A stretch of DNA of 60,360 bases, the filler included. It is 4 parts of 4 records of this genome, joined end to end, with 100 filler letters (N's around TTAATTAATTAA, not from the genome) between each part and the next. Parts side by side here need not be neighbours in the genome. Positions count along the whole stretch, not along the records: positions 41,858 to 54,656 come from SRR31156797_465; 3 more parts are not named here. One strand, 5' to 3'. This document shows, piece after piece, positions 1-60,360 of this stretch. A program made the position numbers and the translations under genes. Position 1 is the stretch's first letter. Each line of letters starts with the position of its first letter. The notes under the pieces are model-generated. The model did not search any database and was not told the origin of the DNA. It worked only from the letters and a program-made list of their open reading frames with translations.

Positions 1-663
1 CATGACCTCAAGCTCGTATTCCTTCCAGCCAAGGATGGAACGCTCGAGCATGATCTCACTCTTCATGGACAGAGCCAGACCATTGGAACAAATTTCCTCA
101 AGCTCTTCCATGTTATAGGCTACACCACCACCGGCTCCGCCCAATGTGTAAGCTGGACGGACGATAATCGGAAACGGGATTTTCTCACCCCACTCCCGCA
201 CGTCATCCATGGTACGACAAATACCGCTCTCGGGCATACCGAGACCGATATTTTCCATGGCCGCACGAAATTCTTCTCGTGATTCTGCCTTGTTGATCAC
301 CGGAATGTCAGCACCGATAAGTTCAACATTGTACTTATCTAATACGCCCATCTCCGCAACAGCCAAAGCGGTATTCAAACCGGTTTGCCCCCCCAAAGTC
401 GGCAAAAGAGCGTCGGGACGCTCTTTTTCGATAATTCGGGCTACGGTTTCGGGCTCAAGGGGCTCGATGTAAGTGGCATCGGCCAACTCCGGGTCGGTCA
501 TAATTGACGCGGGGTTGGAATTGACCAGGACGACTTCGTATCCTTCTTCCTTAAGCGCTTTAAGCGCCTGGGTTCCAGAATAATCGAATTCGCAAGCCTG
601 GCCGATAACGATCGGGCCGGACCCGATCAACATGATCTTTTTGATGTCTGTACGTCTGGGCAT
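1..663 (-). CDS. carB: Carbamoyl-phosphate synthase large subunit, 5' part (runs off window start)
   Basis: Manual translation from ATG at 663 gives [37 protein letters not shown]...[10 protein letters not shown]...[12 protein letters not shown], the canonical CarB N-terminus. Not in the ORF track because it is truncated. Confidence 0.97.
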
Positions 664-1015
664 TCTCGTCCAAGGAGTTGAAGTTACGGCATTTTTTGTG
701 AGCCGGGGAATCCTGTGCCTACCCCGTCCGATCAGGCAATACCGCCACCCGCCGGACAAGCAAACTTTATTACAGGCTTACCCCCCGAATGGCAATGGTT
801 TTATGCCTCCTCCTGTTGTGGGAAAAGCAAGAAAAATCCCCTTCAAAACTTCCTCAACAACTCTTTCCAAGTGTACATTCTTACCATTCATATTTTATTT
901 TATCATTCAAAACTCAAAACTGTGGGCAAAAAACCATCTTTTTACTTAAAACACCCTTGAATAGTATGAATAATTTTCTTCTTTAATCTCGGCAGCAAAA
1001 AACAAAATTCTCCCA

Positions 1016-1054
1016 TTGACACAAGCGTAGTTGAGACTTAATTTCACTCTCAAC
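1016..1054 (+). promoter_or_regulatory. sigma70 promoter of feoA overlapped by a Fur-box-like inverted repeat
   Basis: TTGACA (1016-1021), 17 nt, then TAATTT (1039-1044). The inverted repeat GTTGAGA...TCTCAAC (1030-1054) spans the -10 element, upstream of an iron-uptake gene. Confidence 0.6.
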
Positions 1055-1077
1055 CATTTTTTGAGGGAATATTTAAA

Positions 1078-1359
1078 ATGCAAAAGCCTTTGACACAATA
1101 CCCCACCGGGGCTGTTGTTCGTATAACCGGAATTGACGGAGGCCGACAGGCCCGCGCCCGCATGCTCGCCATGGGCATGACGCCCGGTTGTCCCGTTGAA
1201 ATCCTGACTGGCGGCCCAACCGGCTGTCGAGTCCGCGTACGTGGATCAGAAGTCGTTCTCTGTTGCGGCCTGGCCGGAAAGATAATGGCGGTAGATAATG
1301 ACTCCAACGAAGGCCCGCACTGCAGTTGCTGCCCCGGACCACGGGCTAAAGCTTCATAA
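1078..1359 (+). CDS. feoA: FeoA-family protein with C-terminal His/Cys tail
   Basis: RARMLAMGMTPGCPVEI...CRVRVRGSEVVL...AGKIM matches the FeoA pattern. GAGGG RBS upstream. Tail reads HCSCCP. Confidence 0.88.
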   Translation: MQKPLTQYPTGAVVRITGIDGGRQARARMLAMGMTPGCPVEILTGGPTGCRVRVRGSEVVLCCGLAGKIMAVDNDSNEGPHCSCCPGPRAKAS

Positions 1360-1384
1360 TTGAAGACACACACCCGAATTCATC

Positions 1385-1408
1385 AAGCCGCCTCATGGCG
1401 GCTTTTTT
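1385..1408 (+). terminator. Rho-independent terminator after feoA
   Basis: AAGCCGCC-TCAT-GGCGGCTT hairpin followed by a T run. Confidence 0.8.
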
Positions 1409-1864
1409 CATGCACGATTCTCCGAATTATTCTTGTTTCAAACAGATTATTGATGACACCCCGTGTCAAAAATCAACGAAGGCCACTCCTTCCGAAAAAC
1501 CGCAAACAGATGAAACACGGGACACAAAACATTGATACGAGCCCATAATCTCCGAGGGTATGGAGAACAAGGAGACCTACTTGGGCAATCACCCAGCCAC
1601 ACTCACGAACTACGCCCCCCCCTGCTCTTCAAAGCCATGACTTTCAAAGCCCAAAAAAAGTACTTTCCCATGCCATAGGATTCTTCAAAAAACCGTTGGG
1701 CTCTGGGGATAAATAGGACTTTCAAAAAAAAATGAACTTATAGAACGAGCAAAAGTCTCTGGTGATATTCATAACGTTTACGTCAAAAAGTATCAGAAAC
1801 CGTATTGGAGACATCAATATTACCTGAATCCGTCTCCGACGGAACTCATATTACCCAACCATGT

Positions 1865-2662
1865 CTAAAGAGCTGAAGCACTCCCGGCGGGTTCCAATTC
1901 CAAGCGGATGCCCTTGATATCCCCACCACTTTCGAGCCAAGACTTCAGTAAAGCCCGATTGCGAAAGACCACTGGATGAGGGCATCCATACCCGGCCTGA
2001 ACCAACAATCCCGCGGCTTGATCCGGGTAATGTTTAGCTGCGGACAGACAGGCAAGCAGGTTGAGGCAAAGTTCATTCATGGGAAAACCAAGGGTCATGG
2101 CCTTTCCCAAAGGCAACATCACTTCAGCGTATCGGCGTGCACCATAATAGGCCACGGCCAAGTCAAATTGCGCTGCGTGCAATCCGGGCAGTAGCTCGGC
2201 AATAGCCTCACGCTCGACCACGGTATAAGAAATTCTATCGGCGATGTACGGAGTTCCGTCCACATTACAGACATGCACATCAAATCCGTATCGACGAGCC
2301 CAAAACACCCCCTCAACGGCCTCATCGGAATCAAGCATCATATCGACTCGTTGACATCCTGCCAACCGCATGGATTTAAGCAGCCCATCAGTAGGTACCC
2401 TGTCGAGATTAGCACTCCACAGAACCTTTATTTCACGAATTCGCATTTCCTCGCACATGGCAACAACTTTTGCGTGATCCCTGAACATGACTGGATCATT
2501 GAACATGAGCGTAGCAAGATTCTGCTCGCAGACTACCTGTTCCAATTCATCCATATTCCAGTTGTCATCGAACTGGACAAAATTCTGCGAAAACATACCG
2601 CAATTGTTACTAATATCACTCAATCTGATGTTCTTTCTTTGCACACGCATAGTCCACCCCAT
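1865..2662 (-). CDS. Hypothetical protein: degenerate radical-SAM-like barrel fragment plus TPR-like C-terminus
   Basis: ORF 1865-2686, likely ATG at 2662. MFNDPVMF...MCEEM...WSANLDRVPTDGLLKSMRLAGC resembles the core of B12-binding radical SAM proteins but there is no CxxxCxxC. QFDLAVAYYGARRYAEV is TPR-like. Confidence 0.6.
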   Translation of the reverse strand: MGWTMRVQRKNIRLSDISNNCGMFSQNFVQFDDNWNMDELEQVVCEQNLATLMFNDPVMFRDHAKVVAMCEEMRIREIKVLWSANLDRVPTDGLLKSMRLAGCQRVDMMLDSDEAVEGVFWARRYGFDVHVCNVDGTPYIADRISYTVVEREAIAELLPGLHAAQFDLAVAYYGARRYAEVMLPLGKAMTLGFPMNELCLNLLACLSAAKHYPDQAAGLLVQAGYGCPHPVVFRNRALLKSWLESGGDIKGIRLELEPAGSASAL

Positions 2663-2704
2663 GTCGCCTGTTTTTTGACGATTCAACGGTAATGGGCATA
2701 GAGT

Positions 2705-2720
2705 TGCAAAGAGTTTGCCA
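2705..2720 (-). promoter_or_regulatory. sigma54 (-24/-12) promoter
   Basis: Minus strand TGGC-AAACTCT-TTGCA has exact TGGC-N7-TTGC spacing, about 40 nt upstream of the 2662 start. Confidence 0.7.
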
Positions 2721-2760
2721 ACAAACGGACAAGGTATATGGCAACACCACTCACCTCTTC

Positions 2761-2797
2761 AAAAAGAAAGCCCCGGAAGCAAATGCTTCCGAGGCTT
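2761..2797 (-). terminator. Terminator after metG
   Basis: AAGCCCCGGAAGCA-AA-TGCTTCCGAGGCTT hairpin with a T tract on the minus strand. Confidence 0.75.
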
Positions 2798-2823
2798 ATA
2801 AACTGTATCTTTTCGCGTTTGGA

Positions 2824-4767
2824 CTAGCTGACTTTGCTCCCTGACGGGACATCGCCTGAAGGAGTAAGAAGTTGCATGCCGTCTTCTGTCTTCACAGCCA
2901 AAATCATACCTTGCGACAACTGTTTTCTCAGCTTGCGCGGCTTCAGATTGGCAACAACGACGACCTGTCTGCCCACGAGATCATCAGGGCTAAAGAAATC
3001 GGCAATACCTGCCACGACCTGACGCAATTCAGCATCACCGGTGTCAACACGAACCAACAACAAGCGATCTGCATCAGGATGCTTTTCCACTTCCTTGACC
3101 GTTCCGACACGCAGATCGAGCTTTTGAAAATCCTCAAATTCTATATTTGAGATTTCTTCATCGGCTTTTTCCTGTTTCTTGGACTTCTTGCCGTTCTTGG
3201 ACTTCTTGGCAACCTTTTCTTCCTTGGCTTCAGGCAACTCTACACGAGGAAAGAGATTAGATGTCTTGGCAACAGTTTCGCCAGATTCCAACAGACCCCA
3301 AACATCCAATTCCTTGGGCAAATTAACCTTCTCAGGATCAAACGCTATGCCAAGCTGTTCCAACATCTTTTCGGAAGCTTCCGGCATCACCGGCCACAGA
3401 TGGACGGCAATCTTGCGCATATTCTCCAACAACACATAAATGACCGTGGAGAGACGCTCCATGTTCTCTTCTTTGTACAAAGCCCAAGGAGCGGTAGCGT
3501 CGATATATTTATTCAGACCACGCACCAATTCCCACAACCCTTCAAGGGCACGGGAAAACTTGAATTCGGAATAGAAACTCTGGAAAGACTGCATGGCATC
3601 CTGACCAATTTTCTTAATTTCCGCATCCACGATATCTTCCACATCGGGACGGGGAATACTTCCACCAAAATACTTATGTGTCATGGACAAAGTTCGGCTG
3701 AACAGATTGCCAAGATCATTGGCAAGGTCCGCATTGAGACGTCCAACCAAAGCCTTTTCAGAAAAGCTGGAATCCTGACCAAATGACATTTCCCGAAGCA
3801 GGAAATACCGAAAGGCATCCAGTCCGTAGGCATCCTTCATGGCCAAGGGTTCCACCACGTTGCCAATGGACTTGGACATCTTGGTGTCTTCCACCAGCCA
3901 GTACCCGTGCACGTTAAGGTGCTGGTACGGCTCAATACCTGCGGCCTTGAGCATCGTTGGCCAGAATATAGCATGTGGCTTGAGTATGTCTTTCGCAACC
4001 AAATGATTTGCTGCCGGCCAGAACTTCTTAAATTTGTCGCCCTCGGGATAGCCAAGTGCGGCCAGATAGTTGATCAAAGCGTCAAACCAAACATAAGTGA
4101 CATACTGATCGTCGAAGGGCAGTTCGATCCCCCAAGTCAAGCGGGACTTGGGACGGGAGATGCACAGATCTTCAAGCTCGCCGGATTCCAGCAAGCTCAT
4201 GACCTCGTTTTTGTAGCGTTCAGGACGGATAAAATCAGGATGCGCGTTGATATGCTCAATCAACCAATCCTTGTATTTGGACATTTTGAAGAAATAGTTT
4301 TTCTCCGAAATGTATTCGGGCACGGTCAGATGATCAGGGCATTTACCATCAACCAGTTCCTTCTCGGTATAAAAGCGCTCACAACCGAAACAATAATGAC
4401 CGCCATATTCGCCGAAATAGATATCTCCTGCGTCATAGACCTTTTGCAGGATGCTCTGCACCACCTCTATATGTCGAGGCTGCGTGGTACGAATAAAATC
4501 ATCATTTGAAATATTCATGTCCGGCCACAGGTCTTCAAAGAGCTTGCTGATGGTATCAACATATTCCTTGGGAGTCTGGCCGTTGGCTTCCGCGGCTTGA
4601 ACGATCTTGTCACCATGTTCGTCGGTACCGGTCAGGAAGTAGGTCTCCTCGCCCATCAACCTGTGAAAACGATTCAAGGAATCGGCCACAGTCGTGGTAT
4701 ACGCATGCCCCAAATGGGGCTTGGCGTTTACATAGTAAATGGGCGTGGTGATATAAAAACTTTGCAA
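2824..4767 (-). CDS. metG: Methionine--tRNA ligase with C-terminal tRNA-binding domain
   Basis: FYITTPIYYVNAKPHLGH (HIGH motif), KMSKS, and C-terminal DFQKLDLRVG Trbp111-like domain. Likely start is TTG at 4767 after AAGGAG. Confidence 0.97.
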   Translation of the reverse strand: MQSFYITTPIYYVNAKPHLGHAYTTTVADSLNRFHRLMGEETYFLTGTDEHGDKIVQAAEANGQTPKEYVDTISKLFEDLWPDMNISNDDFIRTTQPRHIEVVQSILQKVYDAGDIYFGEYGGHYCFGCERFYTEKELVDGKCPDHLTVPEYISEKNYFFKMSKYKDWLIEHINAHPDFIRPERYKNEVMSLLESGELEDLCISRPKSRLTWGIELPFDDQYVTYVWFDALINYLAALGYPEGDKFKKFWPAANHLVAKDILKPHAIFWPTMLKAAGIEPYQHLNVHGYWLVEDTKMSKSIGNVVEPLAMKDAYGLDAFRYFLLREMSFGQDSSFSEKALVGRLNADLANDLGNLFSRTLSMTHKYFGGSIPRPDVEDIVDAEIKKIGQDAMQSFQSFYSEFKFSRALEGLWELVRGLNKYIDATAPWALYKEENMERLSTVIYVLLENMRKIAVHLWPVMPEASEKMLEQLGIAFDPEKVNLPKELDVWGLLESGETVAKTSNLFPRVELPEAKEEKVAKKSKNGKKSKKQEKADEEISNIEFEDFQKLDLRVGTVKEVEKHPDADRLLLVRVDTGDAELRQVVAGIADFFSPDDLVGRQVVVVANLKPRKLRKQLSQGMILAVKTEDGMQLLTPSGDVPSGSKVS

Positions 4768-4812
4768 ATCAATTCTCCTTGTCATGACGAACACTGTCCG
4801 CCAGCCACGCAG

Positions 4813-5973
4813 TTATTTTTTGGAAGGCCTGCGCCTACGCCTTCTGGGCCTGCGCCCTCTTTTTGATTTTTCATCGCCGGAACGGGATTCGCTCTTCCCT
4901 GCGGGGGCTGAACGATCCGGCGTGCCATCCCGCTCTTTCTTCTCGGGACGCTCCTGACGGGGACGCCGCTTGCCATCCCGCTTGTCACTGCCACTCTTAT
5001 CACTCCGCTTCGGCTTCCCTCGCCCCTGAGGACCACCAGCTTTTTCTTCAGATTTTTCCTTGCCACGTTTGGTATCACGACGAGAATCATCTGGTCTGGG
5101 AGGTCTGCCACCACGCTTGCCGCGCGGATTCCGAGGCTTGGCTTCAGCCAAGGCTTCTTCACTCGGCGGCTTGTTAACTATTTCATTCCATTCGTCAATG
5201 GAAACTTCCCGCTCCTCGAATTTGTCGGTAAGCAAAGACAAGGTCTTTTTAAAGAAATTGGAACGGAGGACTTTCACCTGTCCCATGGACGTGGTGTACT
5301 TCTTTCCTACACGCGGACACATGCGGTGAAATTCTTCATAGCCTTCCTGCTCAAAGCTGAGACAACAAAGCAAACGGCCACAAATTCCTGAAATTTTGGT
5401 AGGATTCAAGAAAAGATTCTGTTCCTTGGCCATTTTAATGGTCACGGGAACAAACTTGCGCATAAACCGACGACAACAGCATATCTGGCCACAGTTGCCG
5501 ATAGCACCGAGCATTTGTGTTTCATGCCGTACACCGATTTGTCGCAGCTCTATACGGGTCCGATATTCTCGGACAAGGTCCTTGATAAGCTCACGAAAAT
5601 CGATTCGACCAGGAGCTGTGAAATAAAAAACCATCTTGGAGCGATCAAAAAAGACCTCAACATCCACAAGCTTCATTCCCAATTTATGGGTAACGATGCA
5701 CTTGCGACAGAACTTGAAGGCATCCTTGGACAGCGCCTCATTCTCGGCGATGGACTCCATGTCCTTTTCGTTGGCAAGACGATAAATCGGCTTATGGCCT
5801 TCGTTATCGTCCTCCTCTTTAGGGGCCTGACGAATCAGAATAACCTTGCCCAACCCCATGCCCTGATCGGTCTTGACGATGACGTGTTGTCCTTCCCGCA
5901 CGACAAAAGGACCGGAGGTAAAATAATATACCTGTCCGTAATCGTTGAATTTAACACCAAGTATTTGGCTCAT
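4813..5973 (-). CDS. ricT: PSP1/RicT (YaaT) family regulatory Fe-S complex subunit with basic low-complexity tail
   Basis: FYFTAPGRIDFRELIKDL...RIELRQIGVRHE...GNCGQICCC...KISGICGRLLCCL. Likely ATG at 5973. Directly upstream of metG. Confidence 0.9.
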   Translation of the reverse strand: MSQILGVKFNDYGQVYYFTSGPFVVREGQHVIVKTDQGMGLGKVILIRQAPKEEDDNEGHKPIYRLANEKDMESIAENEALSKDAFKFCRKCIVTHKLGMKLVDVEVFFDRSKMVFYFTAPGRIDFRELIKDLVREYRTRIELRQIGVRHETQMLGAIGNCGQICCCRRFMRKFVPVTIKMAKEQNLFLNPTKISGICGRLLCCLSFEQEGYEEFHRMCPRVGKKYTTSMGQVKVLRSNFFKKTLSLLTDKFEEREVSIDEWNEIVNKPPSEEALAEAKPRNPRGKRGGRPPRPDDSRRDTKRGKEKSEEKAGGPQGRGKPKRSDKSGSDKRDGKRRPRQERPEKKERDGTPDRSAPAGKSESRSGDEKSKRGRRPRRRRRRPSKK

Positions 5974-6085
5974 TATATTTCTATCCTGTATATAAGCACC
6001 CCGAATGATCGGGGAAGAAAGTATCATGCAAAGAGAGTCAATATATTAGAAAACGGCTTGGACTTCAAACAATGCCGTCAAAAGA

Positions 6086-6127
6086 AAAACGGGTGCCGTT
6101 TCAGTCGCACGGCACCCGGCTTTTTTA
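6086..6127. terminator. Hairpin terminator downstream of the CheY-like gene
   Basis: CGGGTGCCGT...ACGGCACCCG inverted repeat flanked by A and T tracts. Confidence 0.65.
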
Positions 6128-6143
6128 CTTGATAAACAAGGAC

Positions 6144-6539
6144 TTAAAGCAGCCCAAGGCTCTTAATCTCATTGAGAAGTTTCTCCTCATCAATGGGCTT
6201 GACCAAATAGGAAGTAGCCCCCCCGAGGAAAAAAGCGTCGTGTGTTTCTTTCTCATCCGCGAGCATGGTGGTCACGATAACCTTGGACTCATCCTGAGGA
6301 GCCACATCATGCTCCTTTTCCAATGCACGAATCTCGCGAAGAGCCTGCTGCCCATCCATTTCAGGCATGAGCAAATCAAGACAAATCAAATTATACGGTT
6401 CGCCATGAGCCAACCCTCGACCAAAGGCTTCAATAGCCTCTTCGCCGTTGACGGCAATGTCACACTGGGCAACCTGGCGTAAGATCTCATGAATCATATT
6501 CCGGCTGTAAAAATCGTCATCCACGATAAGCGCTTTCAT
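6144..6539 (-). CDS. Single-domain CheY-like response regulator
   Basis: MKALIVDDD...CLDLLMPEMDG...VTT...YLVKPI. GGAGG RBS before ATG 6539. Confidence 0.9.
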   Translation of the reverse strand: MKALIVDDDFYSRNMIHEILRQVAQCDIAVNGEEAIEAFGRGLAHGEPYNLICLDLLMPEMDGQQALREIRALEKEHDVAPQDESKVIVTTMLADEKETHDAFFLGGATSYLVKPIDEEKLLNEIKSLGLL

Positions 6540-6636
6540 GCACACCCTCCTGAGCAAACTCACAGCTTACAGCAACCTGAAAATTAATGTCACTTTACAC
6601 GACAAAATGCAACTCCTGCCATCCCCCGAATTCAAC

Positions 6637-7518
6637 CTAAATCTGTATGGTCTTTCCTTCACGCGCCAATTCAAAATTCACACCGGAATCCCCCCACTTC
6701 TCCTTGAGACGATCCTGAATGCCATCCAACTCTTCATCGGTCCGGGTTGTATCATGATGCGTCAGGTATGTCTTCCCCGCGCCCGTGTCCCGCGCCAACT
6801 CAAGAGCGCTTTCATATGTCGAATGCCCCCACCCCCGCTTGGTCTCATACTCTTCGTTCGTATATTGTGAATCCACTATCAAGACATCAACGCCACGAAT
6901 AAAATCAACAATAGCTTGACTGCGCTCCTGCACAACTTGTTCATATTCTTCAAACTCAGCGTCACCGGGCTGATATATGTTCTGCAACTGCTCATGATCA
7001 CCCGTAAAGAAGAGGCTTTTGTCGTCACATTCCACCTTAAACCCAAAATTCATGGCAGGATGATTCATGAGGATCGTTGAGACTTTTGCAAATTCAAGAT
7101 CGACAATCTGCCCATCAGACAAGGTGTTGTAGGAAATATTCGCTTGCAATTCGGCCACACGCACTGGGAAATGGGGATATTCCATCTGCTTGGCAAGCAC
7201 GGCTTCAATGCCTGTCATGGTCACAGGATCGGGTGGACCATAAATAGTCAATTCATTCCCCGGCACAAACATGGGGATAAAAAAAGGCATACCCTGAATA
7301 TGATCCCAATGCGTATGGGAAACAAAAAGATGACAATTGACTGGCATACTCTCCGACAACTCAATACCCAATTCCCTGATGCCGGTCCCGGCATCAAGAA
7401 TAACAAGATCATCAGCGTCGGATCGGACCTCAATACAGGTGGTATTACCGCCATATTTAACCGTGTCTGCTCCTGGTGACGGCAAAGAGCCCCGCGTCCC
7501 CCGGAATTGAAACCGCAT
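6637..7518 (-). CDS. MBL-fold metallohydrolase (ElaC/phosphodiesterase-like)
   Basis: GTRGS..., YGGNTTC, LDAGTG, SHTHWDH (HxHxDH), GWGHS and THHD motifs. Confidence 0.9.
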   Translation of the reverse strand: MRFQFRGTRGSLPSPGADTVKYGGNTTCIEVRSDADDLVILDAGTGIRELGIELSESMPVNCHLFVSHTHWDHIQGMPFFIPMFVPGNELTIYGPPDPVTMTGIEAVLAKQMEYPHFPVRVAELQANISYNTLSDGQIVDLEFAKVSTILMNHPAMNFGFKVECDDKSLFFTGDHEQLQNIYQPGDAEFEEYEQVVQERSQAIVDFIRGVDVLIVDSQYTNEEYETKRGWGHSTYESALELARDTGAGKTYLTHHDTTRTDEELDGIQDRLKEKWGDSGVNFELAREGKTIQI

Positions 7519-7520
7519 GA

Positions 7521-8387
7521 TCAGGCCTCCCCAAGCTTGATAAATATCCGAGCACGTTCCACTTCTTCATCAAGAGTTGGAAGCTCTGAGATGAGTTCCT
7601 CCATATCCATGGAAAATCGTTCCCTGACAGACTCGGGCAAAGGCTCAATCTCAAAATCTCCGGCCGCCCCGAAAGATAATTTTTTGGTAATTTGGTTAGC
7701 CGCAAACAAACAATCAAGAAGCTGAGAAGACTCTCCTGAACCAACAACATGATGCCGAGCTATGGCATCATGTAATTCCACTGGAAGATTCCATTTCTTA
7801 GCGAGCATGGCACCAATATCAGCATGATTAGCACCAATAACATCCTGCTCACACCGATGAAACGCAGCACCGGGTTCTGAAGCTCTTTCCGAAACTTCTT
7901 CAAACTCATCCGGCATGTACAGGGCAAAAACAGCCTTGCCAACGTCATGAAGTAATCCGGCCGCAAAGTAATCAGCAGCGTCATCACGCGAAACACCGAG
8001 TTTAACCCCTAGCATTCGTGTTGCCGTGGCCACGGCCAATGAGTGTAACCAGAATCCTCCCATGTCCAAATGCTTCCCTGCTGACTTGGGAATGGCTCCG
8101 ACAGCCGCCAAACCTAAGGCGACATTCTTCAACGTATTCAAACCGAGATACACGCTGGCCTGATTAATGGAAGTAATTTCGCGAGACAATCCGAAATAGG
8201 CAGAATTGACCAACCTCAAAATTTTGAGAGTAAAAACCGGGTCCCGCTTGATGACCTCGACCAGATCTCTCTGAGAACAATTGATGTCCCCTGTCAGCTT
8301 CAAAACCTGATTAACACTCTGAGGAAATGCAGGCATTTTCTCAACGGCAGTCAATAATTTATTTTTAAGTTCTGTCATTGATTCCAT
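7521..8387 (-). CDS. HDOD domain protein
   Basis: MPAFP, DPVFTLKILRLVNSAYFG, FWLHSLAVA, AGLLHDVGK, HADIGA...WNLP...AIARHH. Confidence 0.92.
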   Translation of the reverse strand: MESMTELKNKLLTAVEKMPAFPQSVNQVLKLTGDINCSQRDLVEVIKRDPVFTLKILRLVNSAYFGLSREITSINQASVYLGLNTLKNVALGLAAVGAIPKSAGKHLDMGGFWLHSLAVATATRMLGVKLGVSRDDAADYFAAGLLHDVGKAVFALYMPDEFEEVSERASEPGAAFHRCEQDVIGANHADIGAMLAKKWNLPVELHDAIARHHVVGSGESSQLLDCLFAANQITKKLSFGAAGDFEIEPLPESVRERFSMDMEELISELPTLDEEVERARIFIKLGEA

Positions 8388-8501
8388 TCACTTGAATGTG
8401 ACATGTTTTACTGAATTTTGTGTACCTAAAAACTGGAAACCAAACCATCTGATATACATGAAAGAACGGTAGCTCAGGAAAAATTCTGTGGCAAGTGAGA
8501 T

Positions 8502-10913
8502 CTATGGATAAAACGACTGCACAGTACACCCATCCCGCCCCCAACGACACGCAACTTGCCCGTGGCGAGAGGTTGTCAAAACCTCACCTCCAGCAACACG
8601 CACCACTTCAGGGTGCGGGAATCCATATCGATTGAGATATCCATTGGAACACAGGACGGTCTGTGGAGCTACGGCCTTATTAAACCGAGGATCAAGACTG
8701 CTCCGACTCCCGTGATGCGGCAAGACAAGGACCTCGGCCCTTATATCTTTTCCCTCAAGCAAAATGGCATCAATCCCAAACTTCTCAACATCCCCCGGCA
8801 ACAAAGCCAAAGCCCCCCTCTTCCACATCAACCGCATAACCAGTGACCGTTCATTGGCTTTACCGCTTTTAAATTGGGGCCCGGGATGCACAACTTCAAA
8901 AACTACATTATCCGTCAACGACACCACATCATGACTCGTCAGAGGCTGAGGATGAAGATGCTTCCGAGCCAAGACGCGCCGCATCCGCTCACCTGTCAGA
9001 CCTCGCGGCATCATGCCATTCGTATAAAACTCCCCAACCTGAAATCGATCGAAAATAAAAGGCAGACCATGACTGTGGTCCACATCAGGATGCGTCATAA
9101 AAACACCGTCCAGACGCGGAGGCCTACCATACGTCAAAGCTGGCGCCACGACGGCCTCCCCCAGATCAAAGGTTCGCGATCCGCCCCCGCCATCAACGAG
9201 CCACCGATGACCGCCGGGCAAAGAGACAACCAAAGCTTGTCCCAACCCGACGTCCAGCATGGTCAATTTCACTTCGTCTCGAGCATCGACAACCATCAAT
9301 GAAACGTGCGGGAAAACGAGCAAAACAAATCCAATGGCAGCCAACTCCACAGGAACTCGTCGAGAACTTCTCATAATGGAAACGACCACGATCAATAGAA
9401 CAGAACACCCCAACATTTCCGGCCATAATGGTCTCAGTACGGCAAAAACAGGCGTCAATCCGGCATTAGCAGCCCAAAATAATATGTTCAACAATACGTC
9501 CGCGACCTGTGAGGCCCACGCAAGGAGAACCCCGCCAAGGAATTGTGTCCAAGGGAAGACTATCAAAAGCATACCAGCCAATCCCAAAGGCATAATCACC
9601 AACCCAAGCATGGGCAGCCAAACCAAATTGAGCAAAATGTTCGGACTCATCGTTCCGAAATACCATGAAACAAGTGGTAACAATGCGATGTTTGCGCAGA
9701 CACTCATACAGACGATACCGATAGCTCCCCGAACAAGCTTACGAAGCCATGACCCATCGGCCAAGAACAAGAAACGAAAATGAGGATACATAAGGCCTAT
9801 GCCAGCCACGGCGACCACTGACATTTGCAAGCTCAAATCAAAAACAGCCATGGGGGTGATAAAAACGATGGTCAACAGGGCAAAAAAAAGCCCATCCATG
9901 AGAACTCTGCCCCGTCCCTGAAGCAAGAGAAATCCCCAGAATCCAAACATCGTGGCTGCCCGAATCAATGACGCAGAAGGTTGGCCGAGCCATGCATAAC
10001 CCAGCACCAATGGGGCAGCCATCAACACTGCCAGTTTGGGGCGGGGGAGGGATAGAAGTAACGGGGGATATATCCAACTCACGAGTAATGCCAAACCGAC
10101 CCCCATGGCCGCCACAAACCCCACATGCAAACCGGACAAGGCCAATGTATGAGCCAATCCCGCACTCCTGGTCGCGGTCATAGTGTCGCTTAAAAGCAGA
10201 GATTTATCGCCAGTAGTCAAAGCCAGAATCATGGCTCCGCCCTGCGTCTCAGGGACAGACTCTGCCACGGCATTCCGCAGTCGGGATTTCAACTGCCACA
10301 GAATATCATCGGGAGGCTCTCCCCATTGCAAGGGAGCTTTCCCTACAGGCCATGCTCGCCAAAAAACACCTTGGCGCTGCCAGTACCAACCATAATCCCA
10401 ACCACCGGGATTACCAAAACCACGCGCCGGAACAACTCGCAGTACAGCCTCGAGACTCTGCCCCGGCGAAGGTCTATACCAAGGAGGACGGATGGATAAC
10501 ACGAGTTTACCCGGCAAAGACTCTTCAACACCATCGACCATGCACCGCACATTACCAAGCACGACACGAAGCCGGTTGCTTGAACGAGGTTCCACCCGTT
10601 CTGCCACAGCCCGTACCATGATTGGCTTTCGACTCTCTGCCCATTCGGGTCTCTCGTGGGGTAATTCAGGTGTACGCTGAGAAGCATAACCAAAACCAAA
10701 GGCCGCACAGCAGATAAAAACCAGCAATGGCAAACGACACGCTTGGTCTCGCAACAGGCAATCGGCCAAATACACAATACCAAGCCCCGCTATGGCTGGA
10801 ACAGGATATTTGAAGGACACAATCCCGAGAACAAACACCAATCCATAGGATTGCCATGGCAACAATCCGGGAACGATTGATCGTGATGTCCAACAGGCTT
10901 TATCCATGGTCAC
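8502..10913 (-). CDS. comEC: DNA internalization competence protein ComEC/Rec2
   Basis: Multi-TM protein with GLAHTLALSGLHVG and SLIRA, plus a C-terminal MBL domain (DVGLGQA, THPDVDH, PHHGS, YGFPH). Confidence 0.93.
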   Translation of the reverse strand: MTMDKACWTSRSIVPGLLPWQSYGLVFVLGIVSFKYPVPAIAGLGIVYLADCLLRDQACRLPLLVFICCAAFGFGYASQRTPELPHERPEWAESRKPIMVRAVAERVEPRSSNRLRVVLGNVRCMVDGVEESLPGKLVLSIRPPWYRPSPGQSLEAVLRVVPARGFGNPGGWDYGWYWQRQGVFWRAWPVGKAPLQWGEPPDDILWQLKSRLRNAVAESVPETQGGAMILALTTGDKSLLLSDTMTATRSAGLAHTLALSGLHVGFVAAMGVGLALLVSWIYPPLLLSLPRPKLAVLMAAPLVLGYAWLGQPSASLIRAATMFGFWGFLLLQGRGRVLMDGLFFALLTIVFITPMAVFDLSLQMSVVAVAGIGLMYPHFRFLFLADGSWLRKLVRGAIGIVCMSVCANIALLPLVSWYFGTMSPNILLNLVWLPMLGLVIMPLGLAGMLLIVFPWTQFLGGVLLAWASQVADVLLNILFWAANAGLTPVFAVLRPLWPEMLGCSVLLIVVVSIMRSSRRVPVELAAIGFVLLVFPHVSLMVVDARDEVKLTMLDVGLGQALVVSLPGGHRWLVDGGGGSRTFDLGEAVVAPALTYGRPPRLDGVFMTHPDVDHSHGLPFIFDRFQVGEFYTNGMMPRGLTGERMRRVLARKHLHPQPLTSHDVVSLTDNVVFEVVHPGPQFKSGKANERSLVMRLMWKRGALALLPGDVEKFGIDAILLEGKDIRAEVLVLPHHGSRSSLDPRFNKAVAPQTVLCSNGYLNRYGFPHPEVVRVAGGEVLTTSRHGQVACRWGRDGCTVQSFYP

Positions 10914-11047
10914 TCGGCTTTCATCATAACGGTTGCAAAATTTTCCCCCGACAGCCTTGGAATTAACAGGAAGCTTTCACGTTATCCAGCATCCTTTCAA
11001 AAAGCATATGCCGTTCGTCTGTGAGACGATTCATCTGGAACGACAAC

Positions 11048-11080
11048 AAAAAACGACCGACATCACACGGATGTCGGTCG
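11048..11080 (-). terminator. Terminator after murA
   Basis: CGACCGACATC-N5-GATGTCGGTCG perfect 11-bp stem with T6 on the minus strand. Confidence 0.8.
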
Positions 11081-11106
11081 CTAAAATGATAGGTATATTT
11101 TAAGAA

Positions 11107-12363
11107 CTATCCGCTAACACGCTTGATACGTGCGCCCACACCGGAAAGCTTGGCTTCGATATTTTCGTAACCACGATCCAAATGATAGATACGTTCAATA
11201 GTAGTCGTCCCCTCGGCAGCCAGACCAGCCAGCACGAGAGATGCGCTCGCCCGCAAATCAGACGCCATAACCGGTGCTCCCCTGAGCTGATCCACGCCAT
11301 GAACCATGGCAGTACGCCCCTTGAGTCGAATATCGGCACCAAGGCGAACCAATTCGAGAACATGCATGAATCGATTCTCAAAGATTTTCTCCTCGATAAT
11401 CCCCGTCCCCTTACCAAGACACATGAGAGCCATGAGCTGGGCCTGCATATCGGTAGGGAATCCGGGATGAGGCAGCGTAGTCACATCCACATTTTCCAGC
11501 AGTCCATTGGCTCGACGAACAAGGACATAGCCTTCTTCCTCCTGCAACCAGACGCCCATTTCGCGCAGCTTGTAACTGACAGCATCCAAAGCATTAAACG
11601 GACAATCCAGAACTTCCAATTCACCACCAGTGATAGCAGCAGCAACCATATAAGTTCCGGCTTCAATACGATCCGGCATGACGCGATAATCACACCCAGA
11701 AAGGGAAGACACACCTTGGACCGTGATGACACTGGTTCCCTGCCCGGATATTTTCGCACCACAGGCATTGAGGAAATTCGCCAGGTCCTCGACCTCCGGC
11801 TCACGCGCCGCATTCTCGATAATACTCTCACCTTCAGCCAAACAAGCAGCCATAAGGATATTCTCAGTCCCGCCAACGGTTGGGAAATCCAAAGTGATCT
11901 TGGCCCCCTTGAGGCCGCCTTTGCAATGCCCTTTGATGTACCCTTCGGTAATTTCGAACTCGGCCCCCATACGTTCAAAGCCTCGCAGGTGAAGATCCAC
12001 CGGACGCGCACCAATGGCGCAACCGCCGGGGAGTGCAACTTTGGCTTCCCCCAGTCTGGCGAGGAGCGGTCCAAGACACAACACTGAAGCGCGCATGGTC
12101 TTGACGAGATCATACGGGGCTTCAGGTTTAAGCCCTGTACATAAACTCGTAACTTCGTTGTTTTCAAAAGAGGTTTCACAACCAAGAATATTCAAGAGTT
12201 TCAAAGAAGTTCTGATGTCAGCCAATTTGGGGACATTACTCAGATTGACCTGACCCTCCGCCAAAAGACATGCCATTAATATAGGCAGAGCCGCATTTTT
12301 AGCTCCGCTGACCTGAATACTTCCCTGAAGAGGAACGCCGCCTTCAATAATTAGTTTATCCAT
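11107..12363 (-). CDS. murA: UDP-N-acetylglucosamine 1-carboxyvinyltransferase
   Basis: [45 protein letters not shown]. Confidence 0.98.
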
Positions 12364-12431
12364 CTGTTACCTTTTTTTATTCTTTTGCTTGACCGTAGTA
12401 AAAAGCTTAGTTAAATACTGCCCCTCACACG

Positions 12432-12507
12432 GTGGGTGTAGCTCAGTTGGTAGAGCACCTGGTTGTGGCCCAGGTGGCCGTGGGTTCAAGTCCCATCACT
12501 CACCCCA
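12432..12507 (+). tRNA. tRNA-His (GTG)
   Basis: Cloverleaf GTGGGTG/CACTCAC, anticodon arm CCTGG-TTGTGGC-CCAGG, T-loop TTCAAGT, C discriminator, encoded CCA, G at -1 (12431). Confidence 0.96.
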
Positions 12508-12520
12508 AGTGACCATAATT

Positions 12521-12546
12521 GGACGGAACATCAGTTCCGTCCTTTT
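12521..12546 (+). terminator. Terminator after tRNA-His
   Basis: GGACGGAAC-ATCA-GTTCCGTCC followed by TTTT. Confidence 0.8.
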
Positions 12547-12656
12547 ATTTTGCCTGTTTTCCTCGCGGCAAGCCAGTCCAATCAGACCTCCTGCATTTGA
12601 GATCAGCCGAATTGCGACACCACGTGCCACTTTCTTGGTTTGGGAGCCCTTAATTT

Positions 12657-13832
12657 TCATAGCCCCAAGGCCTCCTGAAATTCTTTTTCCATCTTCGACG
12701 CAGCCTGTTTCAAAAGCGTCAATTGTTGAGGTCTAAACGCAATAGCTTGAGAAAAATCGCTGTAGACAGGCCATTCTTCAAGCATTTCATGATACATTTG
12801 AAGATGTTTATCTACATTCTTCACCGTAATCTCATCATCTCCATCAAGCATCGCCCCAAAAATAAAGTCGTTAACACCCTGCCCGTAGTGATTCTCGTCC
12901 TCATAGTTCGCATTATTATTCACAATTCCCTTAAGCGTAACGAACGAAAACAATTTGACGTTGGGCAAATCAGAAATCTCTGAAGTAAGCGCTTTGATAT
13001 ATATCGGATACAACGCCCATGCATTGTCACCCAAACTGGTAATGAGAGAAACCGGTGGAATAAAAAAAGAAAACTCAACACTCGGATACTCAACAGCCAA
13101 CGACAACATTCTTTTAAAATTCTCAAAAGAAGGCGCCCCAATCTTCCTTCCTGTACCGATCACTTTTCGTTGATTTGTTACATAATCATCCCGGTCGCCC
13201 ATTTTTTTCAAAGAATTATAAAGCAAAAATCGCCCCTTAACGACATGCTCATTCATCCACTGATTATATGTTACAACAGTCTGATCATTAAACGCTCCAT
13301 TCTTCAACAGATCGAACGTCAACGCACTGGTATTACCGTTTAACAAATAACTGATGGAACCGACGAAATCACTTTTTTTTGCGGTATACAATTTTTCGGG
13401 AAACCCCTTTGTCGATCGAAAAGGCGTGGGGTTGTCTTCCATATAAACCCTATTCCGAAGTTCCCAAAAAACTTTTTTTACTCGTCCGGTTTCCAGCGCA
13501 GCCTGAGCTTCAAGATAATGTTCCTTCCAGTATCCCCCAAACATGGTCAACCGAATAGGCTTTACTGAATGATTGCCATATTTCTTTGAAATATCGAAAT
13601 TTTCAGAAAGAGATGTGCCTATAATAACAGCATCATAATCAAAGGGGCCGTCCAGATAAGACCGAATAAGACCACTATTCTGAAGCCGCGGATTTTTGTA
13701 AAATCCAATTGATTCATTACAAGCAAAAAACTGCAAAGGATCAACACAATAATTAGCTATAGCCACCACACTCAAAAAAAGAACAGGGACGATGCAAACA
13801 AACAGCGCATGTTTTTTGTAATTTGAACTCAT
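12657..13832 (-). CDS. Membrane-anchored SGNH-like (AlgJ/DltD-like) partner of MBOAT
   Basis: N-terminal TM followed by NYCVDP, IIGTS (GxS nucleophile-like) and YEDENHY (DxxH). Starts 1 nt after the MBOAT stop. Confidence 0.6.
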   Translation of the reverse strand: MSSNYKKHALFVCIVPVLFLSVVAIANYCVDPLQFFACNESIGFYKNPRLQNSGLIRSYLDGPFDYDAVIIGTSLSENFDISKKYGNHSVKPIRLTMFGGYWKEHYLEAQAALETGRVKKVFWELRNRVYMEDNPTPFRSTKGFPEKLYTAKKSDFVGSISYLLNGNTSALTFDLLKNGAFNDQTVVTYNQWMNEHVVKGRFLLYNSLKKMGDRDDYVTNQRKVIGTGRKIGAPSFENFKRMLSLAVEYPSVEFSFFIPPVSLITSLGDNAWALYPIYIKALTSEISDLPNVKLFSFVTLKGIVNNNANYEDENHYGQGVNDFIFGAMLDGDDEITVKNVDKHLQMYHEMLEEWPVYSDFSQAIAFRPQQLTLLKQAASKMEKEFQEALGL

Positions 13833-13833
13833 A

Positions 13834-15291
13834 TTAAAATTGCCAGTAAATAAATTCGCTGATTCGCTGGTGTTGCAGACTCACGATTATCGCTGTGATG
13901 AACAGTGCACAATTTGCCATAGACCATTTCCACTCCGCCCGAATATGACGAACCCACTGTTGGCTGTTACGAAAGAAAATATCCTGCAAAACCAAAAACA
14001 GAATAAAAATAAGACCAATACTGACCACAAAAGGAGAATCCACCACATTTGCTCCGAACTGCTCAGCCCACCTGAAAGTCCGTGAAACAGTCACACCGTG
14101 CATCCCCACCATTCCCGCAAGCACATCAAAGGCATCATGCATGGAATCAGCCCTAAAGAACACCCAGGCCATATTCACAAACAAAAAAGTCATCAGCCAT
14201 GCCAACGGCCTGTAAATCCCAACTCCCAACTTTTTCCAAAACCGCACAACACAAATGCCGACCCCATGCAGGATGCCCCACAAAACATAGGTCCATCCTG
14301 CTCCATGCCAAATACCGCCAACAAAAAAAACGATAAAAAGGTTACGATAGACACTGGCTTCCCCTACTCGGTTCCCTCCAAGCGGAAAGTATATATATTC
14401 ACGTAGGAAACGGGACAAAGTGATGTGCCATCGACGCCAAAAATCCTGCACATCAAGCGCTCGATATGGCGAATCAAAATTGATGGGTAATCGAATATTA
14501 AATAAAAGCCCGATGCCGATAGCCATATCCGCATAGCCGGAAAAATCAAAATAGAGCTGAAGAGTATAACTGAGACTGGTTCTCCACGCTTCAAAAAACT
14601 GAATATGACCGGTATCTGCATACCCCGCAATAGCCCACTGAGCAAAGGTATCGGCTATTACAATTTTCTTAAATAAACCAATGATAAACAGCGTCAGCCC
14701 TTGATATATATTCTCCCAATTCAATATTTTATTCGTCAAATCCTTGAACTGCGGCATCATTTCCCGATGGTGCACGATCGGTCCGGCGATCAACTGAGGG
14801 AAAAAGCAAACAAACAAAGCGTATCGTCTAAACTTATACTCATCCGCCACACCTGAAAACGAATCATTCAAATAAGCGATCTGCTGAAAAGTAAAAAAAC
14901 TGATCGCCAATGGAAGGATAATTGTATCAATCGTAATATTTGATCCAACCAAAACATTGACATTATCTATAATAAAATTCGTATACTTAAAATAGACCAA
15001 AAGCAGAATATTAAAACATACTCCGACATAAAACACCGCTTTCCGTCTTGACACATTCCTGTCAGCAAAACGGCCACCCCAATTGGTAAGCAATGTCCCA
15101 AACCCATAATTTATGACAATAGACGACAAAATGATAAAAATATTATCGACTTTGTAATAAGCGTAAAAAACGAGAGAAAATAGAATGAGTGCGACTTCAG
15201 CAAATTCCGGATGTTTCTTGGAAAGTGCGAAAAAGACAAATACGGAAAGTGGTAGAAAAATAAAAATAAATTCGAACGAATAAAACAGCAT
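13834..15291 (-). CDS. MBOAT family O-acyltransferase (AlgI/PatA/DltB-like)
   Basis: LPLAISFFTFQQIAY, FFPQLIAGPIV, QLYFDFSGYADMA, FWRRWHITLS, GIWHGA, EFIYWQF. Confidence 0.93.
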   Translation of the reverse strand: MLFYSFEFIFIFLPLSVFVFFALSKKHPEFAEVALILFSLVFYAYYKVDNIFIILSSIVINYGFGTLLTNWGGRFADRNVSRRKAVFYVGVCFNILLLVYFKYTNFIIDNVNVLVGSNITIDTIILPLAISFFTFQQIAYLNDSFSGVADEYKFRRYALFVCFFPQLIAGPIVHHREMMPQFKDLTNKILNWENIYQGLTLFIIGLFKKIVIADTFAQWAIAGYADTGHIQFFEAWRTSLSYTLQLYFDFSGYADMAIGIGLLFNIRLPINFDSPYRALDVQDFWRRWHITLSRFLREYIYFPLGGNRVGEASVYRNLFIVFFVGGIWHGAGWTYVLWGILHGVGICVVRFWKKLGVGIYRPLAWLMTFLFVNMAWVFFRADSMHDAFDVLAGMVGMHGVTVSRTFRWAEQFGANVVDSPFVVSIGLIFILFLVLQDIFFRNSQQWVRHIRAEWKWSMANCALFITAIIVSLQHQRISEFIYWQF

Positions 15292-15402
15292 GAAATATTT
15301 GATTCCTAGTTAGGTCGCTCCCTAACAAGGAAAACGTCCATTATCAGTTGCATCATGTCAGGAATACGGAGTCGTGAAAGCCCTTTCCGCAATCAAAACC
15401 TT

Positions 15403-16113
15403 CTACTCAGCGGCCTTTGCCGTGTCCAGCAGTTCACGCAAACGCTTTGCAGCTTCAGGTTGAATTTTTTGTTCCAAAAGAATGGCTCGTGGTCCACCAC
15501 CTTTCACGCCGGTGTATGCTTCGTTCAAAACCGTCCGGTCAGTGAAACCACCGCTATTGACGGCCAACCCCGCATACAATCCACTCCGCTCTCCCACAAA
15601 ATACACGTCACCGGATTCATAAAACTCATCAGTTTCATGAATTTCATAATCAATATTGAGAACAATCAGGCGGGCATGGGCCTGCAAAATGGCACCTGTC
15701 AGCAACATGTAACGGACATCGTCCTCATGCATAAACAAGACGACACCAGATTGTTTTGAAACCCCAGCCTGAAATCCGAACCCAACAGATCCTTTGGTCA
15801 TAAAAACCGGACCGGTCCAGCCTTCATCCGTCGAAGCCATCAAAACAGCGTTGCCACCACCTATGGACACAAGCAGGCTCGCCTCGCCAATGGCGGGAAT
15901 GATCAACACGCCCTTGGCCTTGTCGATCATCTTGCCGATGACACCTTCGTGATCATTTCGAATCGTCGTTTCAAGGACGTTCGCAGCCTCATCCACCAGT
16001 GCATTTGCAGCGGCAATATCACCGTCTGCGCCACGGGTGGATTTCCCGGCGCATCCAGCCATCAGGACGAATCCCAGTATCAGGAGCCAAATAAAACAGT
16101 GACGTGTATCCAT
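15403..16113 (-). CDS. Lipid-binding SYLF (Ysc84-like) lipoprotein
   Basis: Lipobox MAGC. AKGVLIIP...GGGNAVL...WTGPVF...GSVGFGFQAG...GLYAG. Confidence 0.82.
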   Translation of the reverse strand: MDTRHCFIWLLILGFVLMAGCAGKSTRGADGDIAAANALVDEAANVLETTIRNDHEGVIGKMIDKAKGVLIIPAIGEASLLVSIGGGNAVLMASTDEGWTGPVFMTKGSVGFGFQAGVSKQSGVVLFMHEDDVRYMLLTGAILQAHARLIVLNIDYEIHETDEFYESGDVYFVGERSGLYAGLAVNSGGFTDRTVLNEAYTGVKGGGPRAILLEQKIQPEAAKRLRELLDTAKAAE

Positions 16114-16144
16114 GAGAATGGCCTAAAGGGAGTGTGTCCCTGTG

Positions 16145-18052
16145 TCAAGAACGTTTGCGGAGATGACGTACGTCTCCAACGCGAACCGTCAATTTCTCTT
16201 TATCAAAATACTCCAGTATCGGAATAAGATACTTACGCGAGAGCCCTGTTATTTCCTTGCAGTCAGGGGCGGACATTTCTTGATTATCCGCAAAAAAAGC
16301 AACTATCCGGCCTTGAAGGTCATCCAAAGCCGCCTTGTGATAATACATGTCACCTTTGATGCGTACCAACTCCCCTTGTTCCTGCAACAACTTCAAGACA
16401 CCAGAAGCCTGCTTGAAATCCATGCCTAGTGGTTCAAGTACATCCTTGAGATTGGGCGGAGTACCGCCTCCTTTGGTATAGGCTCCAAGAATAGTCTCTC
16501 GCACTTTTTCCTGATCTGAAGCCAACGAGACCTTGTGCCCCTTCAGCTTAAGTAATTCCTGTTCGGCGACAATCTCGCCAGCCTTAAGCATTCGTTCAAC
16601 CACAAAATGAAATAATTTGGGAGGCAAATTATTGCCCCAAGAGGAAGCCAGTTCACCTCGTTGCACACCGGGCTTCATGGAATCCCTGGCATGAAAATCT
16701 TTCAAGAAAACCAGCAAACTCTCGCCAAGTGACGCCGCCAGCTGCCCGCCGGCATACCGACGCGTTTCCTTGTCAAACAACACGGACTTCTGCTGACCAC
16801 CAAGTAGTCCCAAAGTCTTCTCCAACCCCTTTGTTTCCAGATTGGTCATGGTCAGTAGTTGTGCGAAGGTCAATCCGACAGGACCTGCCAACTCCAATTG
16901 GGCTGCTGCCACATCTTCGGGCGTCTCGGCAGCAAGTTGCTGCATAAGCTCCACCTTGTCCGAGAATCGTTTTATAGTATGTCCGACTGGTCCTATAACC
17001 CGACCACCGGCAAAGGCCCTTAGCGGGGAAAATGCGCGCAAAACGATACGGTCACCGTACACTGCGGCCAAGGGCTCCGAAAAACGGACCTGACAGACGC
17101 ACGTCTCACCAGGTTTTAGGTCTTCTCGATCCAACAGATAGACACGAGCCAGCACTTCACGCGCACCGTGATGAAAATGAATTTCCCGCCGATGCTTGAG
17201 CGGCAGGTGTGAAGATTCCAGAACGGTTAATTCGATGTCCCATACCGTAGAAGGGAACAATGACCCCGGGCGAGCCAACACATCTCCCCGCCTGATATCG
17301 TCCACTTCCAGCCCATGCACATTAATGGCAGTCCGTCGTCCGGCCTGAGCTGTCTCCACGGTCTCACCATGCGATTGCAGACTGCGCACCTTGGTTTCTG
17401 TCCCTGTCGGGTAAAGGATAATATCCTCACCAACGGAAACGGAACCGGAAACCATAGTCCCAGTGACCACAGTACCATGTCCTTTCATGGTAAACACACG
17501 ATCAACGGGCAAACGGAATAAATCCGAACGACGACGCGGCTTGAATTCTGCCATCAAGGCCCGCAACTGATCCTTGAGCGCATCCAGTCCATCACCAGTA
17601 TGTGCAGACACTGGAATAATCGGTGCACCAGCAAGAAATGTCGGTTCAAGATAAGACGCAACTTCTTCTTCCACCATCTCCAACCATTCCGCATCCACCA
17701 TGTCAGTCTTGGTCAAAGCAACAACGCCGGTGGTTACACCAAGCAACTGACAAATTTCCAAATGCTCACGGGTCTGGGGCATAATCCCCTCATCCGCAGC
17801 AATGACCAAAACTACAAAATCAATCCCGGCGGCACCGGCCACCATATTTTTTACGAATTTTTCATGGCCAGGGACATCGACAATCCCCAACCTGCTACCC
17901 TCTCCCAAATCAAGAAAAGCAAAACCAAGTTCTATGGTGATACCGCGTTTTTTCTCTTCTGATAATCGATCACAATCGATACCGGTAAGCGCTTTGATAA
18001 GAGTTGTCTTTCCGTGGTCGATATGACCGGCTGTTCCCATGATAACGGGCAT
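16145..18052 (-). CDS. selB: Selenocysteine-specific elongation factor
   Basis: [28 protein letters not shown], and C-terminal winged helix [15 protein letters not shown]. Confidence 0.97.
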
Positions 18053-18268
18053 ATATGGTAATCCTTGACTATCTGTTTTTCATTACAACGAGAACTCGGA
18101 TAATAGGGAAAAACACGCTTCGCCACAAGAGCACAAAACAAGCTCTCAACTTTAAAGTCGAAACACAATTCAACACTAGATACAACTTCCCTAAAAAAAT
18201 TGACCAAATTCCCCCATTTAATATAAAACTATACTACTTAATAAATTTAATATTCGAAGAGGGGACTC

Positions 18269-19168
18269 ATGTGTACTGCAAAAAGAATCACACGAACCGC
18301 ACTGTTCACAGTGCTGTTTATCTGCATTGCCCAGATACCAGCCTTCGCGACTGACACACAAATCGGGGAAGTCATTGCCATGGCAGGAACCGTCATTGCA
18401 GAACAACCTAACGGGACTAGTCGTCAACTTGAACTGAATCAACCGATTATCACTCAGGATACCATCGCCACTGGAACAAAAAGTTCCATCGAAATTCTTT
18501 TCAAAGACGAATCAGTCTATTCCCAAGGTCCGGATTCCCGAATCTCATTAGATAATTTTGTTTATTCAACTAACGTATCAGCATCAAAACTCCTTTTCAA
18601 AATGGGCGAAGGAACTTTCAGATACGTAACCGGACAAATTGTTAAAACAAACCCGGATGCATTCGCACTTCAGACCCCCACTACCACCATAGGCATCAGA
18701 GGCACCGAAGTTTTTGCGATTGTCACTCCCGACAAAGAAGAAATCGGCAATACGAAACTCAGTAAAAAACACACTATGACCGTTGGCGATAAAACACTAA
18801 ATATACCACGAACCTCGGTTAACGTTAATCCTCAGACCGGCGCCGTATCCGACCCAACTCCAGTTTCTCAAGAAACCATCAATAAAATCGTGAAGGCAGC
18901 TCCAATGACATCTCTGGGCGAACTCGGCAATCCTGGTCCAAAGAAAGATCTCGAACGCAAAGTACAATCTTTCAAACAGCAGATAGAACGGAACAAGGAA
19001 AGTCTCGATGGTTTAAGTAATAAACCTGATTACGAAAAACTTCACAGAATCAAAGTTCAAAAAACCAATCAAGAGACAACAGAAAAAGACCGAGATAGTG
19101 GTGGCAACTCCGGAGACCTTGGCGGCGGTGAAGGTGGTGGTGATGGCGGTGGTGGTGGGGGACATTAA
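18269..19168 (+). CDS. Secreted FecR-domain protein, copy 1
   Basis: Signal peptide (..AFA). IGEV...DTIATG...ILFKDES...GTFRYVTGQIVK...TPTTTIGIRGT is the FecR-domain signature. Gly-rich tail. Confidence 0.82.
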   Translation: MCTAKRITRTALFTVLFICIAQIPAFATDTQIGEVIAMAGTVIAEQPNGTSRQLELNQPIITQDTIATGTKSSIEILFKDESVYSQGPDSRISLDNFVYSTNVSASKLLFKMGEGTFRYVTGQIVKTNPDAFALQTPTTTIGIRGTEVFAIVTPDKEEIGNTKLSKKHTMTVGDKTLNIPRTSVNVNPQTGAVSDPTPVSQETINKIVKAAPMTSLGELGNPGPKKDLERKVQSFKQQIERNKESLDGLSNKPDYEKLHRIKVQKTNQETTEKDRDSGGNSGDLGGGEGGGDGGGGGGH

Positions 19169-19222
19169 AAACCGATTGCAAACACTTGCTTCCAGCAACA
19201 TTCGAAGACAAGGATAAAAACA

Positions 19223-19774
19223 ATGAAAATACGCTTCATACAACACGCATTGCTCCTGACCATGATAGCTCTCTTTACAGGCGGATGTGTCGTCATGGCA
19301 CAAATGGCCGAAAAGCAAGGAGACAAAGCCTACCAACAACAAAACTACACAACGGCCTTTGAGCATTATACTGAAGCAGCCCAAAGCGGCAGCGCCACAG
19401 CTCAATATCACCTCGCAGTCATGCATGCTGAGGGGCTGGGAACTCAAGAGGACATGAACAAAGCCGCAAAGCTGCTACAACAAGCTTCCGCGCAAGGTCA
19501 AAAAGATGCACAACTCATGCTCGGCCTTTTCTACGTGTATGGAGATGGTGTACAACAAGATCCAATCAAAGGAGCGGAATGGATCAAAACTTCCGCAGAG
19601 AATGGCAATGATATAGCTATGTACTACCTCGGCAACCTTTATGCTACGGGCCTGGGCGTAACTAAAGACATCCCTTCTGCGTTATATTGGATGAAACAAG
19701 CAAAGAATTCCGGATTTCCGGTCAAAAATGAATATCTGACCGAGGCAGGCCTCACTTCCCTTTATCAAAAGTAA
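19223..19774 (+). CDS. Sel1-like repeat lipoprotein, copy 1
   Basis: Lipobox FTGGC. Three SLR repeats: AQYHLAVMHAEGLG, AQLMLGLFYVYGDG, AMYYLGNLYATGLG. Confidence 0.88.
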   Translation: MKIRFIQHALLLTMIALFTGGCVVMAQMAEKQGDKAYQQQNYTTAFEHYTEAAQSGSATAQYHLAVMHAEGLGTQEDMNKAAKLLQQASAQGQKDAQLMLGLFYVYGDGVQQDPIKGAEWIKTSAENGNDIAMYYLGNLYATGLGVTKDIPSALYWMKQAKNSGFPVKNEYLTEAGLTSLYQK

Positions 19775-19807
19775 ATACTATTTTCGTCGGTTCCAAAACT
19801 CTCATGG

Positions 19808-19839
19808 GGTGCAAACAATAATGTTTGGACCCTTTTTTT
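19808..19839 (+). terminator. Putative terminator after Sel1 copy 1
   Basis: GGGTGCAAACA...TGTTTGGACCC followed by a T tract. Confidence 0.6.
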
Positions 19840-19935
19840 CATCACAGAGTGACAATTATAATAGTTTCATATAAGTCCAGTATGATATTTTTTTCTTAAC
19901 CAATATAAACACTTAATCTGTGGAGTTATTATTTC

Positions 19936-20895
19936 ATGATATCCATGAGAATTACACAGTACGTTATGGTTCTCCTCATAACGGCTGTCTGCATAAGTCC
20001 CTCTTTGTCGATGGCAGCCGCACCTTCTCAAGCCCCTGACCCAATAGGTGAAGTGATTCACATCATGGGGTTTGTCTCGGCCAAAATGCCGGGGAAAGAA
20101 GCCAGAAAACTTGAATTGAAAAGTCCGGTTTTCATTCATGAAGTTATTGTCACAGGAAGAACCGGCAACGTGGAAATCCGCTTCAAGGATGACACTATTT
20201 ATTCACAGGGAAATGAATCGACTCTTTCCTTGGACGACTATGTCTTTTCCGAAAACCCTTCTGCCTCGAAGCTTCTTTTCAAAATGGGCGAGGGGACATT
20301 CCGTTTTGTCACAGGTCAGATCGTCAAACAAAATCCTGAGGCCTTTGCCCTGACAACCCCTATGACCTCCATTGGCATTCGAGGCACGGAGCCGTTTGCC
20401 ATTGTCGAACCAAAACGGGAGCGTATAGGCGTTCTTGAAATAGCTTCTGGGCACACCGTAATCGTCAGTTCTGAACAAAATGCCATATCAATGTCCGAGA
20501 GAAATCTCATGACCAAAATTGAATTTGGCCGTCCTCTTTCACCACCAGCCCCGGTCCCTGCTGCGGTACGCGAAAAAGTAATCAAAGCTGCCCCCATGAC
20601 CAGTCAGGGCGAGTTCGGGTTGTATGGTTCAAAAAAAGAACTGCAACTCAAAGCTGATGGTTTCAAGAACCTTCTGGATTTTGAAAAAAAACAAATTGGT
20701 GGGTTGAACGTCCGTCCAGATTACCAACAACTGCGCAAAATTGCTGTGCAGGAGCGAGCCTTCAAAAACGCCACAAATGAACGAGATGGAAAGACAAAGG
20801 CGGAAGCAGGCTTGGGTGGCGGTGAAAACACAGATACCGCTAGCAGCGAGAGCGAAGGCGGCGGAGCAAGTAGTCCTGCAGGGTCTACACCATAA
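19936..20895 (+). CDS. Secreted FecR-domain protein, copy 2
   Basis: Signal peptide. Paralogous to 18269-19168 (SASKLLFKMGEGTFRFVTGQIVK, TPMTSIGIRGT, KAAPMTS). Confidence 0.82.
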   Translation: MISMRITQYVMVLLITAVCISPSLSMAAAPSQAPDPIGEVIHIMGFVSAKMPGKEARKLELKSPVFIHEVIVTGRTGNVEIRFKDDTIYSQGNESTLSLDDYVFSENPSASKLLFKMGEGTFRFVTGQIVKQNPEAFALTTPMTSIGIRGTEPFAIVEPKRERIGVLEIASGHTVIVSSEQNAISMSERNLMTKIEFGRPLSPPAPVPAAVREKVIKAAPMTSQGEFGLYGSKKELQLKADGFKNLLDFEKKQIGGLNVRPDYQQLRKIAVQERAFKNATNERDGKTKAEAGLGGGENTDTASSESEGGGASSPAGSTP

Positions 20896-20952
20896 CGAAA
20901 GACTAAAATGGCTGAAGGCATAAGCAGTTGACGCCGATGAAGGAATAAAACG

Positions 20953-21510
20953 ATGAAACAATTTCTCACATATTGTGTGCTTCTAACACTTAGCACCTTC
21001 CTGCTTGCCGGTTGTGTCGTCGAGAAAGTGACGAATCAAATACCGGAACGACAAGGAACAAAGGCGTATCTGAAAAAAGACTACGACACCGCTATCACCA
21101 AATATGAGTATGCTGCGGAAAACGACAATGCCAACGCTAAGTACGCATTGGCCACAATGTATATGGAAGGAGAAGGGGTTAAAAAAGACATGAACAAGGC
21201 CCTGCAACTTCTTGAGCAGGCATGCGATCAGGAACAAAAGGACGCACTACTCATGCTCGGCCTGTTTTATGTTTACGGAGACAATGTCCCCACCGACAAG
21301 ATCAAGGGTGCCGACCTCATATATAGAGCCGGGGTCGCGCAAAACGATGTAGCGATGTACTACATGGGCCATCTCTACGCTGCAGGCGTCGGCGTACAAA
21401 AAGACCTTCGTCGAGCACAGATGTGGATGAACAACGCCAAAGAATTTGGTTTTCCTGTCAAGGAAGAACTCCTGACGCTCAAAGGATTGGAAGCTTTGTA
21501 CGACAACTAA
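20953..21510 (+). CDS. Sel1-like repeat lipoprotein, copy 2
   Basis: Lipobox LLAGC, SLR repeats, paralogous to 19223-19774 (QKDAxLMLGLFYVYGD, GFPVK..LT..GL..LY). Confidence 0.88.
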   Translation: MKQFLTYCVLLTLSTFLLAGCVVEKVTNQIPERQGTKAYLKKDYDTAITKYEYAAENDNANAKYALATMYMEGEGVKKDMNKALQLLEQACDQEQKDALLMLGLFYVYGDNVPTDKIKGADLIYRAGVAQNDVAMYYMGHLYAAGVGVQKDLRRAQMWMNNAKEFGFPVKEELLTLKGLEALYDN

Positions 21511-21525
21511 TCCACTGTAAAAAAC

Positions 21526-21563
21526 AAAAAAAGGGGTGCCAACATACTGTCGGCACCCCTTTT
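21526..21563. terminator. Bidirectional terminator between convergent genes
   Basis: A7-GGGGTGCC...GGCACCCC-TTTT. Confidence 0.8.
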
Positions 21564-21578
21564 CTATTCGATTCACAG

Positions 21579-22964
21579 CTACCGTTTCAGAAATTCCCTG
21601 AATGCCAGTGTGCAGGCGTAAATATCAGCCTTGGAGGACAACTCAAAAGGCGAGTGCATGGACAACACTGGCACACCGACATCAATGACATCCATGCCGT
21701 ATACAGCCAAAAATTTGGCCACAGTCCCACCGCCACCGACATCAACCTTACCCAACTCAGACATATGCCACGGGATACCAGCGTCATCAAAGATACGCCT
21801 GAGCCAGCCAATATAATCCGGGTGGGCGTCATTGGCTCCCACCTTACCGCGATGACCGGTAAATTTATTAAAACACGGCCCATATCCAATACGAGCAGCG
21901 TTCAGGGGCTCGTATACATCTTTATGATCCGGGTCCATGGCCGCAGAGACATCCGCAGACAGTACTGAACCATTCATGAAAATCGAGGATAAACGTGCGC
22001 CCGGTTCCCATGTCTCGGCCAATTCCTCCATGCAGTACTCAAAGAAATAGGACTTGGCACCAGTTGCCCCTTCGGAACCGATCTCTTCCTTGTCCCAAAA
22101 CAGAACAATCTGCGCATACTCAGGATCTTCTTCAGCAAGCAGTGCTTCCAAAGCGCAAAACACACTGGAGCGATCATCCTGACCATATCCGCCAATGGTA
22201 GCCTCATCCAAACCGACAAATCGGGCCGGACCAGCCGGAACAGCCTGCATCTCGGCACTAAAGAAATCGGACTCGTCAATACCATACCGCTTATTCAACA
22301 GTTCAAGGACCATACGCTTGACCGGTTCTTTGATATCTTCATCGTCCTTTTTCCCTTTGGACGCAGGAGAGTGACCAAAAACCAGATTCAACTTTTCTGC
22401 CTCAAAGGCATCAGAAACCTTTTTACCCATTTCATTGGCCGCCAAATGAGGTAACAAATCAGTGATGGTAAAGACCGGGTCCTTGGGGTCCTCACCAATG
22501 CACACGGTCACTTCCTCACCGGATTTTTTAATCACCGTGCCATGCAGGGCCAAAGGAATGGTCAACCATTGATACTTACGGATACCGCCATAGTAATGGG
22601 TCTTGGCGAGACAAATGTCAGTATCCTCATAAAGAGGACGTTGTTTCAAATCCAGACGAGGGCAGTCTGCATGCGCACCGACTAAACGAAACCCTTCGGA
22701 CAATGGACGTTTACCCTTCCGAGCCAGAAAGCATGTCTTGTTTCGATTGAAACGGTAAGCCAACGGAGCTTTGAGATCATCTTTGAAACCGGCCTTCTCC
22801 ACCCGTTTGCGCACATAATCCATAACTAGACGCTCGGTCTTGCATTCACTGAGAAATTTCACATAATCTTTTGCCATGGCATCCATGGCCTTGCGATCCT
22901 TCTTGGAGGAATACACTTCCCAAGCGGTCTTTGGTTCATATTCAAGTGTTTTTTTCTTACTCAT
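21579..22964 (-). CDS. M18 family aminopeptidase
   Basis: GAHADCPRLDLK, YYGGIRKYQW, GQDDR, DKEEIGS, LSMHSPFE. Confidence 0.93.
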   Translation of the reverse strand: MSKKKTLEYEPKTAWEVYSSKKDRKAMDAMAKDYVKFLSECKTERLVMDYVRKRVEKAGFKDDLKAPLAYRFNRNKTCFLARKGKRPLSEGFRLVGAHADCPRLDLKQRPLYEDTDICLAKTHYYGGIRKYQWLTIPLALHGTVIKKSGEEVTVCIGEDPKDPVFTITDLLPHLAANEMGKKVSDAFEAEKLNLVFGHSPASKGKKDDEDIKEPVKRMVLELLNKRYGIDESDFFSAEMQAVPAGPARFVGLDEATIGGYGQDDRSSVFCALEALLAEEDPEYAQIVLFWDKEEIGSEGATGAKSYFFEYCMEELAETWEPGARLSSIFMNGSVLSADVSAAMDPDHKDVYEPLNAARIGYGPCFNKFTGHRGKVGANDAHPDYIGWLRRIFDDAGIPWHMSELGKVDVGGGGTVAKFLAVYGMDVIDVGVPVLSMHSPFELSSKADIYACTLAFREFLKR

Positions 22965-22973
22965 GATGAATCC

Positions 22974-24383
22974 TTATTTTTCGGTCAGGGAAACCACGGC
23001 CTGCTCCAACGCTGAGGCGACCATTTTCAATTCTGTCGAAGCCAATGTGCGCGGATCAATGAGAAATTCATCATCCTCAATACGCGCCACCAGCGGCGGG
23101 TCGGTCTGAAGAAGCGCGTCCTTCAAATCGCCCACGGAAATATCTTTTACGGCAATAGAGAGCATGGTTCCGGGCAGGTCATATTCGGGGAAAGCCCCAC
23201 CCCCCACTCTGGATGATCCTTTTTTCATGGAAACCACAGCCCGTTCAGCAAGGGCCTGACGGATAGCATCAGCCAAACGACGCGCCTTGCTCTTAAGCGC
23301 TTCCTGTGATGCGGTGATCATTTTCAAGGTCGGCACCTTGCGCCGCGCTTCATCCATGTCGAGATAAAGACGCAAGGTCGCCTCAAGAGCAGCCAATGTC
23401 ATTTTATCAATGCGCATGGCCCGATTAACCGGATTCTTCTTGATACGATCAATGTATTCTTTCCGTCCGACAATAATACCTGCCTGCGGACCACCAAGCA
23501 CCTTGTCGCCAGAAAAAGACACCACATCCGCGCCTTGCGTCACAGTCTGTTGCACTGTCGGTTCACCCAGCAAACCTTCTCCCTGCAACGAGTAGAGAGA
23601 CCCGCTCCCAAGGTCTTCGATAACTGGCAGATTATACTTGTCACCCAATTCACGCATTTCCGGCAGAGTTACTTCCTTGGTGAACCCGACCACTCGGAAA
23701 TTGGACGTATGTACTCGCATGAGCGCACCAGTCTCATCGTTAATGGCATTCTCATAATCATGGACATGACTTCGATTGGTGGCTCCTACTTCGTGCAGAA
23801 TCGCCCCGGACTTGGTCATGACATCCGGGATACGAAACGATCCACCAATCTCGACAAGCTGACCGCGAGACACGATAACCTCACGTCCCTTAGCCAAAGT
23901 TTCCAACATGATAAACACAGCGGCAGCGTTGTTGTTGACCACAAGTGCAGCCTCAGCTCCGGTAATGTCGCACAGAATTTTCTCCACATGAGAATACCGA
24001 CTACCCCGATGTCCGGTGGACAAATCAAATTCACAATTGGAATAATGGCCGCACGCCTCCGCCACAGCCTTGATGGCGGACTTGGCAAGAAGTGACCGGC
24101 CCAAATTAGTATGAATGACAACACCCGTCCCATTAAGCACACGCCTGAAATGAGGACGGGACTGAGCCCGAACAAATGCGGTCAACCGGGGTAACAGATT
24201 TGCTAGGTCCAATTGTTCCGATGCCGTGATGGCACCAGAACGTATTTCCTCACGGCACACATCCAAAAAGTCGTTAACCAGATCCTTGATCAAGGCTCGC
24301 GGCAAATCACGAAACTCCTCAATGTCCACAAGGGAAGAAAGGACCTGATCCACTGACGGAAGATATCTGAAAATTTGGCTCAT
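22974..24383 (-). CDS. selA: L-seryl-tRNA(Sec) selenium transferase
   Basis: NGTGVVIHTNLGR, VVNNNAAA, SRGQLVEIGGSFRIPD, FSGDKVLGGPQAG. Confidence 0.97.
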   Translation of the reverse strand: MSQIFRYLPSVDQVLSSLVDIEEFRDLPRALIKDLVNDFLDVCREEIRSGAITASEQLDLANLLPRLTAFVRAQSRPHFRRVLNGTGVVIHTNLGRSLLAKSAIKAVAEACGHYSNCEFDLSTGHRGSRYSHVEKILCDITGAEAALVVNNNAAAVFIMLETLAKGREVIVSRGQLVEIGGSFRIPDVMTKSGAILHEVGATNRSHVHDYENAINDETGALMRVHTSNFRVVGFTKEVTLPEMRELGDKYNLPVIEDLGSGSLYSLQGEGLLGEPTVQQTVTQGADVVSFSGDKVLGGPQAGIIVGRKEYIDRIKKNPVNRAMRIDKMTLAALEATLRLYLDMDEARRKVPTLKMITASQEALKSKARRLADAIRQALAERAVVSMKKGSSRVGGGAFPEYDLPGTMLSIAVKDISVGDLKDALLQTDPPLVARIEDDEFLIDPRTLASTELKMVASALEQAVVSLTEK

Positions 24384-24395
24384 ATATTTCTCATG

Positions 24396-25652
24396 TTAGA
24401 CTGTAAGACATTCGGGATACAATCTATAGAACTCCGCCAACAAGTACAAGGACCCACAAATAAGTGTCGCCCCAGGCTCACTCGCCCCCAAACCAAGAGC
24501 CTCTTCCATAGAAGACACAGCTTTCGCCCTGCCCCCCATAGCTTCAACCAAACTATCGGCACTCCTTGCCCTCTCACTCTCCATGGCAGGAATAAAGATC
24601 GGCCCATCGGTCAACGCCTGTACCAACTGCACCATGGGGGTCAAATCCTTATCTTTCAAACAGGTGAAAATAACGCACCCCGGCCGAATGCCTTGTGCGT
24701 TCAAGGCGGCGGAAAGCGCTATCAAGGCATGACTGTTATGTGCCCCGTCAAGCAGAATGCTCCGCCCATCGATATCAACAGTCTGCAACCGACCCGGCAC
24801 AAAAACGGTCTCCATACCAAAATTTTCGAGACGAGGCTCACTCCGGATATCTCGACCAGCAGCAAACCATCGCCACCCAGCCAAAGCAAGCTGCGCATTC
24901 ATGGCCTGATGAATACCACTGAGCCCCAACTTCACACCGCGAACAGGTTCAGCCAAGTCCACAGAATACATCAACCGTGCACCAATAGATTGAGCGCGAT
25001 CCTGCAATTGAATCATGGCATCGGCTTCCTGCGGACCGGTCAAGGCCACACCTTCATGACGAATAGCGCCAGCCTTGTCTTCAGCAATTTCCGCCAACGT
25101 TGAACCGAGAAGCTTCTCATGGTCCATACCAATAGGCGTAAACAACGTCAGCCCGGGAGCCAGGACATTGGTTGCGTCGAATTTCCCACCCAATCCGGCT
25201 TCCATGACTGCCACGTCAACACCTTCACGTTCGAAAGCAAGCAGAGCCAGACAAGTCTGAAATTCAAAATAGGTCAGGTCTTCACCACCGTCCGTGGACA
25301 AGACTGCGTTGGCAAGCTCAACCCATACCTCACGAGAAAGCATGGATCGGTTTACTTGAACCCGTTCTCGCGGTGAAACAAAATGAGGTGATGAGAAGAG
25401 GCCCACTTTGAGGCCATGAGCTCGAGCAATGGAGCCAAAAAAAGCAGAGGTGGACCCTTTGCCATTGGTTCCGACCACATGCACTACGGGGATATCCGGC
25501 ATACCATGTGCCGCCATAAACTTTTCCATACGGTCCAAACTCAAATCCATATGAAAAAGCCCGAGCCTGTCCATGTACTCAGTCAATTGAAAATAATCTT
25601 TTATGTATGTCACGGAAGCTCTTTTATCAGGATTTGGCCCGGCATGAAACAT
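24396..25652 (-). CDS. folC: Folylpolyglutamate synthase/dihydrofolate synthase
   Basis: [43 protein letters not shown]. Start uncertain (25652 or GTG 25613). Confidence 0.93.
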
Positions 25653-25773
25653 CTATGATGACTTCCTGAAATCTCAGCACCATATCCGAACCTCTTATAA
25701 CTTGGCTCTATTTGTGGATTTCATAGCAAAATACATGCTATCTTACTCTGGAATTTATCCATTGGAGGGATAT

Positions 25774-26981
25774 ATGCTCAGAAAAGTCACAATCAAGACT
25801 CGTATCCTGGTACTCATTACCAGCATTGTCATTTTCATTCTTGGATTCTCACTTGCCTTTCTCAGTGGAGTTGGAAAAGTTAAAGACATCGGCGTCGAAC
25901 GCTCAGACCAAGCCATGTTTCAAGGTGAAGAACGAAAACTTCAAGTCGCCACCCATTCCATGGCCGTCAGTATTAGCGCAGCCATAGCCGAAGCCCCTAT
26001 CCTGGAAGAAAAAATAGATATCATTCGAAAATTGGTGGATAAAATTCGCTTTGAGAAAGACAAATCCGGTTATTTCTTTGTCTACAACAACACAACATGT
26101 GTAGCTCTACCGACTAAGCCTTCCTTACACGGCAAAGATCTCAAGGACCTCAAGGACAAAAACGGAGTGGCTCTGGTCGCCGAATTAAATAAAAAAGCAC
26201 ATAATGGAGGCGGTTTCGTCGAATATATCTGGCCCAAACCGGAAAAAGGAGATCAACCGAAGCTTTCCTATGCAGAACTCATCCCCGGTACGGACATGTG
26301 GATCGGTACCGGCGTATATCTGGACAATGTCGCTCATGCAAAGGAAGTCATCGCCAATGACATCGACTCATTGGTTTCGACATATGTATGGGCCATTGGC
26401 AGCGTCATCATTGCCGTCCTTGTCTTGATCATTCTTCCATTCTGTTTGCTCATTGTTCGTTCCATTGTCCAACCGCTCAATGAAGCCGTTGTCCTGGCCA
26501 ACCATGTGGCATCCGGCGATCTGACGACAGACATTCAATCCGACTACAAGGACGAACCCGGGCTGCTGACGGCGGCCCTCGGCCAGATGGTCGAAAGACT
26601 GCGTTCCATTGTCGGCCAATCAAAGTATGGTGCGGACCAAGTGGCGTCCGGCAGCACTGAAGTCACGGAATCAGCCCAATCGCTGGCAGAAGGCGCAAGC
26701 CGTCAGGCCGCAGCCGTAGAAGAAGTCTCAGCGGCCATGGAAGAAATGATCGGCCAAATCGGTCGGAACACGGAAAACGCCACCCAAACAGAACAGATGG
26801 CAAACCAAACGGCTCAGGATGCTCAACAAGGTGGCGAGACGGTCATGGAAGCCGTCGATTCCATCAAGAACATTGCTGAAAAAATATCCATCATTGAAGA
26901 AATTGCCCGTCAAACCAATCTGTTAGCATTAAATGCAGCCATTGAAGCAGCCCGCGCCGGCGAAGCGGGCAAGGGCTTTGC
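25774..26981 (+). CDS. Methyl-accepting chemotaxis protein (Cache + HAMP), truncated by contig end
   Basis: TM, then Cache ([25 protein letters not shown]), TM, HAMP and [34 protein letters not shown] before ATG 25774. Confidence 0.93.
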
Positions 26982-27081
26982 NNNNNNNNNNNNNNNNNNN
27001 NNNNNNNNNNNNNNNNNNNNNNNNNTTAATTAATTAANNNNNNNNNNNNNNNNNNNNNNNNNNNNNNNNNNNNNNNNNNNN
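26982..27081. other. Artificial contig linker
   Basis: N44-TTAATTAATTAA-N44 (stops in all six frames). Base composition changes abruptly across it. Confidence 0.98.
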
Positions 27082-29045
27082 CATTGATGGGCAATATTTC
27101 CTATCATCTCTGTCATACTTGCTAATTTATTATGCTGGATCATCACCTTTTCTTTTTCTCTAATCTGATGGAGATGAAGTTGTACTTTTTTTTCTAGTTC
27201 AGTGCTATATTCATCTTTTAAAAGAGTTGCTATAAATGCTTGTGCCATGATCTTTAAAATCGATTTATCTCTTTTTGTCCACAGTTTTTCACTGATACAA
27301 TTATCAAAACCAATAAATCCCCACAATTGATTTTTATAAAATAAGGGGATCACTAAAATAGACTTCACATTCAATTTTTCTAAAAAAAGCTTCTCTTCAC
27401 CACTGAGATCTTTTACTAATGCTTCCATATATTGATCTCTATTAAAAAATTTCAGCCACCTTTCTCCTCCAAATTGAGTGTATAAAAGCTTTTGTAAATC
27501 AGGATTGTCTTTTTGGGACTTGATTCCATCCCTTACATACTCAAACTTTAAACAACATGCTAAAGAATAATTGATCATTTTATTTTTAAAGACATAGACC
27601 CTATCTGCTTTTGTTGTCTGGATCATCTTTTGCAAGATAAGTTCTACTTTATTATGAATATTATTTGAGGTCAATATCATCTCAAATATAGATATTACCG
27701 TATCTAAAAAGTTTAGATTTTGTTTCTTTTCATTAATATTTGTATTAAATCCAACCACTCTTTGAGCTTTATTATTTTTATCAAAAACTGCTTTTCCTCT
27801 TGCTAAGACCCAGATATATTCCCCTTTTTTATTTTGAAGTCTATGCTCATTCTCAAAATATTGGGATTCTTTATTGCAGTGTCTTTTCAAACTCTCTAAA
27901 AACTCTTCTTTATCCTCTTTATGGATAAGATTTTCCCAACTTTGAAAACTATCTTCTATTTCATCATCACTAAATCCTAACATTTTTTTCCAATGGGGTG
28001 AGAGGTATAAAGAATCATTTCTAATATCCCAATCCCATAAACCATCTTGTGTACTTTTGATAGCTAAATGAAATCTTTCTTTTAGATCACTGAATGTGTC
28101 TTTTCCTTTTTTCATTTTTTTCAAAAGATATTTCACGATGAAAATAAAGAAAAATACCACCCCTAGAGTAATAAGAAATGATATAAATGTGTATTTTAAA
28201 ATATTTTCATTTATACATTGGCAATACTTCTGCCCATTAAAAACAAGAATAACTCTTGATATCACCTCTTCATCTATCCCTTTAATATCATATGTTTTAT
28301 CGGTTTGATAATAATATCGTTCCCCATCAAAATCTATTGTTTGTATTCCATTTTTTGCGCTTAATTTATTTGGCATAATATTCGATACGCTATTATTTAC
28401 ATCAAGTAAAGCACTATACTCTAAAAAAACTACTTTCTTTTGATCATTGTAAGAAGTAGGAAGACCTTTTGTAAATATCAAAGGGGTTATCTGCTCTGGA
28501 AATATCTTTTGTATATAGTTTTGAATCCAAACTTGTGAAACCCCTATCTCAATAACAGCCCCAACCTCATCCTTATTGAAAATGGGATGGGCAACTTTAA
28601 AATATAACTTTCCATTTATAAGCTCATAACTGTTTTGAACACTTTTTGTTTTTTTTGCATTATTAATAAGTTGGGATAAAGAGTTTGTATCAAAAAAGTG
28701 AAAATCTATACTGGCATCTTTCCCATATCTTTTTTGAAACTGTTCCCAAAAACGTTTCAACATTTTATTGTGTAGTATTTTTTCTTTATCATGGGTCTTT
28801 ATTATATGAAAAAGCTCTTTGTTATGAAAAGTTAAAAAAGCTTGTAAACTAGAATATAACTGAAACTCTATACTCTCTTCGATCACTTTTTTTACAAAAA
28901 TATTTTTCTCTTCAAGATTTGCCTTAAATTGATCTTTAAATACTTTAGAATAAAGCATAAAATAAAATCCAGCATAGATACAACAAATACCTATTATGAC
29001 AAAAACAGCTAATTTATAGTTATACCTTTTAAATATTTTTTCCAT
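27082..29045 (-). CDS. Membrane sensor histidine kinase (periplasmic sensor, PAS, GAF), truncated at the HisKA domain
   Basis: Two TM helices, PAS (DGLWDWD...YLSPHWKKMLG...WVLARG), GAF (ADRVYVF...LWGFIGFD) and LASMTEMIGNIAHQ H-box at the contig end. Confidence 0.88.
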
Positions 29046-29056
29046 TTTTATTCTTG

Positions 29057-29440
29057 CTATAATAGCTCATTAAATGCATAAAAAAGGTTTGATGAAGAGA
29101 TAGGTTTTGTAATAAAAGTTGTCTGATTATTTAGTAAAAATTGCTGATCCTCTTTATTATGCCCACTTACATATATCACTTTTAAATCCTCTTTTTTACA
29201 AGACTCAACCATAGTAACACCACACATTTTAGGCATATTTATATCTGTGATCACTAAATCAATATCATTATTTTGAAGTAATTCTAGACCCTTTTTCCCA
29301 TCGCAGGCATAAAAACACTCTTTAAACAGATAAGGGAAAATCTCTTGTACGATCTCAACTACAAACTCATCATCAACAAACAAAACTCTTAGATCTTTTA
29401 TTTTCTTTTTAATACTTTTTTCATTATCTAATATACTCAT
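29057..29440 (-). CDS. Single-domain response regulator
   Basis: LFVDDE, VITDINMPKMCG, VSG, TKP. Confidence 0.88.
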   Translation of the reverse strand: MSILDNEKSIKKKIKDLRVLFVDDEFVVEIVQEIFPYLFKECFYACDGKKGLELLQNNDIDLVITDINMPKMCGVTMVESCKKEDLKVIYVSGHNKEDQQFLLNNQTTFITKPISSSNLFYAFNELL

Positions 29441-29570
29441 AACTTTTCCTTTATAATTAGATATATGATTTTTGATCCTTTTTTATCAAAAATATGATCA
29501 TTAAACTTTAAGAATATGGGATTAAAAAAATCAAAACTATTATTTTAATAAAATCTCTTTATCATAATAA

Positions 29571-29590
29571 AAAAATGTGTGAAAAATGTG
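29571..29590. promoter_or_regulatory. 11-bp-period direct repeat, candidate OmpR/PhoB-type operator
   Basis: AAAAATGTG at 29571-29579 and 29582-29590, between divergent response-regulator genes. Confidence 0.35.
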
Positions 29591-29652
29591 GGAGTGGGTA
29601 TTGAATAATTATTATAAAGGTTTCATAATCAAAATTTTGATATATTTTTCAT

Positions 29653-30366
29653 ATGGATATGAAAGAACTACTAAAGTATTTACACAATAAAACAATTCTT
29701 TATGTTGAAGATGATATTCAAACAAAAAATGAAATAATTGATACGCTTAGTTTTTTTTCAAACTCTGTTTTATCTGCAAACAATGGGAAAGAAGCTTTAG
29801 ATATTTTTTATAAAGAAAATATTGATCTCATTATTACAGATATTGAGATGCCTCATATCAATGGGATAGAACTTATAAAAAAGATTAGGGAAGAAAACTT
29901 TCTTATTCCTATTATTATTCTTACAGCCTACACTTCAAATGATTATCTCTTTGAGAGTATAAATTTAAATATTCAATCGTATATAGTCAAGCCCATCACC
30001 CTTGATAAACTAAAAGATAGTCTTACAAAAGTGATACATTACTTTGATCTCAAGCAAGCTACAGACTTACTTAATATAAATGAAACAGTGCATTATGATC
30101 CTAAAAATAATATATTGGTTTTTAAAGAGGGACAAACTGTAGTTTTAAATAAAAAAGAGAAGCAACTTTTAGAACTACTTTTAAATAATCGTAACCAATT
30201 TGTTTCATATGAAACTATTGAATATGAGATTTGGACTAAACATGATAATATTATGACACAAAGTGCCCTTCGAACCTTAGTAAAAACACTTAGAAAAAAA
30301 CTCAACAACTATGAATCTATACAAAACATCTCAGGACTTGGATATAAAATATCTTCTTCATCCTAA
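29653..30366 (+). CDS. OmpR-family DNA-binding response regulator
   Basis: LYVEDD, ITDIEMP, VKP, and a winged-helix C-terminus (LRTLVKTLRKKL...GLGYKI). Confidence 0.92.
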   Translation: MDMKELLKYLHNKTILYVEDDIQTKNEIIDTLSFFSNSVLSANNGKEALDIFYKENIDLIITDIEMPHINGIELIKKIREENFLIPIIILTAYTSNDYLFESINLNIQSYIVKPITLDKLKDSLTKVIHYFDLKQATDLLNINETVHYDPKNNILVFKEGQTVVLNKKEKQLLELLLNNRNQFVSYETIEYEIWTKHDNIMTQSALRTLVKTLRKKLNNYESIQNISGLGYKISSSS

Positions 30367-30737
30367 AGATGAAGTGTTTTATTGATAACCTCTTCAAGCT
30401 TATTGATATCAATTGGTTTTAATAAATAATTTGATGCACCATTTTGAATAGCTCTTATCACTTTTTCTTGTTCTCCATGGGAAGTAACCATAATAATTTT
30501 TGCATCTGGATACTCTGATCGTATCCCTTTTACTGCATCAATTCCATCGCTTATACCATTTTTAGCTGGCATTGTAATATCCATTGTTACAAGTTCAGGT
30601 TGGTGCTGTTTATACATCTCTATCCCATCATAACCAGAATCTGCTTCTGCAATAATCTCATGACCTAGCTTTTTGATCATATTTCCTAAATTGATTCTCA
30701 TCACTTTTGCATCATCTACAATTAACACTTTTGCCAT
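30363..30737 (-). CDS. cheY: CheY-like response regulator
   Basis: VLIVDDAKVMR, VTMDITMP, MVTS, LLKP. Downstream of cheX and the CheA-like kinase. Confidence 0.8.
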   Translation of the reverse strand: MAKVLIVDDAKVMRINLGNMIKKLGHEIIAEADSGYDGIEMYKQHQPELVTMDITMPAKNGISDGIDAVKGIRSEYPDAKIIMVTSHGEQEKVIRAIQNGASNYLLKPIDINKLEEVINKTLHL

Positions 30738-30753
30738 CTTTTCTATCCTTAAA

Positions 30754-31227
30754 TTAAATAAAATAACTCAATATCACTTTCTCATTTTTATATTTTATTA
30801 GAGATAAGTACATCTTTCCATCTTTTTTCTTTGTGATGGAGACACTATTATGAAGAGTATATGGAGTGGAGATATCCACATCACCTCCCTCTTTTACACT
30901 TTGAAGCTCAGTTAAAATATTCCCTAAAACTATATTTAAAGTCTCAGCTACATTTTCACTTGCTAACTCTTTTAAAGTCTCTTCTTGCATCTCTCCAAAA
31001 ATAAAGTTCTTAACCATCTCAAAAGCAAGCTTATTAGATACACTCATCCCAACCGTTCCTTTAAGTGATCCACTTAGAGAGATTAAAGTGGAGATATCTA
31101 AAAAATCTAACTGTTCAACCTCCAAAAGAGAAAACTCCTTTTCTACCCCATCCATCCCTAAATCATTATTTATATACTCAATAGTTCTTGTAGCTAGTTT
31201 TTCTAATAATTCTTTTGAAAGCTCCAT
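30754..31227 (-). CDS. cheX: CheX-like phosphatase
   Basis: ISLSGSLKGTV, AETLNIVLGN (ExxN motif), DISTP. AAGGA RBS before ATG 31227. Confidence 0.82.
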   Translation of the reverse strand: MELSKELLEKLATRTIEYINNDLGMDGVEKEFSLLEVEQLDFLDISTLISLSGSLKGTVGMSVSNKLAFEMVKNFIFGEMQEETLKELASENVAETLNIVLGNILTELQSVKEGGDVDISTPYTLHNSVSITKKKDGKMYLSLIKYKNEKVILSYFI

Positions 31228-31231
31228 TATC

Positions 31232-34123
31232 TTATCCTTCAAATGGTATAGTAAAAGTAAACTTTAAACCATGAGAGGGTTTATTTTCAATATCTAAATT
31301 TCCATTTAATTTTTTTAATTCACTCATGGTTGAAGCTAGTCCAATACCACGCCCAGAGATATCAGAAATCACTTCATTAGTACTAAAGCCCTCTTCAAAA
31401 AGTATCATCATAATAGCGTTATCATCCATATTTGCTAAAATCTCTTCAGTGTAAAGCTCCTTTTCTATAGCTTTTTGCCTTATTTGTTCAAGATCGATTC
31501 CAGCTCCATCATCACTAATGGTGACTACTAACTCTTTTTGGAGCTTTTTCACATTACAAGTGATCTTTCCATATTCACTTTTTTCTGATTCATATCTCTC
31601 TTCAAAAGGCTCTATCCCATGATCTACACAGTTTCTAAAGATATGTACAAGGGAGTTTAAAAATGGTTTATATCTATTTGAGATAAAGATATCATCATAT
31701 TCTAAGATAAGTGGTTCTATCTGTTTTTCCAATCGAATAGCCAATTGTTCTACTAGTTTTTTATATGGCTCTAAAAATACTTTTATATTATGATAGGTAA
31801 GCTTTTCAAGTTCGCTTGACAACTCTTTAAACTGATCACTCTGGCTTGTAAATGTTTCTATCTTATTAAGCACCTCTTGTGTTTTTGAAACAAATGGAGT
31901 ATCCCCTTGATTATATAACCTTTCATAATCAATCTCTAAAGGTTCTATATATTTATCAAGTTTTTTAGATAACTCTTCTACTAAAGTTTTATAAGGGTCT
32001 ATAAATACTTTTACATGATCATGGGTAAGTTGCTCTATATCTTTATACACCTCTTTAAACTTTTGATTCTCATCGATATAATGATCAATTTTGTGAATAA
32101 TCTCTTTGATACGCGTTATATCTATTGAGATATGGTTTTTATTCTCAAAATAATCTTCCCCTAAAACTGACTCTAAGATCAATATATCTTGTTCTAGCCA
32201 ATCTAACATAGTCTGTTTTGTCATATGTAAAACTTCTGGGACTATACTATTGTTTGCAATACTTTTATCTATATGGGTTTCAAACTCATGGAGTTTATTC
32301 ACCACAGTATACATCTCTTTTTGTGCAAAAAGTCCTTTAAAGGTATGTACTGAGTTTCTCAAAGCTTTTAAACTTTGAAGATTCTCAAAACTCTCAATTG
32401 ATTCTACAAAAGATTTATAATCCTCTTTTACTTCTAAAAACTGCTCCATAGTAGTCACAGTCTCTACAACCATTTTTAAGATCTGCTGCTCTTTTTTAAC
32501 CTTTTTGCTTAACTCTTTTTGTTTTGTAACATCTGTAAGTATCATCATATAAGTGGTTTCATCTAAAACCTTATACTCTGCTTCTATCTCTTTTCCATTA
32601 ATAATAAACTCTTTATCCAAAAGAGAGATCAATATCTCTTGCTTCATTGGATCATCTTTTAAGATACTTTTTAAAGTGCTCATCACAAAAAGTTGTTTTG
32701 CATTATCACCCTCGTATAAAAGCTGTGTGATCTTCTCCCCTGCAATCTCTTTTTGAAAAATATTTTTTGCTTCGATAGAGTACTTTTCACCTACTTTCAT
32801 ACTCTTATCAAAAGATAAAAAGCCCTGCCCTGCATTATTTAAAAGATTTTCAATATCTTTTGTTCTATGAGCTACTTTTTCTTCAAGTGTTCTTTGGTTT
32901 TGCTCAATTACTTTTGACATATTATATAAAGAATTTGAGAGACTATTGATCTCTACCATAAAAGAATCAATTTTTTCTACCTGTTCAAACTCCCCTTTTT
33001 CAATCTTTTGATTCTCTTTTTCAAGCTGTAAAATAGGCTTTACTATAAGACGAACTGTAAGATATACTAAAGGTAAAACTAAAAGAATAACTCCAGCGAT
33101 CATATATTTTAAGATGGTATATATCTTCTCTTCATACGGTTTCATCACAGTTTTTAGAGGAGAAAAGATCACAATATTTTCATCCAGATCATATTTTGAA
33201 GAGAGTTTTTGAGTAAACTTTAAATGTTTTTCACCATTTATCATCGTGACAACTTGTTTATCCATCTCTTTTATTTTACCGTTTAAGGTAAAAGTATCTT
33301 TATATCTTTGATCAAGATTCTCTATCTTTTTACTATTATTAAGATCATATTGGCCTAATACTGTCCCATCTTTTTTAAAGATATATGCTCCACTCCCTTT
33401 TACAAGATCTTCTGAGCGTAATAACTTCCCTAAGCTCTCCAAAGAGATATCTAACCCTATTACTGTATCAGATGTGGCTGAGAGTTTCTTTGCATAGGTT
33501 ACTCCTGTTTGTTGTAAAGAGCTAAAAATATATGGATCAGTTTTTATTGTTTCTTCTGTTTGTAAAGCTTTTTTATACCAAGGTCTTTGTGTTGGGCGAT
33601 ATTCAGTTGTCTCTTCATTGGTTTGTATGATTCGAAGATTTTCATCCAAAGCCTCCTCTATACGTAATATTTCATCCCCTTGAATCATATGATTAACTAC
33701 GAGCCATCTACTTTTTGGAGGAACTTTTAAAATAGCTTTTATATCATGGGAAACATATAAATTGATCACTTGATAAAACTGTTCATCCCCATATCCTATA
33801 TATACTCCATATGTCTGATTAGAGTTTTGGATATATTCTGTTATCACTTTTAATAAAGGATGTTGTTTTTCAAGTTCAGGTGGGACATTGACCTCTTCTA
33901 GATTTTTCAGCAGTGTGATAAAATTATCACTATTAGTATCATATTGTTTGATCTGGTTTATTATTTTATCTGAAATATTTTCAAAAGCTTTTTGTGTTGT
34001 CAAAAAAGCAAACTCTTGACTTGACTTATATTGAATTGCTATCACTGATAAAACTATTGTACTTACAATAATAACAAATGCACCCATAACAGAGGTTTTA
34101 ATTTTGACTAAAAAATGATTCAT
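31232..34123 (-). CDS. Membrane-bound CheA-like (class III) histidine kinase: dCache-HAMP-PAS-like-HPt-HATPase, no CheW domain
   Basis: TM, YRPTQRPWY Cache motif, TM, HAMP, NNAGQGFLSF, VHTFKG (HPt His), HIFRNCVDHGIE, DDGAGID, ISGRGIGL. Protein ends at FTFTIP with no P5/CheW domain. Confidence 0.85.
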   Translation of the reverse strand: MNHFLVKIKTSVMGAFVIIVSTIVLSVIAIQYKSSQEFAFLTTQKAFENISDKIINQIKQYDTNSDNFITLLKNLEEVNVPPELEKQHPLLKVITEYIQNSNQTYGVYIGYGDEQFYQVINLYVSHDIKAILKVPPKSRWLVVNHMIQGDEILRIEEALDENLRIIQTNEETTEYRPTQRPWYKKALQTEETIKTDPYIFSSLQQTGVTYAKKLSATSDTVIGLDISLESLGKLLRSEDLVKGSGAYIFKKDGTVLGQYDLNNSKKIENLDQRYKDTFTLNGKIKEMDKQVVTMINGEKHLKFTQKLSSKYDLDENIVIFSPLKTVMKPYEEKIYTILKYMIAGVILLVLPLVYLTVRLIVKPILQLEKENQKIEKGEFEQVEKIDSFMVEINSLSNSLYNMSKVIEQNQRTLEEKVAHRTKDIENLLNNAGQGFLSFDKSMKVGEKYSIEAKNIFQKEIAGEKITQLLYEGDNAKQLFVMSTLKSILKDDPMKQEILISLLDKEFIINGKEIEAEYKVLDETTYMMILTDVTKQKELSKKVKKEQQILKMVVETVTTMEQFLEVKEDYKSFVESIESFENLQSLKALRNSVHTFKGLFAQKEMYTVVNKLHEFETHIDKSIANNSIVPEVLHMTKQTMLDWLEQDILILESVLGEDYFENKNHISIDITRIKEIIHKIDHYIDENQKFKEVYKDIEQLTHDHVKVFIDPYKTLVEELSKKLDKYIEPLEIDYERLYNQGDTPFVSKTQEVLNKIETFTSQSDQFKELSSELEKLTYHNIKVFLEPYKKLVEQLAIRLEKQIEPLILEYDDIFISNRYKPFLNSLVHIFRNCVDHGIEPFEERYESEKSEYGKITCNVKKLQKELVVTISDDGAGIDLEQIRQKAIEKELYTEEILANMDDNAIMMILFEEGFSTNEVISDISGRGIGLASTMSELKKLNGNLDIENKPSHGLKFTFTIPFEG

Positions 34124-34210
34124 GATCTATCCATAAAAGTTAATTTTTCAATTATTTTACATTCTTTTAGATAAAAAAGATATTGTGTAGTAGATTTATT
34201 GAATAAAACT

Positions 34211-35044
34211 TTAACGAAAGATCTTCATCATTTTAGCAGTAATGTTATCATCTGTGTAGATCTTAGTATATTCTACTCCCCACTCTTTAAAGTTTTTAAA
34301 AAGCATTTGATCACTGAGTTTGATATTTTTTATATACTCTTTTATTGAGCCATCACTGATCACTCCATCAAACTGCTGCATATTTGATGGATCTACAAGA
34401 TTTACACTTCCTAAAGGTAAAGGGGTCTCTTCAAAATGGTCTCTTACAATCACTGCAATTACTTCATGTTTTTTTGCTATTAGTTTCAGATTTATCTTTT
34501 GAAATCCTAAAAAATCTCCTATTAGAAAAATAATAGATTTTTTACGTATCTTTTTAAATAGATCATCTGCCATATACTGATAATCTACACTTTTTCCTAA
34601 AGCATCATATGTATATAATCTTTGAGCCATCACCTCAACAGCATGGATATTTTTTGTTTTTTTAGTAAGCATCTCACAGGTTTCATTAGCAATAAAACTA
34701 CTATAGTTATCCCCTTGAGCTACACTACTATATCCAATAAGAGATGCTATTTGAGTAATGATCTCTTGTTTTGATACCTTTGTACCAAAACTCACACTTC
34801 CACCAAGTATTGAGACGATATTTATATCAAGCTCCCTTTGAGCATGAAAAACTTTTACATAGGGTTTTCCTATCTTTGCACTTATAACCCAGTCGATCTT
34901 TCTTACATCTTCCCCTGTTTCATATTCACGAAGTTCTACAAAATCATACCCCTCCCCTTTAAATTTGGAAGTATTATTTCCAATTCTTTGGGAAAAGATC
35001 GATTTTTTTGTTTTAATTAGTATCTTTTTAAGATTTTTATCCAA
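34211..35044 (-). CDS. DUF58 domain protein
   Basis: GEGYDFVELREYETGEDVRKIDWVISAK...PYVKVF. Confidence 0.9.
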   Translation of the reverse strand: MDKNLKKILIKTKKSIFSQRIGNNTSKFKGEGYDFVELREYETGEDVRKIDWVISAKIGKPYVKVFHAQRELDINIVSILGGSVSFGTKVSKQEIITQIASLIGYSSVAQGDNYSSFIANETCEMLTKKTKNIHAVEVMAQRLYTYDALGKSVDYQYMADDLFKKIRKKSIIFLIGDFLGFQKINLKLIAKKHEVIAVIVRDHFEETPLPLGSVNLVDPSNMQQFDGVISDGSIKEYIKNIKLSDQMLFKNFKEWGVEYTKIYTDDNITAKMMKIFR

Positions 35045-35049
35045 ACTAT

Positions 35050-36366
35050 TTACCTATGAATAATACGTTTAAACTCATACATAATCTCTTCTTCTCTTTG
35101 ATTAATGTACCGTAAAAGTGATGTTTCACCTGCTTTTTTCACATGAAGTATCACGACTACTTTATTAAAACTTTCTTGCTCATCTATTCGTAATATCTCA
35201 CACTGTGCAAAAACTTTCACAAATTTTTTCTCTTTGATCATCTTATTTGGAGCTCCTAGATCAAACCCTAAGGTAAGATCAAAGCTATCCCCTTTTTTAA
35301 GACTAACCTCTTTATTACTTGTGATAAGTTCGGCTGATTTAAAAGAGAGATACTCTACAGAGAATTCCACAAGCTTTTTTTGCATATAGATACTTGCTTT
35401 ACAGCTTTTATCTGCTTTAAATCTATTATAGTTTTTATCTCTTTGTTTATAGTCTAAAAATCTAGGCTGAGTTAATTTTAAACTCCCATTTTTAAGATTT
35501 ATCTGTTCAAGAACTGCATAGATATATTTATTCTCTTCTGTCCGTAAAATCACAAAACTCTCGTATTTTGCTGCAATAATTTGAGTCAGTCCAACTTTCA
35601 CTTCGAAGTAATCTTCATAGACTGATACTATCTCCCCAAAGTTTTGAACAGACACCCCTTTATAGCTATTAAAAAACTCAACTAAGGCTTTTCCCCCCAT
35701 CAAAGTTTCTATAAATTCAAAACAAAGCTTTTGAGGAGTTTTTGGCACCACTTTAGGTTCCTCTTTTTTGACAGGCTCAGCTTTTTTTTCTATTACCTTT
35801 TTAGGAGTTTCCAGTGTTTGTTTTTTAGGTGCTTCTACTTCTTTTTTTTCTACTTTTTTAACCTCTTTTTTATCCACTGGCTTTTTAATAGGTTCTTTTT
35901 TTATTTCTTGTTTAACTACCGTTTTTTTAAGAGTAGGAGTAGTTTTTACTACAGGAGGTTTTTTTATAATTGCAGGAGGTAAAAGTCCAATGAGGATACT
36001 AGCAAGATTTTGAAACTGTACAGGCTTTAATAACATCTTAGCCAATCCCATATCTAAAGTCTGTAAAAGCTCATAATCATCACTCTTTTCACTTATTGTA
36101 ATGATCACAACATCTGATCTTAAAGATTGAATATCATCAATAAATTCTATAGGATCTTTTCCATCAAGATCTAACTCCATAAGCACAACACTTGGTTTAT
36201 ACTTTTGAAACTTTTCAAATCCATCTTCACCATTAATAGCAAGATATAGCTTTTTAAAGGTTTTTTGAAGATATACTCCAAAACTTTTTTGAAGCTTTTC
36301 ATCACTTTCAATATACAATATCTCTTTGTCTGCACCTACTTTTTGTAACTCAACTAAACTACTCAT
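35050..36366 (-). CDS. Atypical receiver domain + Lys/Pro/Glu-rich linker + PilZ-like C-terminal region
   Basis: LYIESD...VLMELDL...LLKP receiver fold, low-complexity linker, and a beta-rich C-terminus ending YINQREEEIMYEFK. The PilZ call is tentative. Confidence 0.6.
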   Translation of the reverse strand: MSSLVELQKVGADKEILYIESDEKLQKSFGVYLQKTFKKLYLAINGEDGFEKFQKYKPSVVLMELDLDGKDPIEFIDDIQSLRSDVVIITISEKSDDYELLQTLDMGLAKMLLKPVQFQNLASILIGLLPPAIIKKPPVVKTTPTLKKTVVKQEIKKEPIKKPVDKKEVKKVEKKEVEAPKKQTLETPKKVIEKKAEPVKKEEPKVVPKTPQKLCFEFIETLMGGKALVEFFNSYKGVSVQNFGEIVSVYEDYFEVKVGLTQIIAAKYESFVILRTEENKYIYAVLEQINLKNGSLKLTQPRFLDYKQRDKNYNRFKADKSCKASIYMQKKLVEFSVEYLSFKSAELITSNKEVSLKKGDSFDLTLGFDLGAPNKMIKEKKFVKVFAQCEILRIDEQESFNKVVVILHVKKAGETSLLRYINQREEEIMYEFKRIIHR

Positions 36367-36490
36367 TTTATCCCACGCTAATTATTTATATAAAAGGAAG
36401 AATAATACAATTTGTATAAAGCTTTCCTTTATCTACGAGTTTAAGAATTTATTAGATAAAATTTTAAAAATAACAAGAAAGGTAATTGCC

Positions 36491-36718
36491 ATGTTTCACG
36501 AATATAGAGAAATTGTAACTGAATTGAAAACAACAAATGCTCATTTTAAAAAGATCTTTGAAGAGCATAATGAGCTTCATGATAAAATCGAAAAAGCTGA
36601 AGAGGGTGGAGTACATCATATCGACTCAGTAGAGATAGAGAAATTAAAAAAACAAAAGCTAAAACTTAAAGATGAAGCATACGCTATGATCATGGACTAC
36701 AAACAAAAAAATAGTTAA
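36491..36718 (+). CDS. YdcH/DUF465 family protein
   Basis: MFHEYRE...NAHFKKIFEEHNEL...LKKQKLKLKDE. AAAGG RBS. Confidence 0.88.
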   Translation: MFHEYREIVTELKTTNAHFKKIFEEHNELHDKIEKAEEGGVHHIDSVEIEKLKKQKLKLKDEAYAMIMDYKQKNS

Positions 36719-36738
36719 AACAAACTACAAAAAACTCT

Positions 36739-36768
36739 CAAGGCTAAGGCAATCCCTTAGCCTTTTTT
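36739..36768 (+). terminator. Terminator after DUF465 gene
   Basis: AAGGCTAAGG-CAATC-CCTTAGCCTT followed by a T tract. Confidence 0.8.
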
Positions 36769-36826
36769 ATTATTAAGTAAGAGTTAGATAAAATATCCCA
36801 ATTTAATAAAAAGGTACTAAGAACAT

Positions 36827-39364
36827 ATGGAAAATCTTTTCGAATCACAAGATATCATCGATATAAATATTGAAGACTCTATAAAAGCCTCATATTTAGA
36901 TTACTCTATGAGCGTTATTATAGGTCGTGCCTTGCCTGATGCAAGGGATGGACTAAAACCAGTTCATAGAAGAATCCTCTATGCTATGCATGATCTAAAT
37001 ATGAGTTCACGAACCCCTTACAAAAAATCTGCAAGGATCGTAGGAGATGTGATCGGTAAATATCACCCACATGGAGATACATCAGTTTATGACGCCCTTG
37101 TTCGTATGGCACAAGATTTTGCTATGAGAATGCCACTTGTTGATGGACAAGGAAACTTTGGATCAGTAGATGGTGATAATGCTGCTGCTATGAGGTATAC
37201 AGAAGCTAGGATGACACGACTTAGTGAAGACCTTTTAAGAGATATTGATAAAGATACGGTCAACTATGTACCAACATATGATGATACAGGGAAAGAACCA
37301 TCAGTTCTTCCTACTCGGATGCCAACACTTTTAGTAAATGGTAGTGAAGGTATTGCCGTTGGTATGGCTACAAAAATTCCACCTCATAATCCTACAGAAG
37401 TGATGAATGCTTTGGTTCACCTTATCGATAATCCAGGAGCTGATGCAACTGAACTTATGGAGTTTATCCAAGGACCAGACTTCCCTACAGGAGCTACGAT
37501 CTTTGGAAGACAAGGGTTTACTGATGCTTATAAAACAGGTCGTGGAAAAGTTAAAATCAGAGCAAAACACCACACTGAGACTAAAGGAAAAAAAGAGATC
37601 ATCGTAATCGATGAGCTTCCTTACCAAGTAAATAAAGCAAAACTTATTGAGCAGATCGCAAACCTTTCAAAAGATAAGCAAATAGATGGGATCTCTGAGG
37701 TAAGAGATGAGTCTGATAGAGAGGGGACAAGAGTTGTCATTGAATTGAAAAAAGATGCTATGAGTGAGATTATTTTAAATAACCTTTATAAGCAAACTCC
37801 ACTTCAAACAACATTTGGAATTATCCTTTTAGCTGTTCATAATAAAGAGCCTAAAATATTTACACTCCCTGAGATTTTAAATACCTTTTTAACTCATAGA
37901 AAAACTGTAATTATTCGAAGAACTATTTTTGATCTAGAAAAAGCAAAAGCTAGAGCTCATATCTTAGAGGGATTAAAAATTGCTGTTGATAATATCGATG
38001 AAGTGGTAAAGATCATTCGAGCAAGTGAAAATGATGCAGATGCAAATGAGAAACTTTGTGCGACCTTTGAGCTTACAGAGATCCAAGCAAAAGCTATTTT
38101 AGATATGAGACTAGGTCGACTTACTGGTCTTCAGATTCAAAAGCTTGAAGAGGAGTTAAGAGCACTATTAGAACTTATCGAAGAGTTAGAATCTATTTTA
38201 AGATCTGAAGAGAAGTTAAACGCGCTGATCAAAGAAGAGCTTATCGAGACAAAAGAGAAATATGATGAGCCAAGACGAACTGAGATCGAAGATAGTTACG
38301 ATGATATTGATATCGAAGATCTTATTCCTAATGAGCCTATGGTAGTCACTATCACACATAATGGGTATGTAAAAAGAGTACCAATCAAAGCTTATGAGAT
38401 GCAAAGACGTGGAGGAAAAGGAAAAGTTGCTGTAACGACTCACGATGATGACTTTATTGAAAGATTCTTTGTATCAAATACTCATGATACTCTTATGTTT
38501 GTTACAAATCTTGGACAATTATACTGGCTAAAAGTATATAGAATCCCTGAGGGTGCAAGAACAGCAAAAGGGAAAGCAGTTGTAAATTTAATCGATCTAA
38601 AAGCAGATGAGAAGATTATGGCAATTATCCCTACAACAGATTTTGAGCCAAATAAATCTTTAGCATTCTTTACAAAAAATGGTATTATTAAAAGAACAGC
38701 TTTAGATGAATTTAGTAATATTAGAAGTAATGGGGTAAGAGCGATTGTACTTGATGATGATGATGAGATTGTAACAGCTCAGATCACACTTCCTGAATCA
38801 CAGTTCTTGATGATCTTTACTGCCTTTGGTCAAGTTATCAGATTTGAGCTTGAAAAAACAAGAACTCAAGGTAGAAGTACTAGAGGGGTTCGAGGTATTA
38901 AATTTAAAGCTGAGAATGATTATGTAGTAGATGCAGAAGTGATCGAACATGAACAGCAAGAACTTCTTACAGTAAGTGAGAAAGGTGTTGGGAAACGAAC
39001 AGAAGTTGAAGCATATAGACTTACAAATAGAGCTGGTTCTGGAGTTGCCTCTATGAAACTTAGTCCTAAGACTGGAAAAACTGTTGTAGGAAATGTGATC
39101 GTTGATGAAGATCAAGACCTTATGGCACTTACATCTATCGGTAAAATGATTAGAGTAGATATGCAAACAATTAGAAAAGCTGGTAGAAATACAAGTGGTG
39201 TAACAATTGTAAATGTAGACAAAGAAGACAAAGTTGTAAGTATCGCAAAATGTCCTAAAGAAAAAGATGATGAACTAGATATCCAAAATGCTGATGATAT
39301 GGCTGGGATCGATCTAGAAGAGAGAAACTTACTTGATACAAATGATAATGGAGATGATAAATAA
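36827..39364 (+). CDS. gyrA: DNA gyrase subunit A
   Basis: [34 protein letters not shown], GyrA box QRRGGKG. Confidence 0.98.
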
Positions 39365-40407
39365 TGGGAGCAAAATATAACGTAGCGGTTGTAGGAGCAA
39401 CAGGAGCTGTTGGTGAAGAACTTTTTAAAGTGATGGAAGAGATGAACTTTCCTGTAGGAGAGCTTCTTCCACTAGCGAGTGCTAATAGTGCAGGATCAAA
39501 AATAGAGTTTCAAGGGAAAGAACATACTGTAGTAGAGCTTACTGATACAGTTTTTAGTGAACATGAAGTGGATATTGCATTTTTTAGTGCAGGTGGAAGT
39601 ATCTCTGAAAAGTTTGCAAAATATGCCGTTGAAAGTGGTGCTGTGGTAATTGACAATACAAGTCACTTTAGAATGGAAGCAAATGTACCTTTAGTAGTGC
39701 CTGAAGTAAACCCTGAAGATATTGAATTATGGAAAGAAACAGGAATTATTGCTAATCCAAACTGTTCAACTATCCAAATGGTACTTGCACTTAAACCACT
39801 TGATGATCTATACGGAATCAAAAGAGTTGATGTAAGTACATACCAAGCGACTTCAGGAGCTGGAAAAGCTGGAATGGAAGAGCTTGTTATGCAGATGCAA
39901 GACTTTTTTGCTTTTAAGCTTGATGAATCAAAAAAAGAAGCATTTCTTCATCAAATTGCTCTTAATGTAATCCCACAAATTGATGTTCCTCAACCTAATG
40001 GATTTACAAAAGAAGAGATGAAAATGGTGAATGAAACTCAAAAAATTATGAAAAAACAGATGGCAATCGCTGCAACTTGTGTAAGAGTTCCAGTACTTAG
40101 ATCTCATAGTGAAGCGATTACTGTTAGATTTGAAGAGGGTGTTGTAGTAGATATTGATAAAGCAAGAGAAGCAATGAACAACTTTGAAAATGTAGAAGTG
40201 ATAGATGATATTGAAAATGGAGTTTATCCAATGCCAATCATCTCAACAGATACAGATATCACATATGTTGGAAGAATAAGAAAAGATATCTATGAAGAGA
40301 ATGTAATTCATATGTTCAATGCAGCAGATCAAGTAAGAGTTGGAGCTGCAACTAATGCAGTAAGAATTGGATTTAAATGGATAGAGTTACAACAAGAGGG
40401 TCTTTAA
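39364..40407 (+). CDS. asd: Aspartate-semialdehyde dehydrogenase
   Basis: VVGATGAVG, ANPNCSTIQM, TCVRVPVLRSHSE, GAATNAV. Confidence 0.97.
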   Translation: MGAKYNVAVVGATGAVGEELFKVMEEMNFPVGELLPLASANSAGSKIEFQGKEHTVVELTDTVFSEHEVDIAFFSAGGSISEKFAKYAVESGAVVIDNTSHFRMEANVPLVVPEVNPEDIELWKETGIIANPNCSTIQMVLALKPLDDLYGIKRVDVSTYQATSGAGKAGMEELVMQMQDFFAFKLDESKKEAFLHQIALNVIPQIDVPQPNGFTKEEMKMVNETQKIMKKQMAIAATCVRVPVLRSHSEAITVRFEEGVVVDIDKAREAMNNFENVEVIDDIENGVYPMPIISTDTDITYVGRIRKDIYEENVIHMFNAADQVRVGAATNAVRIGFKWIELQQEGL

Positions 40408-40408
40408 G

Positions 40409-40948
40409 ATGTTAGAACGACTATTTGAAGGAGCAATTTGGAGGAGTAGATTTGTAGTTCTACTTGCCGTTATTTTTGGACTATTAGGAGCTTTTGTACT
40501 CTTTATTGTTGCTTCTATGGATATCTGGGGAGTTACAGTTTATACTTATCAAACAATTATAACTCACGCACACCCTGAACATTTTCATGAAGATATAGTT
40601 GCAGGGATCATTGGTGCTGTGGATCTATATTTGATAGCTGTTGTTATGTTTATCTTTGCTTTTGGTATCTATGAGCTTTTTATCAGCGAAATAGATGAAG
40701 CAGCAGGAGAACAAAGTAGTAAAATCCTTGCTATCCATTCACTTGATCAATTAAAAGATAAGATTGCAAAAGTTATTGTGATGGTTTTAGTAGTAAACTT
40801 TTTCCAAAGAGTATTACATACAGAATTTAAAACACCTTTAGAGATGCTATATTTTGCACTTGCAATTGCCGCTCTTGCAATTGGACTATACTTTTTAGGT
40901 ATGGTTGGAAAAAAAGAGAAAAAAGAAAAACCTGAGGAAATAAAATAA
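40409..40948 (+). CDS. yqhA: YqhA/UPF0114 family membrane protein
   Basis: [23 protein letters not shown]...[19 protein letters not shown]. Confidence 0.85.
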
Positions 40949-41757
40949 TGGGAAAAATATTTGTAGATGCATGTCTTGGAAAAGAGACTCCTTATACTCC
41001 AGTATGGATGATGAGACAAGCTGGTCGTTACTTACCTGAATATATGGCTGTAAGAGCTGAAGCAGGAAGTTTTTTAAACCTATGTCATAACCCTGAAAAA
41101 GCAGCAGAAGTTACAATCCAACCACTTGATATCGTAGGAGTTGATGCAGCTATTTTATTTAGTGATATTTTAGTGATCCCTGATGAGATGGGAATGGATC
41201 TATCTTTTATAAAAGGGGAAGGTCCAAAGTTTGCAGATCCTATTAAAACTGAAGAAGACTTAGATAGACTAATTGGCGGTAGAGAAGCTGCTAGAAAACT
41301 TGACTACGTATATGATACTATCAAACTTTTAAGAGAACAACTTGATTCTCGTGGTGATGATAAAGCACTTATAGGTTTTACTGGAGCTCCATGGACACTT
41401 GCTACATATATGATCGAAGGGCAAGGAACAAAGACATACAATGTATGTAAAAAAATGATGTACTCTAATCCTGATCTTTTACACAAGATCTTAAGAAAAG
41501 TAACAGATGTAGTAAAACTCTATATGGAAAAACAGATCGAATCTGGTATTGATGTAGTACAGATCTTTGATAGCTGGGCAGCAGCAATTGAGCCAAGTAA
41601 ATACAATGAATTCTCATGGCAATATATGGTTGAAATAGCTGATTATCTAAAATCAAGATATCCAGATATCCCTATTATTATGTTCCCTAAAGGGGTAGCA
41701 TCATTTATCGAACAAGGTCTAGTCTATGGAAACTTTGATGTATTTGGTGTAGATTGG
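40948..41757 (+). CDS. hemE: Uroporphyrinogen decarboxylase (truncated by contig end)
   Basis: [40 protein letters not shown]. Confidence 0.97.
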
Positions 41758-41857
41758 NNNNNNNNNNNNNNNNNNNNNNNNNNNNNNNNNNNNNNNNNNN
41801 NTTAATTAATTAANNNNNNNNNNNNNNNNNNNNNNNNNNNNNNNNNNNNNNNNNNNN
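41758..41857. other. Artificial contig linker
   Basis: N44-TTAATTAATTAA-N44. Confidence 0.98.
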
Positions 41858-41903
41858 CACGGGGATTTTCAGTCCCCTGCTCTACCGGCTGAGCTATCTC
41901 GGC
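41858..41903 (-). tRNA. tRNA-Phe (GAA), 5' portion, truncated by contig edge
   Basis: Minus strand reads GCCGAGATAGCTCAGCCGGTAGAGCA-GGGGA-CTGAAAA-TCCCC-GTG. Upstream TTGACC-N17-TATATT promoter (41945-41917). Confidence 0.9.
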
Positions 41904-42032
41904 AACAGATTTGCGCAATATAGCGCCTAGGAAAGATTCGGTCAAGCATAAATTTCCAATAAATGACGTTATTCAACCAAATTGCCGTTTTCCATATTAT
42001 TTTTCCCATACCATTTTCAGGAACATTAACAA

Positions 42033-45000
42033 TTGCAAAAGAACCGTAACAACATAAGAAAAACCCTTCGCGGCCATTCTCATTCGGTCCACGCCGATAC
42101 ATCGCCGGATAAACACACATCCGAAGCATTGTCGCTGACTGAAAAAGAACTCCGATCCCTTGTCCCGCTGACCATGGGCAGAGATCGACATATCTTTCAT
42201 AGACGTCTCAATGCCATTTTTAAAAAAAGCAAGGATCAAACAACCGGGCGGAAATTCATGGCACAACTTGAACCCCTTAAAAAAAGGATCAAGGGGTCCA
42301 TGGCGGAAAAACTGCAGCGCTCAAAACATGCTCCATCCGTCTCTTTCCCAGAGAATCTCCCCATTACCGCAAAAAAAACTGAAATTATTGATGCCGTTCG
42401 AAAAAATCCGGTTGTCATTATTGCCGGCGACACGGGTTCGGGGAAAAGCACCCAGATTCCTAAAATGTGTCTTGCCGCCGGCCGGGGCATTGACGGCAAA
42501 ATTGCCTGTACCCAACCCCGTCGCATCGCCGCCACCACCATAGCCGGTCGAATTGCAGAGGAGTTGGGCGAAACCGTTGGCTCATCGGTGGGGTATAAGA
42601 TCCGATTCAAGGATCGCACCCGTAAACAGGGATACATCAAGGTGCTCACCGACGGTATGTTGCTGGCGGAGACGCAACAGGACCCACGACTCTACGATTA
42701 TGACACCATCATTGTTGATGAGGCCCACGAAAGAAGCCTCAACATTGATTTTATTTTAGGAATTCTGAAAAACCTGGCTAAGAAACGAAAAGATCTAAAA
42801 CTGATCATCACGTCCGCCACCATCGATACGGAAAAATTCTCCAAAAATTTCGGGAAAGCACCGGTGATTCAGGTATCCGGACGGCGATATCCGGTTTCGG
42901 TCCAATACCGGCCCGTTGACCCGGAGCTTCAGGAAAAAGGGGATATGACCTATGTGGATGGGGCCGTCAAAACCGTGGAGGAGATCTGCCATTCCGGGGC
43001 CTTCGGGGATATCCTGGTGTTCATGCCCACGGAGCGGGATATCCTTGAGACCTGTGAGAGGCTGGAAGGGCGCGGCCTCAAAAACGTCTCCCTATTGCCC
43101 CTGTTTGCCAGGCTGCCCGGCCCCCGGCAAGCCAGGGTTTTTAAACCCGCAAACAAGCGCAAAGTGATTGTATCCACCAACGTGGCGGAAACCTCCCTGA
43201 CCATTCCGGGTATCCGATACGTGGTGGACACGGGGCTCGCCAGGATCTCACGGTATCTCCCCCGAACCCGTTCCACCAGCCTGCCCATCAGCCCCATTTC
43301 CAGGAGCAGCGCGGATCAGCGAGAAGGTCGCTGCGGTCGTCTGGAAAACGGCGTCTGCATTCGGCTCTATTCAGAGGAGGACTACGCATCCCGGCAGGAA
43401 TTCACGGATCCCGAAATCCTCAGAAGCAACCTGGCGGAGGTCATCCTCCGCATGATTTCCCTGAAGCTGGGAAACATTTCACTCTTTCCATTCCTTGACA
43501 AACCCAACCCCAGGAGCATCAAAGACGGTTTCGACCTGCTGGTGGAACTGGGGGCCGTCATTCGAAAAAAAGGTGAACCTATCCTGACGCCCAGGGGCCG
43601 CATGATGGCCAAAATGCCCATTGATCCGAAAATCTCCCGCATGATCCTTGAAGCGGAAAGCAGGGGTTGCGTGTATGACGTGGCGGTTATCGCATCGGGC
43701 CTGAGCATTCAGGATCCCAGGGAGAGGCCCCTTGAAAAAGCGGCCCAGGCGGATCAGGTCCATGGACAATTCAGAGATGCGGGTTCTGATTTTATCACAC
43801 TGCTGAATATCTGGAACCAATATCACCGTTCCTTTAAGACCCTTAGAACCCAGAACAAAATGCGAAAGTTCTGTAAAGCGCATTTCCTTTCCTTCACCCG
43901 CATGCGGGAATGGCACCACATCCATGAACAGATCTCCAACATACTGAAATCCCAGGGTATCAGGAATGTAAATCAGCAGAACCGGGAGACCGTAAAAGAC
44001 CGTTATGCGGCCATCCACCAGTCGATTCTGAGCGGATATCTGTCCAACATCGCCATTAAAAAAGAAAAAAATATTTACCTGGCAGCCAGGGGAAGGGAAG
44101 CCATGCTTTTCCCCGGCTCCACCCTCTTCAACAAAAGTCCCGATTGGATCGTGGCGGTGGAAATGGTGAAAACATCCAGGCTTTTCGCCAGAACCGCCGC
44201 AAAAATAGATCCCGAATGGCTGGAATCCCTGGGCGGCAGCCTCTGTAAATCCATCCACTCCCATCCCCATTGGGAAAAGAAGGCGGGACAGGTTCGGGCC
44301 GTTGAACAGGTCAGCCTCTACGGTCTGATCATCATCCCAAACCGCCATGTCTCCTATGGGCCCATCGATCCGGTGGTATCCCATGAGATTTTCATCAGAT
44401 CCGCTTTGGTGGATGGAGAAATGAAGAAAAAGTTCGGTTTCCTCAACCATAACCGGGCCCTCGTTCTGGAGATCACCCAAATGGAGGAGAAAGTGCGACG
44501 GCGCGGCATCCGGGTCAGCGATGAGCGCATGGAATCATTTTATTCATCGCGGCTACCGGGCGTGTACGACATCCGCACTCTTGAGAAACAAATCAGAAAA
44601 CGCGGGGGCGATGATTTCCTTAAAATGACCCGATCCGACGTAATCGCCGAGGTTCCCGACCTGGAAGAGGTGGCCCAATATCCCGATGAAATGACCGTCG
44701 GAAACGGCGCACTCCGGTTCTCCTATAAATTCAAGCCCGGCAAACCGGATGACGGGGTCACCCTCAAGGTACCGCTGAATCAAGCCTCCGAAGTGTCGCC
44801 CCACCAACTGGACTGGGTGGTACCGGGGCTTTTCAAGGAAAAAATCACGGCCCTCATTAAAGGGTTGCCCAAACATTACCGCAAACAGCTTGTGCCCGTC
44901 TCCGGCACCGTGGAAATCATCCTGTGCGAAATGGAAAAATCCCGGGACCCGTTGATTTCAACCCTTGGCAGATTTATCTACCAACGCTTCGGGGTGGACA

Positions 45001-46064
45001 TTCCGGCGGCGGAATGGGCCGAGTCCCATATCCCCGAACACCTTCAAATGAGGGTTTCCATCAGGGACCATAAAAACCGTGAACTGAAATCCGCCAGGGA
45101 TGCTTCAATCCTGAACAGACTGCCGAAAATCGACGCAAATCAGACTGAAGAACAATCCAATGTTTGGCGAAAAGCAGAGGCTCACTGGGAAAAGCAAGGC
45201 ATCGTAAGGTGGAATTTCAAAACCCTGCCGGAAACCGTTTCCCTGACCCCACGCCTTACGGCCTTTCCCGCCCTTTCACCGGGTGAAAACAGTGTTGAAA
45301 TCCGCTTGTTCAAAACCCGGCCCCAAGCCCTTGAATGCCACAGGGGAGGCGTCCGGAAACTATTCATGCTCCACTTCAGAAAAGATCTGAAACTGCTTAA
45401 AAAAGACCTCAAAATACCCGCGCACTTATCTTCTAAAACCGTTGATTTCGGTGGACCGGGATCCGTGGAAAATGCCATGTTTGACACGCTTATGAGCCGC
45501 TTTTTTGATCGCAATATCCGAACGGAAACCGCATTTAGCAAAGCCGCTGAAGCCATTGCCCGTGAAATTTTCCCCACGGGCAAACGTTTAATGGAACTTA
45601 CAGGCCAGGTCCTTTCAAGCTACCACCACGCCACCCTGTTTATCCATCAGGTTGAGATAAAAAACAGAAACAACATGCCAGCGGCAGGCCTCTGCAAACG
45701 TCTTATGACGGAGATGGGGGCGCTGGTTCCCCGGGATTTCGTGGAACGGTACACAATGGAACGTCTGGTCCATCTCCCCCGTTATCTCAGGGCACTTGAA
45801 ATCAGGGTCGAACGCGGGGTCTATCATCCGGACAAAGATCGAGAAAAAGAGGCCCTCATTTTACCCCTCAAGGCGGCTCTCAAAAGAAATCTAACAAGCA
45901 TCACTTCGAGGGCCACCCTTGAAAAAAGGTGTGCTTTTGAAGAATTTTTCTGGATGGTTGAGGAGTATAAGGTCTCCGTCTTTGCACAGGAGCTGAAGAC
46001 TGCCATACCGGTTTCAGCCAAGCGGCTGGATGAAAAAATGCGGGAACTGGAACGGATGATTTGA
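42033..46064 (+). CDS. hrpA: ATP-dependent RNA helicase HrpA
   Basis: GDTGSGKST, TQPRRIAA, DEAH, SAT, TNVAETSLT, QREGRCGR, and C-terminal WMVEEYKVSVFAQEL. Exact start uncertain. Confidence 0.96.
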   Translation: MQKNRNNIRKTLRGHSHSVHADTSPDKHTSEALSLTEKELRSLVPLTMGRDRHIFHRRLNAIFKKSKDQTTGRKFMAQLEPLKKRIKGSMAEKLQRSKHAPSVSFPENLPITAKKTEIIDAVRKNPVVIIAGDTGSGKSTQIPKMCLAAGRGIDGKIACTQPRRIAATTIAGRIAEELGETVGSSVGYKIRFKDRTRKQGYIKVLTDGMLLAETQQDPRLYDYDTIIVDEAHERSLNIDFILGILKNLAKKRKDLKLIITSATIDTEKFSKNFGKAPVIQVSGRRYPVSVQYRPVDPELQEKGDMTYVDGAVKTVEEICHSGAFGDILVFMPTERDILETCERLEGRGLKNVSLLPLFARLPGPRQARVFKPANKRKVIVSTNVAETSLTIPGIRYVVDTGLARISRYLPRTRSTSLPISPISRSSADQREGRCGRLENGVCIRLYSEEDYASRQEFTDPEILRSNLAEVILRMISLKLGNISLFPFLDKPNPRSIKDGFDLLVELGAVIRKKGEPILTPRGRMMAKMPIDPKISRMILEAESRGCVYDVAVIASGLSIQDPRERPLEKAAQADQVHGQFRDAGSDFITLLNIWNQYHRSFKTLRTQNKMRKFCKAHFLSFTRMREWHHIHEQISNILKSQGIRNVNQQNRETVKDRYAAIHQSILSGYLSNIAIKKEKNIYLAARGREAMLFPGSTLFNKSPDWIVAVEMVKTSRLFARTAAKIDPEWLESLGGSLCKSIHSHPHWEKKAGQVRAVEQVSLYGLIIIPNRHVSYGPIDPVVSHEIFIRSALVDGEMKKKFGFLNHNRALVLEITQMEEKVRRRGIRVSDERMESFYSSRLPGVYDIRTLEKQIRKRGGDDFLKMTRSDVIAEVPDLEEVAQYPDEMTVGNGALRFSYKFKPGKPDDGVTLKVPLNQASEVSPHQLDWVVPGLFKEKITALIKGLPKHYRKQLVPVSGTVEIILCEMEKSRDPLISTLGRFIYQRFGVDIPAAEWAESHIPEHLQMRVSIRDHKNRELKSARDASILNRLPKIDANQTEEQSNVWRKAEAHWEKQGIVRWNFKTLPETVSLTPRLTAFPALSPGENSVEIRLFKTRPQALECHRGGVRKLFMLHFRKDLKLLKKDLKIPAHLSSKTVDFGGPGSVENAMFDTLMSRFFDRNIRTETAFSKAAEAIAREIFPTGKRLMELTGQVLSSYHHATLFIHQVEIKNRNNMPAAGLCKRLMTEMGALVPRDFVERYTMERLVHLPRYLRALEIRVERGVYHPDKDREKEALILPLKAALKRNLTSITSRATLEKRCAFEEFFWMVEEYKVSVFAQELKTAIPVSAKRLDEKMRELERMI

Positions 46065-46327
46065 ATGAACCCCCGGCCGACGGCTTCATCCCCCTCACTG
46101 ATTCGGTCGACTTCTTACCATCGGAAAGAGACTCTTAAAGGTAAGGCGGAAGATGAAAGCACTCTCCTTGCGGCCGGCACCGGAAGTCTTTCCTCCGGCG
46201 ACACTCCAAGGAATCGATCAAAAATCTTTGCAGATTGACAATTGGCGGTTATTGGTTTATGCATTCTTTCTTAGTCGATTCCGGAATTCCGGATCCAGCG
46301 CTTCCGAACCCCTTTTCAATTCCGGTT

Positions 46328-47080
46328 ATGGACCGAAAACACCCTGCCATACAGTGCGTCAGCCTTGAAAAGACCTACGGCGATCGGACCGTGCTTGGAA
46401 GTATCAACCTTGTGGTGGAAAGCGGCGATATTCTGGCCCTCGTGGGCTCCAACGGCGCAGGCAAGACCACCCTCATCAAAATCCTTGCGGGTCTGATTAT
46501 TCCCACAGGGGGCAAAGCCCTTGTGTGCGGATACGATATCATGAGAGATCCCATGCAGGCAAAAAAAAAGATCGGTTTTGTTCCATCGGAGGAGCGCAGC
46601 TTTTACTGGCGTTTGAGCGGCCGGCAAAATCTCAATTTCTTTGCCTCCCTTCACAATATCCACGGTAAAGAGCGTGATAAAAGCGTCAACGGGGCCCTTG
46701 AGGCTGTGGGCCTCGAAGACAAAGGGCACGTTCGCTTTAAGGAATACTCATCCGGCATGAAGCAGGCCCTGGGGATTGCCAGGGGCATCTTGCATAATCC
46801 ACAGGTCCTCCTGCTGGACGAACCCACCCGGAGCCTCAGTCCGGATATCGCGAAAAAGATCCGGGAACTCATGCAAAACAAGGTCCGGAATGAAGGAAAG
46901 ACCATTCTGATTTCCTCCCACAACCTGGAGGAAATAGAAAAACTGGCGGATCGTATGGCCATTATCCGCCACGGCGTTATCCAGGCCCATGGTTCCGTAA
47001 ACGAACTGAAAACGAAAGCAAAACTTCCGCAATCCACGGATCTGAACATCCTTTTCGAACATTTTACCCGTACTTGTTAA
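46328..47080 (+). CDS. ABC exporter ATP-binding protein
   Basis: GSNGAGKTT, YSSGM, LLLDEP, SSH. ORF extends back to 46235, but TTGACA there looks like a -35 element, so ATG 46328 is preferred. Confidence 0.92.
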   Translation: MDRKHPAIQCVSLEKTYGDRTVLGSINLVVESGDILALVGSNGAGKTTLIKILAGLIIPTGGKALVCGYDIMRDPMQAKKKIGFVPSEERSFYWRLSGRQNLNFFASLHNIHGKERDKSVNGALEAVGLEDKGHVRFKEYSSGMKQALGIARGILHNPQVLLLDEPTRSLSPDIAKKIRELMQNKVRNEGKTILISSHNLEEIEKLADRMAIIRHGVIQAHGSVNELKTKAKLPQSTDLNILFEHFTRTC

Positions 47081-47083
47081 TCC

Positions 47084-47926
47084 ATGGAATCCAGTCACCC
47101 ATTATCAAACCTCAAATATCAATGGGCAACCCTGTGGGCTTTTTTAAAACGGGATCTCCTGAACGAATTAAGCTACAAACTCTCCTTTTTGCTCCAATTG
47201 GTGGGAATCTTTCCATCGGTGCTCATGTTCTTTTTCCTCTCCCGCCTGGTGGGGAATACCATCTCAGGCCCCCTTGAACCTTACGGCGGCAGCTATTTCC
47301 CCTTTGTCCTCATCGGCATCGCCGTTCAAAACTACCTGACCCTGTCGCTGAGTAGATTTTCCGGCAATCTTCGGGAATCGCAACTCTCGGGCACCCTGGA
47401 GGCGGTCCTGGCAACCCCTGTTCGCCTCCCCTCTTTTCTCATGGGCTCCACCGCTTATAGCTTTGTCTTCAATGCCCTGCGCATCTTCGTCTATCTTGCG
47501 GTGGGCACTCTCCTGCTGGATGTCCATTTCAACTGGGCGCGACTCCCCGCAGCCCTCGGTGTCATCTGCCTCACCATCGCCGCCTTTTCCAGTCTGGGTA
47601 TATTATCCGCCAGCTTCATCATGCTCTTCAAAAGGGGGGATCCCGTCAACTGGGGCTTTAACGTCATATCGTGGCTGTTGGGCGGGGTCTACTATCCCGT
47701 CGGCATTCTTCCCCAATGGCTTCAGAAATGGGCGGATTTCATTCCCATGACCCATGCCCTGAAAGCACTCCGAATCATCCTTCTGACCGAAAATGAGCTT
47801 TCCTCACTTATGGGGTGCCTGATGGGACTCGGCCTCTGGAGCGTCATCGGGCTCCCGTTAAGTCTCTGCTGCTTTCGATATGCCCTGAACCGGGCCAGGA
47901 TGCAGGGAACGCTGGGGCACTATTAA
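47084..47926 (+). CDS. ABC-2 type permease
   Basis: About six TM helices. ESQLSGTLEAVLATP and GVYYPVGILPQWLQ...PMTHAL..LR. Confidence 0.9.
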   Translation: MESSHPLSNLKYQWATLWAFLKRDLLNELSYKLSFLLQLVGIFPSVLMFFFLSRLVGNTISGPLEPYGGSYFPFVLIGIAVQNYLTLSLSRFSGNLRESQLSGTLEAVLATPVRLPSFLMGSTAYSFVFNALRIFVYLAVGTLLLDVHFNWARLPAALGVICLTIAAFSSLGILSASFIMLFKRGDPVNWGFNVISWLLGGVYYPVGILPQWLQKWADFIPMTHALKALRIILLTENELSSLMGCLMGLGLWSVIGLPLSLCCFRYALNRARMQGTLGHY

Positions 47927-47936
47927 AGAACCGGAA

Positions 47937-48182
47937 CTAAAGGTCAATGAGTTGTTTAGTGCGAAGTTCTTCTAGACATCTTGCGACGTCATCCGAAAGA
48001 TCGTGGGCCGAATCCACCTGAAAATGGTTTCGCATTTCCTGCTCCATTTCCACTGAATTCCGACCGTTTTGGTGAAGGTGATACACCATTCGAGCGGTAG
48101 AATTGAGCACGTGAACCGAATCCTGTTCCGTGTCGTACACCATGAGTTCGGAATCCATTTCTTTGGTGATATGTCTTGTCAC
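47937..48182 (-). CDS. Standalone PqqD-family RiPP recognition element (RRE)
   Basis: ELMVYD...VHVLNSTARMVY...DDVARCLEELRTKQLI fits the PqqD pattern. GTG start with GGAG RBS. Confidence 0.85.
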   Translation of the reverse strand: MTRHITKEMDSELMVYDTEQDSVHVLNSTARMVYHLHQNGRNSVEMEQEMRNHFQVDSAHDLSDDVARCLEELRTKQLIDL

Positions 48183-48224
48183 TGTATTACTCCAATCAAA
48201 AAATTTTTCATCTACAGAACGGGG

Positions 48225-48791
48225 TCACATCCACATCCTGATCAAAAGCCGCTGGAGTGCTCTTCCGCCGACCGCCTCACCCCTGGCCATCCATTTAAAG
48301 ATGATAAGCGGGCGATTTCCCACACTCCGATGTTTGATCCGTTGAGCCATCCTCACGGCCTTGAATTTCCAAAAACCTGCAACGCCCAATGTTCGGTTTA
48401 ACAACCGCCATGGGAGGCGGTTCATCTGCAGAGCCGCATCCCCCCGGTAAAGGGTTTCCACCCTTCCCAGGAATGCTTCTCCATCAAAGCATCCCCATCC
48501 TGATAGGGCATCCCCTTTCTGCCAGAATATTGGACCTGTACTGCCCTGCTCCATTTTCAACAGGCGGTGAACCATAATACGGTCTCCCTGATAATAGGCA
48601 ACCATATCACCGGACCTGGCAGCCTCTATGCCCACCAGTTCTATCTTGACACTGTCCCCAGGCCGGATCAGGGGCATCATGCTCCCGGTGGCAATGGGCA
48701 GTGTGACGGTCTTCCCGGAAATTTTACACAGATCCAGGAAGGAGCGGGAAAAGCCTTTTCCTTCCATATGGGGGATATATTCACCCATCAT
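48225..48791 (-). CDS. S24/S26 family peptidase, no N-terminal TM
   Basis: TGSMMPLIRPGD (catalytic Ser), MVHRL, KGD, FLGRV. Start overlaps the C25 stop (ATGA). Confidence 0.82.
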   Translation of the reverse strand: MMGEYIPHMEGKGFSRSFLDLCKISGKTVTLPIATGSMMPLIRPGDSVKIELVGIEAARSGDMVAYYQGDRIMVHRLLKMEQGSTGPIFWQKGDALSGWGCFDGEAFLGRVETLYRGDAALQMNRLPWRLLNRTLGVAGFWKFKAVRMAQRIKHRSVGNRPLIIFKWMARGEAVGGRALQRLLIRMWM

Positions 48792-51700
48792 GGAACAACC
48801 CTCAGATTCAGAAACTTACCGGAGCCACTCTTGATAACAGGGTTTTTGATGCTGCTGGTGGGACCGCCTTTCTCGGTGAACGTCGAATTCCACCCGCCTT
48901 CAATGGTGATCTCTTTTCCCCCGTCCACCACGATTTCTTCATTGTAAACCCCTTGGGAAACTTGAATAACATCCGGGACAGGAGATCCAGCAATGGCCTC
49001 ATTGATCGTACCGCAACATGGGGTTTTTCCGCCGCAAACCTTATCGGCAGACACGTAGGCGGTTCCTGAAAAGGGCTCCAGCAGAACCGTGGCCGGATCT
49101 CCGAAAAAAGCCAGCGTTTGAATTGCATCAGAGGTGATACCCTTACCGTAAGCCGCTATTTTAGCCTGAGTCACCGCAGACCCCATAATCCCATTTTTTG
49201 ACTGGAAAATGGTTGAGAATAGTTCCTTGCCCAGAATCTCGTGCTCCCAAACATACCCCGAACCACTGGGTGCCTGAATACCAATTGTTCCCCGGTTTTC
49301 TCCGGCCATAAACGCCTCTGCCAAACAATAATAATAAGGTTGGCAAAAATAGCCGTTCAAACACGTCATGGCTACGAGAAAACTGAGAGTATTTCCATTG
49401 GACAGTAAATCAACATCATTTGTATAGTCGTTTCCTGCTGAACGTCGATTCGTAAAAAGGGTTTCGTCGGCCCACTTTGTGACGCTGCCATGCCCTAAAT
49501 ATTCCGTAATCAAAGCCCCTTGGTCCATATGTTGAATGATATGGCGGGTCGCCGTAGCGGTGTCTCCCCCGTATTTGCCAAGATAAACCTTTTGTACACC
49601 AAACCCTTCCGGTAGATAAGCAATCAGTTCGTTATTGACGTTCTCAAAAGAGCTTTCACCGTTGTCGGCAACCAACAAAACCTGTTCCGATCTATTGAGA
49701 GCGGCGGGTGAAAATCCCATAATTTTCGAGACCACCCCCGCCAACATGGCTGCGCTGGAACCGGGGATCCGGCCCACGCACATATCAGGCAAAATATCAG
49801 ACGCACCACCCATACAAACATACCAGTTATCCGATGGTACAAGATATTTTGAATACATAACATGTGGAGGAATTATATTCTTTCTACCCGTTTTAAGATA
49901 ATTCCGATAGTCCAAGGTAGCATCCCCCGCTAAAAGCAAATAGCCAGGTGCCGGCGCTGTCCAATTCTGATAGGCATATTCCAAAAACTCTTTAATGGCT
50001 GCAGGGTCAAATATGCCGTTATTAAATTCATTGTAAATATCTTCCACCGCCACCGCCTTTGATCGATATCCTTGTGATTGACGGAGTGCTACCAGTGGTG
50101 TCACCGAAGACAAAAACGCCTTTTTGGTAATGACAATCCAGTCTGCGCCGTTAGCGGTGGAATGAAGATCACTTGTTTGCCAAAGCACCAGGTTGGCGGG
50201 CTTTAAAACCGCATTATCACCGCCGATCCAGTAGCGCCTTTCCGTACTGGAAAGATCGGTGAAAACTGCCTTGTAACCACCTCCGTCAGAGACGACTGAA
50301 AAATCAGAGACGTGTGTGGGGGATAAGGCATCTGTAATGTCGTACAATATTATAGTCGGTGTGTTGAATCCTTTAACTGAAACTTGCCGAGGTCCCGCTC
50401 CGGTTACCCGAAAATCAAGTCGGTTCGAAACAGCCTCAAGACCACGCCAATAATCAACTTCAATCCAATTAAGATACGCACTATCTAAGGAAGCCGCATC
50501 TCCTACTAATTCAACCGTACAGGTATTGACACCATTGAAAAGAATGCTCGGTGAAACCGTCATTGTCTGAGTGAAGGTGTTCGCGCCGGTCCAGTAACCG
50601 TCACCGCCAACCGCAATTTCGATACCATTCCACCGAATCCTGGAATGGTGTTGGCCTGCCGCTGTACTGATCCCCTGAAAGCAGACCCGCACCGTTGCAT
50701 TTGATGCCGACGAAACAGGCGAATGTAGAAAGGCTGAGAAATCAATCGTAATCGGCGCCGTCATCTTTCTCCAAAAAAAGTAATCCTCGTCCGGAGCTCC
50801 GGGAGTCTGATACCAGAGGTAATCGTTTTCCTCAAAGTGCAGTGTTTCGTAGAAAAGAGTTACTGCTGTAGCGTTATCTGTTTTGGAATCATCGGCGGTC
50901 CCCAACCGCCGGCCTTCCTGCACACCCCATCTGAGCCAGTACACATTGGTATCGGTAAATTGCGTGTTCAAACTTTCGCCATAGAACTCTATAAAATCCC
51001 CGGAAGTAAATACCGATCCTGAGGCCACAACTCTTATCGCCAACTCCAATCCCCCGTTAAATATCTGAAACGTCAATGGGTTGATGGGTGCGGGTAGCCC
51101 TGCTGCCACAAGCTCCGCGTATGTCATTCGGTAAATGCCGTCCTCCCGGACTTCGATACGAATGCGTTGGGGCGACTGGGGAGATGCAATCGAAATATCT
51201 TCAGCTGACCCCTGAACATATTTGTCAGTATCCTTAACTGCAGAAGTCAAACCGATTGAAGAATTAATGAGTACGTTGCGTTTAATTGTATCAAACGTTT
51301 TTAGCGATATTGATTTGTTTTTATTGGATGAGTTATTCGGTAAGGTGTCTATATTCAGCGATTTTTCAAAGCTGATCTTCAATTCCATGTTGCGGCAGCA
51401 CCGCAACTCACTGGTCGCCGCATTCCATTGAAACGGATACACCTCAACCCGTGCAACCGGGGTGCCACGAAGATCACCCAGGCGATGAACGGTCACCTTC
51501 TTTTCCGGGTAAAACCCAGTCGCACCATACGCGGAAGAATCCTTAACAAAACGCTCTGTTCGCTGCTCTTCTACCGTCAGCACCATTTCCGGCACCGGAT
51601 AAATATTCAAACCTTCAACGGTTTCAGTGAAGGCATTTAAGATTTCAACCTTCAATGCCCCCGAATCCGGAACCTGCACCAGAAATCCCATGATGGGTAG

Positions 51701-51952
51701 CTCTGGATATCCGGTTCGGCTGGTTTTCCCCCAATCTGGAAAGATTACTCTGTCGAACGTACCACCATCTGTTGATATTTTTTGAATATGGGGCTTGGGT
51801 GCAGTCACCTGCACCGTAATTTCTCGGGAGCTGGAAGCGGTTACCTGTACCCAGGATGGGTTTTCAACTGCTCCTCTTGCAAACTCTCCGAATGAAAGGA
51901 CCGCCATCCATATGAGAAGAGCGAGAATCCAATGCCTCCTTTGATTTCTCAT
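48788..51952 (-). CDS. Secreted C25 (gingipain-like) cysteine peptidase with propeptide
   Basis: Signal peptide, propeptide-like GYPELP...VYPFQWN, IYNEFNNG..DPAAIKEFL, YLLLAGD, SDNWY, VGRIP, YLGHG (His), MTCLNG (Cys), FGDPA. GGGAGG RBS. Confidence 0.9.
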   Translation of the reverse strand: MRNQRRHWILALLIWMAVLSFGEFARGAVENPSWVQVTASSSREITVQVTAPKPHIQKISTDGGTFDRVIFPDWGKTSRTGYPELPIMGFLVQVPDSGALKVEILNAFTETVEGLNIYPVPEMVLTVEEQRTERFVKDSSAYGATGFYPEKKVTVHRLGDLRGTPVARVEVYPFQWNAATSELRCCRNMELKISFEKSLNIDTLPNNSSNKNKSISLKTFDTIKRNVLINSSIGLTSAVKDTDKYVQGSAEDISIASPQSPQRIRIEVREDGIYRMTYAELVAAGLPAPINPLTFQIFNGGLELAIRVVASGSVFTSGDFIEFYGESLNTQFTDTNVYWLRWGVQEGRRLGTADDSKTDNATAVTLFYETLHFEENDYLWYQTPGAPDEDYFFWRKMTAPITIDFSAFLHSPVSSASNATVRVCFQGISTAAGQHHSRIRWNGIEIAVGGDGYWTGANTFTQTMTVSPSILFNGVNTCTVELVGDAASLDSAYLNWIEVDYWRGLEAVSNRLDFRVTGAGPRQVSVKGFNTPTIILYDITDALSPTHVSDFSVVSDGGGYKAVFTDLSSTERRYWIGGDNAVLKPANLVLWQTSDLHSTANGADWIVITKKAFLSSVTPLVALRQSQGYRSKAVAVEDIYNEFNNGIFDPAAIKEFLEYAYQNWTAPAPGYLLLAGDATLDYRNYLKTGRKNIIPPHVMYSKYLVPSDNWYVCMGGASDILPDMCVGRIPGSSAAMLAGVVSKIMGFSPAALNRSEQVLLVADNGESSFENVNNELIAYLPEGFGVQKVYLGKYGGDTATATRHIIQHMDQGALITEYLGHGSVTKWADETLFTNRRSAGNDYTNDVDLLSNGNTLSFLVAMTCLNGYFCQPYYYCLAEAFMAGENRGTIGIQAPSGSGYVWEHEILGKELFSTIFQSKNGIMGSAVTQAKIAAYGKGITSDAIQTLAFFGDPATVLLEPFSGTAYVSADKVCGGKTPCCGTINEAIAGSPVPDVIQVSQGVYNEEIVVDGGKEITIEGGWNSTFTEKGGPTSSIKNPVIKSGSGKFLNLRVVP

Positions 51953-51979
51953 AAAAATAGCCTCCCGGGTAAAAACAGC

Positions 51980-53107
51980 TTAAACGCCGGATCCAGTAGC
52001 TTTGACCGTATCCATAATCAGATCAACAGTCTCTTCAAGTTCACCCACCCGAAGTCGCCAAGCGAACGCCCCCCCCAAAAGCGTGGCACACTCCCATAGC
52101 CTGGCGGTACATCCCTCAGCAGGCAAATAAGTGTCGACAGCTTCCATATGCCGCAAAAGGTTGAAGGCCGCTTCATGGGTAGGGATTGATTCCATCACTG
52201 GTTTGCGCCTGAAATCCGGTTGTGCCCGATCCGATCTAAAAACGCTCTTTATGGCCGATCTGTGCAGGGATATCTGTTCGCGGATTTCCCCGGTCAAACC
52301 CAATTTTTTCGGATACCGAATCCATACTTCCTGACTCCCCTGTCCCACCATATCGATCTCCACGCCCGAAAACGATCGAAGCGCGCCCAGTAGAGCACCT
52401 CCCGAACCATTCTTCAGGAAAATGTGGAACTGCTGATCTCCAGAATTGCAGTTCATGTCATCCAGGCACATGACCCAACCAACGGGACATGACTTTAGCC
52501 CAAATAAGCTGCCGGGGAGTTGCTCCAGAGCAACGGATGTTTTATCATCCCATCGCAACGGCTCTTTTCCCGCACTCGATTGAACCAATCGTGGTGTTCT
52601 GGGAAATGGGTGTGCTCTGCGGCTAATTTTGTGAATGGGGCACGTGTCATCAGACATGAACCGGAATCCCCTTTTCAAGAGTTCGAACACCAGCGTCGTC
52701 TTTCCGGCCCCCGGATGTCCTGCCAGAATAAGGGCGGAACCATTGTATTCGACTACGCCTGCATGCAGAAACATAAAATCCTCTATCTCTAAAAAGACTG
52801 CATTAATAATTTGCAGCAGGCTCCAATTGGAAGGTGTGTGGTGATCCGACTGGGATTGGTACTGGATAACCGGATTTAAGGATTTTAGGTCAGTATTGGT
52901 ACCGATCCGGGTTCTTTCAAGATAAGGACGTCCTTTTTGAAGGATAACGGAAAAACCGAGCCCATGTCCATGTCTAGACGACGGAACCCGAAACCACCCA
53001 TAGGCCTCATCGAATCGAGAAATAAATTCAGTTGAATCCGAGGTAAGCGTTAGAAAAAAATCCAGAATTCGGTAATGAGCTTCATACAATTTGGAGATCT
53101 CCTTCAT
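51980..53107 (-). CDS. HPr kinase-related P-loop kinase
   Basis: FLHAGVV...ILAGHPGAGKTTL...FMSDD...HPFPR. Real start is likely ATG 53107 or TTG 53089 (AAGGAG RBS, overlapping the rSAM stop) rather than 53284. Confidence 0.8.
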   Translation of the reverse strand: MKEISKLYEAHYRILDFFLTLTSDSTEFISRFDEAYGWFRVPSSRHGHGLGFSVILQKGRPYLERTRIGTNTDLKSLNPVIQYQSQSDHHTPSNWSLLQIINAVFLEIEDFMFLHAGVVEYNGSALILAGHPGAGKTTLVFELLKRGFRFMSDDTCPIHKISRRAHPFPRTPRLVQSSAGKEPLRWDDKTSVALEQLPGSLFGLKSCPVGWVMCLDDMNCNSGDQQFHIFLKNGSGGALLGALRSFSGVEIDMVGQGSQEVWIRYPKKLGLTGEIREQISLHRSAIKSVFRSDRAQPDFRRKPVMESIPTHEAAFNLLRHMEAVDTYLPAEGCTARLWECATLLGGAFAWRLRVGELEETVDLIMDTVKATGSGV

Positions 53108-54470
53108 CCGGCAATGAAAGAATTCGGTCAAAAGCCTTCCGGTATTGGTTTCGGCGATAATCGCAGAAATCATCGGTATCCCAAATGGTACCTTTATGCT
53201 CCAAAGCCATCGCCATACATCCTCCCTGGCAAAGATTCCGTGGCGGACATGAAGCGCATCGGTCGATCGTAAACCGCCGATCAAGGAGTGCCTGGCAGAT
53301 TTTTTTCAGGGAACTGCCACCACAGATTTGTTCCAATGTTTGCTCGTAGACACTGCCGAGATGAAAATCCGGCCTCATCATAATTGAACAAGGAAAAACG
53401 CCTCCCTGGGTATCCACAGCCAGGAGTTGTCCCATGGGGCACCAAATGGCATCACCGGTCCGATCGGGGATCGCCAACATGAACCCATTTAACCCGCAAC
53501 TTATATCGGTAGCTTCTCCTCGGTTTTCTTTCTTGACAAAGTCATAAAACCGTTCGATTTCCTCCCTGCCCAGCCTTTCACCGATATCACGCCAGCAGCC
53601 GATAGCATTACCCTGTTTGCGAAGTGGAAGAAACCGCGCCAAGGGTACACCCATCTCTTCGGCCAAGCGAACAATCTGGGGAAGATCGTCAATGTTGGAC
53701 CGCATAACCGTTGTCGCAATGTTGAGTCGATCACCTAATCCAGCCCTCTGCAGTAATCCCAGGGCCCGGATTGCCTTTATAAAACTTCCTTTTCCCCTAA
53801 TGGCATCATGAATAGGGGGTGCAGATCCATCGATGCTCACCTGAACCTTAACCCCGTGATCCGCAAGAAATGCCGCCAAATCCTGATCCACCAAGATACC
53901 ATTGGTAAGCAACTGAACTTCCAAGGCATCCGCAGCGTGCGCAATAATTTTTCGAATTTCCGGATAAAGCAGCGGTTCCCCGCCACTTAATGTAACGGAA
54001 CGCCCACCCAAAATTTTTAGCTGGTCTATTAGGCCGTAAACAACTTCATAAGGTAGAGACGTGACCGCTGGATGATCGAAACGACTGCCAGCGTAGCAGT
54101 GAACACAGGAGAGATTACAGCATTTTGTCAGTTGAAGAAAAAGCGACCTCATTTTAGGTAGTCGGTGGCTCGCTTTCAGGTCTTCGGAATCCAAAAATCC
54201 TGCTGTTAAAAGCGATTTCTGGACGCTTAAAACATCCTTCAGCGCAACATCCGGTGAAATATTGTACTTACGGCAGCAATATTCCACAACCGTTTTCAGG
54301 ACATCCCCACCAAGGAGCTTGGAAGAGATGAACTGTGCTGTTGAATTCATTACAAGCCAACGGGGAGCAAAGGGATGAAATAGTATTTGTTTTTTCCCAA
54401 AACCGTAGAAACAGACTTGTCTTTTATTTGATGCTTTCAAAAGAGAATCTTCTTTTGCTTTTTCAGACAA
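53082..54470 (-). CDS. Radical SAM/SPASM peptide maturase with N-terminal RRE (PqqD-like) domain
   Basis: RRE-like MNSTAQFI...YNISPDVALKDV. CNLSCVHC (CxxxCxxC), SGGEP, VSIDG. SPASM cysteines WCPMG...VFPC...CASC...LCQGGC...FC. Confidence 0.92.
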   Translation of the reverse strand: MSEKAKEDSLLKASNKRQVCFYGFGKKQILFHPFAPRWLVMNSTAQFISSKLLGGDVLKTVVEYCCRKYNISPDVALKDVLSVQKSLLTAGFLDSEDLKASHRLPKMRSLFLQLTKCCNLSCVHCYAGSRFDHPAVTSLPYEVVYGLIDQLKILGGRSVTLSGGEPLLYPEIRKIIAHAADALEVQLLTNGILVDQDLAAFLADHGVKVQVSIDGSAPPIHDAIRGKGSFIKAIRALGLLQRAGLGDRLNIATTVMRSNIDDLPQIVRLAEEMGVPLARFLPLRKQGNAIGCWRDIGERLGREEIERFYDFVKKENRGEATDISCGLNGFMLAIPDRTGDAIWCPMGQLLAVDTQGGVFPCSIMMRPDFHLGSVYEQTLEQICGGSSLKKICQALLDRRFTIDRCASCPPRNLCQGGCMAMALEHKGTIWDTDDFCDYRRNQYRKAFDRILSLPDEGDLQIV

Positions 54471-54656
54471 AAACCATTAATGACGTCCAAGAAACAATTG
54501 CTTAACGAACAAACTCCGATAGGCTTCTAACCTCCTGCGCCCAAATGGATTATGTAAAGAATTTTGTGCTGGGCTTCAAATCTCCGGGATGAATCTTTAA
54601 CATCTGCAGATTGACAGAACTGAGCTAACAAATCATTATCCTGGACCAGCATCACC

Positions 54657-54756
54657 NNNNNNNNNNNNNNNNNNNNNNNNNNNNNNNNNNNNNNNNNNNN
54701 TTAATTAATTAANNNNNNNNNNNNNNNNNNNNNNNNNNNNNNNNNNNNNNNNNNNN
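54657..54756. other. Artificial contig linker
   Basis: N44-TTAATTAATTAA-N44. Confidence 0.98.
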
Positions 54757-55509
54757 AATTTCAGCCATATTTTCAAAATAAGGTTTTATAATATCATTTG
54801 CTTTTAACTGATTGATTTGATTATTTATCTCTTCAAAATGTTTTTTTCCTGTTGCCCAGTATATTCTAATACCTGGAGTTTTATAAAGTTTAAGCCAGTT
54901 TTTTAATACTGCATCATTTATACTCTTAGCTCCAAGACTTCCTCCGGTAATTAATAGCATTCTCTCACCATCTTGAAGTTTTAATTTTTTTCTTTCTTCT
55001 TCTCTATCCAAATAATAGAACTTATCTCTAAGAGGATTTCCAAATACTTCTAATTTATTTTGATATTTAATCGGTGATTCTTCAAAAGTTTTATCAAAAG
55101 CTAAAAAAGTTTTTTTTGTAAATTTATAGAAAAATTTATTAGCTGAACCATATTTACAATTTTGCTCTTGTAGATAGATTTTTTTTCGTGTTAAAAATCC
55201 AGCTAAAATAACAGGAACCATTGTATAATTCCCAAAACCAACAACTGCATCAGGTTTTTCTTTTAATATCAGAAGTAATGATTTAATAAATGATTTAAAC
55301 AGTCTATATATTGATTTGAAATTATTAAATGGTTTGATATCAAGTCCTACAAATCGGTATCCTGCTTCAGGAACAATCTCCTTTTCCATTCTATATTTAC
55401 TTCCAACAAAAATTATATCTACTTCTTTCTTTTTAAACTCTTCTGCAACAGAAAGTGCAGGATATATATGACCACCAGTCCCACCGGTTGTTAATATCAC
55501 TTTTTTCAT
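54757..55509 (-). CDS. murG: MurG glycosyltransferase (truncated by contig edge)
   Basis: TTGGTGGHIYPAL, GFGNY, QEQN, GNPLR, GGSLGA. Confidence 0.96.
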
Positions 55510-55528
55510 TTTAATTCCCCATTTACAA

Positions 55529-56860
55529 TTATTTGGTCAGAAATTTTTCTACAATAAGTTTTTTGAATATTTTACCACGAACTTCATAATTTTTAAATTG
55601 ATCAAAACTTGAATGTGCCGGTGAAAATAAAACTATTTTATTTTGCAATTCATTTTTATTCATATATAAATCATCAACTACATTTTCTATTACTTCTAAA
55701 TTTTTAACTCTATCTTTCGAATATCCTGAAGTCAACAATAATTTTTCAAGCATATCCGCAGTTTCACCTATTAAAAATACTTTTTCGACTTTTTTAGCTA
55801 TACTATCAACCAAAGGTTTTAGATCAACTTTTTTATCTTTTCCTCCACAAATTAAGATTAAATCTTTAGGAAAAGCATTTACAGCTTTAATTGTTGAGTC
55901 TACATTTGTTCCTTTTGAATCATTTATAAATAAAGTGTTCTCCAGTTCTAAAAACTCTTCCATTCTGTGCTCTAGAGGTTTTGTTGTATAAAGAAACTCT
56001 CTTATTTTTGCTTCATTAATTTCTAACTTTCTAGCTATAGCAGTAATAAAAAGTATATTTTGTAAATTATGAACTCCTTTTAGAGCCAGTTTCTTAGTTT
56101 CTAAAAGTTTATTCTCACTGTTCTCTTTCTTTTCAACTAAATATCCGTCTTTAACAAAATAATCAGCTTCTTGACTATTTTTCAATGTTATATTTATTCT
56201 ATTTTTTATTTTTTCGATTCTTTTCAATATTTCCTGATCATCGATATTTACAATAAAAAAGTTATTCTCTATATTTTTTATAATATTAAATTTAGAGTCA
56301 TAATATTGCTCAATTGAATCATATCTATTTAAGTGATCAGGAGATAAATTAATTACTAAAGAGATATATGCTTTAAACTCTTTAATATTCTCCAATTGAT
56401 AAGAACTCAGCTCTATAACAATATAATCTAATTTTGTATTATCAAGAACAAGTTTAGAAAATGGAACTCCTATATTTCCTGCAAACTCAGCTCTATAACC
56501 TGAATAAGATAATAAATCCCTGATTTTGGAAGTTGTTGTTGTTTTACCGTTTGTTCCTGTTACAGCTATGATTTTTATATCTTTATTCATATATCTATAT
56601 GCTAACTCTATCTCATCTATTAATTCAATATTTTTATTTTTTTTAACTGTATTAACAAGTTCATTATATGGAATACCCGGACTTTTAATAAATAGTTCAG
56701 TATTCTCTAAATTCTTTAAAGCCCATTCAGAGTTTTTTATATTTCCATCTGTTTCTGCAGCTTTATCATCAACCATAACAACTTGATAAGATTTTTGCTT
56801 CAGCAATTCATATGCAGATCTTCCGCTAACTCCTGCACCATAAACCATTGCCTTTTTCAT
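55529..56860 (-). CDS. murD: UDP-MurNAc-L-Ala--D-Glu ligase
   Basis: KSPGIP, VTGTNGKTTT, ELSSYQL, PDHLNRY, NDSKGTN, SSFDQFKNYEVRG. Confidence 0.96.
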   Translation of the reverse strand: MKKAMVYGAGVSGRSAYELLKQKSYQVVMVDDKAAETDGNIKNSEWALKNLENTELFIKSPGIPYNELVNTVKKNKNIELIDEIELAYRYMNKDIKIIAVTGTNGKTTTTSKIRDLLSYSGYRAEFAGNIGVPFSKLVLDNTKLDYIVIELSSYQLENIKEFKAYISLVINLSPDHLNRYDSIEQYYDSKFNIIKNIENNFFIVNIDDQEILKRIEKIKNRINITLKNSQEADYFVKDGYLVEKKENSENKLLETKKLALKGVHNLQNILFITAIARKLEINEAKIREFLYTTKPLEHRMEEFLELENTLFINDSKGTNVDSTIKAVNAFPKDLILICGGKDKKVDLKPLVDSIAKKVEKVFLIGETADMLEKLLLTSGYSKDRVKNLEVIENVVDDLYMNKNELQNKIVLFSPAHSSFDQFKNYEVRGKIFKKLIVEKFLTK

Positions 56861-56873
56861 AAGTATCTCCTAT

Positions 56874-57962
56874 CTATCTTAATTTAAGAATAAGTAATCC
56901 CATAATTCCAAACATAATTGAAGTTATCCAGAATCTGGCTGTTACTTTTGTTTCAGGAAGTCCTTTTAATTCAAAATGATGGTGTATCGGTGCCATTTTA
57001 AATACTCTTTTTCCTCTCTTCTTAAAAGACCATACCTGAATTATTACTGATAATGCTTCTACTACGAACACAAAACCAACAACTCCAAGTAAAATCTCTT
57101 GTTTTAGAAAAATCGAAATAGTAGCTAAAATTCCACCAAGTGCTAAAGAGCCTGTATCTCCCATGAATATTTGAGCAGGGTAAAAGTTATACCACAAAAA
57201 TCCAAGTCCAGATCCCAGCATACTCGCCAAGAATACAGTTAATTCTCCAACACCTTCTATATAGTAAAGATTTAAATATTTACTCCATACAACATTTCCT
57301 GTGAAATAGGCTACAATTGCCATTACAAGCGATACAACCATAACAGGTACAATTACAAGCCCGTCAAGTCCATCTGTAATATTTACAGCATTTGAGCTAC
57401 CTATAATAACAAATGCAATAAATACTAACATAAGTATTCCACCGACATATAGATATGAATCCTTTAAAATAGGATTAACTATTGCAAAATTAAGCTTTCC
57501 TTCCAATAAAGGAAATTTGCTTATAAAACTCCAAATTAAAACTGCAACAACTAATTGACCTTTTACTTTTTTTCTTCCTGACAAACCTTTTTTGTTAACA
57601 GTAAATTTCTTAAAATCATCAACAAAACCTATGGCTCCAAGTAAAAGAGCTGATAACATTGTCATTAACACAAATCTATTTGTTAAGTTTCCTGCGATAA
57701 GATTCGTCATAATTATTGAAGTCAGGATCAACACGCCACCCATTGTAGGTGTTCCTTTTTTAGAATAATGTGTTTTTGGTCCTGATTCTCTTATATCATC
57801 ACCGATTTTTTTTCTTCTTAAAAAATTAATAAAAGGTTTACCTGCAAAAATTACAATTAAATATGATAAAAAGAATGCAATCATTGCTCTAATTGATATG
57901 TACCTAAATAATCTGGTTATTGAAATTTTCTCTATAAGCTCTAAATAAATCCAATATAACAC
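56874..57962 (-). CDS. mraY: Phospho-MurNAc-pentapeptide transferase
   Basis: KKGTPTMGG, NAVNITDGLDGL, FMGDTGSLALG, MAPIHHHFE. Confidence 0.97.
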   Translation of the reverse strand: MLYWIYLELIEKISITRLFRYISIRAMIAFFLSYLIVIFAGKPFINFLRRKKIGDDIRESGPKTHYSKKGTPTMGGVLILTSIIMTNLIAGNLTNRFVLMTMLSALLLGAIGFVDDFKKFTVNKKGLSGRKKVKGQLVVAVLIWSFISKFPLLEGKLNFAIVNPILKDSYLYVGGILMLVFIAFVIIGSSNAVNITDGLDGLVIVPVMVVSLVMAIVAYFTGNVVWSKYLNLYYIEGVGELTVFLASMLGSGLGFLWYNFYPAQIFMGDTGSLALGGILATISIFLKQEILLGVVGFVFVVEALSVIIQVWSFKKRGKRVFKMAPIHHHFELKGLPETKVTARFWITSIMFGIMGLLILKLR

Positions 57963-58010
57963 AGTATCTCCTCTTTTCTGAATAAATTGAAATTTAAAAA
58001 AATCAATTTA

Positions 58011-59300
58011 TCATCGTATTATTTGTTCTAATTTCATTCCTCTTGAACCTTTTAATAATACTGCTGTTTTTTTAGTATTTTCTGAAATTTTCTCTGAAAT
58101 TTCATCTCTAGTATTAAAATATAAAACCCCTGTTTCTCCCTTAAGTTTATTAAATAAACTTTCCATCTCTTTACCAAACAAATAAACTTCATCAATGTTT
58201 GATTTTAATATTATCTCAGCCAGACCTTCATGCATCTTCTGACTTTGCTTACCAAGCTCCAGCATGTCTCCAAGCACCACTATCTTATGCTGGTCATTAT
58301 AAAGCTTAGAATAAGTCTCAAGAGCAAATTTCATTGATACAGGACTTGCATTATAAGCATCATTGATAAATGTTAAATTGTTCTTTTCTATAATTTCAAA
58401 TCTCATGCCGGTAATACCTACTGCCATAAGTTTTTCTTCTACATCAACTAACTTTATTCCAAACTCTCTGCAAAGAAGTAGAGCCATTGCTATATTATAA
58501 ATATTATGCTCACCTATTAAATTTGTTTGAAACTCTTTTGTTTCATTTTCTAGTTCGATCTGAAATTTAGTTCCAGTTTCATTAATATTTATATCTTTAA
58601 TTATTAAATCATTTTTGGAGTTTCTACCGGATTTTATCGCATCTAAGTCTTTTAAAAACTCATCATCACCATTAACAATAAGTTTCTTCTTAATATATGG
58701 AATAACTTCTGTTTTAGCTTTAAATACATTTTCTCTGCTAATTAAATACTCTAAATGAGAATCACCAATATTTGTTATCATTGCATAATCAGGTAAAGCT
58801 ATCTCTGATAGCAGCTTTATCTCTCCAAATCCACTCATTCCCATCTCTAAAACCATGTATTCATCATCATCCTCTACTCGTAGCAGAGTCAGCGGTAAAC
58901 CTATATGGTTATTTAAATTCCCCTCTGTTTTTTTCCCTTTATATTTTAGCCCCAATAATTCATGCGCTATATCTTTAGTTGTTGTTTTACCATTACTACC
59001 GGTAATTGAAATAATTTTTGTTTCTATTGTTTTTCTATACTCATAAGCTATCTTTTGTAAAAATTCTATACTATCATCAGCATAGAAAGCTTTTGAGTTT
59101 TTTATTTCAAGATTTTCATCATCAAAAACAACATAAGCCCCTTTTTCCAGAGCCTCATTTACAAAACTATTCCCACCTCTAATAGCTATAAAAAGATCAT
59201 CTTTTTCTATTTTTCTACTATCAATAACAACATTTTTTATTTGTTCATTATTCAATTCAAAATAATTCTTTAAAACATTATTTAATTTTACTCTTCTCAT
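58011..59300 (-). CDS. murF: UDP-MurNAc-tripeptide--D-Ala-D-Ala ligase
   Basis: ITGSNGKTTTK, NNHIGLPLT, EMGMS, NDAYNASP, GDMLELG, KGSRGMKLE. Confidence 0.96.
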   Translation of the reverse strand: MRRVKLNNVLKNYFELNNEQIKNVVIDSRKIEKDDLFIAIRGGNSFVNEALEKGAYVVFDDENLEIKNSKAFYADDSIEFLQKIAYEYRKTIETKIISITGSNGKTTTKDIAHELLGLKYKGKKTEGNLNNHIGLPLTLLRVEDDDEYMVLEMGMSGFGEIKLLSEIALPDYAMITNIGDSHLEYLISRENVFKAKTEVIPYIKKKLIVNGDDEFLKDLDAIKSGRNSKNDLIIKDININETGTKFQIELENETKEFQTNLIGEHNIYNIAMALLLCREFGIKLVDVEEKLMAVGITGMRFEIIEKNNLTFINDAYNASPVSMKFALETYSKLYNDQHKIVVLGDMLELGKQSQKMHEGLAEIILKSNIDEVYLFGKEMESLFNKLKGETGVLYFNTRDEISEKISENTKKTAVLLKGSRGMKLEQIIR

Positions 59301-59485
59301 AATTTTAATTATCTTCCATTTTCTTAAAGTTATTTTTCAAAAGCCCCCACATTATATCATTTTTTTGCTCATTCAGCAAACATTGCATTAACAAGAAATA
59401 TATTATTTTTCAAGCGTTTGAGGCTTCATATCAAGTATTTTTTGTTTGTTATAAAATTCAAACTCTCAGAGGTCATTAAAATTAA

Positions 59486-60031
59486 TTACTTTTGAATATT
59501 CTGGGCAAAATCATATAAACTGTCAAAGATTTCAACATTATAACTTAATTTATTTATTTGATCTTTTCCATGCCCTGTTTTAACTAATACAGGTCTCATC
59601 CCAAGTCGTACTGCTGATTCAATATCTGAGATTTTATCACCAACAACAATTGATTTAGAAAAATCTATATCAAAGTCTTCTTGAGCTTGTAAAAACATTC
59701 CTAATTCAGGTTTTCTACAATTACAAATTACTCCATATTTTCCTTCAACTTTTGGATGATGAGGACAATAGTAATATGCGTCAACTTTTGCATCTAGCTT
59801 TTTTAATTCACCATCAATATGATTATGAAGTTTAACTACGTCCTCTTCTCCATAATATCCTCTCGCCACACCTGATTGGTTAGTTACTACTATAACTATA
59901 TAACCCAACTCATTAAATATCTTAATTGCTTCTTCTGCTCCTGTTTCAAATTCAAAATCTTCTGCTTTATGAAGATAATCTTTCTCAACATTTATATTTC
60001 CATCTCTATCTAAAAATACACATTTTTTCAT
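59486..60031 (-). CDS. gmhB: D,D-heptose 1,7-bisphosphate phosphatase (HAD family)
   Basis: FLDRDG, VTNQSG, YCPHHP, CNCRKP, GDKISD. Confidence 0.9.
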   Translation of the reverse strand: MKKCVFLDRDGNINVEKDYLHKAEDFEFETGAEEAIKIFNELGYIVIVVTNQSGVARGYYGEEDVVKLHNHIDGELKKLDAKVDAYYYCPHHPKVEGKYGVICNCRKPELGMFLQAQEDFDIDFSKSIVVGDKISDIESAVRLGMRPVLVKTGHGKDQINKLSYNVEIFDSLYDFAQNIQK

Positions 60032-60091
60032 CTAAATTTACTCCTTAATATTCGTTTTATTCTCAGCAAGTATAATTATAAGATAATATAC

Positions 60092-60121
60092 AAAAAACTC
60101 AAAACAAATGTTTTGAGTTTT
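60092..60121 (-). terminator. Terminator after metA
   Basis: AAAACTCAAAACA-AA-TGTTTTGAGTTTT inverted repeat. Confidence 0.65.
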
Positions 60122-60146
60122 ATTATAAATTTAAATTTTTCCTATT

Positions 60147-60359
60147 TTAATCAAGTATATATGGAGTTTCCTGATATACACAATAGTTTAACCAATTAGA
60201 AAAAATCAAATGTGCATGTCCCTTCCATCTTACTACAGGTTCATTTTTAGGATCATCATTTTTAAAATAATTTTTTGGAACCGCTATCTCCATTCCTTTA
60301 TTTATATCCCTATCATACTCTTTTTTAAGGGTATCTCTATCATATTCAGAATGTCCACT
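60147..60359 (-). CDS. metA: Homoserine O-acyltransferase, 3' end (runs off window)
   Basis: Manual translation: [18 protein letters not shown]...VPKNYF..DDP...[24 protein letters not shown], the MetA C-terminus. Confidence 0.93.
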
Positions 60360-60360
60360 A

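Follow-up and report, generated by a model that had tools for sequence, protein, structure and literature searches.

Gene organization of the cassette

The window analyzed here, a 60,360-nucleotide stretch made up of four contigs joined by N spacers, contains on one contig of 12,799 bp a compact gene cassette with the following features.

46328..47080, plus strand: ABC transporter ATPase (DrrA-like), ORF from a TTG at 46235, ATG at 46328; ABC_tran 101.3 bits
47084..47926, plus strand: ABC-2 type permease, convergent on the PqqD gene; ABC2_membrane 61.6 bits
47937..48182, minus strand: stand-alone PqqD-family RRE protein, 81 aa; Pfam PqqD 27.0 versus 23.4
48225..48791, minus strand: predicted small S24/S26-fold peptidase (Ser-His type), 188 aa; sub-cut-off Pfam and NCBIfam matches, AF2 fold
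48788..51952, minus strand: secreted C25 (gingipain/PorU-like) cysteine peptidase, 1054 aa; Pfam
51980..53107, minus strand: HprK-like P-loop kinase, probable start ATG 53107; HprK_rel_A, Hpr_kinase_C
53082..54470, minus strand: RRE (PqqD-like)-radical SAM-SPASM enzyme, 462-aa ORF from TTG; Pfam
54527..54655, minus strand: open-ended ORF, 42 codons of which are visible, with its end 57 nt before the rSAM start
54657..54756, no strand: artificial contig joint, N44-TTAATTAATTAA-N44, at the end of the cassette contig

The first-pass annotation had described five co-oriented, tightly coupled genes, and the genes for the RRE-rSAM/SPASM enzyme, the HprK-like kinase, the C25 protease, the S24/S26-like peptidase and PqqD are indeed all tightly packed on the minus strand with the spacing that it gave. 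The kinase reading frame is open up to 53284 (ORF 51980-53284) and its first ATG, at 53107, comes 26 nt before the rSAM stop codon ends, giving the claimed overlap, which is of a type other than the 4-nt ATGA. The C25 TGA and the ATG of the S26-like gene do share an ATGA, while the kinase stop is followed by the C25 ATG after a 27-nt gap that contains GGGAGG, and 42 nt separate the stop of the S26-like gene from the PqqD start. Between the PqqD stop and that of the convergent ABC-2 permease gene there are 10 nt, and the ABC ATPase has its ATG at 46328, inside an ORF that spans 46235-47080. All seven genes are intact and their catalytic residues are conserved.

The cassette contig extends 186 bp beyond the 5' end of the rSAM gene. 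Since the joint occupies 54657-54756, position 54656 is the contig end and the DNA past the joint is from another contig. The last 30 bases of the cassette contig are also present in two other contigs (3457 and 731 bp); the contig ends at an assembly-graph branch, and the 5' end of this cassette copy is cut off by the assembly.

Proteins encoded by the cassette

The rSAM protein matches the Pfam families Radical_SAM (residues 114-269, 87.6 bits), SPASM (347-409, 29.9 bits) and PqqD (29-93, 28.4 bits), and its best NCBIfam matches are MftC, ScmF and StsB, every one of which is below cut-off (138.9 versus 265 for MftC). The cysteines of the CxxxCxxC motif (C118, C122 and C125) and seven C-terminal cysteines are invariant among 35 rSAM sequences. 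Homologues are 35-57% identical, and the closest relative, from locus L089, 58%. The kinase matches HprK_rel_A with an E-value of 1.5e-15 but at 57 bits against an NCBIfam cut-off of 200, and Hpr_kinase_C at 28.5 against a curated Pfam cut-off of 33.3. Its P-loop residues G, K, T and T are found in 33/33, 33/33, 29/33 and 33/33 orthologues, respectively, Asp212 is found in 31/33, and a 23-sequence kinase profile matches the HPr kinase structures 3tqf_A (E 1.8e-5) and 1ko7_A (E 6.3e-5). The stand-alone PqqD protein scores 29.2 on PqqD_rel_X (cut-off 35), matches a lasso PqqD model with an E-value of 1.1e-4, and shares 56% identity with the PqqD of L092 in alignment A2, which has 14 rows.

The C25 protein has a hydrophobic, signal-like N-terminus and matches Peptidase_C25 (264.6 bits) and Propeptide_C25 (89.9 bits) in Pfam, while the PorU model covers residues 262-960 and scores 238.5 (cut-off 420). 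When the protein is aligned to RgpB (1cvr_A), its His821 and Cys864 fall on the catalytic positions, and these are kept in 23 and 21 of 24 C25 orthologues, respectively. The S24/S26-like protein is below cut-off for both sigpep_I_arch (29.2 versus 51.85) and Peptidase_S24 (19.6 versus 23.3), with Ser37, His75 and Asp94 conserved in 18, 20 and 19 of 20 sequences. Its AF2 model (pLDDT 86) lacks an N-terminal membrane anchor and has two long C-terminal helices; Foldseek matches of this model to the LexA C-domain (E 1.3e-4) and human SEC11 (7p2q_A, E 1.1e-3) support the predicted fold, and further matches are to SipA and SpsB. The ABC ATPase scores 222 bits on the drrA subfamily model (cut-off 312). 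The ATPases adjoining the cassettes of L092 and L094 share 69-71% identity with it, and the permease is 80-82% identical to the permeases of these two loci, which have the same convergent place after PqqD.

Conservation of the gene set

We counted neighboring genes at 57 loci where the rSAM is at least 36% identical, a set that holds duplicates or near-duplicates (L014 and L097 are the same, L091 resembles L092 and L010 resembles L098) so that kin are not independent, and in which the PqqD and S26-like counts depend on the chosen bit-score thresholds. A precursor is present at 38 of these loci, the kinase at 37, C25 at 33, the S26-like gene at 29, PqqD at 18, a PF14907 nucleotidyltransferase at 14 and the ABC pair at 6. 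When only the 29 loci of at least 12 kb are considered, precursor, kinase and C25 each occur at 25, the S26-like gene at 18, PqqD at 16, PF14907 at 12 and the ABC pair at 5. Conversely, 41 loci with an rSAM below 36% identity have the kinase once, a precursor twice and C25 at none. No further gene family is common to more than 4 of 45 clustered sources. In many lineages the kinase gene overlaps the C25 gene or directly adjoins it, and record titles assign the relatives' loci to Thermodesulfobacteriota, Acidobacteriota, Phycisphaerales and Myxococcota MAGs. Since the same genes recur beside orthologous rSAMs in other phyla, the arrangement is beyond chance. The proposal that the five genes form one unit, with kinase, C25 and S26-like genes co-conserved with the rSAM, is borne out, as is the association with an exporter, given that orthologous ABC-2 pairs recur beside the cassette.

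A precursor family in related loci

A short precursor ORF had been expected at syntenic loci and was found as a cluster of 32 small ORFs spread over 31 of the 45 sources, coding for a 40-60-aa peptide directly upstream of the rSAM gene; the family has 559 cluster representatives at E<=0.001. The leader carries a lasso-like Y-x-x-P-x-I motif followed by T-Y-T-S-E-E-I-L-E-x-I, then an almost invariant junction, G-P-A-x-(A/T)-Cys-(Ser/Thr), and a short, variable core, mostly with a second Cys. All 20 aligned precursors share the Y, G, P, A and C. Among 147 parsed precursors, 103 have A and 37 have T at position -1, 136 have Cys at +1, and 113 have Ser or Thr at +2; of the 136 with Cys at +1, 103 have a second Cys. 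The cores have a median length of 11 and lack a conserved Ser at the C-terminus.

A search of the 60-kb window with the precursor HMM returned no canonical precursor, and the cassette contig has no recognizable one. The open-ended ORF at 54527..54655 sits where relatives hold the precursor, and could be a divergent one. This ORF gave no match to the precursor HMM, scored -2.4 bits on the S26 HMM, aligned locally no better than shuffles, and had no homologues in either of the two length ranges searched.

Complex prediction for PqqD with the L092 precursor gave a score of 0.48 against 0.01 for the best of three controls, with runs agreeing in at least 94% of contacts and a partner pLDDT of at least 56. 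Among solved complexes, 51 of 78 pass the score mark, compared with 2 of 108 for mismatched pairs. Passes at scores of 0.60 or under comprise only 5 of the 78 and all 4 of the mismatches that passed (of 180). As RRE-leader complexes have already been solved, the pass may stem from likeness to these, and the prediction lends weak support to leader binding.

Relation to known systems

No description of the cassette was found in the literature, and none of its proteins reaches the NCBIfam cut-offs for SynChlorMet, HPr-rel-A, MftC or PorU, which agrees with the first-pass statement that no characterised pathway has this gene combination. That annotation's suggestion of a SynChlorMet-type variant finds no support in the NCBIfam cut-offs. 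Both systems combine an rSAM/SPASM enzyme with an HprK-like protein, and the rSAM has ScmF and ScmE among its best matches while ScmC matches the kinase weakly, but the scores place the cassette outside the family (ScmF 122.6/400, ScmE 113.5/400, ScmC 23/125). There is one rSAM gene here versus two there, and C25 and S26-like proteins are absent from the SynChlorMet component names, a comparison made by NCBIfam names since the literature search gave no paper. Membership in HPr-rel-A likewise fails, as the HprK_rel_A and PqqD_rel_X scores above are both below cut-off.

The N-terminal RRE, the CxxxCxxC and SPASM auxiliary-cluster cysteines and the short Cys cores resemble those of sactipeptides, ranthipeptides and MftC systems; to our knowledge, a kinase, a C25 protease and an S26-like peptidase are no part of sactipeptide, ranthipeptide or mycofactocin pathways. 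MftA also has a conserved C-terminus, unlike the variable one of the cassette precursors. The C25 protein shares a gingipain-like propeptide and a catalytic His/Cys pair with PorU, the type IX secretion C25 sortase, and with gingipains, but unlike PorU its gene is embedded in a peptide-modification operon and the hosts named in record titles are other than Bacteroidota. The S26-like protein has the Ser-His(-Asp) pattern and clan SF fold of the Ni-SOD maturation protease and of Sec11/SipW signal peptidases, and the L092 copy weakly matches sod_Ni_protease and SipW. Signal peptidases follow the -3/-1 rule, which the A-x-A/T junction of the precursors fits; unlike Sec11/SipW-type enzymes, the S26-like protein has no N-terminal anchor and is below all curated cut-offs. 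With the genes co-conserved, a precursor ORF in syntenic loci and no characterised cluster matching, none of the three outcomes that the first-pass annotation named as refuting its peptide-maturation proposal was seen, and the proposal is partly supported. The surface-anchoring role that it suggested for C25 is speculative.

Proposed pathway and alternative explanations

We consider it reasonably probable that the window carries one copy of a widespread RiPP-type cassette, so far uncharacterised, with the following order of events. Judging from the protein families and conserved residues, the rSAM-fused RRE and the stand-alone PqqD would bind the precursor leader, as B1 RRE proteins bind leaders (PMC8498205, excerpt), and the rSAM/SPASM enzyme would modify the core at or from the invariant Cys, the likeliest product being a thioether-type crosslink. 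The kinase may then phosphorylate a hydroxyl side chain, for which the Ser/Thr after Cys is the best candidate; according to the excerpt of PMC8498205, HPr-kinase homologues phosphorylate lasso precursors and a nucleotidyltransferase adds hexoses to the phosphate, and at loci with PF14907 the phosphate could be decorated further. The soluble Ser-His S24/S26-fold peptidase would cut off the leader after the A-x-A/T motif, the ABC-2 pump would export the product, and the Sec-exported C25 would trim, ligate or cyclise it outside the cytoplasm. Several observations count against this reading: the sub-cut-off Pfam and NCBIfam calls for the kinase and S26-like protein, the lack of a recognizable precursor on the window contig, and L089, where the S26-like gene, precursor and rSAM are present and the kinase and C25 are absent downstream. 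So do the cores without a conserved C-terminal Ser, as the lasso kinases characterised in the same excerpt act on a C-terminal Ser (PMC8498205). With so few long loci having an ABC pair, the route of a cytoplasmic peptide to a secreted C25 is also a difficulty.

That scarcity of exporters also favors a reading that we regard as rather unlikely, in which the crosslinked peptide is a dedicated partner of C25 (a subunit, cofactor-bearing piece, activator or inhibitor) and there is no exported natural product. Possible models are quinohemoprotein amine dehydrogenase, with a small subunit that is rSAM-crosslinked, protease-trimmed and ABC-exported, and secreted cysteine proteases that have co-encoded inhibitors. 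C25 is linked to the rSAM as tightly as the precursor in long loci, its translation is often coupled to that of the kinase, and some loci (L050, L053, L025, L072 and L018) have at least two C25 paralogues together with two precursors. Against this, the highly variable, short cores are typical of diversifying products and unlike a conserved enzyme subunit, and L089 and L012 keep precursor and rSAM without a full C25. A lasso-peptide variant of the phosphorylated, paeninodin-like kind is very improbable. The Y-x-x-P-x-(L/I) leader, stand-alone PqqD RRE, HPr-kinase homologue, ABC exporter and, in some loci, PF14907 do form the accessory set of phosphorylated or phosphoglycosylated lasso clusters (paeninodin, pseudomycoidin) as far as the excerpt of PMC8498205 describes it, and one precursor weakly matches a lasso precursor model (E 0.0089, 16 versus 33 bits). 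But the cassette contig has no asparagine-synthetase-like cyclase and no transglutaminase-like B2 cysteine protease, neither is conserved in relatives, where no further family is common to more than 4 of the 45 sources, and the central place is held instead by the RRE-fused rSAM/SPASM enzyme, along with the S24/S26-fold peptidase and secreted C25.

The window copy could also be incomplete or in decay and lack a substrate gene of its own, perhaps lying on a foreign or mis-binned contig, in which case it makes nothing in the organism for which the assembly is named; we judge this unlikely. The absent canonical precursor fits this, as does the spacing of just 57 nt between the upstream ORF and the rSAM start, where relatives have the precursor. 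The cassette contig is absent, save 39 nt of a tRNA, from the complete genome G001, which is 99% identical to window positions 1-20000; searches of G001, G002 and G004 for HrpA found none, and a kinase orthologue is present in none of the 13 genomes of G001's family and in 4 of the 401 of its phylum. The window is a mix of at least two organisms, and its GyrA is 52% identical to that of G001. Against decay stand the seven intact genes with their conserved catalytic residues and the candidate ORF upstream of the rSAM gene; as the contig ends at an assembly-graph branch, the precursor may lie past it or elsewhere in the genome.

Returning to the RiPP-type reading, the cassette is a real, uncharacterised system whose chemistry and C25 role are putative. 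It probably modifies, trims and exports a small Cys-containing peptide, and carries with it a large secreted gingipain-type protease.

Layout of the cassette contig

The window of 60,360 bases is split into four contigs by three N44-TTAATTAATTAA-N44 joints, and since it consists of concatenated contigs, gene adjacency across a joint is without meaning. The genes described here all lie on the third contig, and position 54656, at which the first-pass annotation ended the operon, is the last base of that contig.

Contigs and features of the window
1-26981: contig 1, GC 0.48
26982-27081, 41758-41857 and 54657-54756: joints, N44-TTAATTAATTAA-N44
27082-41757: contig 2, GC 0.31
41858-54656: contig 3, the cassette contig, 12,799 bp, GC 0.50
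41858-41903, minus strand: tRNA fragment truncated by the contig start (Rfam tRNA, model positions 1-45, 3' end missing)
42033-46064, plus strand: HrpA-type helicase (DUF3418, 536.7 bits)
46235/46328-47080, plus strand: ABC ATPase (ABC_tran)
47084-47926, plus strand: ABC-2 permease (ABC2_membrane)
47937-48182, minus strand: PqqD
48225-48791, minus strand: S24/S26-like protein
48788-51952, minus strand: C25 peptidase
51980-53107, minus strand: kinase-like protein (ORF open to 53284)
53082-54470, minus strand: RRE-radical SAM-SPASM enzyme (rSAM)
54527-54655: ORF open at the contig end, within the last 186 bases of the contig
54757-60360: contig 4, GC 0.28

The gene junctions are as the first-pass annotation described them. 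Specifically, the C25 and S26-like genes overlap as ATGA, gaps of 27 nt and 42 nt separate kinase from C25 and S26-like from PqqD, respectively, and PqqD lies 10 nt from the convergent permease. The overlap described for the rSAM and kinase genes is also observed, with the first kinase ATG located 26 nt ahead of the end of the rSAM stop codon. All of the assigned domain names are recovered by Pfam or NCBIfam, although Hpr_kinase_C and Peptidase_S24 score under their curated cut-offs. The HrpA-type helicase is not conserved beside related cassettes and is treated as an unrelated neighbor.

Kinase and C25 genes are co-conserved with rSAM

There are ~250 rSAM homologues at E<1e-20 (identity 35-57%), with Thermodesulfobacteriota, Ca. 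Magnetomoraceae and Acidobacteriota MAGs as named sources. Related loci (80 at one genome per species, 13 from metagenomes and 6 from a kinase search) were scored with the window proteins. The near set comprises 57 loci with an rSAM at least 36% identical, 29 of which span at least 12 kb and are termed long loci. Near-identical or identical DNA is present in the locus set as the pairs L014/L097, L091/L092 and L010/L098.

Occurrence of each component in the near set (counts include related genomes and are hence non-independent; those for PqqD and S26-like hinge on the bit-score thresholds chosen)
Precursor: 38/57 loci, 25/29 long loci
Kinase: 37/57 loci, 25/29 long loci
C25: 33/57 loci, 25/29 long loci
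S26-like: 29/57 loci, 18/29 long loci
PqqD: 18/57 loci, 16/29 long loci
PF14907 nucleotidyltransferase: 14/57 loci, 12/29 long loci
Orthologous ABC pair: 6/57 loci, 5/29 long loci

The neighborhood comparison called for by the first-pass annotation thus comes out in favor of a conserved unit, as kinase and C25 each accompany rSAM in 25/29 long loci versus 1/41 and, at the bit-score threshold used, 0/41 loci with a more distant rSAM; the precursor is found in two of these distant loci (L050 and L053). Regarding the four long loci that lack C25, the contigs of L026 and L032 stop right after the kinase, the rSAM gene of L046 is fragmentary and L012 has a shorter C25-like ORF. Any further gene family occurs in at most 4 of the 45 clustered sources. 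The locus record titles name Thermodesulfobacteriota, Acidobacteriota (including Aminicenantes and Holophagaceae), Phycisphaerales and Myxococcota, all of them MAGs.

ORFs of ~480-500 aa that lie beside several of the relatives' cassettes were rejected as a shared component, as they are mutually unrelated proteins (histidine kinases, mannose-1-phosphate guanylyltransferase, MCP, CHASE2 proteins and an oxidoreductase), and some are artefacts of greedy ORF choice that lie antisense to the rSAM gene. The locus with the closest rSAM relative (L089 4988-8397, 58% identity) combines rSAM with the precursor and the S26-like gene; kinase and C25 are missing downstream, where a DUF7948/beta-propeller protein and IPTL-CTERM proteins are found instead. 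Two 'delta proteobacterium' MAGs (L046 10185-11134 and L047 10001-11161) have the rSAM orthologue in pieces and no kinase, C25 or intact precursor, and these cassettes have probably decayed.

A precursor family directly upstream of the rSAM gene

Clustering of small ORFs around the cassettes yielded one family, comprising 32 ORFs from 31/45 sources, that is located directly upstream of the rSAM gene. The short precursor ORF that had been anticipated for syntenic loci is therefore recovered, in 25/29 long loci, and the family is corroborated by a pattern scan and by the closest metagenome loci. An alignment of 20 sequences shows Y23, G41, P42, A43 and C46 to be invariant, with the consensus Y-x-P-P-K-I-x-T-Y-T-S-x-E-I-L-E-x-I-G-P-A-Q-A-C-S-P-x-P-C. 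When 1.84 billion representatives were searched with a profile of the family, 559 reached E<=0.001 and 88 reached E<=1e-10; almost all have a length of 40-80 aa. Of 147 parsed precursors, 136 have the Cys; the preceding residue is Ala in 103 and Thr in 37, and the next residue is Ser/Thr in 113. A second Cys occurs in 103 of the 136 Cys-bearing precursors, and the stretch between the Cys and the C-terminus, Cys included, is 5-45 residues long (median 11). A constant N-terminal part followed by a variable C-terminal part is the usual leader/core anatomy, and the opening Y-x-x-P-x-I is similar to that of lasso leaders. No curated family matches the precursors; one precursor matches the lasso precursor model weakly (E 0.0089, under cut-off).

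Complex prediction for the PqqD of locus L092 with its own precursor gave a score of 0.48 as compared to 0.01 for the best of three controls, with at least 94% of contacts in agreement between runs and a partner pLDDT of at least 56. The mark used for such predictions is reached by 51/78 solved complexes and 2/108 mismatched pairs; at scores of 0.60 or lower it is reached by only 5/78 solved complexes and by all 4 passing mismatches (of 180). This lends weak support to a model in which the L092 PqqD binds its precursor, and since RRE-leader complexes have already been solved, the score may reflect likeness only.

Several unusual arrangements were also observed. In L009 (6753-7550) the S26-like ORF continues in frame into the precursor with no stop between, and three database proteins of 383-671 aa (P0178, P0218 and P0220) have a precursor sequence at their end, preceded by a hydrophobic stretch and a basic run; all of them could be natural fusions or gene-calling artefacts. 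The distant loci L050 (14427-14588 and 17027-17215) and L053 (14568-14663 and 16074-16169) each contain two copies of the precursor; these have one Cys only and share a C-terminal D-F-Y. Their rSAM is 30-32% identical and they have several C25-like ORFs.

The contig end and the origin of the cassette contig

A precursor-profile search of all window frames gave no match. In related loci the precursor sits 30-120 nt ahead of the rSAM start, with the S26-like gene preceding it in the closest relatives. The window has in the precursor's place the ORF at 54527-54655, which runs off the contig and has its stop 57 nt ahead of the rSAM start. This ORF does not match the precursor HMM and is absent from the window's best-scoring frames, and its score against the S26-like HMM (-2.4 bits) lies among those of 500 shuffles. 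Aligned locally with precursors and the C-termini of S26 proteins, it reaches a z of 2.7 at best, and 4/200 shuffles do as well; a search of 5.8 billion proteins at similar and longer lengths gave no match. The probable source run, X1, contains an identical 12,799-bp contig with the same end base. Two other X1 contigs, with lengths of 3457 bp and 731 bp, share only the final 30 bases (54627-54656) with it, and one of the two then diverges from the window. The contig end is an assembly branch inside the upstream ORF, as occurs with two alleles or paralogous copies. Of two other runs, X2 contains a small share of the contig (0.06 of words), including one 241-base piece with 7 differences, and a search of X3 for the contig gave no match.

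Positions 1-20000 of the window are 99% identical to the complete genome G001. The cassette contig has no match to G001 except for 39 nt of the tRNA (41858-41903), and these match all five searched genomes of the G001 genus at 97%. The tRNA at the contig start could mark an island boundary or simply reflect tRNA conservation. HrpA was not found in three genomes of this genus, and kinase orthologues occur in 0/13 genomes of the G001 family and 4/401 genomes sampled from the phylum, those four being 6-9 Mb in size. Genes for rSAM/SPASM proteins are present in 41/41 genomes related to the nominal organism, the best of which is 31% identical, indicating that there is no orthologue among these 41 genomes. 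The low-GC contigs (27082-41757 and 54757-60360) carry the housekeeping genes gyrA, asd, hemE and murD-mraY-murF, and identity between their GyrA and the G001 protein is only 52%. This, together with the 99% identity of contig 1 to G001, indicates that the assembly mixes at least two organisms. The cassette contig has a tetranucleotide correlation of ~0.75 with contig 1 and of 0.34 with the low-GC contigs, and the two halves of contig 1 correlate at 0.90. Two origins are considered for the cassette contig, a strain-specific island or a further organism.

Conserved residues in the cassette enzymes

The rSAM protein scores above the Pfam cut-offs for Radical_SAM (87.6 bits), SPASM (29.9 bits) and PqqD/RRE (28.4 bits), and has the CxxxCxxC motif, SPASM domain and RRE of an RRE-dependent radical SAM/SPASM peptide maturase, with the cysteines invariant in 35 sequences. 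The stand-alone PqqD (27.0 bits, Pfam cut-off 23.4) and the two components of an ABC-2 exporter (ABC_tran 101.3 and ABC2_membrane 61.6 bits) also exceed their cut-offs. The C25 protein belongs to its family by a wide score (Peptidase_C25 264.6 bits, cut-off 23), with His821 and Cys864 aligning with the RgpB catalytic motifs and kept in 23/24 and 21/24 orthologues, respectively. Most C25 orthologues have a hydrophobic signal-like N-terminal stretch, and C25 is predicted to be exported. The window C25 ends in a 94-residue extension with no Pfam match. The C25 orthologues at L011 13264-17220 and L016 11800-14805 end in a Gly-rich run, then a Cys and a short hydrophobic tail, an arrangement reminiscent of C-terminal signals for sorting or anchoring.

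The weaker kinase and S26-like calls are supported by conserved residues together with structural matches. The kinase scores 28.5 bits against Hpr_kinase_C (PF07475, cut-off 33.3); a profile of 23 family sequences matches HPr kinase structures over ~50-70 residues around the P-loop (E 1.8e-5 to 7e-4), and the P-loop G-K-T-T and a later Asp are kept in 29-33 of 33 orthologues. The S26-like protein falls below its sequence models (PF00717 19.6 versus 23.3 bits; TIGR02228 29.2 versus 51.85 bits); Ser37, His75 and Asp94 are conserved in 18/20, 20/20 and 19/20 sequences, and its AlphaFold2 model (pLDDT 86) resembles the LexA C-domain, human SEC11A/C, SipA and SpsB. It thus has a clan SF fold with a nucleophilic Ser and a general base. 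No N-terminal membrane segment is present, and it has two long C-terminal helices. Judged from the alignments, the putative catalytic residues are conserved in all four enzymes.

Relation to known systems

SynChlorMet likewise combines an rSAM/SPASM enzyme with an HprK-like protein, and the first-pass annotation had suggested a variant of this type. This suggestion is not supported by the NCBIfam models: the rSAM scores 113.5 bits against ScmE (TIGR04250) and 122.6 bits against ScmF (TIGR04251), each with a cut-off of 400, and the kinase scores 23 bits against ScmC (TIGR04249, cut-off 125). The cassette is under every equivalog cut-off: HprK-related kinase A of the HPr-rel-A system (TIGR04352) matches the kinase over only profile positions 4-156 of 280 with 57 bits (E 1.5e-15, cut-off 200), the HPr-rel-A protein PqqD_rel_X (TIGR04353) matches PqqD with 29.2 bits (cut-off 35), mycofactocin MftC (TIGR03962) matches rSAM with 138.9 bits (cut-off 265) and the type IX secretion sortase PorU (NF033707) matches C25 with 238.5 bits (cut-off 420).

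Clusters for phosphorylated lasso peptides have the leader type, PqqD, kinase, PF14907 enzyme and exporter in common with the cassette. A lasso-type PqqD-like B1 RRE is present in the window, and a YxxPxL-type leader is found in the relatives' precursors only. However, phosphorylated lasso clusters contain a cyclase and a B2 protease, and neither the asparagine-synthetase-like cyclase nor the transglutaminase-like B2 protease is present among the contig genes or conserved in relatives. The cassette cores also lack a conserved C-terminal Ser. A search of the main texts of freely accessible papers returned at most lasso reviews and irrelevant papers, and no description of this gene combination; the one mention of 'C25' in PMC5682303 is a cysteine number. 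We rate the cassette as a radical SAM peptide pathway that is guided by an RRE, combines enzymes in a manner not described so far and has a precursor family that is newly delimited here.

Proposed pathway and its meaning

In the proposed pathway the leader would be bound by the two RRE domains, and the invariant Cys would be the site, or the starting point, of core modification by the rSAM/SPASM enzyme. The kinase would phosphorylate a hydroxyl, for which the Ser/Thr after the Cys is the simplest candidate, and the soluble Ser-His peptidase would cleave after A-x-A/T, a site in keeping with the -3/-1 rule for signal peptidases. The product would leave via the ABC-2 pump and may then encounter C25 outside of the cytoplasm. 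Trimming, ligation or cyclisation are all possible there, given that C25 is homologous to the sortase PorU over ~700 residues.

The main rival explanation is that the peptide serves the C25 protease itself, as a subunit, activator or inhibitor. The tight linkage of C25 and the rarity of a linked exporter speak for such a role, but it accords less well with the variable cores. A more far-reaching version of the pathway has a new RiPP class in which a lasso-type toolkit (YxxPxI leader, PqqD, HPr-kinase homologue and PF14907 transferase) is recombined with rSAM/SPASM, and in which the PorU-like C25 works outside the cytoplasm as a transpeptidase, either cyclising the exported phosphopeptide or joining it to an acceptor in the envelope. 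We consider this unlikely; if true, bacterial RiPP maturation would have its first example of a sortase-like clan CD step.

Among the main sources of new peptide chemistry are RRE-guided radical SAM peptide pathways. The cassette is conserved in several phyla of mostly uncultured anaerobes, its large precursor family pairs a fixed leader with a Cys-containing core that is hypervariable, and it unites rSAM, protein-kinase-like, signal-peptidase-like and gingipain-like enzymes that, to our knowledge, have not been known to work together. With the precursor now defined, reconstitution of the pathway is feasible and the role of a secreted C25 protease in a peptide pathway becomes directly testable.
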